Part shown: positions 1 to 64,000 of the stretch, one piece after another
Numbering within the stretch: the first letter of the stretch is position 1
Layout: every line of letters starts with the position of its first letter
Made by a program: the position numbers and the translations under genes
Notes under the pieces: generated by a model
What the model saw: the letters and a program-made list of their open reading frames with translations, nothing else
Told to the model about the DNA's origin: nothing
Databases searched by the model: none
Source: a virus
IMG/VR virus record: IMGVR_UViG_3300032286_000710
Coordinates: 64,001-128,000 of that record
DNA: 64,000 nucleotides
Direction: 5' to 3' (one strand)

Positions 1-28
1 AAGGAAAATTTATATATTGAGCTTTAAG

Positions 29-805
29 ATGTCTAAAACAAGAACAAAAAAGAACAACAAGATAAAAACTGTTCCAGTTTCAATAAAAGAAGATAAAGTA
101 CTAGCAGACTTAATAAGCATAGTCATTTTATGCGACTTGCCGGGATATAGAATGAAATCTTATGGCCCAACGTCGCTAGTTAGCATAAACAACAAATGTC
201 TAATCGACTTACAAATAGATGCCATAAAAAAGACTTTTTCAAACTACGAGATAATACTATGTGTCGGATTTGATTCAGAAAAAATATACAAATATATTAG
301 ATCAAAATATAAAAACATAAATATCAGATTGGTTGAAAACCAAATATTTAACTCTTGCAACTCATGTGAGGGTGCTAGGTTAGCTATAAATAATACGCTT
401 AATGACAAAATATTGATATTGGACGGGAGCCTATTGATTCATAAGAAAACCCTTATTAATATAGATACAACTAAAATATGTGCTCTAATAGAAAAACACC
501 CATCTGAAAATCTAGAAGTTGGTATAAACATAAATTCTGAAAACAAAGCACAACATTTTTCATTTGGTGCTTATAGAACTTGGTCGGAACTAATATATAT
601 AAGTGGAATAGACGCAATAGAGAATATAAGAAAATTTCTGAATAATGACGAGAGTAAAAAGAAGTTTATCTTTGAGGCTATGAACGATCTTTTAAAGAAT
701 AAATATGAAATTCTTTGCATAGAGAACAAGTTTCCAATTTATAAAATAAGCAATATTAAGACATATCATAACATAAAGGACAACCATGAAATTTTTAATA
801 TCTAA
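29..805 (+). CDS. LicC-like sugar/phosphocholine nucleotidyltransferase-fold protein with a degenerate signature
   Basis: SIVILCDLPGYRMKSYGPTSL..LIDLQIDAIK..IILCVGF..IRLVENQIFNSCNS follows the LicC/NTP_transferase pattern, but the canonical LAAGxGxR is altered. ATG at 29 is preferred over TTG at 17. Confidence 0.7.
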   Translation: MSKTRTKKNNKIKTVPVSIKEDKVLADLISIVILCDLPGYRMKSYGPTSLVSINNKCLIDLQIDAIKKTFSNYEIILCVGFDSEKIYKYIRSKYKNINIRLVENQIFNSCNSCEGARLAINNTLNDKILILDGSLLIHKKTLINIDTTKICALIEKHPSENLEVGININSENKAQHFSFGAYRTWSELIYISGIDAIENIRKFLNNDESKKKFIFEAMNDLLKNKYEILCIENKFPIYKISNIKTYHNIKDNHEIFNI

Positions 806-1595
806 TTACAGCAACCCTTGGAATACTGAGCCTTATTATTTCAATGGTGGATTAAATTTGCTAGAGGGTGTAAGCTCTGAAATGTTTAACAATAATCAAA
901 GTGCATATGACAACTTTGATGCAGTTAACCCCGATATTTTTATAACCCACCTAGCTCATATTACCAAAGATATTGTTTCTTACCTTAGTGACAATAAGAA
1001 AGTACATCCCATCATTAATACAAATTGGACTAAATTAGATAATATAAATGGCGTTTGCTCTGCCCTGTTATCGCAAAATATAACACCTATTTTCTTTGGT
1101 TTTAATGACATCAAGGTAGATAATGCTAAATATTTTAGGATATTGCCGGGAGCAGATACTTTTCTAAAAAATGACACCAAGCAGTACTCTATTAATAAAT
1201 TAATTTTTGTTAATAAACAAGAAGAAATTGTAGATCTTGATGGAACATACCACTACGCAACTATAAACCAAGAAGTGTCACAATATGTTGATATTTTTTT
1301 ACCCATTACATTGTTGAACAATATCTTTGACAACTATGACGAGATAGTTTTTAAAAATAGCCTCTACATTGGATCTCAGCTATCTTTTAATGCTATATAT
1401 AGTGGAACTAAGGTTATATTTGACACAAAGGATTCAAATGACTTAGACAAGATAGATAATATATTTAAAGGGCAAAAACTATTATCCTCTGTTAAAAATA
1501 AACATACATGTTTGCACAGGGTGAAGTCGCTGTTATCACAACTGTCTTTATCAGATTTGGCCCATAAGATGGAGGACGAAATAAACAAATCATGA
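786..1595 (+). CDS. Putative glycosyltransferase-related protein (CgeB/Glyco_trans_1_2-like C-terminus)
   Basis: C-terminal KHTCLHRVKSLL resembles the HTyxHRaxxL end of CgeB-like GTs; lies in the GT operon. Confidence 0.5.
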   Translation: MKFLISNYSNPWNTEPYYFNGGLNLLEGVSSEMFNNNQSAYDNFDAVNPDIFITHLAHITKDIVSYLSDNKKVHPIINTNWTKLDNINGVCSALLSQNITPIFFGFNDIKVDNAKYFRILPGADTFLKNDTKQYSINKLIFVNKQEEIVDLDGTYHYATINQEVSQYVDIFLPITLLNNIFDNYDEIVFKNSLYIGSQLSFNAIYSGTKVIFDTKDSNDLDKIDNIFKGQKLLSSVKNKHTCLHRVKSLLSQLSLSDLAHKMEDEINKS

Positions 1596-2329
1596 GCGTA
1601 ACAGTCATACTTAACGGTTATAGAAGACCGCAGGCTTTAAGAGAGCAATATGATGCTATAAAGAATCAAACCCATAAGGACATTAAAGTAATGTTCTGGG
1701 GCAATTATAATGAGGAAACATTCAATCTATTTCCACCAGAAGTTCTATCTCAATGCACTACCGCTTTTTGTAACGAGAACCTTGGTGTATGGGCTAGATT
1801 TGCTTTTGCTTTGAATGCAAATACTAAATATATTTGTATGATTGATGATGATACCATACCGGGAAAGAAATGGATAGAACATTGTCTCAATGTATCTCAG
1901 ACCACTAATGGATTAATAGGTGGTCGAGGAGTAAGATTTACTGATAGTGATTATGCTAATTATCCCGGTTGTAAATATGAGGGGGTTGGCAAAGGCAACA
2001 AAGAAATAAAGAGAGTAGATATAATAGGTCACTCATGGTTTTTTGAAAAAGATTGGCTAAGATTTTACTGGTTAGATATGCCAAATGTTCAGCTTCTTTC
2101 TGGAGGCGAAGATATGCATTTTTCTTACGTCTTACAAAAGAGATTAGGATTGTACTCTTACATACCCCCACAGCCAGAGGATGATCCAGACTTTTGGGCA
2201 TCCAAAAATCCCAGCAAGTATGGAGAAGACATGGTTGCTACTTCAAGAACATCGTCTGGTCATATGCAAGCAAATAGTTATTGGAATTTTATGCTTTCTC
2301 AAGGATATAAACTGGCAAAGGATTCATGA
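1592..2329 (+). CDS. Glycosyltransferase, GT-A fold (GT2-like)
   Basis: N-terminal VTVILNGYRR, DxD motif ICMIDDDTIP, GGEDMHFS motif; ATGA overlap with the upstream gene. Confidence 0.85.
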   Translation: MSVTVILNGYRRPQALREQYDAIKNQTHKDIKVMFWGNYNEETFNLFPPEVLSQCTTAFCNENLGVWARFAFALNANTKYICMIDDDTIPGKKWIEHCLNVSQTTNGLIGGRGVRFTDSDYANYPGCKYEGVGKGNKEIKRVDIIGHSWFFEKDWLRFYWLDMPNVQLLSGGEDMHFSYVLQKRLGLYSYIPPQPEDDPDFWASKNPSKYGEDMVATSRTSSGHMQANSYWNFMLSQGYKLAKDS

Positions 2330-3327
2330 TGTTACTTATAGCATTTGGCACTAGACCAGAATGGATTAAAATTAAGCCAGTGGTAGATAAAATCAATGGT
2401 AAAATTCCATTTAGACTACTCTGCACTGGTCAGCATAGTTCACTAATAGATGATAGTTTAAAACAATACTCTTTGTCTTATTTGAAGATACAAGATCAAG
2501 TAGCAAATAGATTGGATTCTATTGTTACCAGTATTTTAAATCAGGTGGATGATTATTTAGATGATATAACACACGTGATGATTCAAGGAGATACTACTTC
2601 CGCTTTTGCTATAGCGTTAGCAGCATTCCATAGAAAATTAAAAATAATTCATTTAGAAGCTGGGTTACGAAGTTGGGACAAAAATAATCCATATCCAGAA
2701 GAATTTAATAGAATTTCTATAGGATCTATGGCAGACATTCATTTATGTCCAACATTACAGTGCAAAGAAAATTTAAGAAAAATAAAGAGCATGTGGAGTT
2801 CACCCTTTGTTGTTGGAAATACTGTTTTAGATAATTTAGTAAATATAGAACCAAGTTTAAGTAATATGGTTTTTGTTACTATGCACAGGCGTGAAAACAT
2901 ACAATTAATAGATAAATGGTTTACAGTAATAAATAATCTAGCTATTTCTCACCCAGAATTAAAATTTGTATTTCCTATGCATCCAAATCCAGAAATAAGA
3001 AAGCATAAAGAGTTGCTCACTCATGTAGAAGCAATCGACCCGCTACCATATATTCAATGTTTAGACTATATTGCTAAATGTGGATTAGTTATAACTGATA
3101 GTGGTGGATTGCAGGAAGAATCCGCTTTTTTGAAAAAGAAATGCATAGTTTGTAGGCTAACCACAGAAAGAACAGAGGGAGAACATACATTCTCAGAGTT
3201 GTGCTATGAGCCAGATATGCTTGAAGAAATATTCAATAGAACAAAAATAGAATTAGTGGATGCTCCATGTCCATATGGAGATGGGAAATCTAGTGAAAAA
3301 ATACTAAAAATCTTGGAGAATCTATGA
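2326..3327 (+). CDS. wecB: UDP-N-acetylglucosamine 2-epimerase (non-hydrolysing)
   Basis: GTRPEWIK, QGDTTSAFA, HLEAGLRS, PYPEEFNR, MHRREN, TDSGGLQEE and PYGDGKSS motifs are all present. Confidence 0.95.
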   Translation: MMLLIAFGTRPEWIKIKPVVDKINGKIPFRLLCTGQHSSLIDDSLKQYSLSYLKIQDQVANRLDSIVTSILNQVDDYLDDITHVMIQGDTTSAFAIALAAFHRKLKIIHLEAGLRSWDKNNPYPEEFNRISIGSMADIHLCPTLQCKENLRKIKSMWSSPFVVGNTVLDNLVNIEPSLSNMVFVTMHRRENIQLIDKWFTVINNLAISHPELKFVFPMHPNPEIRKHKELLTHVEAIDPLPYIQCLDYIAKCGLVITDSGGLQEESAFLKKKCIVCRLTTERTEGEHTFSELCYEPDMLEEIFNRTKIELVDAPCPYGDGKSSEKILKILENL

Positions 3328-4043
3328 AGAATTTTAGAAGTGACTTAATTACCTTCAAGGAAAAAATAAAAAACAAACAAAACTTTAGCTTTTCAAAGTA
3401 TGCTGATGGTGAATGGGCGGTCATACAGAATAAGCCATTAAACAATGGTGAATTTTGGTTTAATCCAGACGATCCAGAAGATCAGAAAAAGAGACAAGCA
3501 CTAATAGATTCATTTCAGTATAAACACCCTAACTATTATGTTGGAATTTCTTGTCCATGTTGCCAAGGAATAGATACTTTTAATGAAATGTATGATTTTT
3601 CTGGTCAAAACGATAACCATTTAACTTGGGCCAATCTATGGGTTAATAGCAATTATAATTATTATGTAAGCAACATATTGCCTCTTTATAAAGAGCGTTC
3701 AGTGGTTCTTTTCTGTAATAAAAATGCTACCGTAGAGAGGTTGCCATTTAGACCACATGTTATATTTCGTGTTGAGAATAATGCTTGGGCATATAATTGG
3801 GATGCAATATCATCCGCTAAAAAAATGATATCTAAGTTAACAGAAAAAAATGTACTTTTCTTGTTTTGTTGTGGTCCTTTTGGTAATATACTATGTCACG
3901 AATTAACGAATTATTGTGACGAACACACCTATTTAGATATAGGATCAACGCTTAATCCTTTCCTACAATCTGCTGGATTTGAACGACATTATTATATGGG
4001 AAACAATATTTTTTCAAATCTAACATGCTCTTGGGGAAAATAA
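3324..4043 (+). CDS. GT-D fold (DUF1792-like) glycosyltransferase
   Basis: FSFSKYADGE (cf. SxxRfGDGE) near the N-terminus, and LFCCGP..YLDIGS near the C-terminus. Confidence 0.65.
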   Translation: MKNFRSDLITFKEKIKNKQNFSFSKYADGEWAVIQNKPLNNGEFWFNPDDPEDQKKRQALIDSFQYKHPNYYVGISCPCCQGIDTFNEMYDFSGQNDNHLTWANLWVNSNYNYYVSNILPLYKERSVVLFCNKNATVERLPFRPHVIFRVENNAWAYNWDAISSAKKMISKLTEKNVLFLFCCGPFGNILCHELTNYCDEHTYLDIGSTLNPFLQSAGFERHYYMGNNIFSNLTCSWGK

Positions 4044-4044
4044 T

Positions 4045-4533
4045 ATGAATTTAGGAATATACATAAGCAATTTGATGGATACCGAACAACTCAATAGTGT
4101 CAGTAAATTGGTAGACGATAATGTATCAAATAAACTAGTTCATGATATTAGTATATTTTATGATGATATCGCTTTTAATCCAAATAATACAAGGTGTGGG
4201 ATGTTTAACTCTACAGACTTGTGGAGTTTTAATGGTAATCTTGTAGTTACATCTTTGAATGCCCTAAATACCGCTTTGAATATAGTGAACAATATTAATA
4301 TATTTTATTATCATGGGTGGCAACAAGAAAAGAATGTATTAAACTTGGTAATGTCTACAAGAAACGAAGTAAAAATTATTTGTAGATCAAAAAAAGACCA
4401 AAAAGAAATATATAGACTAACCGGCAAGAAGCCTGTTGGAGTCTCAGAAAATTTTGAAAATATTGTAGACCTACTATCGGAGTGCAAAGATGAACACAAA
4501 TCAAATAATAACAATGTATACCAAACAGCATAA
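4045..4533 (+). CDS. Hypothetical protein, possibly a single Rossmann-like GT subdomain
   Basis: 162-aa ORF in the GT operon with an alternating beta/alpha pattern; no catalytic motif recognised. Confidence 0.45.
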   Translation: MNLGIYISNLMDTEQLNSVSKLVDDNVSNKLVHDISIFYDDIAFNPNNTRCGMFNSTDLWSFNGNLVVTSLNALNTALNIVNNINIFYYHGWQQEKNVLNLVMSTRNEVKIICRSKKDQKEIYRLTGKKPVGVSENFENIVDLLSECKDEHKSNNNNVYQTA

Positions 4534-5257
4534 GAGTACTTATGAGATTGCGGAGGAGTTAAATACTTACCCCAATCGTATAAGGCGTATTCTTATCAAG
4601 AGTGGCGTTAATTTAAAGACTAAAAGTGAGGCACAGAAGAATGCAATAGAGAGTGGAACTGCTACTCATCCAACTAGCGGCAAGATAAGAACACAAGAAG
4701 AAAAGCTAAAGATTAGTTCTGGTCTTAAAAAGTATTGGGATGACATGTCAGATGAGATATACGAATCTCGCGTTGCACAATCTAAGAAAAGATGGGAAGA
4801 ATTATCCGATGTAGAAAAGGATAAAATGATGAGTGCTGCTATTAAAAGTATTCAAATTGCTGGCAAGGAAGGATCTAAATTAGAAAAGTTTTTATATGAA
4901 GAAATAACTCGGGGGGGATATAGTGTTGAATATCACAAAAAGCACCTTATCCAAAATCATGACATGGAACTTGACATGTACGTTCCGTCGATCAAGACTA
5001 TAATAGAGGTAGACGGCCCATCTCACTTCTTACCAATATGGGGAGAAGAGAAGCTTCAAAAGCAAATAAAAGCCGATACCCAAAAAAGTGGTCTAATTTT
5101 GAGCAAGGGTATGGTTATTTTGAGAATAAAAAACTTATCTGACTCGGTTTGTTTAGCCGATAAGGAGAAGTTGAGACTTGACATTTTGAAATGCTTGGGT
5201 AAAATAAAGGAGTCGTTCCCTCCAAAATCAGAAAGGTATATAGAGATTGAAATATGA
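4490..5257 (+). CDS. HTH + NUMOD3-like + Vsr/DUF559-type endonuclease (putative homing endonuclease)
   Basis: STYEIAEELNTYPNRIRRIL (HTH), RTQEEKLKIS (NUMOD3-like), GSKLE..ELDMYVP..IIEVDGPSHF..ILRI (Vsr-like PD-(D/E)xK). Confidence 0.75.
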   Translation: MNTNQIITMYTKQHKSTYEIAEELNTYPNRIRRILIKSGVNLKTKSEAQKNAIESGTATHPTSGKIRTQEEKLKISSGLKKYWDDMSDEIYESRVAQSKKRWEELSDVEKDKMMSAAIKSIQIAGKEGSKLEKFLYEEITRGGYSVEYHKKHLIQNHDMELDMYVPSIKTIIEVDGPSHFLPIWGEEKLQKQIKADTQKSGLILSKGMVILRIKNLSDSVCLADKEKLRLDILKCLGKIKESFPPKSERYIEIEI

Positions 5258-6009
5258 GTAATATTGAAAGTATTTTTGAAGAAGTAGTATTATCGTCGCC
5301 TAGTAACACAAATACATCAGTTAAGGACGTTGTAGTGTCAGATGTTCCATCCATGCTTTCCCCAGAGTGGCATGACTATGCTATGACTCTATTCACTGAG
5401 TCGGAGATGGTTGATGGTCATCCTCTAGTTGCCGGTTTGAGGCGTGTAGCAGAGCTTGTGCTGGGTCCAATTATGTTTAGTGGGCCAACACAAGTCTTTC
5501 CAGTTCAAAGAGAAGATCATCACGGCAGAGCAACCGTTATATTTAGCGTAGAATTCGCTAATGGTATGAGATATGCAGAAGTAGCAGATTCTTGGGAAGG
5601 TAATACTGATGATATGTTCTGTGCTTTTGCTGTTGCTATTGCTAGCACTAGAGCAGAAGCAAGGGCTTTGCGTAAGGCACTAAAGATTAAGGGTGTTGCT
5701 GCCGAAGAACTAACTAAGAAGGATACAGCAAAGATCGTCAGGGATATTTCTAATACTAAGAATGCTAGCGAGGGCGAGTATGACGATCAGAGTAGAATGA
5801 GTGATGCACAGTACAACTTTATTGATGTAAAGTGTAAGCAACTCAATATTGATGGAGAAAAGCTATTTGCACGTTTTAGTGTTGATAGCGGTAAGAAGGT
5901 TTCTAAAAAGATCGCTAGTGAAATCATTGATTCACTAAACGATTACCAGCGTGATAAGAGTTCAATTCCACAAGATATTACAGGCTATAAACAGGAGTGG
6001 CGTAAATGA
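5254..6009 (+). CDS. Rad52/Sak-like single-strand annealing protein
   Basis: RATVIFSV..AIASTRAEARALRKAL..VAAEE core, plus a C-terminal SDAQ..KKIASEIIDSL helical module typical of phage SSAPs. Confidence 0.6.
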   Translation: MSNIESIFEEVVLSSPSNTNTSVKDVVVSDVPSMLSPEWHDYAMTLFTESEMVDGHPLVAGLRRVAELVLGPIMFSGPTQVFPVQREDHHGRATVIFSVEFANGMRYAEVADSWEGNTDDMFCAFAVAIASTRAEARALRKALKIKGVAAEELTKKDTAKIVRDISNTKNASEGEYDDQSRMSDAQYNFIDVKCKQLNIDGEKLFARFSVDSGKKVSKKIASEIIDSLNDYQRDKSSIPQDITGYKQEWRK

Positions 6010-6341
6010 AGATTCTATATACAACAAAGAATGGCAGACTACAGGCAGAAATAGAGGGTGAGTCACAGAAGGATCTATTTAATGAACTAAGTAGATTTCA
6101 AGAAGTATTTGAGGAAACCACATGTGCAAAGTGTGGATCTGATGATATTCGATTTGTGGTTCGCACCGTAGATGATAATCAGTACTATGAACTTCGTTGC
6201 ATGAAGTGTGGTGCTAGACTATCATTTGGTGTCCATAAGAAGGGTGGCGGTCTATTTCCAAAGCGTAAGGATAATGAAGGTAACTGGCTTTCCGATAACG
6301 GTTGGGTTAAGTGGAATCCAAAGACGGAGAAGGCAGAATGA
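6006..6341 (+). CDS. Zn-ribbon hypothetical protein
   Basis: Two CxxC pairs (CAKCG, CMKCG); 4-bp ATGA overlap at the 3' end. Confidence 0.7.
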   Translation: MKILYTTKNGRLQAEIEGESQKDLFNELSRFQEVFEETTCAKCGSDDIRFVVRTVDDNQYYELRCMKCGARLSFGVHKKGGGLFPKRKDNEGNWLSDNGWVKWNPKTEKAE

Positions 6342-6619
6342 GATGTTTAGCACTACTATTTATGCTGATAGGAATATCAAATGAGGGATTTGCTAATTAT
6401 CCAGTTTACATTGTTCCACAACCAGTTCCAGTTGTTCAGCAACCGGTGGTTGTCCAAACTATGGTATACCAAGCACCACAATTAATAGTTACGGTTCCTG
6501 TACCAGTAGTAGTTTATCCTCAACCAATTATTGATCAAAGAATTTATTGGGGGTATCCTTACTATACAACAACACCTATGCCGGTCGAAAGACACAGACA
6601 TAGGTGCTGGAATTATTGA
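6338..6619 (+). CDS. Small secreted Pro/Val/Tyr-rich protein
   Basis: ATG at 6338 overlaps the upstream TGA and has a GGAG upstream. Signal-peptide-like MRCLALLFMLIGISNEGFA is followed by PVPVVQQPVVV repeats. Confidence 0.65.
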   Translation: MRCLALLFMLIGISNEGFANYPVYIVPQPVPVVQQPVVVQTMVYQAPQLIVTVPVPVVVYPQPIIDQRIYWGYPYYTTTPMPVERHRHRCWNY

Positions 6620-6626
6620 TGATTTG

Positions 6627-6650
6627 GGGGCGGGAAACCGCCCCTTTTTT
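6627..6650 (+). terminator. Intrinsic (Rho-independent) terminator
   Basis: GGGGCGG-GAAA-CCGCCCC followed by TTTTTT, at the convergence of the two operons. Confidence 0.9.
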
Positions 6651-7378
6651 CATATATATTCTACTGTGAAATATAAACCGTAGTTGGTCTTGCTACCAAT
6701 GCTCTGAGGTTCAGAACTAAGAGCAACATACCAATCGTGTCTCGTTGCAGTTAAAGATATTCCACTGTTGGAAGCATATCCAAGTGTCGTATCTGTATCT
6801 GTGGTATCTGTATTTAAACCACTCATACCGGGAGAGTTTGTTAATGGTAAATCTAGTTGAATTAGAGTAGGATCAAATTCAGTCCATCTAAATCCAGCAC
6901 TTGCTGTGGTATCTTTATTTGCCCTAAAACCTAAACTAGTCATAGTCTGAGAATTAGATGGATGTCTAGCCTCATAAACATAAGTTGAAACCCCACTTGC
7001 TGGTTTTGAAATGTCATTTCTATCAAATATACGAAGCTTGCAATTTTGAACTCTTACGGGAGTAGAGTGTGTGAATCTAAGATTTAGTGGGCATAAATAA
7101 TTGGGTAATTTATCTAAATCTATTGGTGTGCTACCATTTATGGCTACTGTTCCTTTTGCAAGAATAGTACCACTAGTATTCATAGCAGTATTGTTAAGCT
7201 GAACACCTTGAGATGTTCCATTAGCGTCTGTAACGTATGTTGATCGTTGCTGTGAGCCTACTGGTACAGAAACTCCGAATGCAGAACCATAGAAACCCAA
7301 TCCCGATCCGAGAGTGTGTTCTATTAGGGTGGCATTTGTATCACCCAAAACATTAGCATAGAATTTGATTTCAGCCAT
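6650..7378 (-). CDS. Putative virion structural protein
   Basis: 242-aa beta-rich G/S/T ORF with a GGGAG RBS and its own GTGTATAATA motif. Confidence 0.55.
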   Translation of the reverse strand: MAEIKFYANVLGDTNATLIEHTLGSGLGFYGSAFGVSVPVGSQQRSTYVTDANGTSQGVQLNNTAMNTSGTILAKGTVAINGSTPIDLDKLPNYLCPLNLRFTHSTPVRVQNCKLRIFDRNDISKPASGVSTYVYEARHPSNSQTMTSLGFRANKDTTASAGFRWTEFDPTLIQLDLPLTNSPGMSGLNTDTTDTDTTLGYASNSGISLTATRHDWYVALSSEPQSIGSKTNYGLYFTVEYI

Positions 7379-7409
7379 AAAAATCTCCCTGTATTTGTGG
7401 GTTATACTG

Positions 7410-7419
7410 TATTATACAC
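7410..7419 (-). promoter_or_regulatory. Putative phage late promoter GTGTATAATA
   Basis: One of five intergenic GTGTATA copies upstream of structural genes. Confidence 0.65.
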
Positions 7420-7424
7420 TTTTA

Positions 7425-10400
7425 TTAGTTTGCACTTATATCTAGATTTACGTAATTTGATAGCGATAAATTGCTCACATAATCTGGTCCAGTTAGGGTG
7501 TGAAGAATATCATTCACAAAGAAGAAAAATACATCGTACTTTCCTGTTGAGTTCTTATTAAGAGTAATTGTAGTATTTTTAGCACTATGAACATATCCAC
7601 CTTCATCTCCAGCACCTTTATTACTAGATGGTGTTAAAATATGCATTCCATAATATTCTAACTTATCTTCTTTGATAGTTTGGTAAATCTTGCCTGTTGT
7701 TATTTTTACGCTACCACCAGTTCCAAAACTCTGCACATCGCCCTTATTTGGGGTTCCAAAAAGAGGATCATTAAAAGTGGATTCCGTATATTCTCCATAG
7801 GAAATAATTTCGTAATCACTAATATTTCTTGATAGTGGCCCATCCTTTTTTAATTTCAAAATTGCTGGGGTTTTGCCACCACCAAAAGTGAATGTATTTC
7901 CAGCAATATAGCCTTCTCCAACTTCTATAACTTCAAAAGAAGCAGGATTTATACCTATTGTTTTTTTGAGATATCTAAAACCATCTCCTCCCGTCAATAA
8001 CATTCCCCTTCTGCAAGTATTATTTTCCATAGTAATATTAGTATTTTTACTAATTATTGATCCAACGCCAAGTGAAGGTTCTTTAAAATCAACAGTATCA
8101 TTATTTGGATTTAATTGTATTGGTGAAAAATATCTAGCGTCAAACACTGTGTTTGGACAATGATCATATACTTTACAAAATAAAGCAGTTGTTCCTAAAG
8201 ATTTTGGATCACCCTCTTCATTAGCACCCCACTGTTTTACAGAACTATCTCGACTTTTACCAGAGAGATCTAAAATAAATGAAACAAATGGAGCAACACT
8301 AAATTCGGAATTAGCCACACTAGTTAAAGTATATGCTTTTAATCCAAAGTAAGAACTAGTATCGAATGATAATATGCCACCATTAGCTAAGTTAAAAGTA
8401 GCTTTAGCACCAATGATTCCAGCTATATTAGACTTTTCAAGCGCACCGTTCGCTGGAGGAATTAAATTTGGACCACCTCTTGGTTCATTAAATGGGGGTT
8501 TTTCTATGTTCCCATTTGTTACATTTATTAATTTATCGCTAGACAGACCAATTCTACTATATACATTACTTCCAAGATCTTTTCTTTCAGATAATTTATT
8601 CCTCTTCCAAAAAGCAGAAAGCAATTTATCACTCGTATAATCTTTAATTCCAAAAACACTTTCAAATATAGTCTCTAGTTCTGCTTTTAGAGAACCATAC
8701 CCATTTTGAAAATATAGTATACCATCCTTGGGGAGCTTTAAATCAGATAGAGCTAACTCCAATGGAAGTGGAGAAAACTGAACAGCTGTTGAACTCGCTG
8801 GTTTAAGAGCATAAATATCCATATTTTCTGGATTTCTTAAATAACTGCCGCCAGCTTTGTAATTACTAATAGTATTAGATAAAGATGCAACAAAGTTAGA
8901 ACCAACTTGACTATGAAATGTCCAAATATTGTTAAAATCAATAGTTGGATTTCCAGAAGAATTAAATGCAATCTGGGCTGGCATATGGTATAAGTTACTA
9001 TCATGTATATCAAACATTGGTTGTGGTAAATCTCCAGCCATCAAGGTAAGATCACCTCCAGTATAAACTGTGCCATAGCTAGTTATAGATCTACCATCAT
9101 TAGACTTAAATTTTGCAACGCTAGAGCGAGTATAACCCTCCCTAAAAAATAAACCCCAGTTAAAAGGCGTACTAGAATAGTAAGGTAAACTAGAATCTAA
9201 ATCGTCGGCAGGTGTTTTGCTGATATTTGTTCTGAATAAATAATCTCTTTCAGAATTGCCACCTAAAGTTTTTCGTATCAAGTCTGCATCAAAAGATATT
9301 AAATATCCAGTGCTGGGAACAAGATTTTTCATATTAATATTTTCATACTTATTTATATCATAATTAGCTAAGTTAATATTACCTTGTTGATCCATAATGC
9401 CGCTGTCAAGACCAAATATATTTATTTTAGCATTATCTGAAGCATTTTTAGTAGTAGCAGAACTTAATCCATGATAGAATTTTGTTCTTAAATAATTTTC
9501 ATAATCTTGATGTGTAATGTATCTAGAGTTTGTCATATCTCTAAAAAATGAATTAGCATTAACAATATATTTTTGAATTTGTGACCACTCTACTTCTAGT
9601 TTTTTAGATGCTGTGGTTGGTATACCAAAACCCATAGGAATCCACTCACCATTGATGAGACTTGCTAGTACTATTTCTCCCTTCACATAATTTCTGGGGG
9701 TTCTATTTACCATCAATACCTTTTCTTTTGGAGATGAAGCACATCCTACAGTATTTGGACCAAACAAATAAGGGTTCCCATTCTCCACACTCATAGCCAT
9801 ACCACTTCCGGTTGTGAAAGTAGATGCTAATCCACCAGAATAAAAATCATTTATATCTCTTTCATCAAAATCGTCTGGTATATCTGCTATTGGAACCCCG
9901 TCTAAATCTGTGAGTAATCTAAATAGCATTTGTTGGGTTCCAGATTCCCACTGTCCAGTAGATGAATCATAACTCATCCTCATTTTTCCTGCTACTGTAT
10001 TTTGAGGATTGTTATTGCCGCCGGGTAATACTGGAGAATATTGTCCCGGCCCAGTACTCTGCGTAGGTGCATAAGCCCATTTTCCCTGAGTAGCCCTTAC
10101 TGGAGGTCCAGCCCAAACGTTTGATGTTTGCTGTGCAACTCCTCTATCTGCTGTTGCTCTACCGGCTGATTGAAAATATATTTTAACTAAACCACTTTGA
10201 GAACATGTCAAGGCAGTATAATTAGCTGTAAATGTTATACAACCAGAAAAGCTTGTTTGTATATTAGTCCAAACGTGACTTAGTTTATATTTTGTAGCAT
10301 CGTCTGTTATGAACCCTTTTTGCCATAAATCAAAGTCCTCTTGAAACTTTTTTAAGCCAGTAATATTTCCACTAGGAGTGTACCATAAATTATCTTCGTC

Positions 10401-10688
10401 AGCCCCAGCAGAAGTTCTTAATACATATCTTTTGTTATCTTTATCAAACTTTAAAATAGATAAAGTCGCACTATCTCCAAGAAGCTGACCGGTTGGTATT
10501 GATCCGCCAAAGTATTCAAGCACATCTTTATTTGTACTTTCAACCCCATTCTTTTTTTCTTTTCCAAATCTTGCTAAAGAATTTCTAGTATATGAAGCTA
10601 GTCCTATATTCTGAAGAGTTTTTTCTTCAGCTATATAAGAATGATAACTTACAGCAACTGGTAGTCCCGGTCTTCCAAATTGTCCCAT
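7425..10688 (-). CDS. Large distal tail / structural protein (hypothetical)
   Basis: 1087-aa ORF in the post-tape-measure tail cluster; no family recognised. Confidence 0.5.
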   Translation of the reverse strand: MGQFGRPGLPVAVSYHSYIAEEKTLQNIGLASYTRNSLARFGKEKKNGVESTNKDVLEYFGGSIPTGQLLGDSATLSILKFDKDNKRYVLRTSAGADEDNLWYTPSGNITGLKKFQEDFDLWQKGFITDDATKYKLSHVWTNIQTSFSGCITFTANYTALTCSQSGLVKIYFQSAGRATADRGVAQQTSNVWAGPPVRATQGKWAYAPTQSTGPGQYSPVLPGGNNNPQNTVAGKMRMSYDSSTGQWESGTQQMLFRLLTDLDGVPIADIPDDFDERDINDFYSGGLASTFTTGSGMAMSVENGNPYLFGPNTVGCASSPKEKVLMVNRTPRNYVKGEIVLASLINGEWIPMGFGIPTTASKKLEVEWSQIQKYIVNANSFFRDMTNSRYITHQDYENYLRTKFYHGLSSATTKNASDNAKINIFGLDSGIMDQQGNINLANYDINKYENINMKNLVPSTGYLISFDADLIRKTLGGNSERDYLFRTNISKTPADDLDSSLPYYSSTPFNWGLFFREGYTRSSVAKFKSNDGRSITSYGTVYTGGDLTLMAGDLPQPMFDIHDSNLYHMPAQIAFNSSGNPTIDFNNIWTFHSQVGSNFVASLSNTISNYKAGGSYLRNPENMDIYALKPASSTAVQFSPLPLELALSDLKLPKDGILYFQNGYGSLKAELETIFESVFGIKDYTSDKLLSAFWKRNKLSERKDLGSNVYSRIGLSSDKLINVTNGNIEKPPFNEPRGGPNLIPPANGALEKSNIAGIIGAKATFNLANGGILSFDTSSYFGLKAYTLTSVANSEFSVAPFVSFILDLSGKSRDSSVKQWGANEEGDPKSLGTTALFCKVYDHCPNTVFDARYFSPIQLNPNNDTVDFKEPSLGVGSIISKNTNITMENNTCRRGMLLTGGDGFRYLKKTIGINPASFEVIEVGEGYIAGNTFTFGGGKTPAILKLKKDGPLSRNISDYEIISYGEYTESTFNDPLFGTPNKGDVQSFGTGGSVKITTGKIYQTIKEDKLEYYGMHILTPSSNKGAGDEGGYVHSAKNTTITLNKNSTGKYDVFFFFVNDILHTLTGPDYVSNLSLSNYVNLDISAN

Positions 10689-10701
10689 AATTTGTTCCTA
10701 T

Positions 10702-13700
10702 TTATGTTGGTAGTGTTATATCATCATCATTAATGGTAGTTTCGCCGGTTTCATACAACCTATTATTAGCTCTATAATCTGTATATCTAATGTTGGGCAT
10801 ATTCGGGTGGTCAGGTTCATTAGAAAATGGAATAAACATTTCATCAAAAGCAACAGATCCCGCATTATATTCTGCTGTTTGTCTTTGATTGTCACTATCA
10901 AATTTATTTGCCGTGTCGAATATATCTTGTTGATTTTGCATAGAGGCGGCATAAATATTATCTAATCCATTGACATTACCCAAAGTGGGGCTATAAGATT
11001 GAGATTCATATCTTGCAACAGATGCTACTATATGATTCATTGCTCTTGGGGCGGTGGGAACTGTTCCATTATTTCCAAACAAATTAACAGATCCGACTAT
11101 ATTAATACTAGTTTGACCCTTACCTATACCCTTTCTAATAAGGGCATTTCTTTCATCTCTTAGTCTTTGTCTCTCTCTGCTAATTTTAGAAATCATATCC
11201 TGTTTCTGCTTTTGCAACTTCCCAAAACTAGCTGTATATAAATCCATTTTATATGTTGTCTTTATTCCGCCCTCTGATACATCTACACTCACATTTGTAA
11301 CAAGTGGACCACCAGATAGTAACACTTGACACAAAGAGGCTGTTGGTATACCGGGATAAGTAAATCCGCCACGTTCTGAGAATAATAGTAGACTATTTGC
11401 AAACTGGGCTTGTAACATTCCAGCACTGTGCATTAGTTCATAACCAGCATAATTCCAAGGAGATAAATTTTCATCTTTGATAAACTCTACTCTACCGCCA
11501 ATGTTTACATATGCTGAACCTTGAGGATCAACCTGAGAAGATACCCAAGGTCCATAACATCTTTCGTTAGATATCATTGGTATAACTACTAAGTCTGGAT
11601 AAACTGGTGATGGTGCATTATTTTGTATTTGTTGAGGAAATCCAAACTGTAAAGATGATTTTGCTTTTTTAGCAGCTAACCAAGCAACACTTCGGGCTTC
11701 GGCAGAATAAGTAGAGCAAGTAGAATCACCAGCTAAAATATTTGTTTCAGAAGCTGCTTTTGCAAATGCTGGTTCTGCAAATTCTGGCAAACCCTTAACA
11801 ACGTCTACAGTGAGATAATGTTTAATATCATATGTATTATCTTTTTGATTTGCAGAGTCTCTGTATCTAGCATCTTTCGTGGGAATTACTTTGCTTGGTA
11901 GTGTTATCAATGCATAAACATTGCTGGTATCTAAGTCTGCCATATCAGATTTAATAATATAACTTCTAAGTACAGGTTCATATTTTTTACCAAAAACTAA
12001 TCTATTAGCTGTTGGTCCAGCACTAGTGTTTGGATAATAATTTTTTTCTATATATCTAAAACTATCAACATTAACTCCAGTTCCCGGTACGAATTTTGGT
12101 GGATCAGTTACATATGTAATGCCAGAGCATGGAACAAAAATCTTTCTAGGTCTTGAAACTTTCTTTTTATAATCACCTTCTCCGACTTGCCCATAAGTTT
12201 GTATGCCGCTAGTTATCATCTTTGGCGGCATGTAAAACTTTTCATCAACACTGCATTTAACAAAGGCACACTGTTTGGGAGCGTGAGGATTATTATCTGG
12301 CCTATCTGCGTCTGCTTCATTAAAGCTTGTCCATTTATCTTCACCAACATTATCTAAAAATTCACATAAATCTGGAACCATTCCCTGTAGTGTAATTAAC
12401 TGCTGAGTAAAATCTTCCGAGTTCATAGACCCCAATGCTAAATGTTGACTGTTATCAAATCTAACATAAGCAGACATTCTACCATTTTCATCTAAAAAGT
12501 TGGTTAAATCTTGAGGTATCAAAGCTTGATTCACAGCTTTTGGTATAGCGTTATCTGGTAATCTTGATATTTGATCTATAGTTAAAGTATTAGCATATAA
12601 ATCAAATGGAAAATATCCCCCAAGATTTGTTGGGATATAATTAAATTCATACTTATCAGAAATAGGATTGTAATTTGTTCTTAAAGCTCCATTATATTTA
12701 GCCTGTTTATCATCTATGCCACTATTAAGAAAATACTTAATCATATTTTTACCACTATCTCTATCTCCGCGATATTGAGATAAAAATGTTGTAGAAAACT
12801 CATCACCTATACCAGATGTTGACGGTCTTGGTTTGAAACCAAATGGTCCGACCGCATATTCACCGGCAGTTGAGCCACCCTTCCAAGTGATTTGATTTTC
12901 ATGAAATAAGTTAACTTTATTTGGTATTTTAACCAAGAACTTTTTGCCTAAATTTTCATCAGCCACTTTTTTAAGAAATTCATAAACCTTAAGGGCATTT
13001 TCTGTTCCTTTTTTGGCTAATCTTGGAAGAATAGCACCTATAGAATGTAAGGCTTCTTCTGCCCTGTTTAATAAATCAATATCGGGCTGACTAGACATCA
13101 AAGCTCCACTAATAGCAGCATAGTAATTTTTTTCTGCTTGTGTCAAAGTGCCATATTCTTCAGCAATATATTCTAACTCTTTTAATTGATTATTTCTAAT
13201 TTCTTGATAGTTATCAGCGTTTGAATCACGCATTGTAGCAGCACCGGTAATCATGCCAGTAAGTCTAGATTGAAGCTTTGTTAAACCGCCCTCTGGTATT
13301 CCTAGCTTAGTCATGCGTTTATAATAAAGTGGGTATCCATATGGTGGATTACACGGGCTTTTAGGTAATTTATCTGTTCCAAACGGTGTGTCAGAATATG
13401 TTTCAAATACTGATCTTGGAACTGTGACGGCATAGTTATTAGATATATTGGTTGGTTCTGAAATACCCCCAAAAGATGCTGTTTGATTTAAAGCTGATCC
13501 TTCAATACTATCATCACCCTCTATGGATTCTAAATAAGTATCATTGTATTGTTGTAAGAAATTTTTCCAACAATCATAAGAAATTGATGCACACCTTAAT
13601 TCCATTTCGGTAGCAACATAATATGATCCAACACCATTTGCATTCAAGCCAGTTGTGTCTAATAATATTTGCTGATAAGCACCCCAACCCTTTGGAATAG

Positions 13701-15384
13701 TAATGGCATTCTGCCCAAGTGTTCCGTAGTATGGTAGTACTTGTTGTTCTAATTGTTTTTCTAATGTCCATTGTTTCCAATCCGCATCATCAGATTCACC
13801 GCCACTACGTCTATTTCTGGCATTTATAAAATCTCTATCAGCATTAGCTGAAAAACAATACATATCTACTTCTTGTGCGCCAACAACAAACTTATCAGTT
13901 GTCACATTAGAAAGCTCGTAACCAACATCTTGATTTTCTACTAATATTCCAGAAGATGCTAAACTATCTATATAGGTTTTTATAGCCCCATAAACTGGAG
14001 CATGTGATCTATCTATACTATCTAATCTAATAATTCCAGCAATAAGCTTTCTAGGGTCTGCACTTTGGTTATTGTATAAAAATTGACAAGCGGGATGATT
14101 GATAACAGGTAGCAAAGATACAAATAAGTCTCTGCTTGTCACATCGCAAACTTCTAAAGCTAAATCTAACAAATTAATCTGATCAAAATCTAAGAAATAC
14201 ATAGGTGGCAAGTTTGGCAATCCGCTAAAATCTACAACGTAATTGTAACCTCTGAAATTGATAACCTTACCAAAGCCCATATTTTCATACTCTGCTGGAA
14301 GAGTATATTCTAAAGACATTAATGCCCCAAGTGCTTGTTTAATTCTATAAAATGGTATCCCCTGCGGACCTCTTCTTGAAAATCCAGTTCCAGTTACAGG
14401 AAATGAAGATTCTGTAGATCCAAACATTCCGCCAGTAGATGTAAACCAGCAATCTACTTGACTAGTAGCACTCATAGATCCGCTATAAGAAATGTACCCG
14501 TTGGTTGGATTAACATATTTAGTAAGAATATTGTAATTATGAAAATTACTTTGTAAAATACCAGACAGTGCTGGTGTCATATTATATTCTAAAAATCCAT
14601 GAATATTAAATACATTTTGGGTGTTAAATGTAGTACCGGCGTAATTATTTAGAACCAATACAACATTAGAAAGTATTTCTCTTGGATCTGTTACTTGTAT
14701 AGAGTATAGTGGATTTCCACCGGGACCACGGTTTTGCATATATGATTGTAATATACCGCCAAAAACAATATGATCTGCTCCGCGAGCTTGAGATATATAT
14801 GAAGAAAAATCATAAATTGTTTTATTTTCTAGATCTACATATTGATTTGGACTTAAAGATGTAAAATTATCTTTATCAAAACTGCCACCACCGCCAACAT
14901 TTCTAGTACCTATAGTATCAAAACCATAAGTTTGATCAAAAGTTTTTATATAAGCTTCTTCTACTGTGGCAAGATTAGGGCCAAACTTAAAATATACCGG
15001 TGTTCCAGCTATTGGTGGCACAAATCTATCACCATTACCACTATGATAAACATCATCACCCTGACCTTGAGCAGTTTTATCAGAATTATTGAACTCATCA
15101 TTAATTAGGTCTATAGACAAGCTAGAACTGCTATCACCAAATCCACCATTCATACTAAAATTACGAATAGAAGCTCCAAGAAAAGTTTGTTGTGGATATC
15201 CTCTATCATATGTATTTGGAGTAGTTGGATCTATTGTCCAACCGCCACCACCCAAACCTTGAGGTATTACGCTACCACTTTTAGCTGGCCAACTTGTACC
15301 GTAATAACCAGAAGCTGGAATAACACTATTGCCATCAATACCGGCTTGAACTGTTATTTGATTTGGTGTTCCGCTTGTTAACAT
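10702..15384 (-). CDS. Putative tail tip / baseplate hub-like protein
   Basis: 1560 aa. N-terminal FGGILQSY..YSIQVTDPREIL and C-terminal VTNVSVDVSEGGIKTTY resemble the ends of hub/central tail proteins; position after the TMP. Confidence 0.5.
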   Translation of the reverse strand: MLTSGTPNQITVQAGIDGNSVIPASGYYGTSWPAKSGSVIPQGLGGGGWTIDPTTPNTYDRGYPQQTFLGASIRNFSMNGGFGDSSSSLSIDLINDEFNNSDKTAQGQGDDVYHSGNGDRFVPPIAGTPVYFKFGPNLATVEEAYIKTFDQTYGFDTIGTRNVGGGGSFDKDNFTSLSPNQYVDLENKTIYDFSSYISQARGADHIVFGGILQSYMQNRGPGGNPLYSIQVTDPREILSNVVLVLNNYAGTTFNTQNVFNIHGFLEYNMTPALSGILQSNFHNYNILTKYVNPTNGYISYSGSMSATSQVDCWFTSTGGMFGSTESSFPVTGTGFSRRGPQGIPFYRIKQALGALMSLEYTLPAEYENMGFGKVINFRGYNYVVDFSGLPNLPPMYFLDFDQINLLDLALEVCDVTSRDLFVSLLPVINHPACQFLYNNQSADPRKLIAGIIRLDSIDRSHAPVYGAIKTYIDSLASSGILVENQDVGYELSNVTTDKFVVGAQEVDMYCFSANADRDFINARNRRSGGESDDADWKQWTLEKQLEQQVLPYYGTLGQNAITIPKGWGAYQQILLDTTGLNANGVGSYYVATEMELRCASISYDCWKNFLQQYNDTYLESIEGDDSIEGSALNQTASFGGISEPTNISNNYAVTVPRSVFETYSDTPFGTDKLPKSPCNPPYGYPLYYKRMTKLGIPEGGLTKLQSRLTGMITGAATMRDSNADNYQEIRNNQLKELEYIAEEYGTLTQAEKNYYAAISGALMSSQPDIDLLNRAEEALHSIGAILPRLAKKGTENALKVYEFLKKVADENLGKKFLVKIPNKVNLFHENQITWKGGSTAGEYAVGPFGFKPRPSTSGIGDEFSTTFLSQYRGDRDSGKNMIKYFLNSGIDDKQAKYNGALRTNYNPISDKYEFNYIPTNLGGYFPFDLYANTLTIDQISRLPDNAIPKAVNQALIPQDLTNFLDENGRMSAYVRFDNSQHLALGSMNSEDFTQQLITLQGMVPDLCEFLDNVGEDKWTSFNEADADRPDNNPHAPKQCAFVKCSVDEKFYMPPKMITSGIQTYGQVGEGDYKKKVSRPRKIFVPCSGITYVTDPPKFVPGTGVNVDSFRYIEKNYYPNTSAGPTANRLVFGKKYEPVLRSYIIKSDMADLDTSNVYALITLPSKVIPTKDARYRDSANQKDNTYDIKHYLTVDVVKGLPEFAEPAFAKAASETNILAGDSTCSTYSAEARSVAWLAAKKAKSSLQFGFPQQIQNNAPSPVYPDLVVIPMISNERCYGPWVSSQVDPQGSAYVNIGGRVEFIKDENLSPWNYAGYELMHSAGMLQAQFANSLLLFSERGGFTYPGIPTASLCQVLLSGGPLVTNVSVDVSEGGIKTTYKMDLYTASFGKLQKQKQDMISKISRERQRLRDERNALIRKGIGKGQTSINIVGSVNLFGNNGTVPTAPRAMNHIVASVARYESQSYSPTLGNVNGLDNIYAASMQNQQDIFDTANKFDSDNQRQTAEYNAGSVAFDEMFIPFSNEPDHPNMPNIRYTDYRANNRLYETGETTINDDDITLPT

Positions 15385-15389
15385 TATTA

Positions 15390-15806
15390 TTACCTAAATT
15401 GTCTACCATATATTTCAAATCTATTAGAAGCCAAAACGATACTTCTCATTACATTAATTCTTGTTCCTTGACCATCAGCTGGTGCAGAAAAATTACTAAT
15501 TCCAGCATTACCCAAAGCTCCAGCAATATTCCCAGCACCATTGTTGCTAACCGTAATATGATGTATATATGAATTATATGCAGTAAAATCTGTTATACCA
15601 CTAATAGCAGATAAATATCCATTTGAAATTCCAGCAGATGGAAAATTTAAATAATTTGGGGCTATAGAACTTCTATTGCTTTCTAGTGGCGAGTATGTTA
15701 AACCATTTGTCAATCCAATAATGCCACTAGACATTGGCCTCATTAGCTGAATAGAGTTATCAGCATAAGTTTCTTCAATGTTTGCTTGTTCTGATGTTGT
15801 TACCAT
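15390..15806 (-). CDS. Hypothetical small structural protein
   Basis: 138-aa ORF coupled to its neighbours in the tail cluster. Confidence 0.5.
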   Translation of the reverse strand: MVTTSEQANIEETYADNSIQLMRPMSSGIIGLTNGLTYSPLESNRSSIAPNYLNFPSAGISNGYLSAISGITDFTAYNSYIHHITVSNNGAGNIAGALGNAGISNFSAPADGQGTRINVMRSIVLASNRFEIYGRQFR

Positions 15807-17626
15807 TATCTATTTAACTCATATGTCCAGTTTACAGTTAGTGAATATCTACCAGACTTAGCATCCCAACTCTCTTGAGGTGGACTAACAAAGTATTTTC
15901 TTATACCTTGCTCTTGTACAGGACTATAAGCATGAATTATTGAGTTGATCTGACTCTTAAATGGTTCATTTAAGCTTGGTTTAGATAAAACTCCAAACTG
16001 CCGTATCCCTTGTGTTCCAGCAACGCCAGATGAATAATACTTATCCATAACTAATTCTACATTTAGATTACGCTGATATTCTGTTCTTCCCCCTATATAT
16101 TGAAGAACTGGTCCAGTTTGTCTTCCAATAACTGGTATAACTGCAAATACATCGCCGGGGTAAGTATCACTATAAGTAATACTCTCAGATAAAGCTCCGC
16201 TAATTATATTTGTTGGGCGACTATCATATTCAACATTATATGTGATTTCACCCGTGAATTCATTACTTCCTAAAGCTATAGATAAAGGAATATGATTTAA
16301 GCCTTGATGAGTAAGAGATTGTGATCTTTTAAATAAATGGCAACTTGGTCCATACTGACCAGTATTACTAACTTGATGCCACTTATATAAAGCGTTTTGA
16401 TATTGAGTATTTACATTACCACCACCTAGATTTATGGGAGTTGTTGTGTTAGATCCCCCGTATAGTTTTCCACCAGCGGATTGACTAGACAATCCTTTAA
16501 TAGTTCCATCTATACTAACTTTGTATAGTCCAACGTCAGAACCTTTAGATAGCGACATTCTATAATCTTCATAAGCAGAACCACTAGACAATAACCAAAC
16601 ATCGGTTAAAGTAAATGTACCAGCAGTAACATCTATGGATTCTGTTCTTAGATGATTATATCCACCCCAAACTTCTTTGGCTATATTTAAATATCCACTA
16701 CCAAAATATGGGCCTAAAGTATATTCTGGAAATTGTTCATATCCAGTTGAGTTATCAGTAGATACATTATTAGTATCTTTCAAAACGCTTAGATATACAT
16801 AATTTTTAGCCTGCTCCCAAGCTTCTTTTCTTTTAGTAACAGTTCCAGTAGGATAATACATTGTTCTTCCGGTAGCACTTATATTCCTCGTTAATCTATA
16901 AGTTCTTATGGAAGTGATATCTCCATTATTGTAAGTAGTATCTGTTTTAGTTCCGCCCTTACCTTCTTCAACATCAATAGACCAGCTTTCACTATAATCA
17001 TCAATAAAACCGCTGGCGGCTAATGCTGAAGCTAATTCTACTCTATTTCCATTGTTATTTCTATATGGTTGACTATCTGTTCCCGTTGGAGTGTGCGTGG
17101 AGTTGACTAAACCATCAGAAATAATTTTATCACCTTGATCTAAGAGTACTTCTGCTCTTAAATTAATAGTATATTTACAAGTATTTACATATAGTCCTTC
17201 TTCAAAACTTATAGATTGCACCGTAGGGTAGAATCTCAACACTGGAGTTTCGGGACCAGAGCCATTATTTTCAAGATCATCATCTACTTTTACTGGTAGT
17301 AATTCAAAACGTTGTCCGTCTTTTTTAAAGACTTCTCTAATTAAATTTTGTTTATGTATTATAGAAGCCATGGCACTGCCAATACCTACTGATTCATGTG
17401 CTGGCCTGTTATAAGTTTTTGCCCAAGGGGCTGAAGGGTCGCTTATAGCAGCACCAGCACTATAAAAGGGAGATCCTTCGTCAGACAAGATAGTGCCATT
17501 AAGAGTTATATCATAATAACTGCCGAGCATACCGGTTTTATTTCTGATTGCATTCTGTGTAATAGAAATAAATGGAGTGGGTCTTAAAACTATATAAGTA
17601 CCCGGCTGATATTCAATAGATAGCAT
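15806..17626 (-). CDS. Putative distal tail protein
   Basis: 606 aa, beta-rich, C-terminal ESWDAKSGRYSLTVNWTY; 1-bp overlaps on both sides. Confidence 0.5.
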   Translation of the reverse strand: MLSIEYQPGTYIVLRPTPFISITQNAIRNKTGMLGSYYDITLNGTILSDEGSPFYSAGAAISDPSAPWAKTYNRPAHESVGIGSAMASIIHKQNLIREVFKKDGQRFELLPVKVDDDLENNGSGPETPVLRFYPTVQSISFEEGLYVNTCKYTINLRAEVLLDQGDKIISDGLVNSTHTPTGTDSQPYRNNNGNRVELASALAASGFIDDYSESWSIDVEEGKGGTKTDTTYNNGDITSIRTYRLTRNISATGRTMYYPTGTVTKRKEAWEQAKNYVYLSVLKDTNNVSTDNSTGYEQFPEYTLGPYFGSGYLNIAKEVWGGYNHLRTESIDVTAGTFTLTDVWLLSSGSAYEDYRMSLSKGSDVGLYKVSIDGTIKGLSSQSAGGKLYGGSNTTTPINLGGGNVNTQYQNALYKWHQVSNTGQYGPSCHLFKRSQSLTHQGLNHIPLSIALGSNEFTGEITYNVEYDSRPTNIISGALSESITYSDTYPGDVFAVIPVIGRQTGPVLQYIGGRTEYQRNLNVELVMDKYYSSGVAGTQGIRQFGVLSKPSLNEPFKSQINSIIHAYSPVQEQGIRKYFVSPPQESWDAKSGRYSLTVNWTYELNR

Positions 17627-20600
17627 TATTTACCTCTTACTTGTAAGTTAAGATTGTCGTTGAGACTTCCTATCCCGCTAGGTGCAAATAGATTTAGAGA
17701 AGATGTGATTCCAGAGGGACTTTCTATGAATAGATTTAGTCCAGATGGAGAGGTAGAAACCACATCTGTCATGACGCTACCGTACAATCCTAATGTATTA
17801 TACACATAAGCTGAATTTTCAACATCTATAAATAGGTTGATTTGTGAGCTTGGGGGCGGGTTTTGCCCTTCACAAAACAAAATCATGCCATTTTCTAGAA
17901 TTTGACCATACTGGTACTGACCGATAATAGATTCAATATATGGCCTATGAGATATAAAACCTCTTGTTGATGGATCTTGCCCTGATACTTCAACGAAAAT
18001 TTCACCATCTGAGTTAGAAACCACTACTCCGCTACCATAGTATGAGATATTATTACCACTATTACTAAATCTTAAGTTTACTATATGATCATCACCTGAC
18101 CATGTATCGCCAAATACCTTTGCGTCTATCCATGCACCAGAATTAGCCAGAGATGGTCGCTGCTTTCTTAACATTATATCTTTAGAGTATGCTGCCCCGA
18201 TATTTAGTATGCCGTCGCCAGAAGCTGTATAACATCCGGCAAATATTGTATAATCAGCATCACTTCTATAGGGTCTAGATAGGTATACATTACTACCAAA
18301 TCTTTCAGAAATTGATAGAGATCCACTTGGAACCTTTGGAGATGGTAAAATCTTTTCTATCAGCTTCCATCCCTGTTTCTTGTTTTCCCAATCAGTAATT
18401 TTATTTTCATAAACATAAATCGCTCCGGTATTCTTACCATAAATACCATCACTATTTAGTGTTGCTCTAACTCCAGAATATCCTAAATCACTAACATTAT
18501 AAGTTGGTATATCAAACTGTGGGTTGAAGTTCTTTCGTGCAAACGAGCCACTATTAAACACAACCCCATAGTAATTTCCATAATCATGATTTGGGGAGCC
18601 AACAATTATAGTATCATTTTGCATAGCAACAGAATGACCAAAGTGATCTGATAATGTATTAACTCCGCTTAGTTGTCCCATTAATGATTGTGGTCTAAAT
18701 TTCCTAGAGCATGTCCAAGAATCTTCGCTAGGCTTTTCAAACATATAGACTGAGCCAGCACCACCATCATACCCAAGACGTAATTGCAATCCACTTGACC
18801 AAGGTGTAATACTTTCAGAACCAAATGCAGAGAATGGAGAACCAACAAGAATCTTTTCTCCTCTTACACATACTGAATATCCGAATAAATCACCGCGATA
18901 TCCAGATGGCAATTTGTCTAGATCTAAATAATCGTAACCTTTATCTTTTAATAGCTGTGGTAATCCACCAGCAATAGTAGCGTCAGAATACATAATGCCA
19001 TCTACAATACCACTAAATCTAGCGGTAGACGCGCTACTTATTTGACTACTCAAGAATCCACTTATAAATTGATTTTTAATTTCAAGTATTTTCTTTTCTT
19101 CTGTTTCGTCTTTCCAAGGAATATCTGGACGAGTTACATACTTAGGATCATATTGTGATTCATATTGGTTAATAGTAGATAGTGCTACTGTTCCAGCATT
19201 ACCAAAATTGACATTAAGACCACTTAAAGCACCCTGACCAAAGTATTTACTTGGACTTCCACGTTCTGGAGAAATTAATTTCTTGTATTTATCAAATTGT
19301 CTACCATATGTTGTTGATGGGAAATTTGTTTCTGGATATAAACTTCTGATAAAAGTGAGAGTATCTACTGGTATTACTCCACCTTCATCTGCCACATATC
19401 TACCCTGTAATATACTAGAGTCTGTTATAACAGTAATTCTTGATCTAGCAACACCAACATTAAATGGTGAGAGTATTTCTACTTCTTGTGCCGCCACAAC
19501 TGGACCATCATCTATAAGTTGACCACCAAGCCCCTTGGCTAAACACTTATCTGAACAGTACTTGGTATTATCTGTGCTTATTGGTCTAATTAGTTGAACA
19601 GTTTCTGTAAAAGCTGGTTCTTCTTCAGATATCTTAACTGTCTCAAATTGATTTGTTGGAATTTGCGATCCAACTACAGTATTAGATTGATAAACTGGAA
19701 TTAATACTCCAGATATACCCATTAATTTAGTTGTCTTGGGAATAAATTGGGAACCAATTGCAAATCTCTGAATGGCGCAAGAGATATAAACATTTATATT
19801 ATCTACACCACTGCTAACCTGTAAATCAATAGTTTTTGTTGCAGTCCCTTCGCATCTGGCAGTCGGAACACCATTTTCAATTAATTTGTAAGGGGTAACT
19901 TCTCCATCACTATTTAACTCATTCACTTGAGAAGAAGCGTAGTCAATAGGATATGGTAAATTGGGAAGATATGTGGCATTTTCAATATCAATATCTAAAG
20001 GTGCAGTTTCTGATGATGTTTCAGATAGTGTTGTTATAAATAGTTTGTAGCCAGAGCAAGGAATAGCTGGAATAGATAGCTTTGTTACTCCAGCATTCAT
20101 GTCCCAATATATATTTGTATTTGTTTTTGGAACGTCATCATAAATTGGTTGATCATTATAGGCTACCCCTATGCCACCAGATGTTAGTTTTAACGGATAG
20201 AAAGTTACTCCAGCTGTGAAGTATTCGATCTTATTATTATTAAATTGTCCACCAGCTTGATGACCATCATTAATTTCAAAACCAGAATTGTTCTGTGCAT
20301 ACTGATCTAAGTATGTAAGGAAAACTGGCCCAACGGATACGCCGAGCTTAGAGCATAATGTTTGTGCGTTCTTAAGACTATCTAGATCATTACCACAAGT
20401 TATAATAAGTTTTTTATCTCCATAGGCTAACCAAGTTTTAATGTCGCCTAATTCTAGTGAAGATGGTTGACTAACTATATTTGCGACCCAAGCCACATTA
20501 AACACGTTAGTAAGACAAACTCTATCTGCTACTGTGAATGATGTATCAACATCTTCTACTACCTTATTTCCATTTCTGAATACAGTCTTCAACAACGAAT

Positions 20601-23600
20601 TAGCATATCCATCAGTGAAGCTTTTTCGCCCCGTCCAAGCACCGAGTTGGGCAATATCAGAATAGCCCTTAGTCTTTAGATTCTTTGATACTAGATTAGC
20701 ATAAAATTTAACATTTTGATCCCCTTGACCACTATATAACGCGGATTTAGATTCTGTTTCAACACCAGCCAAAATTATAATTTTAGATGTTGTTTTTGCG
20801 TATGAATGTTCAACACAATAGTAGTTCTTATCTGCTACAACTTCTTTAGATATATAGGGTGTTACATTTATCTTAGAAATTCCCTTGGCTTGTAATAAAC
20901 CTTCTTCTGGTTGATAGAATCTTCCTTCACTGATGCTGCTGCTAACATTTAGAGATAGGCCCGATGGAACAGTGCCAGAATCCCATATGAAATCTGGAAC
21001 TTGACTAACTGGGCTACCAAATGTATAGTATGGTGTGCTTGTATATACAGTTTCGTAAATTGGAAAGTTTTTATACTGTGCTGGAACTGCTGGGTAATTC
21101 ACATCATAAGTAACTTTCTCTGCCGCTGCCAATAATGGAATCGGTTCAAAATTAGCTTTTGGATTATCTGGGAATTCAGTATCACCACATGCGGGTTTAT
21201 ATGATCCAAATATGAAAGGCCAGTTATGACCGTATATTAATAATCCGCCGTTTGTGCAGCAAGATGCATTCCATTGAGATCTCAAATCACCGTAATGAAT
21301 AAGAGGCATTTCGCACCGTGACTGAATTTGTACTGTAGTTTGCTCGGGAGTACAATCACCAACTTCTTCGCATGGCATTATTTCTTTGTAGCCGGGATAA
21401 TAAATCTTGATATCAGCCACACCACTTCCTCTCAAAGAAGTTCTTTGAACATAAGTGGATGTAGAACCTTGTGGTATAAAAGATGGAATAATATTATTGA
21501 AAGTTGAGTATCCAACTGGTAAAGATTCATATTTACTTCTAGCTGGAACAATTCTCATGCGAGAGTTGAGTCTTTCAAGTAGCTTATTAAGAATGTCATT
21601 AGAGTTTTTGTATTTTCCAGCATCTTCCCAGATTGGATCATTTGCTACTAAAACTAAATTTCTATCTCCAAGTGCTAACCAATTATAAATATTATTGTAT
21701 ACTTCATCGCTTTCAGTTATTGCGTCCTCTTTTGGAGTAATAATGAATACTAATCCGGCTTCCTTTGGAATACTATTCTGAGCAAATTCTGTTTTAACAA
21801 AGTTTTTATCTTCAAAGATATCAGCTAAATAATGGAAATGACCAGAATCTGGAGTGTTATTACTATCAATTTCATGTAAATTTCCAAATCGCCCGTACTC
21901 TATAGCTTGATTATGTGGATAATACTTACGTGACTCAAATACATGAATTGATCCAGCATTAACGCTAGATGACCAAGATGATTTGACATTGTTTGGAACT
22001 ATACTATATGGATCATTATATCCAGTTGAATACTTACCACCATAGTTATAATAAATATTACTATCATTATATAGATTCAAACTATCTGTTGGTGCGCTAG
22101 CGACTACAACGCTACCATCTTCGTTAACGTCAACACTATAACCTAATCTTGAAGTTGGCGCGACAGCATCGGGAATAAATGACCAACTCCCATTTGGTTG
22201 CATACTGCTATAATCAAACGTATAGATATTTTGATATTCTTCTATACCAAGATCAACTCTAGACTTGAATTTATGTTCTGGTGTTAATGCCAGATATAAA
22301 GATTTAATATCTTCAGAATTTTTAATGGATTGATCGTATGAGTATAATGCAGGAGCGTATTTTTCTGGATAATTTCTAATCACCCAATCTGGTAGTAATG
22401 AATAGAACCTATCTCTTTCTTCTTCTTTTCTCTCGTACATTGTTACAGCTTGATTTATATATGGAGAACCAATTACTACTAATTCTCCATCATCGCTGAT
22501 GCTGACAGCGTGACCAAAACGATCTGGATTTGAATAAGTAACATTTGGAGATCTTATTTCTTGTATAAGATTCCAGTTGCCACTTTCTTTTTCAAAAATA
22601 TACGCTTTTCCGCCACTTTCTGGAGGAATATTGAAAGCCCCAAGATTAGTATTAAATGTTCCAACGCTAGCGGTTAAAAATCTAACTTGATTATTTTTTA
22701 CTAGGTTGCCGGTATCTAAAACTTCAGAAAGTATTGATGTGGACATTTCTACCCAATTTTCAGCATCATAAGTATCTGGAATATACTCAATTACTTGTCC
22801 AGATTCCTTTACTCCATTGAAATCTCTAAGCCCATTATCAAAACTATATTTCTTGTAAAAACTAATAAATTGATCAATAGCTGGCTCTAGAGAATCTCTT
22901 CCTAAAGAACTACTGTTATCTACATATAAACCAAGGATTGGAGGTATATTATTATGAATCTTAGTAGCGTCATAGGGGAAAGCTTCAAAGAAAGCATCTT
23001 TCATTCCACTTACAATAGCTTCTGTTTTTGTAAGATTTAATTCATACCCATCATTTCTACTTATAGAATTTAAAACCATGAAATCCGGTTTATCTGGAAA
23101 GCTTGGCGGAACAATATCTGGACTGTCAGCAATTGGTTGACAAATCATTAACTTAGTATTGAATTTAATTCTTGGATTGCCAAAGTAATTAAATATTATA
23201 TCTTTATCTTTTATGGCCTCAAGAACTTCTTCATATCCTATAGTTCTGAATGGTCTATTAGGAAGTGGTGCGTGAATTCTAGGTGTAAATTCATCTGTGA
23301 AAACCATTAATCCAATATTAACACCGGATGGTGGATTATTATCAAATATTCTTGGAGTCCATTTAGCACTTGGGCCACCGACAACAATTGTCTGACGAGA
23401 ATTCTCGCCTAATGACTTTTCATTTTTATTTACAGATAGATCTACTGAATGTCCGAACTGTCTTCCCTCTTGACCAACAAACCACTTTGTTTGAGTTGGT
23501 TTTAAGTTATACGATAGACCCAGATCTAGTTCTGATTGAGTATAGTAATCCTTCAACATGCCAGATGGTAATGTTAGGGCGGTTTCTAATACCCAAGGAG

Positions 23601-26600
23601 ACTTGTAATTATCCAAAGGCCAATTATATCCACTCGGTCTTTCTTGTCTTCTATATACAAATACAGTGCCAGCTTCTTGTAGTGTTAAGTTTGATCCAAC
23701 CCCACTATTATATACTATTGATCTTTTTGGTGATCCTATTGCTAGTAAATTATCTTTAGATGCAATTGATTTTCCAAATTCATCGCCAGAAGTTTTAGTA
23801 ACACTAGATAGTAATCTAAATCCACTGTAATCTGTTGAAACTTGATTGGTTTCATTTTTGTTATATTCTACTTCTACTATTTCTGTTGGTATATCTATAG
23901 GATTTGTAGAACCAGACTTGCCAGTTATATTGATAGAGTAGGGGAGGTTGGGAGCCAAACCTGTATATTTTCTAATTCCATAGAAGTGACCACTATATGG
24001 CATAATGTCATAAACAACTGTGTTGAGAGATGACTCAGTGGAGATGAAGTCATTACTTTCTGTAGAAAGTGTAAATAGGTTTTCTGTGGCTATATTAGTA
24101 GCTTCGTTTTGACTAATAGTATGTCTGAATGACCCACTAGGATAAGAAAGGTTTGTATATGTAGATTTAGCTCTGAATATACCGCCATCAACACAAACCT
24201 CTGGGTCATACCACTTTACTCCATGAATATCTACCACTGCTTCTGAGCATCTGTTGTTATAAGAGCAAGTTCCATAGCATAGTAAATCAACTCCACGAAT
24301 ATTATCGTCAGAATCAACATAAGCATAGCTATTATCTTGAACTGTTATATTTTGACCAACATTATCATGAGTCCACTTAATAGATGCACTACTGTTAGCA
24401 AGAGAATCAGATATTGGATAATTTACAGTATGTAAGCTTAAAGATCCAGAATCTACAACTCTACTAAAATCATCGCTCAATACAAACAGTGGGGTGTAGT
24501 TATTTATTTCAGTTGAAAATTCTTGTCCATATACATAGAATGGCATACTAGAATATGGGTAAAAATCTTGAGACTTAGATATTCCCCGAATAGCCAAGTT
24601 TATATATTCATTTTTAACAATATCATCTTGTACTAAAGTGCTTAAATTGACATATGATTCAGAATAGTATCCAGATCCATATATAGATAAGGGCATATTT
24701 GTTTCTGTCATGAATTGACCACTAACAGATAATCCTAATCCCTTTATTGGAGATGAGCCAAACATATCTCCAAATACTTGATCTTCTGTAGAAATTGATC
24801 CAATAGATATAGTATGCATAGTTAGATATGGACTATAGCAAGGATATCCGCTACTACCAACAAACATATTAAGACCAGATCCAATTGGTCCATTTCCACT
24901 AACAAATAGATTAACACCAGAGTAAATAATAGGCCCATTTTCTGGAGCAAATAGATTTAACTTTGATACTTGATATTGTTGACCGCTGGTAACTAAATTT
25001 AATTGACCACTTGATTTTTCACTAATATATATAGCATCGTCTAGCCGAACATTTGAACTATGTAATTTAATCAGTGATGAAAATGGTCTTCCAGATGGAT
25101 AAACTAAATCGTATTGCAAAAACATATCGTCTATGTCTTGAGAAAAATATTTTTCCTTAAATTCTTTTGTATACGATTCTTTATCAAATAAAGCCCAAGG
25201 CTCTGAATCATCTAACAAATCCGTAAAAGAGAATTTACTAGTAAGTTTTCTTATACATCCAGATGGTTCTAAATAATGAGTTGATCTATTTATTAAACCA
25301 AATGATTTACTTGGTCTATCGGCATTATCTTGAGTCTTGGCATATAAACTAACAATTAATTTGGGGCCAATTTTCCCATTTGGCCATACTATATCATTGC
25401 TTGTGTCATGCTCTACAATAGTATCAACACAAATAGCTTCTTCATTGAATTTATAACCCCGTGGCAATGTTTTAGATATTCTAGGAGCAATTGCATAGAA
25501 TCTATCTTTGTCAATAGTTGGAATATTAGATAGATTAAATCTTAAAAAATCATTTTCTATTTGAGTGTGATATGCAACTCCAGAAAGATTTACATTTGAC
25601 GGGAGTGGTAAATTAGTAATTTGACTATAACCAGAACCATTGTGCTTCAAATTAAAACTTAAGAAATCCTTGCTATCTCGCTTGGTGAAAAAATCAAAGT
25701 CTGGAGAGAATTGACATACTCTGAAGTCTCCAAGATGCCATAACGAAATGTCATCATCAACATATGAATATTGATTTGATCTTGCATTGGCTGAGAATAT
25801 ATTGTTAAAGTGCATCCTATGAGAAGAAAAGAACTCAGATGCTGTTAATTGATTTAAAAAGCCAAAAGCGTTTGGATTATATTCTACAATATTGCATCTA
25901 CCATTAGACCAGCCCACTTCATGCAAGAACATTGGCAACGGAGGGGATGCTGAATACTGATTTGAATAACCAATATAAGAAGTACCACCAGTTAATATTT
26001 TAGTTGATATTTGTGGCTGAGATGCCGCCCTCATATTATTGAATGATGTAGCTAACTCATTCTCTGTATACAATTTATATCGATAAGTATTATCATCATT
26101 ATATGTAATTAAGACGGATAATGGAAATTGATACTGACTTATATTTTGAGTATCACTTAGTGTAATAATATTGTCATTAGAGTCTTTAACTTTAAGTTTT
26201 AACACTCCGCTTTCATACACAAGAACAATTGACCAAGTTATATTATTTTCATAAGCAAAAATTAAATTATTATTTAATAGCGTATTTGTTACTTGGTCTG
26301 GAGTAAATCTAAGGAATAAAGTGAATCCAAAATTTTTAGAAGTATCTCCATAATTAGTAAATGAGTCATTATTTAATATGTATAGTTCTAATTGATCATC
26401 TGATGATATTCTAGCTGCTCTATCAAAAGCATCAAATATATTATCTTTCCAAGATATGGTTTTATATGGGGTTGTAGTAAGAGTAAAAAGCTGATTAGAA
26501 GAATATCTCCAGCCAAAATTAGATAAAATATTTAAATTGTTCTCTGTTTGACCAACAACAGTTCCGCTTGATGATAGGATATTGTCACCAACGACGTTTG

Positions 26601-28839
26601 TGAAATCTACATAAGAAGTTAGGAATGGGCTTAGTGAAGGAGTATGATTAAACGAAAGATCAAATTGTTTTGGATTAAAATAATCTCTACCAGAAAGAAC
26701 ATTTCCATCATTACCCCTCCATCGTCTGGAATAATTTGATTTTATATACTCTGGTGTTGTTAATCCTGTTAATACTCCGCTAAGTTTTACATTGGTGTTT
26801 ACCTGTGTTCCATTAACATTTGATGATGGTAATAGAGTAATATTTTTACGTAAAGCATTTTTATCTACCGGACTACCAAGAGTATGCATTTGAAGTGCAT
26901 TAGCAGGCTTATAATATACAACTAATTTGACACTGCAAATAGATGCCCCACTAGGAATAGGACAAATATCTAAATATAGATTTTCAAAAAGAGAACTAAT
27001 AGAGTATTTCTTATATCCAAGTTCATATGGATTTTGATAAATGTCTAGTGGGATAGTATATTCTTGGAAAGATGTACTATTAACCAGCGGGGTGCTATTA
27101 AGTATATAATGATCACCTTCTGGAGAAGAGTCTTTTTTAAAGTACTCGGATTGATCTGAAAGACTACTATCAGAAATACCAAATGTCTTATAGGTGTAAC
27201 CAGAGATATCTGGCACTGAATTAGTATCAAAAACTAGCGCACCGCTATTTTGTACAAATCCGCCAACTGCCTGTGTAACATTTAATAATTTATCATCACT
27301 GTATCCAACAACATCTATTGTATAGTCTGGAGTACCGGTAGCTTTTTTAGCAATTACTTTTAGTTCTAAACTGTCTATATCAAAGAAGTTATCGTTATCT
27401 AAATAATTTACAAGTTTGGCATCATTAAAGTCTTTACTGCCGCCAAAAGAGAATGCCCCATCTATATAATTGTCATAAGCTTCTCTGTCGGGCTTTGTAT
27501 TAAACTTTAATACTATTCTTCCACTATCTGAAACCGGGGAAGAATTTATTACAGTAATATAATCTCCAGTTAAGTCATTTCTAATTTTATTTAGTAAATG
27601 GGAAGCACCAGAAGATGCTGTGTTATCATAGTTTATGTTATTTGTAGTTGATCGCCAAATGCTGCTAGCCTGTGGATAAATACCATTATCAAAATTATAT
27701 GTTAATAGTTCAGTTGGAAGTAGTGTTCTCTTTTCTCGTTCAGATTTGTCTCTAACTTGAGAGTAAAAGTTTAGGTAACTATCACGAAGTATTCCAACAC
27801 CGCCACTGCTACCAATTTCAAGCGATGATATATTTAGGCTAATGAATGGATTGGGGCTTATATTATTTGGATTGATTATACACGATTGTTCGTAACCAGT
27901 ATCAAAATTGCTAGTAAATGGGTAAGCATTACAATCATATGCTATATTTAATGTAATAGTATAAGAACCGGCAGCATCCATCAATGGATATTTGCTGTCC
28001 CAAGTTGGTAGCAATAGATTATTAACTAGCGGTTTAGATAAATAGGTAGTATAATAAGTATCACCACGGATTAGCATATCTTCATATTGAATTATTAAAT
28101 TGCCGCTAGGATCTTCAAATTTAATATCATATATTTTATACTGTTGTGGTTTTCTTTGTATATAACTATCAAATGGTGCTGATGCTCTAATAGCTAAATA
28201 GCTTAGTTTAGCAACTGATACTGGCTTTGCAACGCGAAACTTATACTGAATATCACCAGAAGTAAAAATTGTAATAGTAAGAGCAAATGATTTTGAATCA
28301 TCAGATATAACAGATCCAACCTTGCCATTATCTACATAGTCTCCAGTAAAAACCCCCTCATCAATACTGCTATATATGTTAGTTGGATTAAATATATTAT
28401 TTTCAACTTTGTAGACATTTATACTAGTATTAGTAAGTTTACTTTTGAAAGAAATATCTTGAATAGGATATAGTTTTTCATAAGCTCTAAAGCCGGGTTT
28501 GTATCCAGCAAACTTATCTGTATAAGAACTCTTAAAATTTCCAGAAGAGGATATTCTTGAATTAACACCAAGGTTGGCGGTTGTATATCCCCTAATATTT
28601 CCAATGCCAAATTCAGAAAAATCTTCTTTGGGCGAGAAATCGACATTCTCATTAGCTAATAATTTAGCAGTACCAGATAGCGAGGTCTTTAGGTTTCTAT
28701 AAACACCTTCTTGTAATCTGATAGTTGCAATAGAAGAGGGTCTAGACGAAAGACCATGATTAAAAGATAAAGTTGCTAGCAGGCGACTATCAGCACCTAG
28801 CCTAGTCTTATCGTTTGTACTGCAAAGTAAAGAACTCAT
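17626..28839 (-). CDS. Giant tail protein with seven FG-GAP (integrin-alpha-like) repeats, a LamG-like segment and LNLF repeats
   Basis: EFGKSIA, QFGHSVD, RFGHAVS..VIGSP, RLGYSVD..ASAP, LFGYSVC..VGSP, HFGHSVA..VGSP, RFGSNVY; FTLFLRFTP LamG-like start; directly follows the TMP. Confidence 0.75.
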   Translation of the reverse strand: MSSLLCSTNDKTRLGADSRLLATLSFNHGLSSRPSSIATIRLQEGVYRNLKTSLSGTAKLLANENVDFSPKEDFSEFGIGNIRGYTTANLGVNSRISSSGNFKSSYTDKFAGYKPGFRAYEKLYPIQDISFKSKLTNTSINVYKVENNIFNPTNIYSSIDEGVFTGDYVDNGKVGSVISDDSKSFALTITIFTSGDIQYKFRVAKPVSVAKLSYLAIRASAPFDSYIQRKPQQYKIYDIKFEDPSGNLIIQYEDMLIRGDTYYTTYLSKPLVNNLLLPTWDSKYPLMDAAGSYTITLNIAYDCNAYPFTSNFDTGYEQSCIINPNNISPNPFISLNISSLEIGSSGGVGILRDSYLNFYSQVRDKSEREKRTLLPTELLTYNFDNGIYPQASSIWRSTTNNINYDNTASSGASHLLNKIRNDLTGDYITVINSSPVSDSGRIVLKFNTKPDREAYDNYIDGAFSFGGSKDFNDAKLVNYLDNDNFFDIDSLELKVIAKKATGTPDYTIDVVGYSDDKLLNVTQAVGGFVQNSGALVFDTNSVPDISGYTYKTFGISDSSLSDQSEYFKKDSSPEGDHYILNSTPLVNSTSFQEYTIPLDIYQNPYELGYKKYSISSLFENLYLDICPIPSGASICSVKLVVYYKPANALQMHTLGSPVDKNALRKNITLLPSSNVNGTQVNTNVKLSGVLTGLTTPEYIKSNYSRRWRGNDGNVLSGRDYFNPKQFDLSFNHTPSLSPFLTSYVDFTNVVGDNILSSSGTVVGQTENNLNILSNFGWRYSSNQLFTLTTTPYKTISWKDNIFDAFDRAARISSDDQLELYILNNDSFTNYGDTSKNFGFTLFLRFTPDQVTNTLLNNNLIFAYENNITWSIVLVYESGVLKLKVKDSNDNIITLSDTQNISQYQFPLSVLITYNDDNTYRYKLYTENELATSFNNMRAASQPQISTKILTGGTSYIGYSNQYSASPPLPMFLHEVGWSNGRCNIVEYNPNAFGFLNQLTASEFFSSHRMHFNNIFSANARSNQYSYVDDDISLWHLGDFRVCQFSPDFDFFTKRDSKDFLSFNLKHNGSGYSQITNLPLPSNVNLSGVAYHTQIENDFLRFNLSNIPTIDKDRFYAIAPRISKTLPRGYKFNEEAICVDTIVEHDTSNDIVWPNGKIGPKLIVSLYAKTQDNADRPSKSFGLINRSTHYLEPSGCIRKLTSKFSFTDLLDDSEPWALFDKESYTKEFKEKYFSQDIDDMFLQYDLVYPSGRPFSSLIKLHSSNVRLDDAIYISEKSSGQLNLVTSGQQYQVSKLNLFAPENGPIIYSGVNLFVSGNGPIGSGLNMFVGSSGYPCYSPYLTMHTISIGSISTEDQVFGDMFGSSPIKGLGLSVSGQFMTETNMPLSIYGSGYYSESYVNLSTLVQDDIVKNEYINLAIRGISKSQDFYPYSSMPFYVYGQEFSTEINNYTPLFVLSDDFSRVVDSGSLSLHTVNYPISDSLANSSASIKWTHDNVGQNITVQDNSYAYVDSDDNIRGVDLLCYGTCSYNNRCSEAVVDIHGVKWYDPEVCVDGGIFRAKSTYTNLSYPSGSFRHTISQNEATNIATENLFTLSTESNDFISTESSLNTVVYDIMPYSGHFYGIRKYTGLAPNLPYSINITGKSGSTNPIDIPTEIVEVEYNKNETNQVSTDYSGFRLLSSVTKTSGDEFGKSIASKDNLLAIGSPKRSIVYNSGVGSNLTLQEAGTVFVYRRQERPSGYNWPLDNYKSPWVLETALTLPSGMLKDYYTQSELDLGLSYNLKPTQTKWFVGQEGRQFGHSVDLSVNKNEKSLGENSRQTIVVGGPSAKWTPRIFDNNPPSGVNIGLMVFTDEFTPRIHAPLPNRPFRTIGYEEVLEAIKDKDIIFNYFGNPRIKFNTKLMICQPIADSPDIVPPSFPDKPDFMVLNSISRNDGYELNLTKTEAIVSGMKDAFFEAFPYDATKIHNNIPPILGLYVDNSSSLGRDSLEPAIDQFISFYKKYSFDNGLRDFNGVKESGQVIEYIPDTYDAENWVEMSTSILSEVLDTGNLVKNNQVRFLTASVGTFNTNLGAFNIPPESGGKAYIFEKESGNWNLIQEIRSPNVTYSNPDRFGHAVSISDDGELVVIGSPYINQAVTMYERKEEERDRFYSLLPDWVIRNYPEKYAPALYSYDQSIKNSEDIKSLYLALTPEHKFKSRVDLGIEEYQNIYTFDYSSMQPNGSWSFIPDAVAPTSRLGYSVDVNEDGSVVVASAPTDSLNLYNDSNIYYNYGGKYSTGYNDPYSIVPNNVKSSWSSSVNAGSIHVFESRKYYPHNQAIEYGRFGNLHEIDSNNTPDSGHFHYLADIFEDKNFVKTEFAQNSIPKEAGLVFIITPKEDAITESDEVYNNIYNWLALGDRNLVLVANDPIWEDAGKYKNSNDILNKLLERLNSRMRIVPARSKYESLPVGYSTFNNIIPSFIPQGSTSTYVQRTSLRGSGVADIKIYYPGYKEIMPCEEVGDCTPEQTTVQIQSRCEMPLIHYGDLRSQWNASCCTNGGLLIYGHNWPFIFGSYKPACGDTEFPDNPKANFEPIPLLAAAEKVTYDVNYPAVPAQYKNFPIYETVYTSTPYYTFGSPVSQVPDFIWDSGTVPSGLSLNVSSSISEGRFYQPEEGLLQAKGISKINVTPYISKEVVADKNYYCVEHSYAKTTSKIIILAGVETESKSALYSGQGDQNVKFYANLVSKNLKTKGYSDIAQLGAWTGRKSFTDGYANSLLKTVFRNGNKVVEDVDTSFTVADRVCLTNVFNVAWVANIVSQPSSLELGDIKTWLAYGDKKLIITCGNDLDSLKNAQTLCSKLGVSVGPVFLTYLDQYAQNNSGFEINDGHQAGGQFNNNKIEYFTAGVTFYPLKLTSGGIGVAYNDQPIYDDVPKTNTNIYWDMNAGVTKLSIPAIPCSGYKLFITTLSETSSETAPLDIDIENATYLPNLPYPIDYASSQVNELNSDGEVTPYKLIENGVPTARCEGTATKTIDLQVSSGVDNINVYISCAIQRFAIGSQFIPKTTKLMGISGVLIPVYQSNTVVGSQIPTNQFETVKISEEEPAFTETVQLIRPISTDNTKYCSDKCLAKGLGGQLIDDGPVVAAQEVEILSPFNVGVARSRITVITDSSILQGRYVADEGGVIPVDTLTFIRSLYPETNFPSTTYGRQFDKYKKLISPERGSPSKYFGQGALSGLNVNFGNAGTVALSTINQYESQYDPKYVTRPDIPWKDETEEKKILEIKNQFISGFLSSQISSASTARFSGIVDGIMYSDATIAGGLPQLLKDKGYDYLDLDKLPSGYRGDLFGYSVCVRGEKILVGSPFSAFGSESITPWSSGLQLRLGYDGGAGSVYMFEKPSEDSWTCSRKFRPQSLMGQLSGVNTLSDHFGHSVAMQNDTIIVGSPNHDYGNYYGVVFNSGSFARKNFNPQFDIPTYNVSDLGYSGVRATLNSDGIYGKNTGAIYVYENKITDWENKKQGWKLIEKILPSPKVPSGSLSISERFGSNVYLSRPYRSDADYTIFAGCYTASGDGILNIGAAYSKDIMLRKQRPSLANSGAWIDAKVFGDTWSGDDHIVNLRFSNSGNNISYYGSGVVVSNSDGEIFVEVSGQDPSTRGFISHRPYIESIIGQYQYGQILENGMILFCEGQNPPPSSQINLFIDVENSAYVYNTLGLYGSVMTDVVSTSPSGLNLFIESPSGITSSLNLFAPSGIGSLNDNLNLQVRGK

Positions 28840-31800
28840 ACTACTCCCGAATTTTCCTTTAGTCTTCCGCCGTCACCGGCAACTAATCTAGTTTTGACAA
28901 GGTTAAAAATCTCTTGTTTTACTTGAGATGTTACAGCCTTTAATAAACCGCCATCATTTAGGTTAATATTTACGTTTGTAGAATCTAACTTGATAGTGAT
29001 CTTACTATCCCTTAAAGACTCAACATTCTTAGATAATTCTCTATTGAAATTTTCAAGGGCGGTAGCAAAGTTTGACATTCCTTGGCTTTGCTGTTCTGGA
29101 CCATTACTACCTTGACCTCTATATCTAACCACGCCACCGCTTGCCATAAGGGCTGTGCCACCACTACTAGATACACCTCCAAGCCCACTATTCATCGCTT
29201 GTAATATTTGTAAATTATTGCCCCGCTGGACTGCACCCCTATTTACTACAAATTCACCGGGAGTTAGCATCGCTGGGATAGTATCAGTTCCGCGAGGCAC
29301 GAAAATACCACGACTTGCATATACCATGCCACCTCTAGACATTGCTTTTTGGTCTTCTATTGCTTGAGCCTCTGCCGCAGCCTTATTACCCTTGGCCATA
29401 ACCTCCTTAAACTTCAAATCAGCACTATTTACATTAATTGTGGCTGTTTCAACTTGCATTTCGGCCATTTGAGTTCCCATATTGCCAGTTTCGCCTAGCA
29501 TTCCACCTAATTCACGAAGCCTAGCCTTACTAGCCTCTTCTTCTGCGGTAGTTCCAGCCATAACTTGGGCGGCTCTCATGTCTGTTACACCCCTAGATGA
29601 TAAAGCAGCATTGGCAGCAGTTTCTGATAGACCACCAGCACCAGCTAATTGCTGACCATATAAACTTTGAACGCCAGCTTCTTGTTGACGTTGAATATCT
29701 TGAGATGCCATTCCAAGAGCATCAGCACCATAAAGATTTTGTAATCTGGTATCACCACTAGCTATAGCAGCGGTAGCACCAACGGCAGATTGCTTCTTGA
29801 AAAAATCTTCTACATCTCCCTTAATAAGAGATTCCATAGAATCTTTTTCAAGTTTATTCTTTTCTTGAGTAATCTTAAGTTGTTCTTCTTCTAGCTTGAT
29901 TAAGCCCCTAATGGTATCAATTTGTGTTTTGTATGCTTTCTGTAGATCTTTTTGTGCTTCATCTGCTTCAACGCCAGATCTCTTTTCCATACCGCCCTGC
30001 TGAGTTCTTCTTCCTTCTATATTAGAGAATCCTGCCATAATCTCAGCATTTCTTCTTCTTAAATCTCCAACATCTCCACTCTTCATATTTGTTAATCCTA
30101 GTCTGCTGCTTTCAACATTAGACTTAGCTAACAAATTATCTTTTCTCTCTCGTCCAGTAACGGCTTGACCGCCATACTTACCTTGAATTTCTCTACCTTC
30201 CATCACAAGATCAAGAGCTTCTTGTTGTGCTGCTACAAGATTTCTCTCAGAATCAATTCTCTTCTTGGTAAAGTCAATTAATACCTGTTCTGCTTTTGCC
30301 CTTTCTTGAGAAATTTTCATTATGGGTTCAAGCATTTTTTGCTGAGATTCAGTGAGCTTATCTCCAAAAGCACTTAAATCTCCACCAATTATCTTATCTA
30401 CATCACCCGGTTCTAATTCTAATGATTGTATAACTTTCTTGAGGTTTTCTTTTGCTTCACCATTTCCCATATCTTTAGTTAATTCTTCTGCAAATTTATC
30501 CTTTAGCTTATTAGCATTTAAACCCTTAAAATCTTCAGCTTTCATTGACTTTTTGATATTGGCAAATGCTTGAGTATAATTAGACTGAGCTTTAGTAAAT
30601 GCAGCAACATTGCCTTCAAACTTTTGAATATATTTTTCAGAAGATCCAAACTCTCTAAGATTATCTGAAACTCCCTTTACAGCACTTTGGATTTCACCAG
30701 AATCCATAGCCTGTGCAGCACTACTCATTGCTGATTGTAAAAACTCAACGTCATTTACGAATGATGATCCGCCCACTTCTAAACCGGCAGAGAATTTACT
30801 CATGCTAGCTGATAATGCAGTAGCGGTTGCTGTTGCAGAACGTAAACCAAGATTTAAGGCATTATATAATTCTTTCTGACGTTTAACTTCTTTTTCTATA
30901 TTCTCTATTTCTTTATTAACTTGTTTTAACTGTTCTTCCATTTGAGCAGCAGCGGCAAAAGCTGCTTTAGCTCCTTGTTCATCTCCCTTTAATGCTAAGT
31001 CTCTACCTAATGCTTGTTGAGATTTCATTCCAGCCAATAAGCCTTTAGTGGCTTCGGCTTTAACCTCATTTGTACTTTTACCCCTAGCTACTCCAGATCT
31101 AATAGCGGCTTGTCTAGCTGGAGCTTCAATATTAAAAGCTTCTTGCTGTTGCTTGGCGGCTGAGTTTATTTGATCTGCACTTTCTTTTCCTAATCTTGTA
31201 TTACGCGCCCCCGTAGTCTCCATAAATGGATTTAAACCACCTAAAGCTCCAACATTTCTTAGAAAACCACTATCACTATAAGCATTTGATCTATTTTTGA
31301 CATTTTCTTTCGCAAATGAAGAAGCCCGATCCATTTGAGCATTTGCTTCTCCGCTTTTAGCTCTAATCTTTGCCAAAGCATCAGAAGCTGAAATAGTTCC
31401 TTTTTCAAAATCGCTCATTGCTTCTGTAGAAACTTTTTGAGCTTCTTCTAATGACTTTTGAGTTTTTACCGCTCCAGCTTGGGCTGCGGCTAACGCTACA
31501 ACGCTATCAGTTGTTGTTAAAAATGATTGACTAGCGTTAATAAGACCAACGCTAAAACCAACAATAGCACCAGCTGCTGCACCCACCGCTGTTCCTAGAA
31601 CCGGAATAATACTACCAATAGCAGCACCAGCCGCTGTTGCTGATAATACTCCACCAGCACCACCGGCACCTTTTTCAAAATTTGCTTTTTCAAGGGCAAC
31701 CTTTTTAGCACCTTCTACGTCGCCTGATTCTATAGATTTTTTTAATCTACCATCAAAATTGTAAATACTTTCTGCAACAATCTTAAAAGCTTCTTGAGCA

Positions 31801-34800
31801 AGGTATGCACCACCAGCAATAGCGAGTAATGGGCCAGCCAGTTGAGTTACAGCATTAACAGTTTTCATAATGGCTACAGATGAATCTCTGCCAAATCCCA
31901 ATCCTTGAGATGCGCTAAGAATACCTTTTTTAGCACCTGTACCTAAACCACTACCGCCAAAAAATTTCATAATAGACTGCGATTTTAATTCTATGCCAAA
32001 GGCTTGTAAAGCAAATAATACTCCAGCTAGCGTAGTTACAATTCCAAGAAAAGAATGTGATAATTTAGTCAAAGCAGATGAGTTTTCGTCAAGGGGAGGA
32101 AGCATGGCTTGTAATGACGCTGTAACCATTGATACAGCAATAGCTGCTCCACCAATATCTTTTGGCATCATTCCACCTAAACCGCCAGAGCTTGGGCTTT
32201 GAGATTGCCTTTCACGATTTTTAATTCTAGCTTGGGTATAAGATTGTTGTCTATCTGCTTCTCTAAAATTAGATTGAGTGCCACCCTGTAATGTAGAAGT
32301 TACGGCGGTAGTTGCAGCTTGTTTATTGGATTTAGCTTGTGCTATTAAAGCACTTTGCCTATCCATCAACTGGGTTTGTTTGTCTATAGTTACTGCGTGT
32401 TTTTTCTTTATACCTTCTAATTTTTGTTCTTCAGCAATAGCTTTCTTATCTATTTCAATCCTTTTCGACTCAGCATCAATTTTCATCTTAAGGATTTTAT
32501 TAGCGGCTGGACCAGTTGCAGCTGCTTTTCCTTGTTGTGCGGCTAGAGTTGCTAGCACTTTGTCGTAATTGCTAATTCTTCCATCTAAAGCCGAAGATTC
32601 TTGATATAAAGCATTAGTAATCTTACCTTGTTTGTCTAATGAGGTAGATAATATTTTGAGATAATTACCAGTTTTTTTCATTTCTTGGGATGTGGCAGCA
32701 ATTTCACTCTGAATTGCTTTATTATCAGCTAATCCAGAAATACTAGATTTAACACTACTAGATGTTACCCCACCCCCAGCAGCAAAGTGTTGAACAACTC
32801 CACCGCTAGCATATTTGCCAACTTTATTCATCCTATTTAACGCACCGTAACCAATCTTTTGTGCAGATGATCTATTAACAACAAACTCACCGGGAGTTAA
32901 TAAGGCGGGAACTGTGTCAGTACCAACTCCACCACCAGCTGCAAATTCACGGCGACCTTCATAGTCACGCATAGTCTTGCCTCGTACAGCTAAAGATGAG
33001 GCTATTCTGTTCTGATTATTAGCTTGATTTTGCTGCCATCTTCCATAAGCTGCGGACTGTGGTGGCTTATATGTTGTAAGCCATTTTGGGGGTTTAATGC
33101 TACCTTTTCCACCCCAACTGGTATATATAAAATCTCCCCTATCGTTTCTTGAAGTAAATAAATCGATAGCATCTTTTTCGCTTAGAGATGGATTACCCTG
33201 CAATTCTCTCATTGCTTTAACAACGTCAGAAGCTAAATATTTTTCAGTTCCTTGATTTATTACTTCTCCACCTTCTGCAAACTTTTGAATAAGGCCACCA
33301 AGATGTGCTTGTACTGCTTTTTTACCTTTAAAAGCGTCTATAGTTCTGGGCATCACAGATTTTTCTGAAGACATTGGCCCCATAAATTCTGTTTGATTAT
33401 TTATTAATCTTATATAATCATCAAATACGTCTAATGCTAATTGATTATTAATTTTTTTGGTAAATTCATCTGAAGAAATATTAGTTCCTCTATGCCCCGG
33501 ACTAACTTTAGCATCTACATAATTTATACCAGCTAAATTTCTATACATGCTACCTATTGGTCTAACACCTCTAGTAAAATCGAATGGTCTTCTAGATTCA
33601 GATCCAGAAATAGGCTTATCATTAAATGAATCTAAAATAATTTCAAATAAAGATCCAATTAAACCTTTTGGCAAAGATTTTCTAAAATCTTCTGTAAATG
33701 TTGGTGGAGAAGCTCCAGATACACCCATGCTATTAGCAAGTTGACCAGCACTTTGAATTACGGCATTTTCTATTGCTGGACCAAGAGCATTATTAAATGC
33801 TTGGTATTCATCTTTAGTTACCCCTTCTGCTTTGGTCTGATAAATTTTAGAACCAAAACCAAGAGCTTGAGACATTATTGCATCTAATTGCCCTTTTGGG
33901 GTATTACCGCTATATCTTTGTAATAAACTAGAATTACCAAGAGGAGGAATGCCGGGAGTAGCGGTCAATACGCTTCTAGCATTTACGGAAGCTGATCCAT
34001 TTATGGCAGTAGCTGTATCTGGCTTTTGATTGTTTAATAAATCGCCTACAGCCATACCTGCATTACTTTGAGTAGCTATTCCTCCAGCTGCATATCGGTT
34101 ATTATTCATAGCAGCTAGTGTTCCAGCACCCATCTTATTAACGCTACTCTTGCGTATAACGAACTCGCCGGGAGCTAACATTGCTGGCACAGTATCGCCA
34201 TTACCACTACCGGGAACTAATCCGCCCCTAGCAAACCCAAGAACTTTACCGCCCTTATTATATGTTCTGCCAGAAGCAGCACCGCTCATCATACCACCAA
34301 AGAAACTACCCATACCCTTAACTAGTTTAAATGCTGTTAAAGCAGCAAGCATTGGTAATAGGGGCTTGATAGAATCTCCGATTTTAATTAATGCTGAAGC
34401 TAATGATAATGCTGTATTTGCCATCACTTGGAAAGTAGAAGTTTCAGTAATACTACGTACTAATGCCAAGAATTCTTCTTTAACTTTCATTATTCTAATC
34501 GCAAGTGCCGCTTGTGAAGATGCAGCATCTTGAGTTAAAGAATCGCCCGCCTTCATTGCAACATTAAGCGCAGATTGAGCAGTAGAAAATTGCTGTAACA
34601 GTGGAAGAACTTTACCAATCTGTCTGAATCCACCAAGCTCTTCTGCAATTCTAATGAAAGTAGTATCACCTTCACCAAGTCCAGCTAGTGCTTCGCTTAG
34701 TTTTTTAATAGCCTCATATGGGCCAACGAACTTACCATTCAAGTCTACAAGCTCAACACCAAATTGTTTTAAGAACTCAATAGTCTTGGGTCGCTGAATA

Positions 34801-35606
34801 CGTGTGAAAATAGTACGTAAACCAGTACCAATACTTTCAGCACTTTCTCGGGTTGTGGCTCTTACACTAGTAAATAATGCAAGAAGTTCATTAAGATCAC
34901 CACCAGATGCTTTGAACACACCGCCCGTTCTACGAATAACGTCAATTAAGTCACCAGCTTCAACGGCGAAAGCACCAGCAACAGCATTAATAGAGCCTAA
35001 TTGTTTTTCTAATGATCCAACCCCCTCTTTGAATTGAGCTAGAACAGCAATAGCACCTTCGGCTGTTTCTGTTATACTATCAAAGTTTGGAGCTAATGCA
35101 GACTTTGCTAAAGTCTTTAAAGCTACCGCTGTATCTTCAGCACTTAAACCAGCTTGGGCCAAGATAGTAGAAACATTAAGTAAATCAGAAGACGCAACAC
35201 CAAAACCAGTAGATAAATCAGTAATCTGTTTAGTTAGTCCACGAAGCTGAGTCAAACTTTTTCCAGTGACCTGAGAGACTTTAATTAATTGTCTCTCAAA
35301 GTCAATGGATGTTTGAACAGCGTCACTAAGAGTGCTAGTGAATAAACCAACCGCCCTTGTGGCAATAGAAAAGGCAGCAAAACGCCTAATGGATAGAGCA
35401 AATGCTTTACCCATGCGTTCTGCTGCTGTTGTTGCTTGATTAGTTGCTTGAGCTACTTGCTGAATTTGTTTTTGAGCTTGTCCAGCATTCTGGACTTGTA
35501 TGTTAACACTAACGCCATTTAACTGGCTTTGTATTTGTTGTACAACTTGCTTAACATTATTCGGGGCTTGTAACTGTAATTGTGCGGTCAGTACGAATTT
35601 GGACAT
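28836..35606 (-). CDS. Tail tape measure protein (TP901-like core) with inserted modules
   Basis: FERQLIKVSQV..LAQAG..ESAESIGTGLRTIFTRI core, Ala/Gln/Lys-rich helical body, three GxDT(V/I)PA(M/L)LxPGEFV motifs; AAAGGAG RBS. Confidence 0.92.
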   Translation of the reverse strand: MSKFVLTAQLQLQAPNNVKQVVQQIQSQLNGVSVNIQVQNAGQAQKQIQQVAQATNQATTAAERMGKAFALSIRRFAAFSIATRAVGLFTSTLSDAVQTSIDFERQLIKVSQVTGKSLTQLRGLTKQITDLSTGFGVASSDLLNVSTILAQAGLSAEDTAVALKTLAKSALAPNFDSITETAEGAIAVLAQFKEGVGSLEKQLGSINAVAGAFAVEAGDLIDVIRRTGGVFKASGGDLNELLALFTSVRATTRESAESIGTGLRTIFTRIQRPKTIEFLKQFGVELVDLNGKFVGPYEAIKKLSEALAGLGEGDTTFIRIAEELGGFRQIGKVLPLLQQFSTAQSALNVAMKAGDSLTQDAASSQAALAIRIMKVKEEFLALVRSITETSTFQVMANTALSLASALIKIGDSIKPLLPMLAALTAFKLVKGMGSFFGGMMSGAASGRTYNKGGKVLGFARGGLVPGSGNGDTVPAMLAPGEFVIRKSSVNKMGAGTLAAMNNNRYAAGGIATQSNAGMAVGDLLNNQKPDTATAINGSASVNARSVLTATPGIPPLGNSSLLQRYSGNTPKGQLDAIMSQALGFGSKIYQTKAEGVTKDEYQAFNNALGPAIENAVIQSAGQLANSMGVSGASPPTFTEDFRKSLPKGLIGSLFEIILDSFNDKPISGSESRRPFDFTRGVRPIGSMYRNLAGINYVDAKVSPGHRGTNISSDEFTKKINNQLALDVFDDYIRLINNQTEFMGPMSSEKSVMPRTIDAFKGKKAVQAHLGGLIQKFAEGGEVINQGTEKYLASDVVKAMRELQGNPSLSEKDAIDLFTSRNDRGDFIYTSWGGKGSIKPPKWLTTYKPPQSAAYGRWQQNQANNQNRIASSLAVRGKTMRDYEGRREFAAGGGVGTDTVPALLTPGEFVVNRSSAQKIGYGALNRMNKVGKYASGGVVQHFAAGGGVTSSSVKSSISGLADNKAIQSEIAATSQEMKKTGNYLKILSTSLDKQGKITNALYQESSALDGRISNYDKVLATLAAQQGKAAATGPAANKILKMKIDAESKRIEIDKKAIAEEQKLEGIKKKHAVTIDKQTQLMDRQSALIAQAKSNKQAATTAVTSTLQGGTQSNFREADRQQSYTQARIKNRERQSQSPSSGGLGGMMPKDIGGAAIAVSMVTASLQAMLPPLDENSSALTKLSHSFLGIVTTLAGVLFALQAFGIELKSQSIMKFFGGSGLGTGAKKGILSASQGLGFGRDSSVAIMKTVNAVTQLAGPLLAIAGGAYLAQEAFKIVAESIYNFDGRLKKSIESGDVEGAKKVALEKANFEKGAGGAGGVLSATAAGAAIGSIIPVLGTAVGAAAGAIVGFSVGLINASQSFLTTTDSVVALAAAQAGAVKTQKSLEEAQKVSTEAMSDFEKGTISASDALAKIRAKSGEANAQMDRASSFAKENVKNRSNAYSDSGFLRNVGALGGLNPFMETTGARNTRLGKESADQINSAAKQQQEAFNIEAPARQAAIRSGVARGKSTNEVKAEATKGLLAGMKSQQALGRDLALKGDEQGAKAAFAAAAQMEEQLKQVNKEIENIEKEVKRQKELYNALNLGLRSATATATALSASMSKFSAGLEVGGSSFVNDVEFLQSAMSSAAQAMDSGEIQSAVKGVSDNLREFGSSEKYIQKFEGNVAAFTKAQSNYTQAFANIKKSMKAEDFKGLNANKLKDKFAEELTKDMGNGEAKENLKKVIQSLELEPGDVDKIIGGDLSAFGDKLTESQQKMLEPIMKISQERAKAEQVLIDFTKKRIDSERNLVAAQQEALDLVMEGREIQGKYGGQAVTGRERKDNLLAKSNVESSRLGLTNMKSGDVGDLRRRNAEIMAGFSNIEGRRTQQGGMEKRSGVEADEAQKDLQKAYKTQIDTIRGLIKLEEEQLKITQEKNKLEKDSMESLIKGDVEDFFKKQSAVGATAAIASGDTRLQNLYGADALGMASQDIQRQQEAGVQSLYGQQLAGAGGLSETAANAALSSRGVTDMRAAQVMAGTTAEEEASKARLRELGGMLGETGNMGTQMAEMQVETATINVNSADLKFKEVMAKGNKAAAEAQAIEDQKAMSRGGMVYASRGIFVPRGTDTIPAMLTPGEFVVNRGAVQRGNNLQILQAMNSGLGGVSSSGGTALMASGGVVRYRGQGSNGPEQQSQGMSNFATALENFNRELSKNVESLRDSKITIKLDSTNVNINLNDGGLLKAVTSQVKQEIFNLVKTRLVAGDGGRLKENSGVV

Positions 35607-35639
35607 GATTCTCCTTTACTGATGCCACACAACTCTATC

Positions 35640-36518
35640 TCATTCACTATCCGTTGCTGTTGACTTCTTTTTCTTAGTGGGTTTTTCTGTTTCTTCTGCT
35701 TTTACTTCTTTATCCTCATCGTCTACATATGTTACGGTAGGAATATAGTTACCATTTTCGTCAAGAACATTGCCATCTTTATCTACTCTTTGACCTTGAT
35801 CATTGAGCCAATATCCTTGATTATCTATTCTTCGCCCATCTGTATCTACGGTTTCGCCCTTATCGTTTACCAAGCTTAGATTATCGTCCACAAAGTGGAA
35901 CATTTTAAGGAACTTATTCTCTGGTAGTTTGGCCTCAAAGTCCTTATCTACAGAATACATCATACCAGCTAAACTAGAAGCTGCACTAAAAGCGATCTGA
36001 TCGTCGGATCTTTCCTTATAGTCATCTAGATCATTATACACTTTCTGTCCATTTTGATAAAAAGCAGAATTTGCCACAAGGTAGTCAAACCTGACATTAT
36101 CGGAAATGGATTCTGCGGTGTTTTGCTCAAGACTCATTTTTTCAGCAATTAAGTCTCTAAGCTCATTTCTCTTAATTCTCATTTGAATAGCAATGTTCTT
36201 GCCCTCAGAAGCCTTAAGCTTTTTGCCACCACTACCACTAACGTAGAGTTTTCTTTCAAGATTTGAAATCTCTTGAATTACCTTCTTCTGCTCTTCGTCT
36301 TTGCCCTCGTCCCAAATGCCCTGCTCTTTCATGAACTTTTCAAGTTCCTTTTTGGTCATAATTCCTTCACGAACACAATCGGTCCAAGCCTTTGCTCCAA
36401 CTCTTTGGGCAGAAGAAATTAATGAACTACTGGGGCGTTTGACTACAATCTTTACGGCTTCTTCTTTTCCGTCTTTGGTAATCTTTACATCAACGATCTT
36501 TTCCTTATCCTGTGACAT
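35640..36518 (-). CDS. Putative tail assembly chaperone (paralog A)
   Basis: Directly upstream of the TMP; GGAGG RBS favours ATG at 36518; acidic; similar to 36870..37913. Confidence 0.55.
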   Translation of the reverse strand: MSQDKEKIVDVKITKDGKEEAVKIVVKRPSSSLISSAQRVGAKAWTDCVREGIMTKKELEKFMKEQGIWDEGKDEEQKKVIQEISNLERKLYVSGSGGKKLKASEGKNIAIQMRIKRNELRDLIAEKMSLEQNTAESISDNVRFDYLVANSAFYQNGQKVYNDLDDYKERSDDQIAFSAASSLAGMMYSVDKDFEAKLPENKFLKMFHFVDDNLSLVNDKGETVDTDGRRIDNQGYWLNDQGQRVDKDGNVLDENGNYIPTVTYVDDEDKEVKAEETEKPTKKKKSTATDSE

Positions 36519-36533
36519 GGTTTCCTCCACTTA

Positions 36534-36866
36534 TTAGTTATTAGGGTTAATTACGGGTATCTTCATCTGATATCTTGTCCACTCAATTTCATATTGAGCT
36601 AATTCTGCATCAATATTTCGTGCTTGATTATTTCCTCGGTCAAGTATTTCTGACCTGACTTTATTATATAAATTTTTCATTACTTCTTGGTCTTTTGTTA
36701 GCGGACTTCCAGATTCGTTAGTCCACAAAAAACTAAAGTTTTCTTCTAGTGTGCTTAAAGCACCTATCATAGTAGTCTGTATTTTCTTTTTGAGAATCTT
36801 AGATAACCTATCTCTTGAGTCAGCTTTATATTTTGATTCTCTTGTTTTCTTATAGTCTGGTTCCAT
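36534..36866 (-). CDS. Hypothetical protein in the chaperone region
   Basis: 110-aa ORF with GGAGG RBS. Confidence 0.6.
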   Translation of the reverse strand: MEPDYKKTRESKYKADSRDRLSKILKKKIQTTMIGALSTLEENFSFLWTNESGSPLTKDQEVMKNLYNKVRSEILDRGNNQARNIDAELAQYEIEWTRYQMKIPVINPNN

Positions 36867-36869
36867 ATT

Positions 36870-37913
36870 TTATCCTCCCATTTTTCCTCTCATTTGATTA
36901 GTAGTCATCATTTCTATATTACGTCTTTGATCTGGCAAGTTTTGATCTTCTACGTATCCCTTCTTTTGAATTACTGCATCTCTTTGTTTTTTAATTGCCT
37001 TACCAAGTGGATCATTCATATCGTGAATTTTATTTATTCTCTTATTATCATTAGAAACTATAAATACTTCTGATGAATTCTTTATTCTTTCATTTTTTGT
37101 ATCATTCTCAAATTCTTTTTCTACTCTATCTTTTTCTCGTTTTTGGTGCTGAACTATAAACCAACCATCTAGCATATCATCATCTTCTATTACTTCTTTA
37201 TTTGGACACTCCATAGATTCTTGAATATTATCATACATTTGCGACCAAACTAAAAGATTTTTTTGGTTATATGTTAATTCTGTGCTTGAAGGATTGGCAA
37301 ATAGCGGAGATCCAGAATTTTCTCTAGTTATCCATACAGATTTCCAAGGATCATTTCTAGCTAATTCTCTAGACTTATTTTCTGGTATAAAATGAGACTG
37401 CCATTCATCTACAACATATTGCAACGACAATTCTTCAAAATTATAGAGCTTACCATTGAAGTATGTCGTATTTTTTACTATCCAAGCTAATCTTTCCGCA
37501 GAGGCAACGCCTTCGCATGTATTTTGATGATATATATACTTTTTATTTAAATGTGCCGTTAATTGTGATTCACCGGCTCGTATATATTTTCTTATATTAT
37601 TAGCTAATGTGTCATTATCCCTAGCGTTGTAGATTTCTACTTTTAATCTCTCAATATCTTTTTTGAATCCTTCCTCTCTTTTATTATCATGCATAGTCCA
37701 TAATTCATTTTCCATCATCCACTGATCCATATCCTCTTCTGTCATTATCTCTTCAGAATAAGCCTTATCATAAGCCTCTTTATATATTAGACAAGATTTA
37801 AAAGATTGATCAAGTGTTAACGGGCATATTTCTAATTCTATGTCCTTGTGCTTTATAAATACCTTTCCAGATCTTATCATAGAAATAAAAAACTCCCGCT
37901 CATGATGTTTCAT
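36870..37913 (-). CDS. Putative tail assembly chaperone (paralog B, GT-like extension)
   Basis: Follows the tail tube gene; its N-terminal half aligns by eye with 35640..36518. Confidence 0.55.
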   Translation of the reverse strand: MKHHEREFFISMIRSGKVFIKHKDIELEICPLTLDQSFKSCLIYKEAYDKAYSEEIMTEEDMDQWMMENELWTMHDNKREEGFKKDIERLKVEIYNARDNDTLANNIRKYIRAGESQLTAHLNKKYIYHQNTCEGVASAERLAWIVKNTTYFNGKLYNFEELSLQYVVDEWQSHFIPENKSRELARNDPWKSVWITRENSGSPLFANPSSTELTYNQKNLLVWSQMYDNIQESMECPNKEVIEDDDMLDGWFIVQHQKREKDRVEKEFENDTKNERIKNSSEVFIVSNDNKRINKIHDMNDPLGKAIKKQRDAVIQKKGYVEDQNLPDQRRNIEMMTTNQMRGKMGG

Positions 37914-37936
37914 ATAGACATCTCACAAGCGGGAGC
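37887..37936 (-). terminator. Terminator/attenuator hairpin enclosing the start codon of the downstream gene
   Basis: GCTCCCGCTTGT-GA-GATGT / loop CTATATGAA / ACATC-ATGAGCGGGAGT, followed by a T run. Confidence 0.7.
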
Positions 37937-37984
37937 ATTTATTTTGTTTTCCTTTTGAATCCTAATAATCAGCTAATTTATGTA

Positions 37985-39172
37985 TCAAGCACCACGATAA
38001 GATGGTCCGTATCCAGAGGTTGGATTATTTGGGCTAGCTATTAAGTCTTGTGGATGAGTAACAGTCATGCTATTATAGGTTGAATAACTATAAGTCATAC
38101 TACCATTACCACCGCCAGCATCAGCACCTTGGTAGTTAACTGAAGATAATCTGCTCTTTGTACCCAAATCAAATACTGTGCCGTCGTGTAATTTAATCAT
38201 GATGGTTTCTTCTGAAGTATTATTACCATAATTTTCACTAGTTGAAGGAAATTTGCCAACATCACCTTCTTCATAGGCATTAATGAAATCTCCAGATACA
38301 GCAATAACTTCAAATTCGCATGTTACTTCTACTGGGAAATTAGCAAATCGATAGTATGGAGCTTTTCTACCTAATTCTTGGATACTTTCTCTATTTAAAT
38401 CTGTGCTAATTGAAATATTTTGAAAGTGAACATTTGGCTTTAGTGAAGAAGAATTCCAAGCATTTCCAGCTGTTGCGCTTTGGGCAACTCCGTAAATAGA
38501 TTTTGGAAAAATAGAATTTTTTATATCTACATTTTCTCTTCTTTGAATACCACCGTAAGTAGTTCCAGCCTGTAAATTCTTTGGTTTATCAAGATTTCCA
38601 ACCGCCCCGACCCAATCTAACTGTAAAGCAACCGCACTTGTAAATTTGGAAGTATTCCAAGCTTTATGATTGCCAACTAGAGTGAGAGATTCTGTGCAGT
38701 TACCATCTGTTGGAAGAGTATAGCTTATACTACTCACATACATACCACTCATTTGAACTTCTGCTGTAGCATTAGCAGCAGCATCAGCGATATGCTCAAC
38801 AGTGTCTGGGAAAACACCTAAATACACATTGCATCTTTGTTTTGATCTTGCTACTAGTGATAGTTTGCTGGCACTACTAAGTCCAGATTCTTGATCTACG
38901 CCACATGTGGCAACATGATACATGAGTGGAAATCCGTCAAGCACCTTTTCTAGTGTAACTTCAACGTCTGGTACACCTTCGATATTTTCGTAAATATGGA
39001 TCTGACCTAGTTCGAAAACTTGTTCTAGATTGAATGTTGTATTTAGGCCAATGCTTTGAACGCCATGTAAAGCCTGTACTCCCGTTGACATTGGCGTTAG
39101 AGTGCCAGCGTTATCATATAGTGGCTCAATAGCGACCGCTTGGCAAGCGTAGAAGATTCTGTTGTTGGGCAT
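37985..39172 (-). CDS. Major tail (tube) protein
   Basis: HGVQSIGLNTTFNLEQVFELG and the internal repeat ISTDLNRESIQELG, typical of tube folds; strong AGGAG RBS, own promoter motif, position before chaperones and TMP. Confidence 0.75.
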   Translation of the reverse strand: MPNNRIFYACQAVAIEPLYDNAGTLTPMSTGVQALHGVQSIGLNTTFNLEQVFELGQIHIYENIEGVPDVEVTLEKVLDGFPLMYHVATCGVDQESGLSSASKLSLVARSKQRCNVYLGVFPDTVEHIADAAANATAEVQMSGMYVSSISYTLPTDGNCTESLTLVGNHKAWNTSKFTSAVALQLDWVGAVGNLDKPKNLQAGTTYGGIQRRENVDIKNSIFPKSIYGVAQSATAGNAWNSSSLKPNVHFQNISISTDLNRESIQELGRKAPYYRFANFPVEVTCEFEVIAVSGDFINAYEEGDVGKFPSTSENYGNNTSEETIMIKLHDGTVFDLGTKSRLSSVNYQGADAGGGNGSMTYSYSTYNSMTVTHPQDLIASPNNPTSGYGPSYRGA

Positions 39173-39207
39173 AATTCTCTCCTATTTTAAGATGGTAAGC
39201 TCTAGTT

Positions 39208-39217
39208 ACTTATACAC
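39208..39217 (-). promoter_or_regulatory. Putative late promoter GTGTATAAGT
   Basis: GTGTATA core about 40 nt upstream of the tail tube start. Confidence 0.6.
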
Positions 39218-39222
39218 TAAAT

Positions 39223-40194
39223 TTATACTGAAGTTTCAATTGTCTCAAGCGTCATCCTCACAATACCAGCATAGAAATTGCTATTTACTAGCTTCATATT
39301 TTGAACGCTAGAATTTTTTAATCTCAAACTCCCACGATAGTACTTATCTATTAAATCTGGGTATCTTAAAGCTCCAGAAACCGGAAATCCGTGATAATCT
39401 AGAGGAAATGCGCCACTTCTGGCTATGTTATTACTATTAAACATGTATATAGTCTTCTCGTTTTGCAAAGAAATAATATCTACTAATTTATTTCTAGTAT
39501 ATTCATCCTCTGCCAAACAGTGGAAAAGTAAATCTGTTTCAACAAATTGACCACCCCCAAGCTGATATCCCCTCATTGTTCGACGGGGAACTACTTCTAT
39601 AGCTATTACTGGTAATTGAATCCTGGCCTCTGTTGGGAGTTCATATTTACCTTTATTTAATACATTAAAGTCAGTATTAAGATCTAATGATGAGTATTGA
39701 ACTTCAGCCAGCCAAGGAAGGCTATTAGCATAAACTATATTGATGTACCTATAACTATACTCGGCTTTTACGATGCTGGATGTAGGAATAGGATTATTAA
39801 AGATAATTCTACCATTAAAATAGTCTACTTTATGGGCATATGTGCCATTAGTGTTGGATGGGTAAAATGTATTGTTTACATAAACTCCAGAAATACCGGG
39901 AATTGAGTTATTATTTCCAACAATTGGAGAGGGAGTATAAGAAACCCCGCTTTGCCATACCCAGTTTTGCCTAAAACTTTCCCAAGCCTTACCGCTAGGA
40001 AAGGAGGAATTGGAGGACATTCTAAGTTTACTATAATCTACACCTTCTGGAGAAAGTTCGCCAAGGGATACATTCATGTAGTTCCCTTTTTCTAAAAGCG
40101 ACCACTCCAAAAATTCAACTATATTATCTTGCAGTTCATTATTTAACGTACTGTCAAATACACTGTCAAATCCTTTAAGATTTAGATAGTTCAT
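39223..40194 (-). CDS. Putative tail completion/terminator protein
   Basis: QLPVIAIE..GYQLGGG..DLLFHCLAE..RNKLVDII pattern; position before the tube gene. Confidence 0.55.
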   Translation of the reverse strand: MNYLNLKGFDSVFDSTLNNELQDNIVEFLEWSLLEKGNYMNVSLGELSPEGVDYSKLRMSSNSSFPSGKAWESFRQNWVWQSGVSYTPSPIVGNNNSIPGISGVYVNNTFYPSNTNGTYAHKVDYFNGRIIFNNPIPTSSIVKAEYSYRYINIVYANSLPWLAEVQYSSLDLNTDFNVLNKGKYELPTEARIQLPVIAIEVVPRRTMRGYQLGGGQFVETDLLFHCLAEDEYTRNKLVDIISLQNEKTIYMFNSNNIARSGAFPLDYHGFPVSGALRYPDLIDKYYRGSLRLKNSSVQNMKLVNSNFYAGIVRMTLETIETSV

Positions 40195-40832
40195 TATGCA
40201 CCTAGTATATTTTCAAAGATTTTAGCTATTTGTTTTTCTTGTTCACTGCCGGTTAAAGCGCGAGTTATAAAATTATTTTGATCTGTTCCAGAAAATTGTG
40301 GGGGTACTCTAAAAGAACCTCCCTCTTTCATGTTACCTAATCTAGATCGTCCCAAGCCAGTTTGTGGGTTGTATTCATATCCAACTACTATAATTTCATC
40401 TCCCCTATTTAATAACCAATCTAGCCAGTGTAAATCTCCATCTTTATAAATAGAATGACCTTGGGGGAGATTTAATAAATTAGCAAAATTGTCTGGTTGA
40501 ATATTAACTTCAATACCGCCACCCTTTAGTTTATTATTATATGGAACTACCGATATACTTGTTGAGCTTACTACCGAAGATATAATAGCATTAATTATAG
40601 AAGCTGCACTAATAGTTATGCCGAACTGACCAATCAAGGATGAAGTGCCTCCAGAAGATAAAGATTCCATTTCTGGTTGGCTTGATATCCAAGACGGTAA
40701 TAACAAATTTATTTCTTGAAGTATTTTAACTTTGCTAGATTTCATAGAAGCATTGAATTGAGTAGCTATAGCAGATAGTATATTATTTTCTATCTGATCA
40801 ACTGACTCAAGTAATTTGAGCGTAATGCTCAT
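40194..40832 (-). CDS. Putative neck protein
   Basis: LHWLDWLL..G and C-terminal SGTDQNNFITRA (gp10-like end); gene order. Confidence 0.5.
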   Translation of the reverse strand: MSITLKLLESVDQIENNILSAIATQFNASMKSSKVKILQEINLLLPSWISSQPEMESLSSGGTSSLIGQFGITISAASIINAIISSVVSSTSISVVPYNNKLKGGGIEVNIQPDNFANLLNLPQGHSIYKDGDLHWLDWLLNRGDEIIVVGYEYNPQTGLGRSRLGNMKEGGSFRVPPQFSGTDQNNFITRALTGSEQEKQIAKIFENILGA

Positions 40833-41311
40833 ACTCTACTCCATAGACAAGAAAAATATCTAGTCTGCCTTAATCCCATGGGAATATGTTCGCCCATCCT
40901 TTGAAATCTCATCTCTTTATAGTCGGCTATATCTTTATGAACTATAAGGGCTTTTGCTTTTAAAATTTGCGGCAAATCTTTCATAAATCCGATGGTTTGA
41001 ATTACATTGTCTGGCACTTGGATAGCACCGGTTACATTAATCCATTCTTTTGGATTCCAGTATACTTTAAGTTTTATATCTGTTAAGACTTCTACCTCTT
41101 TAATTATTTTATTGCTACGCTCATAGTCACCATCATGGAGTCTATGTACATTAATAGAATTTCTCTCTGGGATATTGTTCGTTGGAGTATAAACTATTTC
41201 TTCCATCTTATCAATAGAAACCAGCTGGCAAGTTACCCCAAAAATATCAAAGGTAGAATCTATTACGTCGTAGTACTTTTCAAAAACGCTCTCTGGCACA
41301 TTTACTGGCAT
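40829..41311 (-). CDS. Putative head closure / head-tail joining protein
   Basis: 160-aa beta-rich ORF in the neck cluster. Confidence 0.5.
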   Translation of the reverse strand: MPVNVPESVFEKYYDVIDSTFDIFGVTCQLVSIDKMEEIVYTPTNNIPERNSINVHRLHDGDYERSNKIIKEVEVLTDIKLKVYWNPKEWINVTGAIQVPDNVIQTIGFMKDLPQILKAKALIVHKDIADYKEMRFQRMGEHIPMGLRQTRYFSCLWSRV

Positions 41312-41318
41312 AAGTCAC

Positions 41319-41831
41319 CTATATTGTTAGATTGATAGCGTTTAGTTCTTCTAGTGTTGTAGACTCATTAATAGATTGTTTTAAAACAGCATATGAATTG
41401 CTTAAGGTAGCTCTGGCTTGACCGTATTGTAACATTAGTTGAGTAAACTCTAATAGCGATAAACCATGAGAATTGCCTTCAGTATCAACTATATATGATG
41501 GATCAGTAAGGCCAATATTGTTGGCTTCTTTAGCTAGTATGAATGCTCCAGTTAATAACGTAATGTCTTGAATATCTATACCTAGTTTATATCCGGCCTG
41601 AGTTGTCCAGCCAGATTTTACAGTTTGAGTCCAGAGTTGATCTAATTGTTTTAATTTTTCTATCTTAGCTTTATCTAAAGGCCAAGAAGCTATAATGTTT
41701 TCAATCTGTTGTAACTGCTGTGATGATGGATTATTATCTTTTAAGTATTTTACAGTTATAATAGAATCAGCTTCTATAACAGTTAGAACGGGAATAATAT
41801 TAGAAATTTTATTTAATAGAATATTTAACAT
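41319..41831 (-). CDS. DUF4376-like fibre-associated protein
   Basis: KIEKLKQL..QDITLLTGA..LKQSINESTTLEELNAINL pattern; follows a fibre-like gene. Confidence 0.55.
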   Translation of the reverse strand: MLNILLNKISNIIPVLTVIEADSIITVKYLKDNNPSSQQLQQIENIIASWPLDKAKIEKLKQLDQLWTQTVKSGWTTQAGYKLGIDIQDITLLTGAFILAKEANNIGLTDPSYIVDTEGNSHGLSLLEFTQLMLQYGQARATLSNSYAVLKQSINESTTLEELNAINLTI

Positions 41832-43627
41832 TCATATGTCCCCATTATACCATATTCGCCTTCGTATCTATTCAATAATACCAGCGGATTACCATCTGAA
41901 CCTTTGTCTACGGGGAATAATTTAACATATCCAGACGGACTGTATGTTATTTTTGATATAAGGGTTTTATTCATAGTAACACCATAGCTATTGCCAATTG
42001 CGTCGGAATGCATTAAACCACTCGCTAAACTACCATAATAATAATTGCCCAATATGTCAGTACACTCTGCGTAATCGCCAGTTTCATCTTCTGGAACTAT
42101 TCCGCATATATATGTACTCTCTTCAACACCATTTAAAAAACACCTGACTACTAATGACAAATCAATATTAGAATCAATCAAACCATTAACTACTTCTACT
42201 GGATTAATTGGAATTTTATTCCAATATGAGTATGATGCTAGCCAACTTAAATTGGCTGATGATGATTTAGATGCTACTTGTCTAATTACTTTATTTTCTG
42301 AATTATAAATCAATCTTTGCTTTGGTGTATCAGTAAATCTATGTGAACTATTTATTAGTGATGTTTTAACGGTTCCTAAGTATCTTGCTAAAGGATATCC
42401 ATATCCACCAGAGGGAGAACAATAAACACCCTTAATTTTAGAAATTGGATAAATTCTATATGAATTACCAGAATTTGGAACATATGACCCACCATCTTCG
42501 GTATATATATCTGTTTCATGCCCGAACCATCTTTTAGTATAAAATTTTAGTTTGCTATTTTCAATATAACCAAATACATCATGTATATTATCTGACTGTG
42601 GGGTAAAGGGTGACTGTTCCAAACTTGATGAGTTAGTAACTAAAACTCCGCTTCCAGAAACGCCATCAGAAAAATCAATAGTAGACCAAATAATTTTTCC
42701 AGACTGTATAGATGGCAATGAGATGTAACTTCCATTATGTGGAGTAAAATATAACTGTGTACCAGATCCATCAAAAACGGACTGTGTGCTACTTAAAGAC
42801 AGTCTTCCGTCATTTATACTTGCATTACCTATTTCTAAACTTTTTAAGTATACGCTAGATAAATCTGGTATATCTTCTACTGTTAATGGTCTAAAAACTG
42901 GATAGTTGGGACTACATGGTGGTGAACAGCCACTGGGAGGACCGGCAAAAAATGTTCCAGCATTTTGTTTTTTAAATAGTATATTTTGATTAACAACGCC
43001 ACTTAGCTGTATTACAGAAGCAGAGTTAACATCAGTCTGGTTCATCTCAAAATGAGTTAATTGAGTTCCACCAACGTAGGATGATAATCCGTTATTACCG
43101 GACGGAAAAAATACTCCACTGTTACCAACAACAAAACCAGAAGCTTTAATATTAGAAGATGAGCTTGAACCACCAACATCTATTGATGCTGTAGGATTAT
43201 TTTTATTAATACCAATACGCCCGTTACCAGAATCTACTGTGAACTTATTACTGTATGATAAAGCATTAGAAGAATTCCAAAATGCTAAACCGCTACTTTG
43301 TGGAACTGGAAACAGACCAGATGTACTAAACACAGCATTATTGGCTGGATAAGTAACATATATCTCTTTTAAGCCCTCGGTAAAGCTTACTAAGTTGTTA
43401 CTATTAGTACTCTTGATAGGAAATCTTTTGATCTGATTATTGGAAGATAAGTATAATCCAGAGCCGATTTCGTAGTTAGTGCCGTCAGTAACAGCATAGA
43501 ACAATTCGCCGCTGTTTGAATATACAGATGAGAATGAAGAAAATCCCTGTACAACTCCACTAAGAGAGAAGTTGCCAGTACCAATAGTATAGGTTCTTTC
43601 TTTTATTCTATCGTATATATTTATCAT
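41825..43627 (-). CDS. Fibre-like virion protein
   Basis: N-terminal DRIKERTYTIGTGNFSLSG (widespread phage structural N-domain), GRIGINKNNP fibre motif, GRLSLSS..LYFTPHNG domain. Confidence 0.65.
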   Translation of the reverse strand: MINIYDRIKERTYTIGTGNFSLSGVVQGFSSFSSVYSNSGELFYAVTDGTNYEIGSGLYLSSNNQIKRFPIKSTNSNNLVSFTEGLKEIYVTYPANNAVFSTSGLFPVPQSSGLAFWNSSNALSYSNKFTVDSGNGRIGINKNNPTASIDVGGSSSSSNIKASGFVVGNSGVFFPSGNNGLSSYVGGTQLTHFEMNQTDVNSASVIQLSGVVNQNILFKKQNAGTFFAGPPSGCSPPCSPNYPVFRPLTVEDIPDLSSVYLKSLEIGNASINDGRLSLSSTQSVFDGSGTQLYFTPHNGSYISLPSIQSGKIIWSTIDFSDGVSGSGVLVTNSSSLEQSPFTPQSDNIHDVFGYIENSKLKFYTKRWFGHETDIYTEDGGSYVPNSGNSYRIYPISKIKGVYCSPSGGYGYPLARYLGTVKTSLINSSHRFTDTPKQRLIYNSENKVIRQVASKSSSANLSWLASYSYWNKIPINPVEVVNGLIDSNIDLSLVVRCFLNGVEESTYICGIVPEDETGDYAECTDILGNYYYGSLASGLMHSDAIGNSYGVTMNKTLISKITYSPSGYVKLFPVDKGSDGNPLVLLNRYEGEYGIMGTYEC

Positions 43628-44565
43628 GTTACGGTTACTGTAACGGGTGGACTACCAGAACCACCCGGTTCTGTACCGAATATTACCAAATCATTTAAGT
43701 CTGCATCTACGTATTGACCGCCATCGTCTTGTACGTAGAAAGTTAATTTTCTTAATGAAGTGGCATCATTTCCAGATCTAAATGATAAACCAACTGTATT
43801 AGTTTGAAAATCAGTGCCATTTGTGGATGTGCCTCTAGCATTACTAGATCCAATAGCAGCATAATTATTGTCAGCTAAAATGCCAGAGTGGAATGTGATA
43901 GTAAACTTACCAACTCCATCTTTATTTATACCAGAAACACCAAACGAATCTCTAACGACGGGAAGGCTATTAACTCCACTAGCATCAAAATTGATCCAAG
44001 CTTTTGCAACTCCACGGGCAGAACTCATACGAGATTTATCTTTTAAGAAAGTAAGTGATGTTCCACTACCAACATTAATAATTTCACCGGTAGAACTTAC
44101 ATAACTAAACTGTAAGCCTCTATAACCATTATTGTTTGTTACATCAGCAGAGCCGCTGGAATTAATCCAGTTATTTCTCATACCTAAACTTCCTGTCATA
44201 GCTCTGCTACCATTAGATGTTAGGTATTGAGTATGTGGATCACCAGCACTTAAATCAGCTAAATTATTGTGAGATAAACCTTGTGGGCCGGGATAAGCAA
44301 CATACTGCATCCCACCACCATTAATGAAGTTAATACCAGAACCAACATATAGTGTACCACCATTATTTCCATCTTTTTGAAGTCTTACGTCATTTACAAA
44401 TGGTGTTTCAGAATTGAAATTACCACTAGCCACAATTTGGTTTATAGAATCAACAGTGTCCACAATGCTGTTTCTAACATCGGCGGCTGAAATCATACCA
44501 GCATTGTTATCTGGTATAACGCTACCAACATATGAAATTAAACCACTTTTTGATCTAACAGTCAT
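43624..44565 (-). CDS. Fibre-like virion protein
   Basis: DNNAGMISAADVR N-domain, HNNL..GDPHTQYL motif, C-terminal AKAWINFD..GKFTITF domain. Confidence 0.65.
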   Translation of the reverse strand: MTVRSKSGLISYVGSVIPDNNAGMISAADVRNSIVDTVDSINQIVASGNFNSETPFVNDVRLQKDGNNGGTLYVGSGINFINGGGMQYVAYPGPQGLSHNNLADLSAGDPHTQYLTSNGSRAMTGSLGMRNNWINSSGSADVTNNNGYRGLQFSYVSSTGEIINVGSGTSLTFLKDKSRMSSARGVAKAWINFDASGVNSLPVVRDSFGVSGINKDGVGKFTITFHSGILADNNYAAIGSSNARGTSTNGTDFQTNTVGLSFRSGNDATSLRKLTFYVQDDGGQYVDADLNDLVIFGTEPGGSGSPPVTVTVT

Positions 44566-44577
44566 CTTAATCCTCCA

Positions 44578-45096
44578 TTAATATCTGAAATAGCCGCCTC
44601 TAGAATCATAATCACCGTGGGTTCTAACAACGTAGTCACTAGCTGGACTATAGGGGCCAAGAATGGCATGTCCAACTATGCTACCACCAGCACGGTAATC
44701 TAGTAGTAGTTTAGCATATTTATCAGAGAGGTCTTTGTATAAAACTGATAGGGTAGAGGCTACTCCCCTTAAGTCTATAGCAGAGGGTCCATCTTTGATA
44801 GAGATTGCATTTGAAGCTTCGGTCTTTAGTTCACTACCAATTATAATACAAGCAGTTTTTAATGCAGTTAAATTAATAAAAGCATTATCTTTATCCCCAG
44901 CAGTTGGGTCTGGCGAAAGATCACCGTTGGCAATATCTATAAAATAAGAATTAGTAAAATCCGTTTCTATAGTTAGCATTTGTGCGCTAACGAGAATAGA
45001 TGTTTCTATCCTATCATCAGAATATTTGTAATTAGATGGTTCTAGGTCATTGATTAAATGCCTGACCATTAACGGTATCTGGCTTCTCCAAGACAT
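44578..45096 (-). CDS. Putative head-tail connector/adaptor
   Basis: VRHLINDL..YSDDRI helical adaptor pattern; own promoter motif. Confidence 0.6.
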   Translation of the reverse strand: MSWRSQIPLMVRHLINDLEPSNYKYSDDRIETSILVSAQMLTIETDFTNSYFIDIANGDLSPDPTAGDKDNAFINLTALKTACIIIGSELKTEASNAISIKDGPSAIDLRGVASTLSVLYKDLSDKYAKLLLDYRAGGSIVGHAILGPYSPASDYVVRTHGDYDSRGGYFRY

Positions 45097-45132
45097 AAAA
45101 AGTCCCCGTTTTTGTTTTTTGGCTTCTCTATG

Positions 45133-45142
45133 TAATATACAC
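45133..45142 (-). promoter_or_regulatory. Putative late promoter GTGTATATTA
   Basis: GTGTATA core about 40 nt upstream of the 45096 start. Confidence 0.65.
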
Positions 45143-45147
45143 CAAAA

Positions 45148-45750
45148 CTAGATAGTATCTAGATCTTCGTCGTTTTCTGGAACCGGCTCATTTGCTAGCA
45201 ATTTGCGGGATTTTTTAATGGCTCGACCCACCAATAACTTACCTAAAGCATCCATAAATGGAAGACCCCTTCTACTAGCCTCTTCACGAAGCCACCCAAC
45301 CACAGTGTCCATATTTTGCTCACACCAATCATTTCCATGCTCATTCATTTCTAGGGCATGACGTTTACATGAGCAACTATCTGTCATTTGAATTCCAACA
45401 CTTTTAATCATTTTAGAAAGAATAGTGCCGGGGTGATTGGGGTGTTCTTCTAAGGTCTTTGGGTAAAGTGAACGTATATATTTGGCAGGGTCATCGCCAA
45501 GCATACTTTCTATCTTTTGTTCAGCCTGAGATTTAGTCCAATCTCCAATTAAATCATAATCTGATCCACTCCAAATAACCATATTGATTGGTAAAGAAAG
45601 CATTTGGACAGAAATGGTCTTTGAAGTTGGATTATCCATAAAGATGAAGTTTAATTGATCAAATTTAACCTCTGGTGGATTAATAATCTTTCCAGAGTTA
45701 TCTGAATATGGTGGGGGGTTAATAGTAATTTGATTTTTTAAAGTAATCAT
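45148..45750 (-). CDS. Hypothetical two-domain protein with a CSC..WC motif
   Basis: N-domain with IWSGSDYDLIGDWT; C-domain GTILSKMI..SCSCKRHA..DWC; AAGG RBS. Confidence 0.6.
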   Translation of the reverse strand: MITLKNQITINPPPYSDNSGKIINPPEVKFDQLNFIFMDNPTSKTISVQMLSLPINMVIWSGSDYDLIGDWTKSQAEQKIESMLGDDPAKYIRSLYPKTLEEHPNHPGTILSKMIKSVGIQMTDSCSCKRHALEMNEHGNDWCEQNMDTVVGWLREEASRRGLPFMDALGKLLVGRAIKKSRKLLANEPVPENDEDLDTI

Positions 45751-45819
45751 AATTTTCCTTTCATTTTAAAATGTACTCTACTATTATATAGTAGTTAGTA
45801 TCAAGCTCCAAAACACTCA

Positions 45820-48800
45820 TTAACTAGCACAATCACAAGGTGAATTACCAATGTTAGACTGAGTAAAACCATCTAGAGTACAACATCTACATCTACCACC
45901 ATACTGATTGATGCACTCACCGTAAGTAATATCCCAAGTTTCTCCACCGCACCAAAGCTCACAATTGCTGTAAAATCCTTCTGGCGGGTCGCCAGTATAG
46001 TTACATGGAACCCATGAGCGGCCACCAAATACGGGATCTTCGTACCAACCCCGGAACTCTGGTTGGGAAATAGTACCGGCAGTCTTACAGGTTCCATTAC
46101 AGCATATTTCATTTGTAAAACATGTAGAATTACCACAAGGAATCTTGCATATTCTATAAACTCTTCCAGTAGCAGCATCTGTGATAGTAGAACAAACTTG
46201 ACCGGGAGGACAGCAATTACCATCACAACAAGTATAATTAGCTGGACAACAATTACCTTCACAGCATGTTTCCCCAGCCTTACACTTATTTACACACTCA
46301 TTATTTACACATTGCAGACATTTCTCACTATTGCAGCATTGTCCTCCGCAGCAAGGAGCAACTTGCGCACATCTATCTACACAATTACCACTTATGCATT
46401 CTTGACAAGTCGCAGCATTACACGGTGGATCACAAGGAACTGGTGGTGGATCGGGAGTAACTACGGGTATACAACTTCCAGCACTAGGTGGACAACACTG
46501 ACCACCAGTTAAACTCCATCCACATGGACAACAAGTTGGGGCTGAACTAGAACCTCCGACTTTACACAAGTTTGCAGTAGCACACGGGTCTATGGTTGGA
46601 GGGGCAGAAGTTGTTACAGCGGGAGTTGTTGTTACTTGTGATGTTGTAGTAGCTTGTGACGTAGTTGTGGCTGACGGAGTTGTAACAACAATGGGTGTAG
46701 TTGTGGCTTGTGGGGTTGTTGTAACTTGTGAAGTTGTGCTAGTACTAGTGCTTGTTGTGGTACTAGTAGTGGTGCTAGTAGTTGTAGTAACACATTCATA
46801 ATATTCACAATGTCTAGCATCGTATAATTTATTAATTGTGCCATTGCATTCTGTTGGAGGTTGTACCGCTATGCAACTTTTAGGATTACATATCCAATCA
46901 GCAATACAGGTTCCATAAAAGTTCATTATTTTATCTGGAGGAATTACATCATTATTTTGATCATAACATGGGCCAGCTGGTTGATCTGGTTCTTTTGGGC
47001 AATATAAATTAACATTACAATCTATATAAGAATTATCGCAAGTAGAAAATATTCTAAGTTTAACACTTGGTGGATTTCCAACAGATGCTGTTGATGGGAT
47101 AACAATATTAGTAGGATCATTAGATTCTGCCCCTATAGATATCTCATTTGGTCCAGATCCAACTATTGCCCGAACATTAGTATTTGCTGAAATACGAATA
47201 GTAATGTTTGTGTTTGGACTATTTCCACCAATGCCCAATCCGTAATTTCCAGAAGGCGGTGGATCAGGACATGCTAGAGGCGCACAAGTTGTAGTAGCTC
47301 TAGGAGTTGTGGTAACAACTTGTCTGGTAGTTGTGGTAGTTGTATATGGGGGGTTACTTGTTGTACTAGTACTTGTGCTTGTAGAAGTACTAGTAGAAGT
47401 ACTTGTGCTAGTTGTTGTGGAAGTACTTGTACTTGTTGTGGTAGTTGGATTTACTATGTCACATCCCAAACTGTATATACAATGTTTTATACAGAATTGA
47501 TCAAAAAATTCTTCAATCAAACTGCCGCACAGTGGATATGTTGGCGGGCAAAAAGCTGGTCTACAAGTTGTGCTAGTAGATGTAGAAGTACTAGTACCAG
47601 TTGTAGAAGTTCCAGTAGTCGAGGTGCTAGTACTGGTACTGGTAGAAGTGCTTGTGCTAGTTCCTGTTGTAGAAGTACTAGTACTAGTGGAAGTACTTGT
47701 GCTGGTGGTCGTTGGAGCAATTGTTGTCGTTGTGGTTGTTGTAAATGGAATAGTAAAAGTTATTGTATTTGATAAAGTATCTAAAGATATTGGAGTATTT
47801 CCAATTATGATAGTACCAGCTGGAAGATGAGATATAAAATAATCTAAAGCGTTAGATGACACAATTTGAGATGTTGTATTACCGTTAGAATCTTGAGTTA
47901 CAACTAAACATCCAATATTATCTTGATAATCTGTAGTTATTCTAATTATATAAGTGCCATCTGGCAAATTAGTAAAAGTATATGAGGGGTCTGTTGTTAC
48001 AACCGGACTGCTCCAAGTTAATCCACCATCGCTAGATATTTCTATTATATATACTGGTGTTCCACCACCAGTTGTGCCACCGCCGGTTGGTAATTCCCAT
48101 GTAATTGTTCCACTATTAGGACTAGTTGGGGTTACTATAACATTAACAACTGGGCCGATTTGAACAGTATTAATAGTAAAACTATTACTATATCCATTAG
48201 TACCATCAACGCTAGATACTATTCCAGTAATTCTGACTATGTATATTCCATCGGAAAGATCTTTTATAAGTTGACTATTCAATGCTGTTGTTGATATATT
48301 AGTCCAAGTCTGGCCGTTATTATTAGATATATCTACTCTATAAGAAGTACCACCACTAGAATCAAAAACGTCCCAAGTAACTAAAACGTCGTTTATATCG
48401 ACATGTTTAATCTGTATTCCAGTTATTGGGTCTAGTTTTCTGTCTTGTGGGCAAGGAACATCAATATTTTTAGATGATGGAGATAAGCTTATGCTTGGAG
48501 AACCACCACAACAATTTAAATCGTAAGAACAAATACTTTTAATTGATACCAAAAGTTTTTTGTTAAATAGATTGGTTGCGATAGATTTACAATCTTGAAC
48601 TACTATTTTTTCGTCCTGTAATAAACTTATATTTTCAAATCCAAACACTGTATCAGATAAATACTGTTTTATGGAAACCTGTATAGAGTTTGTTAAGCTG
48701 ACTGTAAGTGGGAACTTTTTATCCCAAAATATTTCAAGTCCAGTAATTACAATATTACCATTAATTTTACATTTTTCAGAAGTTGTTATAAATTCTTGAC

Positions 48801-48939
48801 CATTATTTAGAGTACTGTCCTCATTATGAACAAGTTTAAGAATAATCTCACCCTGAGTGTGCAGCACCCTTAAGCCAAGTCCATATTCTGAATACTTGGT
48901 TCCTTTAGGTATTAATATTGATCCGCATGGACAATTCAT
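45820..48939 (-). CDS. Mucin-like virion protein: 2 FN3 domains, Thr/Ser tracts and Cys-rich repeats
   Basis: VLVTWD..SYRVDIS..GQTW and TITWE..YIIEIS..GLTW (FN3); three TSTST/TTTP tracts; CCGGQCC, CCEGNCC and CCDGNCC repeats. Confidence 0.8.
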   Translation of the reverse strand: MNCPCGSILIPKGTKYSEYGLGLRVLHTQGEIILKLVHNEDSTLNNGQEFITTSEKCKINGNIVITGLEIFWDKKFPLTVSLTNSIQVSIKQYLSDTVFGFENISLLQDEKIVVQDCKSIATNLFNKKLLVSIKSICSYDLNCCGGSPSISLSPSSKNIDVPCPQDRKLDPITGIQIKHVDINDVLVTWDVFDSSGGTSYRVDISNNNGQTWTNISTTALNSQLIKDLSDGIYIVRITGIVSSVDGTNGYSNSFTINTVQIGPVVNVIVTPTSPNSGTITWELPTGGGTTGGGTPVYIIEISSDGGLTWSSPVVTTDPSYTFTNLPDGTYIIRITTDYQDNIGCLVVTQDSNGNTTSQIVSSNALDYFISHLPAGTIIIGNTPISLDTLSNTITFTIPFTTTTTTTIAPTTTSTSTSTSTSTSTTGTSTSTSTSTSTSTSTTGTSTTGTSTSTSTSTTCRPAFCPPTYPLCGSLIEEFFDQFCIKHCIYSLGCDIVNPTTTTSTSTSTTTSTSTSTSTSTSTSTSTTSNPPYTTTTTTRQVVTTTPRATTTCAPLACPDPPPSGNYGLGIGGNSPNTNITIRISANTNVRAIVGSGPNEISIGAESNDPTNIVIPSTASVGNPPSVKLRIFSTCDNSYIDCNVNLYCPKEPDQPAGPCYDQNNDVIPPDKIMNFYGTCIADWICNPKSCIAVQPPTECNGTINKLYDARHCEYYECVTTTTSTTTSTTTSTSTSTTSQVTTTPQATTTPIVVTTPSATTTSQATTTSQVTTTPAVTTSAPPTIDPCATANLCKVGGSSSAPTCCPCGWSLTGGQCCPPSAGSCIPVVTPDPPPVPCDPPCNAATCQECISGNCVDRCAQVAPCCGGQCCNSEKCLQCVNNECVNKCKAGETCCEGNCCPANYTCCDGNCCPPGQVCSTITDAATGRVYRICKIPCGNSTCFTNEICCNGTCKTAGTISQPEFRGWYEDPVFGGRSWVPCNYTGDPPEGFYSNCELWCGGETWDITYGECINQYGGRCRCCTLDGFTQSNIGNSPCDCAS
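46600..47745 (-). repeat. Thr/Ser low-complexity coding repeats (ACTAGT/ACAAGC-type)
   Basis: Three tracts at about 46600-46795, 47285-47450 and 47565-47745. Confidence 0.85.
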
Positions 48940-49439
48940 ATTGAGTACTTCTTATTATGTTTATTTAAGATATTTATGTATTTTGATGCTGATTCCAAAT
49001 TTTGCTTTGATGTGTGATAAATTATACATTTTTTGACAGAATCTATATATTCCCCTTCTGAGAGAATAGTAACTATATTATTAAAAAAAGCATGTTTAAT
49101 TTGATTGCTTTTGTTAAAATTGTAATCTACAAATAATGCATCGTGAATAAATATTTCAATTGTTTTTTCTTTTACGAGCAAAACTATCCTATCCAATGAA
49201 TATAAAGATTTAAAATTAATATCAAAGTATTCCTTTAAATATCTATACAGTTTTTTAAAATTTGTTATAGATGGATTTATTAATAGATCTATATCTTTAG
49301 TGTGTTCGCATAAGTTATATATTTTTCCAACCTCACTACCAATAAGTACAAAATTAACATCAAAAGAACGTAATGATGATATTACTTCTTCTACAGATAG
49401 AATTAATTTAGTTTTATTTTTGTAAATTTGTGATGACAT
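48936..49439 (-). CDS. Pol-beta superfamily nucleotidyltransferase (DUF6036/AbiEii-like)
   Basis: FVLIGS..TKDIDLLINPS..NFKKL: the hG[GS]..DxD signature. Confidence 0.7.
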   Translation of the reverse strand: MSSQIYKNKTKLILSVEEVISSLRSFDVNFVLIGSEVGKIYNLCEHTKDIDLLINPSITNFKKLYRYLKEYFDINFKSLYSLDRIVLLVKEKTIEIFIHDALFVDYNFNKSNQIKHAFFNNIVTILSEGEYIDSVKKCIIYHTSKQNLESASKYINILNKHNKKYSI

Positions 49440-50374
49440 TAAAATTTAAATATTCCCATATTGAACGAAGAAGCCTGTGGATTTGATGGCGTTACAGGAA
49501 GAAGCAAACAAGCATTTGCGCCACAAACCCATCCAAAATATGGACAACATACCATATAAGACCCATTAGATGAACACTCAGAACTACCGGGGGGACATTC
49601 GCAAACGTTTCCAGAACAACAAGCACCATGACCATTATCAGTATATCCCGGTGGACAATTGGGTGGTGGTGGAGTTGGGGGTGAGGTAGTGGTGGTGCTA
49701 GTACCAGTAGTACTAGTGCCGGTGGTCGAGGTGCTAGTACCAGTAGTAGAAGTTCCAGTAGTTGAAGTGCTAGTACCAGTGGTAGAAGTGCTGGTACTGG
49801 TTGAAGTACCGGTGGTGGAAGTACTGGTGCTGGTTGAAGTGCTGGTGCTAGTACCAGTTGTTGAAGTATTAGTAGTAGAAGTTCCAGTAGTGGAGGTGCT
49901 GGTGCTTGTACTAGTACTTGTGGATGTACTAGTGCTAGTGCTAGTAGTAGTTGTACTACACGGTAAAACATTCACCCCTAAAGAAAAATTAGCACTACTA
50001 AGCACTGATCCTATTAAATTATTAGCAGTTACAGTAACGCTATAACTTCTTTGAGTTGCATTAGTATAATTAAAATATAACCCACTACTACTGATATCAA
50101 AAAAGTTTTTGTCGTTTCCAGATAGATTTAATGAATATGGTTCACATCCAATATTATTGATTAATATAGTAGATATTTTAGTAAATAGATTACTTAACTT
50201 CTTGTACTTAGGAGTAAACTGATAAAGACTATCTTTTTCTGGACATGGAACATTATTCTTTGGCAAGACAAAAAAATCAATATCTTCTGGAGATAATGTG
50301 GTGGTAGTTACCGGTTCTGCATAAGTTAAATATGGTGCTGGCTGTTTGAAGCACGGGTCATTTGGTCTGCCCAT
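49439..50374 (-). CDS. Mucin-like virion protein: cadherin-like domain, Thr/Ser tract and Cys-rich tip
   Basis: YSLNLSGNDKNFFDI..YSVTVTA (bacterial cadherin-like), about 90 aa of TSTST/TTG, CPPG..CC tip; AAGGA RBS favours ATG at 50374. Confidence 0.75.
   Translation of the reverse strand: MGRPNDPCFKQPAPYLTYAEPVTTTTLSPEDIDFFVLPKNNVPCPEKDSLYQFTPKYKKLSNLFTKISTILINNIGCEPYSLNLSGNDKNFFDISSSGLYFNYTNATQRSYSVTVTANNLIGSVLSSANFSLGVNVLPCSTTTTSTSTSTSTSTSTSTSTSTTGTSTTNTSTTGTSTSTSTSTSTSTTGTSTSTSTSTTGTSTSTTGTSTTGTSTSTTGTSTTGTSTTTTSPPTPPPPNCPPGYTDNGHGACCSGNVCECPPGSSECSSNGSYMVCCPYFGWVCGANACLLLPVTPSNPQASSFNMGIFKF
49685..49960 (-). repeat. Thr/Ser/Gly low-complexity coding repeat
   Basis: Tandem ACTAGC/ACTAGT/ACTGGT units. 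Confidence 0.85.
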
Positions 50375-50385
50375 AGATATATCCT

Positions 50386-53300
50386 TTAATGATTGCAGCA
50401 GACGCAAGCTGTATCGCTAGCACTCACCCATATTGGTTTATATTCATCGTTAACTCTAGCAGCTATTACATAAGCTCCAGAATGAATAACAGAAGTTGTA
50501 TCTCTGTTGGTAATATAAATACTTCCAATATTTGCCCAGCTAGCATCTTTAGATATTAAAATACCACTGGTTTTAGAAGAAGAATTTACTGGGGCTTGCA
50601 AACCATTTGGCATAAAACCTTCAATAAAAGTACTATTTATTTTGGCTATACCACTATTGGCTAGAGCTATACCACTATTCCCAAGAGCTATTCCGCTATT
50701 AGCCAGATTGGTAGCATATGGAATTCCGCTAGATGTATTGAGGGAAGTTCCATCACTAAATCTTACAAAACCTTGTAATCTTAAATCCCCATTAAGTTGA
50801 GCGTATGGTCTTGATGAGCCATCATAAGATACTGTATTTATAAGTGGTGAAGCATTGTGGCTAAGAGTAAATAGATCTGCCGAGTTATTTCCACTAAATT
50901 TGAAAGTTAAAGTATTGTCTGGATAGTTATTACCACCGCTATCAATAACTTCAATGACATTAGCCTTTAAACATAAGCTATCAGAGTCATTTGCATTATT
51001 GATATACAATCTTCCGCCGCTTGGCAAAGTAAGTCGCTTGTCAGTGTTTGTCGGTCCAAGTTTACCATCTAATAATACAAGCCCATTATTACCTACTAAG
51101 AAATTATGTGATCCACTATTGCTAGCACCAATATTGTGACCAATAATTATGTTGCCGCTGGTATTAGCTAAATCGGCAGTTTTATTAAATGATTTGTTAC
51201 CAATGATAATATTATTGGATGTATTATTTAATCCGCTAGCAGATGACTCACCAATTACAATATTGTTGTTTCCTGACGATAGATTATATAAGGAATCATA
51301 ACCCATAGCAAAATTGCCAGAGCCAGATAAAATACTATAAAGAGCTTGATAACCATAAGAAATATTGTTTTTGGTTGCGCCTGTTATAGCTTTTCTTCCA
51401 GATGGAGATAAATATCCAGCAAAAGTATTACCGTTAGTGTCAGTATAAACGGCCCTACCATCTACATTATCTAGCTTATTAACAACTAAATCTGTAGAGT
51501 TGCCAGAGCCATCCATAAAATATAATGAATTGTATTGATTGGCAAATCCCTTTTCTGCTCTTAAATTATATAGTTTACCATAACCGCCGGATGGGTTTAC
51601 AGTTGAATCACCAACCCCTAGGCTATCTTTTAAGCTTATAACTGGTAGTTTAGCAATACCGCTATGTCCAATTGTGATTGTAGCGTTTGTAATTCCACTA
51701 GAAAGTATACCAATCTCGTTTGTATCTTTCATTCTAATGAAATTAGTAGCATTAGAATTCTTATATATAATTACATCAGCAATGCCGCTATTGTTTAGAT
51801 ATGCAATTTCTACGCCGCTGGCTTCACAGTTTTCTCTTGCTAATAATTGAATAGCGGCTTTATAATATCCAGTATTTTCAGTAGTAAATCTACCGATACA
51901 ATGAGTTGAGGATCTAGCATTGAAAATAGTTTTTGGTAAAACATTTTCTGTAACAGAAGCTATATTCGTAACTCCCATCACAGACCCATCTTGATCGTTT
52001 TTCATAACGACCAAACCGTTTATAAACTTAGAGGTACGATCATATGATCCTACTACTAGCCTATCTGTAAGCGGGCCTATTATTCCTAAATTGGAATCGT
52101 CAATGTATTTAATTTCAAATCCACTTAGCTTATCTTTGTTGCTATTTAATGAATCTTTTTGTCTAACCTTTGTGCCTGTTAAGAACCTTTGACTAACACT
52201 AACGCCAGATTCAATAGACGATACCGACATAACATAATTTGTCAACTCGCCAGAGTTAGATAAGAAGTTTACATTACCAATACCAGCTAGAACTCCATCA
52301 GATGCACCGGGATTTGATCCTAAAACATTCTTTCTAGATATGTAGCTTATACCACTATTAAAGAATAGTCCATAGCAATCGTTGTTACTAACTCCGCTAT
52401 CATTATAAGAAATAAAACTATTGGCTTGGATATAGGCTGTACTTGGGACTTGAAAACTAGTATTGGTTCTGAAGGTAGATTTTTCGTATTCACCAACAAA
52501 GCATGGCATACCAGAACTTGGTGGATAGTAAGATAGAGTATACTGCCTACTATTAGTAGACTTTAATATCAAACCGCCGCCCGATAATCCTGTGTCTGAA
52601 TATAATGGATTAAGTTCATTATTAGTGCCTAAATATAAGTATATTCCACTATAGTTTTGAGTATTAACGATTACACGGTTGTTAATGGTAGCAGTACCAT
52701 CTACAATAATATCTTGAAAATAACCTCTAGACCATTTTCTACCTGCTGCACCAAGATCATATGTAGAGTTAAGGGCTGGTAAAAATGATCCTCTATTAGC
52801 TATACTATAAGTCGTATCTTGGTATAAAGATGTACCATTAGAGAAATCAATAGATCTAGATAAAAATAATGTTCTCCAATTATATAATATATGACCTAGA
52901 TTTAATACGGCATTACCAGACGGTGTTATATCTCCACCAACTTGAAGCTTACCGTATGAATGTAAGCTTTTAACCCCGACGCCTAATTGTATTGTTGATA
53001 GGTCGCCGTATACTAACGGAGTTAAACCAGAGCCATTCGGGTTACTGCAAATATAACTTCCATCAACAGGATGGTAAGCAATGAATAGCTTGTTGCTAGT
53101 ATTTTTATCAACATAATATCCAGCACCATGACCAATAGCAATGTTGCCATTACCAGACTTATTATTATGTAGAGTATAGTTGCCAAGCCCAAGATTTAAA
53201 TTACCGACAGTGTTGCCAGCAAGGGCATAATAACCCAACGCAACATTACTTTGACCATAGATATTGCAAGATAAAGAATATGATCCAACAGCAGTATTTT

Positions 53301-53592
53301 TAGCACTCTGATAGCTGGATTTTAATGTAGAGAAGCCAATAGCAGTATTATCTTGACTAGAATATCCAGCTAACGCAATGTTTTCTAAAGTTAACTGACC
53401 AACTTTAGTATTTCCGTCTGAAAATGTTGCAAGATTAAGAGATGTTAAATTTTGAGATGAGGTAAGATTATGAACAGAATCTATTATATCTAATAAATTA
53501 TGTCTAATGTCGTAGGGGGATATTTGACCATATGATTGATCAGATATCTCACTGTTAATATTATTTACAAGTTGAGACTTGCTTAATATCAT
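50386..53592 (-). CDS. Long fibre protein with trimeric beta-roll (NTAIG-type) repeats
   Basis: Two blocks of 14-aa NTAIG/NVALG/NIAIG/NIVIG/NIIIG repeats; TYDLGAAGRKW motif; LANSGIA x3. Confidence 0.75.
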   Translation of the reverse strand: MILSKSQLVNNINSEISDQSYGQISPYDIRHNLLDIIDSVHNLTSSQNLTSLNLATFSDGNTKVGQLTLENIALAGYSSQDNTAIGFSTLKSSYQSAKNTAVGSYSLSCNIYGQSNVALGYYALAGNTVGNLNLGLGNYTLHNNKSGNGNIAIGHGAGYYVDKNTSNKLFIAYHPVDGSYICSNPNGSGLTPLVYGDLSTIQLGVGVKSLHSYGKLQVGGDITPSGNAVLNLGHILYNWRTLFLSRSIDFSNGTSLYQDTTYSIANRGSFLPALNSTYDLGAAGRKWSRGYFQDIIVDGTATINNRVIVNTQNYSGIYLYLGTNNELNPLYSDTGLSGGGLILKSTNSRQYTLSYYPPSSGMPCFVGEYEKSTFRTNTSFQVPSTAYIQANSFISYNDSGVSNNDCYGLFFNSGISYISRKNVLGSNPGASDGVLAGIGNVNFLSNSGELTNYVMSVSSIESGVSVSQRFLTGTKVRQKDSLNSNKDKLSGFEIKYIDDSNLGIIGPLTDRLVVGSYDRTSKFINGLVVMKNDQDGSVMGVTNIASVTENVLPKTIFNARSSTHCIGRFTTENTGYYKAAIQLLARENCEASGVEIAYLNNSGIADVIIYKNSNATNFIRMKDTNEIGILSSGITNATITIGHSGIAKLPVISLKDSLGVGDSTVNPSGGYGKLYNLRAEKGFANQYNSLYFMDGSGNSTDLVVNKLDNVDGRAVYTDTNGNTFAGYLSPSGRKAITGATKNNISYGYQALYSILSGSGNFAMGYDSLYNLSSGNNNIVIGESSASGLNNTSNNIIIGNKSFNKTADLANTSGNIIIGHNIGASNSGSHNFLVGNNGLVLLDGKLGPTNTDKRLTLPSGGRLYINNANDSDSLCLKANVIEVIDSGGNNYPDNTLTFKFSGNNSADLFTLSHNASPLINTVSYDGSSRPYAQLNGDLRLQGFVRFSDGTSLNTSSGIPYATNLANSGIALGNSGIALANSGIAKINSTFIEGFMPNGLQAPVNSSSKTSGILISKDASWANIGSIYITNRDTTSVIHSGAYVIAARVNDEYKPIWVSASDTACVCCNH

Positions 53593-53607
53593 ATTAAGCT
53601 CCAGTAA

Positions 53608-54354
53608 CTATTTTAGACTAATTTCTAACGAATTTGCATCAAACCTTATGTTGTCTCCAAGGTAAACATATCGTGGGTTAGTTAACTTAGCATACATTAG
53701 CAAGTTGCCAGAACCTACAGTTTCATGATCTAAAATAGCTATACCAGAAACCCAGCCCCATTCAGTAAACGCAGAGTTAAATACCATCTGGTTTTTATTT
53801 CTGATAAATCCATTGCCTTCATAATCTGGGTAGCTAGATTTAAGAGTAACTCCAGACTGAAAAATATTTGTGCCTTGAGGAGCAAAAAAAGTTACAGATG
53901 GAAATTCTTTAGCAAATGTATATACTATTGCTGATCCATTGCCACCTTTTGAGGTGCTATAATCTTTTGCGGCCTGCTCGTTTATGAACATTGGATAGAA
54001 ATATCCATACTCTGGCTGTGTACTAAAAGTAACAACCCCATTAGTACCAATAGTGCCACTAGCTTTTACTCCAGATACGCTATATGCTGTGGTAACATCA
54101 ACTCCAACTGAATTCCAAGTATTATCACCGCTAGTAGCTGGTGGTCCCAAAACAATTCTTTTATAATTCGTTGTAACAAAATTTAAACCATTAGCTACTC
54201 CAGACGCTAATTCTGGTATGGTAGAGCCAGTATCAGAATCGGCTGGAACACCGCTTGTTAAAGCAATTGCTATTGTAGAAGGTCTGGGGAAAGCGGTATT
54301 TCTAAATATATGACTCAATAAGCCAGACTCAAGATAATCCGATAGTGCGGCCAT
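53608..54354 (-). CDS. Virion structural protein (MAALSDYLE family)
   Basis: MAALSDYLE..IAL..YKR and WG.VSGIAILD..GNLLMY..GD..RF motifs; AGGAG RBS. Confidence 0.7.
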   Translation of the reverse strand: MAALSDYLESGLLSHIFRNTAFPRPSTIAIALTSGVPADSDTGSTIPELASGVANGLNFVTTNYKRIVLGPPATSGDNTWNSVGVDVTTAYSVSGVKASGTIGTNGVVTFSTQPEYGYFYPMFINEQAAKDYSTSKGGNGSAIVYTFAKEFPSVTFFAPQGTNIFQSGVTLKSSYPDYEGNGFIRNKNQMVFNSAFTEWGWVSGIAILDHETVGSGNLLMYAKLTNPRYVYLGDNIRFDANSLEISLK

Positions 54355-54395
54355 ATTTTTCTCCTATTCATATCCTTGGATAACGTTATCTAAGT

Positions 54396-54405
54396 TATTA
54401 TACAC
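54396..54405 (-). promoter_or_regulatory. Putative late promoter GTGTATAATA
   Basis: Lies immediately after the T run of the capsid-gene terminator. Confidence 0.65.
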
Positions 54406-54439
54406 AAAAAAGCCACCCCCAATCGCTTGAGGATGGCTT
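54406..54439 (-). terminator. Intrinsic terminator after the major capsid gene
   Basis: AAGCCATCCTCAA-GCGA-TTGGGGGTGGCTT-TTTT (GNRA loop, G-U pairs). Confidence 0.85.
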
Positions 54440-54469
54440 GATTGCGACCGATATCTTTAGATATCTAGA

Positions 54470-55480
54470 TTAGAATGAGCCAAGGATCACTCTACGATTA
54501 TCTAGAACACCAAAGCCAAGTTCAGCCCAGCCGTAATAGCCAGCTCTTTGCTGACGATGTAGGGCTGGATCTTCGAATACCTGTAGCTGTTGCTTAACGG
54601 GCATTACGAAGCTATCACCCATAGACTGATCAATACCAACTACGAGTTCAACGTCACCGCCGGTTGCTAATGAGCCACCAAGATCAGATGTGAAGAAGCT
54701 CTGGTACTGTTGACCTTCGCCTAGTTCGTCTAGGTCATGGAGGTTAACACCAAAGATTCTAGTCACAACAGAAGCGGCTGGATCAGCATTATAAATCTCA
54801 CGACGAGTAACGTCATCAACTTGATCTAGACCCCAGTTACGAATGTCTTCTAAAGCTTCTGGCGATAGATACATATCGGTTAGACGGCCACGACCAACTG
54901 ATGCCGAGTTACCACCCGAGTTTCTACGCATAACTGTCTGCATGAGTGATACTAATCTCTTTGAGAATAGACCAGCTGTTGCATCAGCATCATAGACGAG
55001 GATGTTACGATCAACGCCAGCGGCGAGAAGAGTGTGCCAGCCGTCATCGTTCATCTTCTTGGTGAAACCGGCTTCCATCACCTGCATTGCACGACCAACG
55101 ATGTCCCATCTGGCTTCGCGGGCAAAGCGAAGAAGATAGTCAACCGATGAAGCGATTGTGTAGGTGGGGATCATCACATAATCGCCTTCGACCGAACGCT
55201 CTGGAATTCTACCGTGACCGGGATTAGTGTAAGCAACATGCTCACCTTCAAGGCCGGGGGAGATAAGATCAAGAGGGAATTCGGTTGTTGAACCGGCTTC
55301 TACATTGATGGTTTCGAAAATATTACCGAGGATATTACCAACTAAAATTCCCTTACGGAGTGGGAGTTCTAGTGCTTTGGCAAACTCACGTTGAGCGGCC
55401 ATAGCCACATTGATATCGGCATCCCCTGACTTACGTAGGAGAGCGATAAAATCATCGCTAGGTCTTTCTGTTATTGGCAT
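54470..55480 (-). CDS. Major capsid protein (HK97 fold)
   Basis: 336 aa with high-expression codon usage; follows the protease and decoration genes; IPTYTIAS..ARWDIV and C-terminal GYYGWAELGFGVLD; strong RBS and terminator. Confidence 0.88.
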   Translation of the reverse strand: MPITERPSDDFIALLRKSGDADINVAMAAQREFAKALELPLRKGILVGNILGNIFETINVEAGSTTEFPLDLISPGLEGEHVAYTNPGHGRIPERSVEGDYVMIPTYTIASSVDYLLRFAREARWDIVGRAMQVMEAGFTKKMNDDGWHTLLAAGVDRNILVYDADATAGLFSKRLVSLMQTVMRRNSGGNSASVGRGRLTDMYLSPEALEDIRNWGLDQVDDVTRREIYNADPAASVVTRIFGVNLHDLDELGEGQQYQSFFTSDLGGSLATGGDVELVVGIDQSMGDSFVMPVKQQLQVFEDPALHRQQRAGYYGWAELGFGVLDNRRVILGSF

Positions 55481-55505
55481 GTTTAATTCTCCTTGTTTAT
55501 ATTAG

Positions 55506-55973
55506 TCAGGGAAGGTTTACTTCTACTTTAGCATAACCGTCAGCATCCTTATTACTAAGGAAACGGCCCACTAATAGAAGACCAGAAAGTGCTGGACTGT
55601 CTACGCGAACATTGCCAGCATTTACGTGGCAAGCATAAGCTCCACTACCAGCAATAGCACTGCCGGTAATGTTATTTGTTACAACGTAACCCTTGCGGAG
55701 TACTGTAACCTTGCCACCCTTCTGAACCTCATCTTTATACTGATTGAGGTGAGTACGGGTTAGATCCTTATTCACAACATCATTTAATAAAATACCTACT
55801 GGTGCTGTTAAGCTTGTGGCAGCAGCATACTTTACAAGGTTAACGCCTTGATCCATAGCTGCACCAGAACCAGCTGTATCATGAACTACTACGCCGCCGC
55901 GAGTTGCTGTCCCGGCATTGTAGAAGAAACTGATATCAGTTTGAAACTCATATCTATCTGCTTTTAGGGCCAT
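55506..55973 (-). CDS. Capsid decoration/cement protein
   Basis: 155 aa between the scaffold and MCP; GILL..GGKVTVLRKG..VGRFLS..DADGYAKVEV. Confidence 0.75.
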   Translation of the reverse strand: MALKADRYEFQTDISFFYNAGTATRGGVVVHDTAGSGAAMDQGVNLVKYAAATSLTAPVGILLNDVVNKDLTRTHLNQYKDEVQKGGKVTVLRKGYVVTNNITGSAIAGSGAYACHVNAGNVRVDSPALSGLLLVGRFLSNKDADGYAKVEVNLP

Positions 55974-55990
55974 AGTTTTTCTCCTTTATA

Positions 55991-57394
55991 TCACTTACGT
56001 AAAACGTTGTTTGTTAGCCACTCTGCCACACTAGCTCTTGTGGACTCTAGTTCTTCGCCTTCATCAGAAGCAGCTACAAGAGTGGCTTCTGTTGTTTTTA
56101 CTTCTTCAAAAAGTTGTTCTGGGACTTCTGATTCAGAAGCTTTACTAGAAACTTCTTTTTCTTCGTCTACAGAATTATCTTTTTTGTCTTCTTCTATATC
56201 TTTTTTAGTTTCTTTTTTTGCTACCATCTTCTTTTTATAAACGGCAACAATAGCTTCGAAAGCTGAGTCATCTAAAGCATCATGAAGTGGAAGAACTTCA
56301 TCAGCTTCTGTTTCTTCAAAGCCAGCACTAACAAGTTGACCTTTTCTATCACGGTCTTTTTCTTTCTTCTTCATGTTCTTCATTTCATCATTTAGTCCAG
56401 CTAATTCTTTTTCTAGATTAGCAAGAGTCTCTTCTAGGGTTGCAACCTTTGAAGCATAAGCTTGAATTTCAGTATCTTTAGCAGCTAAAGCGGCTTCTAA
56501 TTCTGAAGTATTGTTTTCAATCTTGACTTCTTCGGCTACAACTTGTACAGCTTCTTCTACCACTGGGGCAGTATCTAGCTGCTTCTCTTCGATGTTTTCT
56601 GACATATTAACTTCTCCTTCTGAAACATTGGAAATAGTTTGTTCTTCATTAACAGAGAAAGCCTTGCTAGAATCAAGAATTATACTTCTTGGGTTTGCTG
56701 GTCTGGATACTAGACCCTTACCAGAAAAAGAAATATCTCTCAATAATCTACCAATTTGATAGCCTTCGTATTCTCCGGTTCCACCGTATGCTCTAAGATG
56801 TTTTGTTAAAAATGCCGAGTCTTCACTTCGTGCTACAACTTTGGTCTGGCCAGAGGTGTCTTTAACGGAGTAATCAAAACCGGCGAATAAACATTCCATC
56901 GAAACGAACCACTTACCTTGCTCTATCTCTGATATAATCTTACTCATCCTCTCTCTGTTCTCTGGATTAGTCCAACTGTTATAAATTACAGCTTCGGTTA
57001 CAATGTCAAACTGAGATGGGGCGGCATCATTTTCAGTTGCGCCTATTTTATTGCCATCTTGATCAACAACATAACTTCCAGTGATATGTCCTATAATGTC
57101 ATTTTCATTATGCATTAAGTTGAATTGTTTATCTTCTGGAGTACTACGAGCCGCCCAAGTTTGCTGCGGATCGAAAACATCGTCGTTTTTATTCCATCCA
57201 GTAGAAACAAGAATTGACTTGATATAGTAAAGATCAATTTGATTAGGATTACTAGAAGCCTTTACTTTATCAATCAATCTCTTAATTGAATTTTTTTCGG
57301 TTGTTAAAACTGCTTGCGAACAATAAGCTATAGTCGTATCACTTTTGATACGTTCTGATAGCCCGTCAGATATTTCTTGTGCATAAATCTTCAT
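55991..57394 (-). CDS. Prohead protease fused to a scaffolding domain
   Basis: FNLMH..IIGHI, FVSMEC, FSGKGLVSRPANP, followed by an acidic coiled-coil C-terminal half. Confidence 0.85.
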   Translation of the reverse strand: MKIYAQEISDGLSERIKSDTTIAYCSQAVLTTEKNSIKRLIDKVKASSNPNQIDLYYIKSILVSTGWNKNDDVFDPQQTWAARSTPEDKQFNLMHNENDIIGHITGSYVVDQDGNKIGATENDAAPSQFDIVTEAVIYNSWTNPENRERMSKIISEIEQGKWFVSMECLFAGFDYSVKDTSGQTKVVARSEDSAFLTKHLRAYGGTGEYEGYQIGRLLRDISFSGKGLVSRPANPRSIILDSSKAFSVNEEQTISNVSEGEVNMSENIEEKQLDTAPVVEEAVQVVAEEVKIENNTSELEAALAAKDTEIQAYASKVATLEETLANLEKELAGLNDEMKNMKKKEKDRDRKGQLVSAGFEETEADEVLPLHDALDDSAFEAIVAVYKKKMVAKKETKKDIEEDKKDNSVDEEKEVSSKASESEVPEQLFEEVKTTEATLVAASDEGEELESTRASVAEWLTNNVLRK

Positions 57395-57419
57395 ATTTTT
57401 TCCTTGGTGTCTCTCAAGA

Positions 57420-57429
57420 TAATATACAC
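57420..57429 (-). promoter_or_regulatory. Putative late promoter GTGTATATTA
   Basis: GTGTATA core about 30 nt upstream of the protease start. Confidence 0.65.
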
Positions 57430-57460
57430 AAAAATCGTATAAACATATTAAATTGATTGC

Positions 57461-57841
57461 TTAACGATCACCAATTAGAGAGGCATTAAAGTTTTGAGGA
57501 GTCTGTGGCGGGAGGTTATCATTGTCGATAACTGTTACAGTTCCATCTTGGTTCATAGTAAACTGACCAACTAAAGATAATGAATTATATATTGCTTCGG
57601 GCTTTATACTAGCAATAAATTGGCCTAAAGCGTAGTGTAATCTAAATACTTCCACCGCGTTTGGCCCAAGGGCTTCAGCAATTTCTGATGGTTTTAATCC
57701 ATAGGGATTTCTCCAAAATAAAACCGTACCATCATTAAAAGAGTCAGTTATTTGATGAAATGTCTGACGGGCTTGATCGATCATTTGCTTGGCAGATTGT
57801 TCTGCTAGATTTGGCTGAACATTACCATCTAAAATACTCAT
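57461..57841 (-). CDS. Hypothetical protein
   Basis: 126 aa, GGAG RBS. Confidence 0.65.
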   Translation of the reverse strand: MSILDGNVQPNLAEQSAKQMIDQARQTFHQITDSFNDGTVLFWRNPYGLKPSEIAEALGPNAVEVFRLHYALGQFIASIKPEAIYNSLSLVGQFTMNQDGTVTVIDNDNLPPQTPQNFNASLIGDR

Positions 57842-58014
57842 ATTATTTCTCCATTATTTAGACTTGATAAGTAGCTTTCAACCACAGTATTTACTTCTTC
57901 TTGAGTTGGATAATGATCAAATTTGAAGAATTGAGTTGAGTTTTCATCAACCGATACTCTCACTCTGTATTTATCAGCAGCATCAAGAAAAACTTCAGTA
58001 ATTTTATAGTTCAT
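57838..58014 (-). CDS. Small hypothetical protein (58 aa), absent from the ORF track
   Basis: MNYKITEVFLDAADKYRVRVSVDENSTQFFKFDHYPTQEEVNTVVESYLSSLNNGEII; AAGGTG RBS; ATGA overlap with the next gene; fills the gap exactly. Confidence 0.8.
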   Translation of the reverse strand: MNYKITEVFLDAADKYRVRVSVDENSTQFFKFDHYPTQEEVNTVVESYLSSLNNGEII

Positions 58015-58022
58015 AATTCACC

Positions 58023-61000
58023 TTAAACTTGAGTTATACTTAAATCATCTACATATCCAGTATATGTTGATCCTCCCCAGCATTCTGCCAAAATTTCAAC
58101 AACGCCAGTTTCTGTTGGGGTAAAACTTAAACTAACTTGTTGCCAAGTATCTGCCGATTCTGTCATATACGAAACAACATCGCTAGATACACCACCTATT
58201 TGACCCCCCTTTATTCTTAATCTCATTACTAAACCAACATTAGTTCTTCTCATCCACGCCCTTACTGTAACTAAACTATTAGCACTAACAGCTATTTTTG
58301 CTAAACTTAAATCTAAAGGATAGTCAATATATCTAGCTGTATTAGTGGGAGCCATGGCCCAAGCTATACCATTGTTAGTATTCCTTACGCTCGTAGTAGT
58401 ATATATTAATCCATATTCACAGAAAATATTATGATTATTTGTAGTTTGATCATGATTATGAGAAAATATTTTAGAGTTTAATCCATATCCAGCTGCATTA
58501 TAAATTGTTTCTGTGGTATCGTTCACCGCACAATTTACTAAATATAATGCTGGAGAATATGATCTAACTGATGCTGTTGAATTGGTAGAAAAAGTACAAT
58601 TTTTAACTGTAATATCAGATCCAAATGAATTATCTATACCATATGTCCAGCTATCAGAAATAATACCACTATTACAAATCAATAAATTTCCCGGTGTAGG
58701 ATTAATACCAACAATATTATTTTTGATGATGAAATTATTTAAATAGTTACCCTGCACATTATAGTATGTAAGACCATTTCCATTATTACTCATAATAGTA
58801 AAATTATTTAAGTAGCATTGACCAGCATTACTAAACATATAAACGCCACCAAGACTATTATAACAACAATAAATATTATTGTATACAACATTCTTAATTT
58901 CTCTTAGGTATAATCCACCATTTCCTTCATTGTTATTAAAATGACAATTAGAAACTGTAGATGAGGTTGCTCCGTTAGGAGAAAATCCAAAATAAAATCT
59001 AACACAACACATTCTATCTACATTTAAGCATGATCCCGGTATATAATAATTATACATTCCATAACCATAACCATTTCTACCATCAAACCAACTTTCTCCC
59101 GTCCTTGTACTCATGTCTGTTCTATTCCATCCAAATAAATAATTAATTGGATTTGTTGGAACAGCACCGCCTCTTTGAAAATTTAACAAAGAAACATTAT
59201 TTGTGCTTGTTGCTGTGGCAAGTGGTACTTTAATAGTTTCTCTTTTGTATGTTGTTACTGTTTCGCTTGTCCCATCATATCCCGGTATCTGCATGTTTGC
59301 GGTCCCAATTGAAATTGGACCCCACTGACCACCAGTATCAAGCATCACTCTTGTTCCGTTAATACTTTGGATACCACACCAAGTTTCTCCGCTGGTATTT
59401 TTACCAATCAACGAACAAAGATTAAGACTATCGGCACTAGAACTTGCTTTGCAGGCAATAATATTAGATAGCAGGAATGTTTGAGTACCATTGTCGGTAT
59501 TCACATAGAAACCTATGCTTTGAATGCTAGATCCTAAATTTGTTGCAAGATCTATGGTTATCGGTGTCCATCTATTAAGTACCGTTAAATTCTCAATATT
59601 GAATGTATTTACTGCTGTTGCTCCAGCAGTATCACTACATAATACTAATGATATTGCTCCACTTGCGCCAATAGTTCCTGCTGTTTGTTTGATCCAAAAA
59701 CTTAGTTGTTGATATCCACTTAAGTTTAATGATCCAGTAGCTTTATAAGCGGCTAATCCCGTTGTAAAATTTGGTCCAACTGCTATGGAATCTGAACAGT
59801 CGCCCTCTTTAATACCGCCTGCGACATCAGTAGTAACTAAAGATGTTGTTATATCAGCAGTTTGTGGTGTCCAAGCTGTTCGTCCATTTCCTCTATTTCC
59901 GTGACTAGCAATATTAACTATTGGGGATGATGATAATATTACTCTTTGATTGGAAACTTTTCTTAAAAATCCAACAGTTCCTCCAACTGCATTTCCCGTT
60001 GATCCTACAAGTGCGCAGGTTGAACCGGTAACACTAGTCACTTCCCATGTTCCATTAGCATTAATATTAGTTGTATGGCCTGTTATTACAACAGTATCTC
60101 CATTACTTATTCCTAAAGTTGCCATAGTGCTAGCACAACTTACAACAATAGGAGATGCATTTGTAGTGCTATTTATACTAGAACTTCCTTGCATTTTTGA
60201 ACCAACCCATGTGGCACTACCAATGCTGGTAGGGTCTGGACTACTCATTATTTTGACCGTATCATCACTAACTAATCTTGTTGATAAAGCTCCATTAGTT
60301 ATAGTTTTCCATCTTCCGCCAATATAATATTGTCTAATAGCACTTTGAACAGATACGGGCGATGCAGAAGTAGGTGATTGATTTATTCGTAAACTAGTAG
60401 AACTAAGCCATTGAGTAATATAATATTGAATATAACTAGTACCATTATATATACTTAAACATTGTTCTGGTGGTTTTTCATAACTCGTTGCTGATGATCC
60501 TTGTTCTATTTGTAATCCACAAATATATAAACCACTTAATGAATCTCCATTATAATTAACAGTAGTCAAACCGGTATCAGTATTAGGTATTAAAATAATT
60601 TGTATATTATCACCAACCCCAGCCGTTGTGGCGGTTAATGTTAATCTATACCACCCATTTCCTAATGGAGTACTTATTGATGATGTTGCACTTGCTCCGG
60701 TTGCTTCTACTGTTCCATTACTAAGATTAAACCTTGCGGCTTTTGCATCACTATCTAGTCTTAAAATAATTTTTGTTCTTTCAGAAGCTTTTGCATAAAC
60801 AGATATTGTATATGGTGTGGTTGCTAAAAAAGGAGTATAATATGTTGCACTTTGAAAATAATGAAAATTAAGAATTGAATCTTCAGTAAGTCTATATACA
60901 GACGCATCTACACCGGTTGGACCAGTTATGGAATCTTTTGATAAGATAACGGAAGTTAAAATAGAATTTAAATAAAGTGAATTAGAGTACCAAGCTAAAT

Positions 61001-61178
61001 TTTTAGTTGGTGCTAAAGTATTATTGTTTAGAAAATTTGCAGTTGCAGATGAGAATGTGCCAAATACTGTACTGACTCCAGTTGCTGTTGCTCCGTCAGC
61101 AGCATTAGCTAATAAAGTAAAGCTACTACCAGCATAATTATCGTTTCCATTATCATAATCTACAAAAAATGTTGTCAT
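58023..61178 (-). CDS. Multidomain spike protein: carbohydrate-binding-like modules and a right-handed beta-helix
   Basis: FFVDYDNGND start, YTISVYAK..GNGWYRL..GLQIEQGSSATSY module, LSFWIK module, Asn/Gly/Cys-ladder beta-helix in the C-terminal third. Confidence 0.7.
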   Translation of the reverse strand: MTTFFVDYDNGNDNYAGSSFTLLANAADGATATGVSTVFGTFSSATANFLNNNTLAPTKNLAWYSNSLYLNSILTSVILSKDSITGPTGVDASVYRLTEDSILNFHYFQSATYYTPFLATTPYTISVYAKASERTKIILRLDSDAKAARFNLSNGTVEATGASATSSISTPLGNGWYRLTLTATTAGVGDNIQIILIPNTDTGLTTVNYNGDSLSGLYICGLQIEQGSSATSYEKPPEQCLSIYNGTSYIQYYITQWLSSTSLRINQSPTSASPVSVQSAIRQYYIGGRWKTITNGALSTRLVSDDTVKIMSSPDPTSIGSATWVGSKMQGSSSINSTTNASPIVVSCASTMATLGISNGDTVVITGHTTNINANGTWEVTSVTGSTCALVGSTGNAVGGTVGFLRKVSNQRVILSSSPIVNIASHGNRGNGRTAWTPQTADITTSLVTTDVAGGIKEGDCSDSIAVGPNFTTGLAAYKATGSLNLSGYQQLSFWIKQTAGTIGASGAISLVLCSDTAGATAVNTFNIENLTVLNRWTPITIDLATNLGSSIQSIGFYVNTDNGTQTFLLSNIIACKASSSADSLNLCSLIGKNTSGETWCGIQSINGTRVMLDTGGQWGPISIGTANMQIPGYDGTSETVTTYKRETIKVPLATATSTNNVSLLNFQRGGAVPTNPINYLFGWNRTDMSTRTGESWFDGRNGYGYGMYNYYIPGSCLNVDRMCCVRFYFGFSPNGATSSTVSNCHFNNNEGNGGLYLREIKNVVYNNIYCCYNSLGGVYMFSNAGQCYLNNFTIMSNNGNGLTYYNVQGNYLNNFIIKNNIVGINPTPGNLLICNSGIISDSWTYGIDNSFGSDITVKNCTFSTNSTASVRSYSPALYLVNCAVNDTTETIYNAAGYGLNSKIFSHNHDQTTNNHNIFCEYGLIYTTTSVRNTNNGIAWAMAPTNTARYIDYPLDLSLAKIAVSANSLVTVRAWMRRTNVGLVMRLRIKGGQIGGVSSDVVSYMTESADTWQQVSLSFTPTETGVVEILAECWGGSTYTGYVDDLSITQV

Positions 61179-62272
61179 TATACATTCCTATTTAAAGAAG
61201 CTTGAAAAGATTTAATTATATTGTAGTAAGTTGAAACTTCTGTAGAATTCATTTGGTTTCCTATTGAATATGCTCCAAGTCGGTCTGCACCAAAACCGGC
61301 TAGAGTTCCTTTCCTATTAGTTGCAAAAATTGCTACTCCATAAGCTGGAAAAGTTTGATAAGTAGGAACTCTAGATGATAAAGATCCAGTATCTTGTAAA
61401 CCATTTCTATATAAAATTTGTGATGATCCGGCAGAGCGAGAAGAAGAACATAAGCTAAAGAATGCTGATGTTGTAGATGTGTCGCCTTGACTACCAACAC
61501 TAGATGCCAAACATGATCTTAATACATTGGAACTACCATAATCCATATTAAAAGTAGTCCAACCAGAATCAAACGCATTATCACATCCAAGTATATGCTG
61601 AGATATTACTGGGCTTGGAACACAATTAAAAGCAGCAAGATGACATCCATCATTCATAGAAGTTGGTAATAATCCAGTAAATAATCCTTTAGTAGAACTA
61701 TTTCCTATTAATCCACCGTTAGATCCCGTTTCATTATAATCAGATGAAACAAAGTTAAAATTTATATCTGAAGCATAACCAAAAATTGTTTGACTGCCAC
61801 CGGCTGAATAATTAGTTGGCCCAACATATATTGGAACTAGACAAGCTTGCAAATTATTTCCACAAAATAAATTGAGCCTATAGAATTTATTTCTTAGCCC
61901 CGCATTATCTATAGCATTACAAAAAATATTTAACGATGATATCGTAGAACTGTTAACAGTACCACCATTCCAATAAACAGTATTAAGCCAGTTTTGCACA
62001 TCTCTATGATTAGAGGTTAGATCTATTTTTTTAATATCAATTGAATAAGCATTATTACTAGCATAGAATGGCTGACCCAAAGACGCAAAATCCAAACTTC
62101 TAGTATCTTGAAATTTTGAAGCTATATTAACAAATGGTTGACCAAGATAAGCAAAATCCATAGTTTGTATTTTATCTTTGGCTGGTAGTTTGTTAACATT
62201 AGTAACTCTACCCTTGTTACCAATATAACTAAGTTTAAATGAGTTTCCAGCTTTTCTAACATTAAATGACAT
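61178..62272 (-). CDS. Putative virion protein (LamG/concanavalin-like C-terminus)
   Basis: NGGTV..AGLRNKFYRLNLFCG..LYRNG..FQASLNRNV pattern; GGAG RBS favours ATG at 62272. Confidence 0.6.
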   Translation of the reverse strand: MSFNVRKAGNSFKLSYIGNKGRVTNVNKLPAKDKIQTMDFAYLGQPFVNIASKFQDTRSLDFASLGQPFYASNNAYSIDIKKIDLTSNHRDVQNWLNTVYWNGGTVNSSTISSLNIFCNAIDNAGLRNKFYRLNLFCGNNLQACLVPIYVGPTNYSAGGSQTIFGYASDINFNFVSSDYNETGSNGGLIGNSSTKGLFTGLLPTSMNDGCHLAAFNCVPSPVISQHILGCDNAFDSGWTTFNMDYGSSNVLRSCLASSVGSQGDTSTTSAFFSLCSSSRSAGSSQILYRNGLQDTGSLSSRVPTYQTFPAYGVAIFATNRKGTLAGFGADRLGAYSIGNQMNSTEVSTYYNIIKSFQASLNRNV

Positions 62273-62286
62273 TATTATTCTCCATA

Positions 62287-63945
62287 TTACGGTATTACTG
62301 TCCAACCCTTACTAAGAGCAATACCAGTATTGCTAGCAGATGCTCCCCAATTGCCGGTAATAACAATAGTTGTACCAGCAGAAACACCGCTGCTAAGAAG
62401 ATTAGTATATATATTATTTAATGCTCCAGATGATAGCGATAACCCGCCTAGATTAATGCTAGCACTTAAACCAGATCCATTTATAGTTTCCAAGGAAACG
62501 CACCCATTAAACATATTGTTAGTATTTCCTACTGTCGCATTATACCCTGTTGTTGCGCTGGTAGCACTCATATTTAAACCAGATACTATTCTAAGTTTAG
62601 TACAACCGGTAAACATGCCAGTAAAATTATTTACATTTCTGGTATCTAGTCCAGATACTGCTTCTAGATTTCTACAATTTTGAAACATATTACTCATATT
62701 GGTTACGCCACTAGTATTAGTTAATATTGGTATAGTTTTTAGTAGACCGCAATTACCAAACATAAAATCAGTTCTTGTTGCTGACGCTAAATTAAAAGGA
62801 CCAGCCCCTGTTATGCTAGTAGCTAAATAGGCAAAATTTTGAAAAGTAGTATTTTTACTAGTATCAAATGATGGAATGTTTTGTAAACTAAAAGCTTGAA
62901 AGAATATACTGGCCATATTTGTAACACCGCTAGTATTAAATAATGGTACTTGTTTAAGTCTTGAAGCACCACTAAACATTCCGTTCATACCTGTACAAGA
63001 TATAGTATTAAAGAATGGCACTGACTCAAGAGAGGAGCATCCTCCGAACATATTACTCATATTTGTAACTTTAGAAGTATCAAAAAATGGTACTGTTTTT
63101 AGTAAATAACAGGATTGAAACATAGAATTCATAGCAGTAACTTTTCTAGTATCATATGGGGGTACATACTTTAATGAAGTGCAAGTATTAAAGAACGGGC
63201 CAACTGTTGCATTGCTACTATCATAAAAGGGGGCATGTTCTAGTGAGCTACAATTATCAAAAAATGAAGTATTTGTTAATAAAGAAGTATTTGGTAAAAT
63301 AACATTTTTTAATGAATAGCAAAATCTAAATAGAGATGACATACCTACGCCTATACTATCACTTACCTTATTAAGTATAATTGCGCTTTCTAAATATGGT
63401 GGTATATTAACATTACTTCCACCACCTAAACTCAAAGTAACAAGTCCACTACCATTAACTATAAACTCTAACCATTTACTCTGGTAGGTACTTAAAGATG
63501 ATTGATTATGTTTTCTATCTTGAGCAAATCCAACCAGTTCAACACCAGCACTTCCAGAAGGTATTATACTAACAATAACCTGTTTATATCCTAAAGATGA
63601 TGCATTGCCACTATTACTAGTAGAACTATCTGCTATATTAGCATAGTTGTATTTATATTGAATATTAGTCATAGTATTATTAGTAACAAAACTTTGAACA
63701 GTTCCATCTCCCCAATCAACTGTAACTCCATTAGGGGTAGCTCCTTGGGCTTGAGCACCAAAACATATGAAGTTATTATCACTATCGTCTACTCTATATA
63801 ATCCTACTATTCTTTGAGTACCAGTAGCACTAATATCTGGCATGGTCATCCATAGTGGATTACGCACCCAAGGAGTTATTGCTAATTCTTGGTTAACTAA
63901 GTTTCTAGTATTAGCATTTCTACTAACATTAGTGTTAATACTCAT
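62287..63945 (-). CDS. BspA/DUF285-type leucine-rich-repeat surface protein
   Basis: About 10 repeats of the FDTSKVTNMSNMFGGCSSLESVP type; VDWGDG PKD-like motif. Confidence 0.85.
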   Translation of the reverse strand: MSINTNVSRNANTRNLVNQELAITPWVRNPLWMTMPDISATGTQRIVGLYRVDDSDNNFICFGAQAQGATPNGVTVDWGDGTVQSFVTNNTMTNIQYKYNYANIADSSTSNSGNASSLGYKQVIVSIIPSGSAGVELVGFAQDRKHNQSSLSTYQSKWLEFIVNGSGLVTLSLGGGSNVNIPPYLESAIILNKVSDSIGVGMSSLFRFCYSLKNVILPNTSLLTNTSFFDNCSSLEHAPFYDSSNATVGPFFNTCTSLKYVPPYDTRKVTAMNSMFQSCYLLKTVPFFDTSKVTNMSNMFGGCSSLESVPFFNTISCTGMNGMFSGASRLKQVPLFNTSGVTNMASIFFQAFSLQNIPSFDTSKNTTFQNFAYLATSITGAGPFNLASATRTDFMFGNCGLLKTIPILTNTSGVTNMSNMFQNCRNLEAVSGLDTRNVNNFTGMFTGCTKLRIVSGLNMSATSATTGYNATVGNTNNMFNGCVSLETINGSGLSASINLGGLSLSSGALNNIYTNLLSSGVSAGTTIVITGNWGASASNTGIALSKGWTVIP

Positions 63946-64000
63946 GTTATTTCGCTTCCGAATACGTTAAAGGATAAACCGCTGTTACTTGGAGTATAAA
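63942..64000 (-). CDS. 3' end of an upstream structural gene (partial)
   Basis: ..YTPSNSGLSFNVFGSEIT-stop, with an ATGA overlap onto 63945. Confidence 0.6.
   Translation of the reverse strand, partial: YTPSNSGLSFNVFGSEIT

Follow-up and report, generated by a model that had tools for sequence, protein, structure and literature searches.

The product of gene P0001 of an uncultured phage is best explained as a TP901-type tail length tape measure protein (TMP) that combines repeated modules with a polymorphic slot of FAxGG-closed beads, the beads being likely cargo. The gene lies on the minus strand amid a series of large structural ORFs in the window, which is the whole stretch of 64,000 nucleotides analysed here; the phage genome has 166.6 kb and direct terminal repeats. 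From its N-terminus the protein has a conserved core, module 1, the bead string, and module 2, and then a long, presumably helical stretch with glycine-zipper segments, module 3, and a putative C-terminal plug (Table 1). The beads would be delivered as cargo into the host cell; the conserved delimiters would provide the homology by which cassettes are exchanged, and would also serve as linkers, anchors, or sites of processing.

P0001 is, by its profile matches, a TP901-type tail length TMP. PF10145 covers residues 126-313 (E 1e-25, 91.2 bits against a cut-off of 33.2), TIGR01760 covers residues 89-387 (E 8e-29, 100.7 bits against a cut-off of 28.8), and TMP PHROGs are matched as well. The protein belongs to a very large metagenomic TP901-type TMP family with at least 2427 database relatives. 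The N-terminal core is 80-100% identical across 8 related viral contigs, and its identity to the top 120 of the 2427 database relatives is 75-99%. A weak Pfam match to DUF1269 falls at residues 1324-1358, and Gly-zipper Pfam matches are found in the TMPs of relatives. The last 98 residues may, by analogy, form a plug held in the tail tip; the baseplate hub holds the TMP C-termini in lambda, T5, JBD30, and Douge. The 10 neighbouring genes have no Pfam or PHROGs match except for a sub-threshold DUF3659 in one ORF, and FG-GAP repeats are the sole Pfam match of the 3737-aa downstream ORF.

Table 1. Features of the TMP gene P0001 in the window, and copies of its module in other phages.
Feature	Residues	Position in window	Strand	Basis or remark
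TMP gene P0001	2256 aa	28836..35606	-	Single ORF
TMP core, N-terminal, conserved	1-448	34263..35606	-	Identity among relatives
Module 1: YNKGG, FARGG, DTVPAMLAPGEFV, YAAGG	449-509	34080..34262	-	Motif and sequence matches
Motifs YNKGG; FARGG; YAAGG		34248..34262; 34221..34235; 34080..34094	-	
Bead 0, hypervariable alpha/beta domain, closed by delimiter HLGGLIQKFAEGG (aa 768-780)	510-780	33267..34079	-	
Motifs HLGG; FAEGG		33294..33305; 33267..33281	-	
Bead 1, optional 107-aa cassette	781-887	32946..33266	-	
Module 2: FAAGG, DTVPALLTPGEFV, YASGG, FAAGG	888-945	32772..32945	-	
Motifs FAAGG; YASGG; FAAGG		32931..32945; 32799..32813; 32772..32786	-	
Second mosaic stretch, past module 2	946-1130	32217..32771	-	
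Glycine-zipper-like hydrophobic membrane segments	~1151-1207 and ~1318-1359	31529..32156	-	Kyte-Doolittle windows of at least 1.5
Module 3: MSRGG, GIFVPRGTDTIPAMLTPGEFV, MASGG; canonical near-C-terminal site	2089-2158	29133..29342	-	
Motifs MSRGG; MASGG		29328..29342; 29133..29147	-	
DT[VI]PA[ML]LxPGEFV, three copies		34158..34196; 32880..32918; 29247..29285	-	
C-terminal 98 aa of the TMP, putative plug		28839..29132	-	Analogy
Module copy in lambda	732-785			
Module copy in JBD30	1014-1072			
Module copies in Douge	964-1011, 1411-1459			
Module copies in Orion	955-1005, 1618-1676			

An earlier note on this DNA had listed a series of [FYM]AxGG-like motifs and a threefold DT[VI]PA[ML]LxPGEFV element, and all of these are present in their places within the one minus-strand ORF. 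P0001 holds 7 [FYM]AxGG motifs, whereas 2000 residue shuffles of the protein contain 0.25 on average and never more than 4. The motifs form a module of about 55-60 residues, [FYM]AxGG ... DT[VI]PAxLxPGEFV ... [YM]AxGG, which occurs in three copies; the module HMM has no further match anywhere in the 166.6-kb genome. Every bead is closed by a short delimiter with the consensus hGG[LI]IQKFAxGG, without the DTVPAML core. In the 8 related viral contigs, module 1 is kept at 96-100% and module 2 at 83-90%, and the modules are the best conserved part of the TMP. A tblastn search for the module matches 362 phage records, mostly annotated TMPs. The AlphaFold2 (AF2) model of the module as a monomer is of low confidence (pLDDT <60), and a profile of five near-identical copies returns only P450 noise from the PDB sequences, worse than a single sequence. 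No earlier description of the PGEFV motif was found in the literature.

The segments between the motifs are exchanged among relatives. Exactly at the end of YAAGG (residue 509), amino-acid and nucleotide identity of 80-100% gives way to background; it is back at FAEGG/FAAGG and is lost again past module 2. For the nucleotides alone, 80-90% becomes 35-45% at residue 510, with a return near 770 and near 886 and a new loss near 945. When 183 related TMPs are cut after every [FYM]xxGG, the beads fall into 43 families in 45 arrangements, including the orders (0,3,1) and (0,1,3). The interval between modules 1 and 2 is thus a polymorphic slot, with bead 0 and zero to five optional beads from dozens of families, and phages whose flanks are nearly the same carry beads that have assorted independently. 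The recombination breakpoints fall at the FAxGG motif. Exchange of cassettes at FAxGG is well supported, because the breaks in nucleotide identity lie precisely on the motifs and because so many families occur in so many arrangements. The second mosaic stretch is 68-74% identical to that of the relatives L002 and L008, and 12-40% identical to that of L003, L004, and L009. Among the database matches, no relative was seen whose TMP is divided at the motifs into several genes. Short "free-standing" bead-0 proteins in the databases, considered as possible split genes, are contig-end or adaptor fragments, some of them ending in translated sequencing adaptor.

The two segments had been described in the earlier note as non-helical, with about 260 and 107 residues. 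The second length is exact and the first is 271 residues, but AF2 predicts mixed alpha/beta domains. The larger segment, bead 0, is also not interchangeable cargo, and is instead one homologous hypervariable domain in nearly all family members. Of 192 long related TMPs, 191 contain it according to an iterated HMM, and a profile search gives 133 matches, nearly all within TMPs of 2000-4300 aa. Bead 0 is only about 28% identical between TMPs with 99% identical N-termini, and its conserved residues are G651, E655, D676, and D698-A-K700. The pattern of E655, 21 residues, hDh (D676), 22 residues, and D-A-K (698-700) is kept in 84-99% of 179 sequences. The AF2 model is confident (pLDDT 90-98), and its fold has no match in PDB or BFVD by Foldseek, nor among 48,161 chains by VIA-align, the best Z and E over these searches being 4.1 and >0.07; Pfam gives no match either. 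Bead 0 looks like an enzyme or a metal-binding domain that evolves very fast.

Bead 1 is carried by 29 of the 183 related TMPs. It is missing from L002 and L008, the delimiter of L002 being joined straight to module 2, and in L009 an ADP-ribosyltransferase (ART) cassette stands in its place. The AF2 model of bead 1 has a pLDDT of 85-93 over residues ~779-845. Neither Pfam nor phmmer against PDB sequences gives a meaningful match for bead 1, and neither bead model gives anything above noise in Foldseek PDB, Foldseek BFVD, or VIA-align. No function of bead 0 or bead 1 is recognised by Pfam, PDB-sequence, ESM Atlas, or fold searches; for the TMP of the window, ESM Atlas points weakly to LPD38 (score 0.83). 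No enzyme family is detected in P0001 by Pfam, TIGR01760-type profiles, or the bead searches.

Judged from profile matches and motifs, some optional beads in the slot of relatives are R-S-E ADP-ribosyltransferases. PF03496 (ADPrib_exo_Tox) matches residues 1067-1276 of the related TMP P0188 with 28.5 bits, above the cut-off of 23.4, and the L009 bead with 20.5 bits (E 3.4e-4), under that cut-off. Six aligned ART beads keep the F[LV]STSK and ESE motifs. A phmmer search of the L009 bead against PDB sequences gives nothing meaningful. P0001 and its two beads have no ART domain match, and P0001 is absent from the ART pattern scan. No earlier description of ARTs in TMPs was found in the literature. 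The proposal that the di-Gly motifs are recombination boundaries of a polymorphic effector polyprotein stands as regards the breakpoints and the ART beads, and fails as regards the larger segment.

TMPs precede the DNA out of the tail and enter the cell before any other phage protein, and an ART requires NAD+ and cytoplasmic targets. For these reasons the beads are probably cargo, and since some relatives hold an ART in the slot, the ruler probably also delivers cargo. Delivery of the beads into the host by the ruler protein is plausible. Putative proteolysis at or beside FAxGG, which we infer, is possible.

The slot can also be read in other ways. The inter-module region could be a hypervariable surface under immune pressure, either through sensing by host defences or through variable contact with the envelope or channel, its diversity serving escape or host range. 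The strong divergence of bead 0 between nearly identical N-termini agrees with this, as does its obligatory presence in the family, unlike typical accessory cargo. However, E655 and D676 do not vary and D-A-K is conserved, which points to kept chemistry and not to mere surface, and genuine enzyme families occur among the optional beads; we consider this reading improbable. Bead 0 could also be a PD-(D/E)xK nuclease that travels with the TMP, as the motif order E ... D ... (D/E)xK is present. The AF2 model, in contrast, puts D676 in a loop, and the order of its elements departs from the alpha-beta-beta-beta-alpha-beta core. The nuclease assignment is very improbable, and it is not adopted because the fold searches gave nothing above noise, even though a true core of this kind may go unmatched in such searches.

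Two further readings concern the modules and delimiters themselves. They may be uncleaved structural hooks or linkers for anchoring to the tube or hub or for oligomerisation, with the beads staying attached and the junctions falling there only because this is the sole conserved DNA for homologous recombination. In the JBD30 study, residues 1022-1066, in the region of the module copy, were predicted to fold as a hook with two helices plus a beta-hairpin, which the authors likened to the end of T5 pb2* anchored in the opened hub. The high conservation of the modules is consistent with this role, and no protease was found in the 10 neighbouring genes by Pfam or PHROGs, nor any JAB or NlpC/P60 peptidase in the genome by family searches. 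On the other side, lambda gpH, the TMP, is cleaved to gpH* and gpHC, and gpH* has ~78-79 kDa (PMC12617516), which implies cleavage around residues 710-730, immediately upstream of the module copy. The delimiters close every bead without the DTVPAML core and therefore fit a site better than a fold, and an ART fixed within a membrane-spanning TMP would have limited reach. Permanent hooks are thus a somewhat unlikely explanation. At the opposite extreme, the TMP could be a true polyprotein, with the FAxGG/hook elements cleaved either by bead 0, whose fold is unmatched and which has an invariant Glu and Asp, or by some protease of the phage or the host, phage-specific effectors freed just ahead of the DNA, and the maturation cleavage of lambda gpH explained by the same element; we hold this to be rather unlikely. 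The preferred reading remains a TP901-type ruler with a slot of exchangeable beads as probable cargo.

To our knowledge, TMP processing and cargo are poorly known outside lambda and T5. The searchable boundary motif ties the TMP module of lambda, JBD30, and mycobacteriophages to a polymorphic cassette slot. The dozens of uncharacterised cassette families, among which ARTs are recognisable, may serve in early host takeover or in anti-defence. Bead 0 offers an obligatory and extremely fast-evolving domain with a confident predicted fold that is unmatched. If the motif is a processing site, it would point to the mechanism of gpH maturation.

Lambda gpH, JBD30 gp46, Douge gp16, and Orion gp28 have the common element [FY]AxGG, PAxhxxGE[FY]V, [FY]AxGG. 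With module 1 as the query, phmmer matches Douge gp16 twice (E 9e-5), JBD30 gp46 at 1014-1072 (E 0.015), and lambda gpH at 725-783 (E 0.84). A broader module HMM matches lambda gpH at 732-784 with 32.8 bits and Orion gp28 with 28.0 and 38.8 bits; the Orion TMP has no Pfam match. At the level of sequence, these matches establish homology between the P0001 module and its counterparts in the TMPs of lambda, JBD30, and mycobacteriophages. A single module near the C-terminus is present in lambda and in JBD30, and Douge and Orion have two each, whereas P0001 has three, two of them internal and flanking the polymorphic slot. The structure papers on lambda, Douge, and JBD30 report no resolved residues for the module, and no function is given to it in any of these phages.

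Mycobacteriophage TMPs hold peptidoglycan-hydrolase motifs, and the TMP-embedded domains known to us are cell-wall hydrolases at fixed positions, not shuffled arrays with ARTs. T5 pb2, the best-studied cleaved TMP with cargo, is a tail ruler with an enzymatic portion, the muralytic peptide pb2C, which is released into the host; this cleaved C-terminal fragment is proposed to act in the periplasm. The protein is cut after R1127, at a site preceded by FVPR (PMC10038345). The FVPR tetrapeptide also lies inside module 3 of P0001 and is the sole sequence shared, and the module HMM has no match in T5 pb2.

Polyvalent proteins are giant, virion-associated, and mosaic and contain several effector domains; delivery together with the DNA has been proposed for them (Iyer et al. 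2017, PMC5512222). ARTs are their commonest protein-modifying domain, and TMPs are not mentioned in that study (PMC5512222). The ARTs of polyvalent proteins are of the H-Y-D clade; those of this TMP family look like the R-S-E type, and neither the FAxGG delimiter nor the zincin MPTase domain is common to both. Actinobacterial contractile injection systems of the Sle1 type have a TMP-derived scaffold with interchangeable domains, which is loaded in the tail tube and ejected (PMC13277306, PMC11126660). The Sle1-type effectors are cargo of non-phage nanomachines with a C-terminal variable domain, whereas P0001 is a phage ruler with internal, motif-bounded cassettes.

Judged by its sequence matches, the product of the 2256-aa ORF is a tape measure protein (TMP), with hits to PF10145, TIGR01760 and several TMP PHROGs. 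The window covers bases 64001-128000 of an IMG/VR virus record of 166,604 bp that bears direct terminal repeats. The downstream ORF of 3737 aa has an FG-GAP repeat near aa 3397-3420 as its only Pfam match. The PHROG search of ten large neighbouring structural ORFs gave no match, and Pfam gave only a sub-threshold DUF3659. The phage lineage is very poorly charted, yet metagenomic relatives of the TMP number in the thousands.

The TMP contains seven [FYM]AxGG motifs, compared with 0.25 expected from residue shuffles (maximum 4 in 2000). Each motif listed in the earlier note was found where it had been placed, as were the three claimed copies of DT[VI]PA[ML]LxPGEFV. These copies lie in three modules of about 60 aa with a common plan: [FYM]xxGG, then, after a short spacer, G-x-DT[VI]PAxLxPGEFV[VI]x[RK], next a segment that closes with L..MN, and finally [YM]AxGG. 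No other ORF of the 166,604-bp genome matches the module. The delimiter that closes the beads, the cassettes between modules 1 and 2, has a separate consensus, K-K-x-[LF]-G-G-[LI]-I-Q-K-F-A-x-G-G.

Features of the TMP gene and its surroundings (window positions; residues of the window TMP)
Feature	Position	Strand	TMP aa	Remark
TMP gene	28836-35606	-		single ORF, 2256 aa
ORF downstream of TMP	17626-28839	-		3737 aa; overlaps TMP stop codon by 4 nt
Ten neighbouring structural ORFs	7425-17626 and 35640-43627	-		include 1560 and 1087 aa
ORF with DUF3659 match	35640-36530	-		sub-threshold
TIGR01760 match			89-387	101 bits
PF10145 match			126-313	91 bits (Pfam)
Module 1			449-509	
Bead 0			510-780	
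Bead 1			781-887	
Module 2			888-945	
Second mosaic region	32217-32771	-	946-1130	
Hydrophobic/glycine-zipper part			1151-1359	
Module 3			2089-2158	
FVPR in module 3	29292-29303	-	2102-2105	

Colinear TMPs with all three modules occur in eight related viral contigs. Over aa 1-500 they share 80-100% of residues with the window, and their modules are 83-100% identical. Directly after YAAGG (aa 509) identity drops to 0-35%; it is regained at the FAEGG delimiter or module 2, and is lost once more beyond module 2 in three of the five distinct relatives. At the nucleotide level the breaks are just as abrupt: from 80-90% through codon 509, identity falls to 35-45% from codon 510; it returns to 73-93% near codon 770 in contigs L003 and L004, and it recovers near 886-890 in all relatives. 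Recombination junctions sit at the delimiter. Contigs L002 and L008 are without the 107-aa segment, the short delimiter (FFGGPISKFAAGG) joining module 2 directly, and in L009 it is replaced by a 207-aa segment of different sequence. Among database proteins, P0233 has the window's bead 0 at 66% without bead 1, and P0143 has bead 1 at 82%, preceded by a bead 0 of the L002 type. A second mosaic region starts directly after module 2, where the window groups with L002/L008; in bead 1 it groups with L003/L004. This switch in grouping indicates that the TMP gene is a patchwork, joined at four or more junctions.

The N-terminal 520 aa as query retrieved 2427 proteins with an E value of 1e-10 or lower. 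The top 120 of these have 64-99% identity over the query, with only two below 75%, and their lengths are 1361-3071 aa. When the region between modules was cut after every [FYM]xxGG in 183 TMPs, it yielded 318 beads in 43 families and 45 distinct arrangements, and the main recurring families have narrow length ranges. Arrangement (0) is found in 88 TMPs, (0,1), the window's own, in 18, (0,2) in 14, (0,4) in six, (0,5,1) in five and (0,2,3) in four; (0,3), (0,3,1), (0,1,3), (6,9,0,2,3) and others occur in fewer. The beads form a combinatorial array. In several relatives tandem modules overlap, and module copies number up to five or more in some. Some short bead-0-matching "proteins" (P0021, P0062, P0072) end in translated Illumina adaptor, for example ...IGRAHV and ...SYTHLRAHET, and are assembly artefacts in public collections.

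The profile of the 260-aa segment, bead 0, matched 133 proteins among 1.84 billion representatives, nearly all of them TMPs of 2000-4300 aa with the match at residues ~500-1000, always between two modules. Two rounds of HMM iteration recovered bead 0 from all but one of 192 long TMPs (191), and it is thus one homologous domain and a fixed architectural part. The proposal of the earlier note that segments between the motifs are swapped holds for the identity breaks at motifs and the 45 arrangements, but the 260-aa segment is not interchangeable cargo. Bead 0 is only about 26-28% identical in TMPs whose first 520 residues match the window's at 96-99%. Residues G651, F654, E655 (99%), F675, D676 (99%), F677 and G680 are kept across 179 copies, and D698, A699 and K700 at 84-91%. 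The E...D...DxK pattern resembles the PD-(D/E)xK nuclease signature. However, neither the predicted topology nor the fold searches support a nuclease, which is therefore kept as a minority reading only. The model from 66 sequences (pLDDT 90-98 over ~240 residues, pTM 0.71) found no match in PDB (Foldseek), in BFVD, or among 48,161 chains (VIA-align; best Z 4.1, helices only).

The window's bead 1 is modelled with confidence as a small alpha/beta domain (pLDDT 85-93) and has no match in Pfam or PDB sequences. Bead family 3 is a predicted ADP-ribosyltransferase (ART). PF03496 was matched in two of 18 diverse TMPs (best E 4.7e-7) and PF01129 in one; the L009 bead reached E 3.4e-4 with PF03496, below the cut-off, and the related TMP P0188 scored 28.5 bits (cut-off 23.4) at aa 1067-1276. 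The aligned ART beads keep F[LV]STSK and ESE, which are the STS and ExE motifs of R-S-E ARTs. In P0188 the ART occupies a second slot, which is flanked by module 2 and a tandem module pair (1600-1652, 1644-1698). The other bead families sampled in the 18 TMPs have no Pfam match.

The module is not private to the window phage. In phmmer searches of PDB chain sequences, module 1 matched mycobacteriophage Douge gp16 twice (964-1011 and 1411-1459, E 9e-5), Pseudomonas phage JBD30 gp46 (1014-1072, E 0.015) and lambda gpH (725-783, E 0.84). An HMM built on all module copies of the TMP family scored lambda gpH 732-784 at 32.8 bits and Mycobacterium phage Orion gp28 at 28.0 (955-1005) and 38.8 bits (1618-1676). 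The module is homologous to those of lambda, JBD30 and mycobacteriophage TMPs. A tblastn search with module 2 found 362 GenBank phage records; most are annotated TMPs from Mycobacterium or Gordonia phages, and cyanophages and marine single-cell viruses are represented too. In the published tail structures of lambda, Douge and JBD30, the TMP was built only for gpH residues 818-849 (~690-817 unresolved), Douge residues 1658-1699 and the last 33 residues in JBD30, all C-terminal to the module. In Orion (TMP gene 1126-7101, module span aa 955-1676) the two modules lie ~600 aa apart, with an NlpC/P60-like YSWG...H pattern between them by eye; Pfam on the whole TMP gave no match at E 0.01 or better.

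TMPs occupy the tail tube, with their C-terminus located at the tip; they are expelled ahead of the DNA and are believed to make up the trans-envelope channel. To be useful, an ART in the slot would have to gain access to NAD+ and its targets, and the beads are therefore read as probable delivered cargo. They would enter together with the N-terminal third of the TMP, immediately preceding the DNA, and the hydrophobic and glycine-zipper part would form the channel. The delimiters probably persist because they have their own function, as linker, anchor or processing site, and, being conserved DNA, would also serve as crossover points.

It is possible that the chain is proteolytically cut at or near the delimiters. 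Lambda gpH is cut in a glycine-rich region to gpH* of ~78-79 kDa, and a mass calculation puts this cut near residues 710-730, directly before the lambda module. The JBD30 authors predict a hook at gp46 residues 1022-1066 and speculate on a cut at 1066. Module 3 has GIFVPR, and the experimentally mapped cut of T5 pb2 follows the tetrapeptide FVPR (R1127; FVPR|AEGG). This four-residue likeness may be coincidence, and the module HMM gives no hit in T5 pb2. Against cleavage, the genome has no JAB or NlpC/P60 peptidase, the neighbouring genes include no recognisable protease, and no naturally split relative is among the database matches.

Cleaved TMPs are already known from lambda and T5, where cleavage occurs while the tail assembles; the cleaved C-terminal fragment pb2C of T5 has a metallopeptidase motif with reported muralytic activity, and periplasmic action is proposed. 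Cell-wall hydrolases embedded in TMPs are also known, as are modular effectors that derive from TMPs and belong to actinobacterial injection systems, and polyvalent proteins, which are giant, mosaic, injected and ART-rich (PMC5512222, which does not mention TMPs). New here are the recognition of a widespread, so far unnamed TMP module, its triplication in the window TMP's family, the polymorphic cassette slot that the module and its short form bound to the codon, and the obligatory hypervariable domain of unmatched fold that this slot holds.
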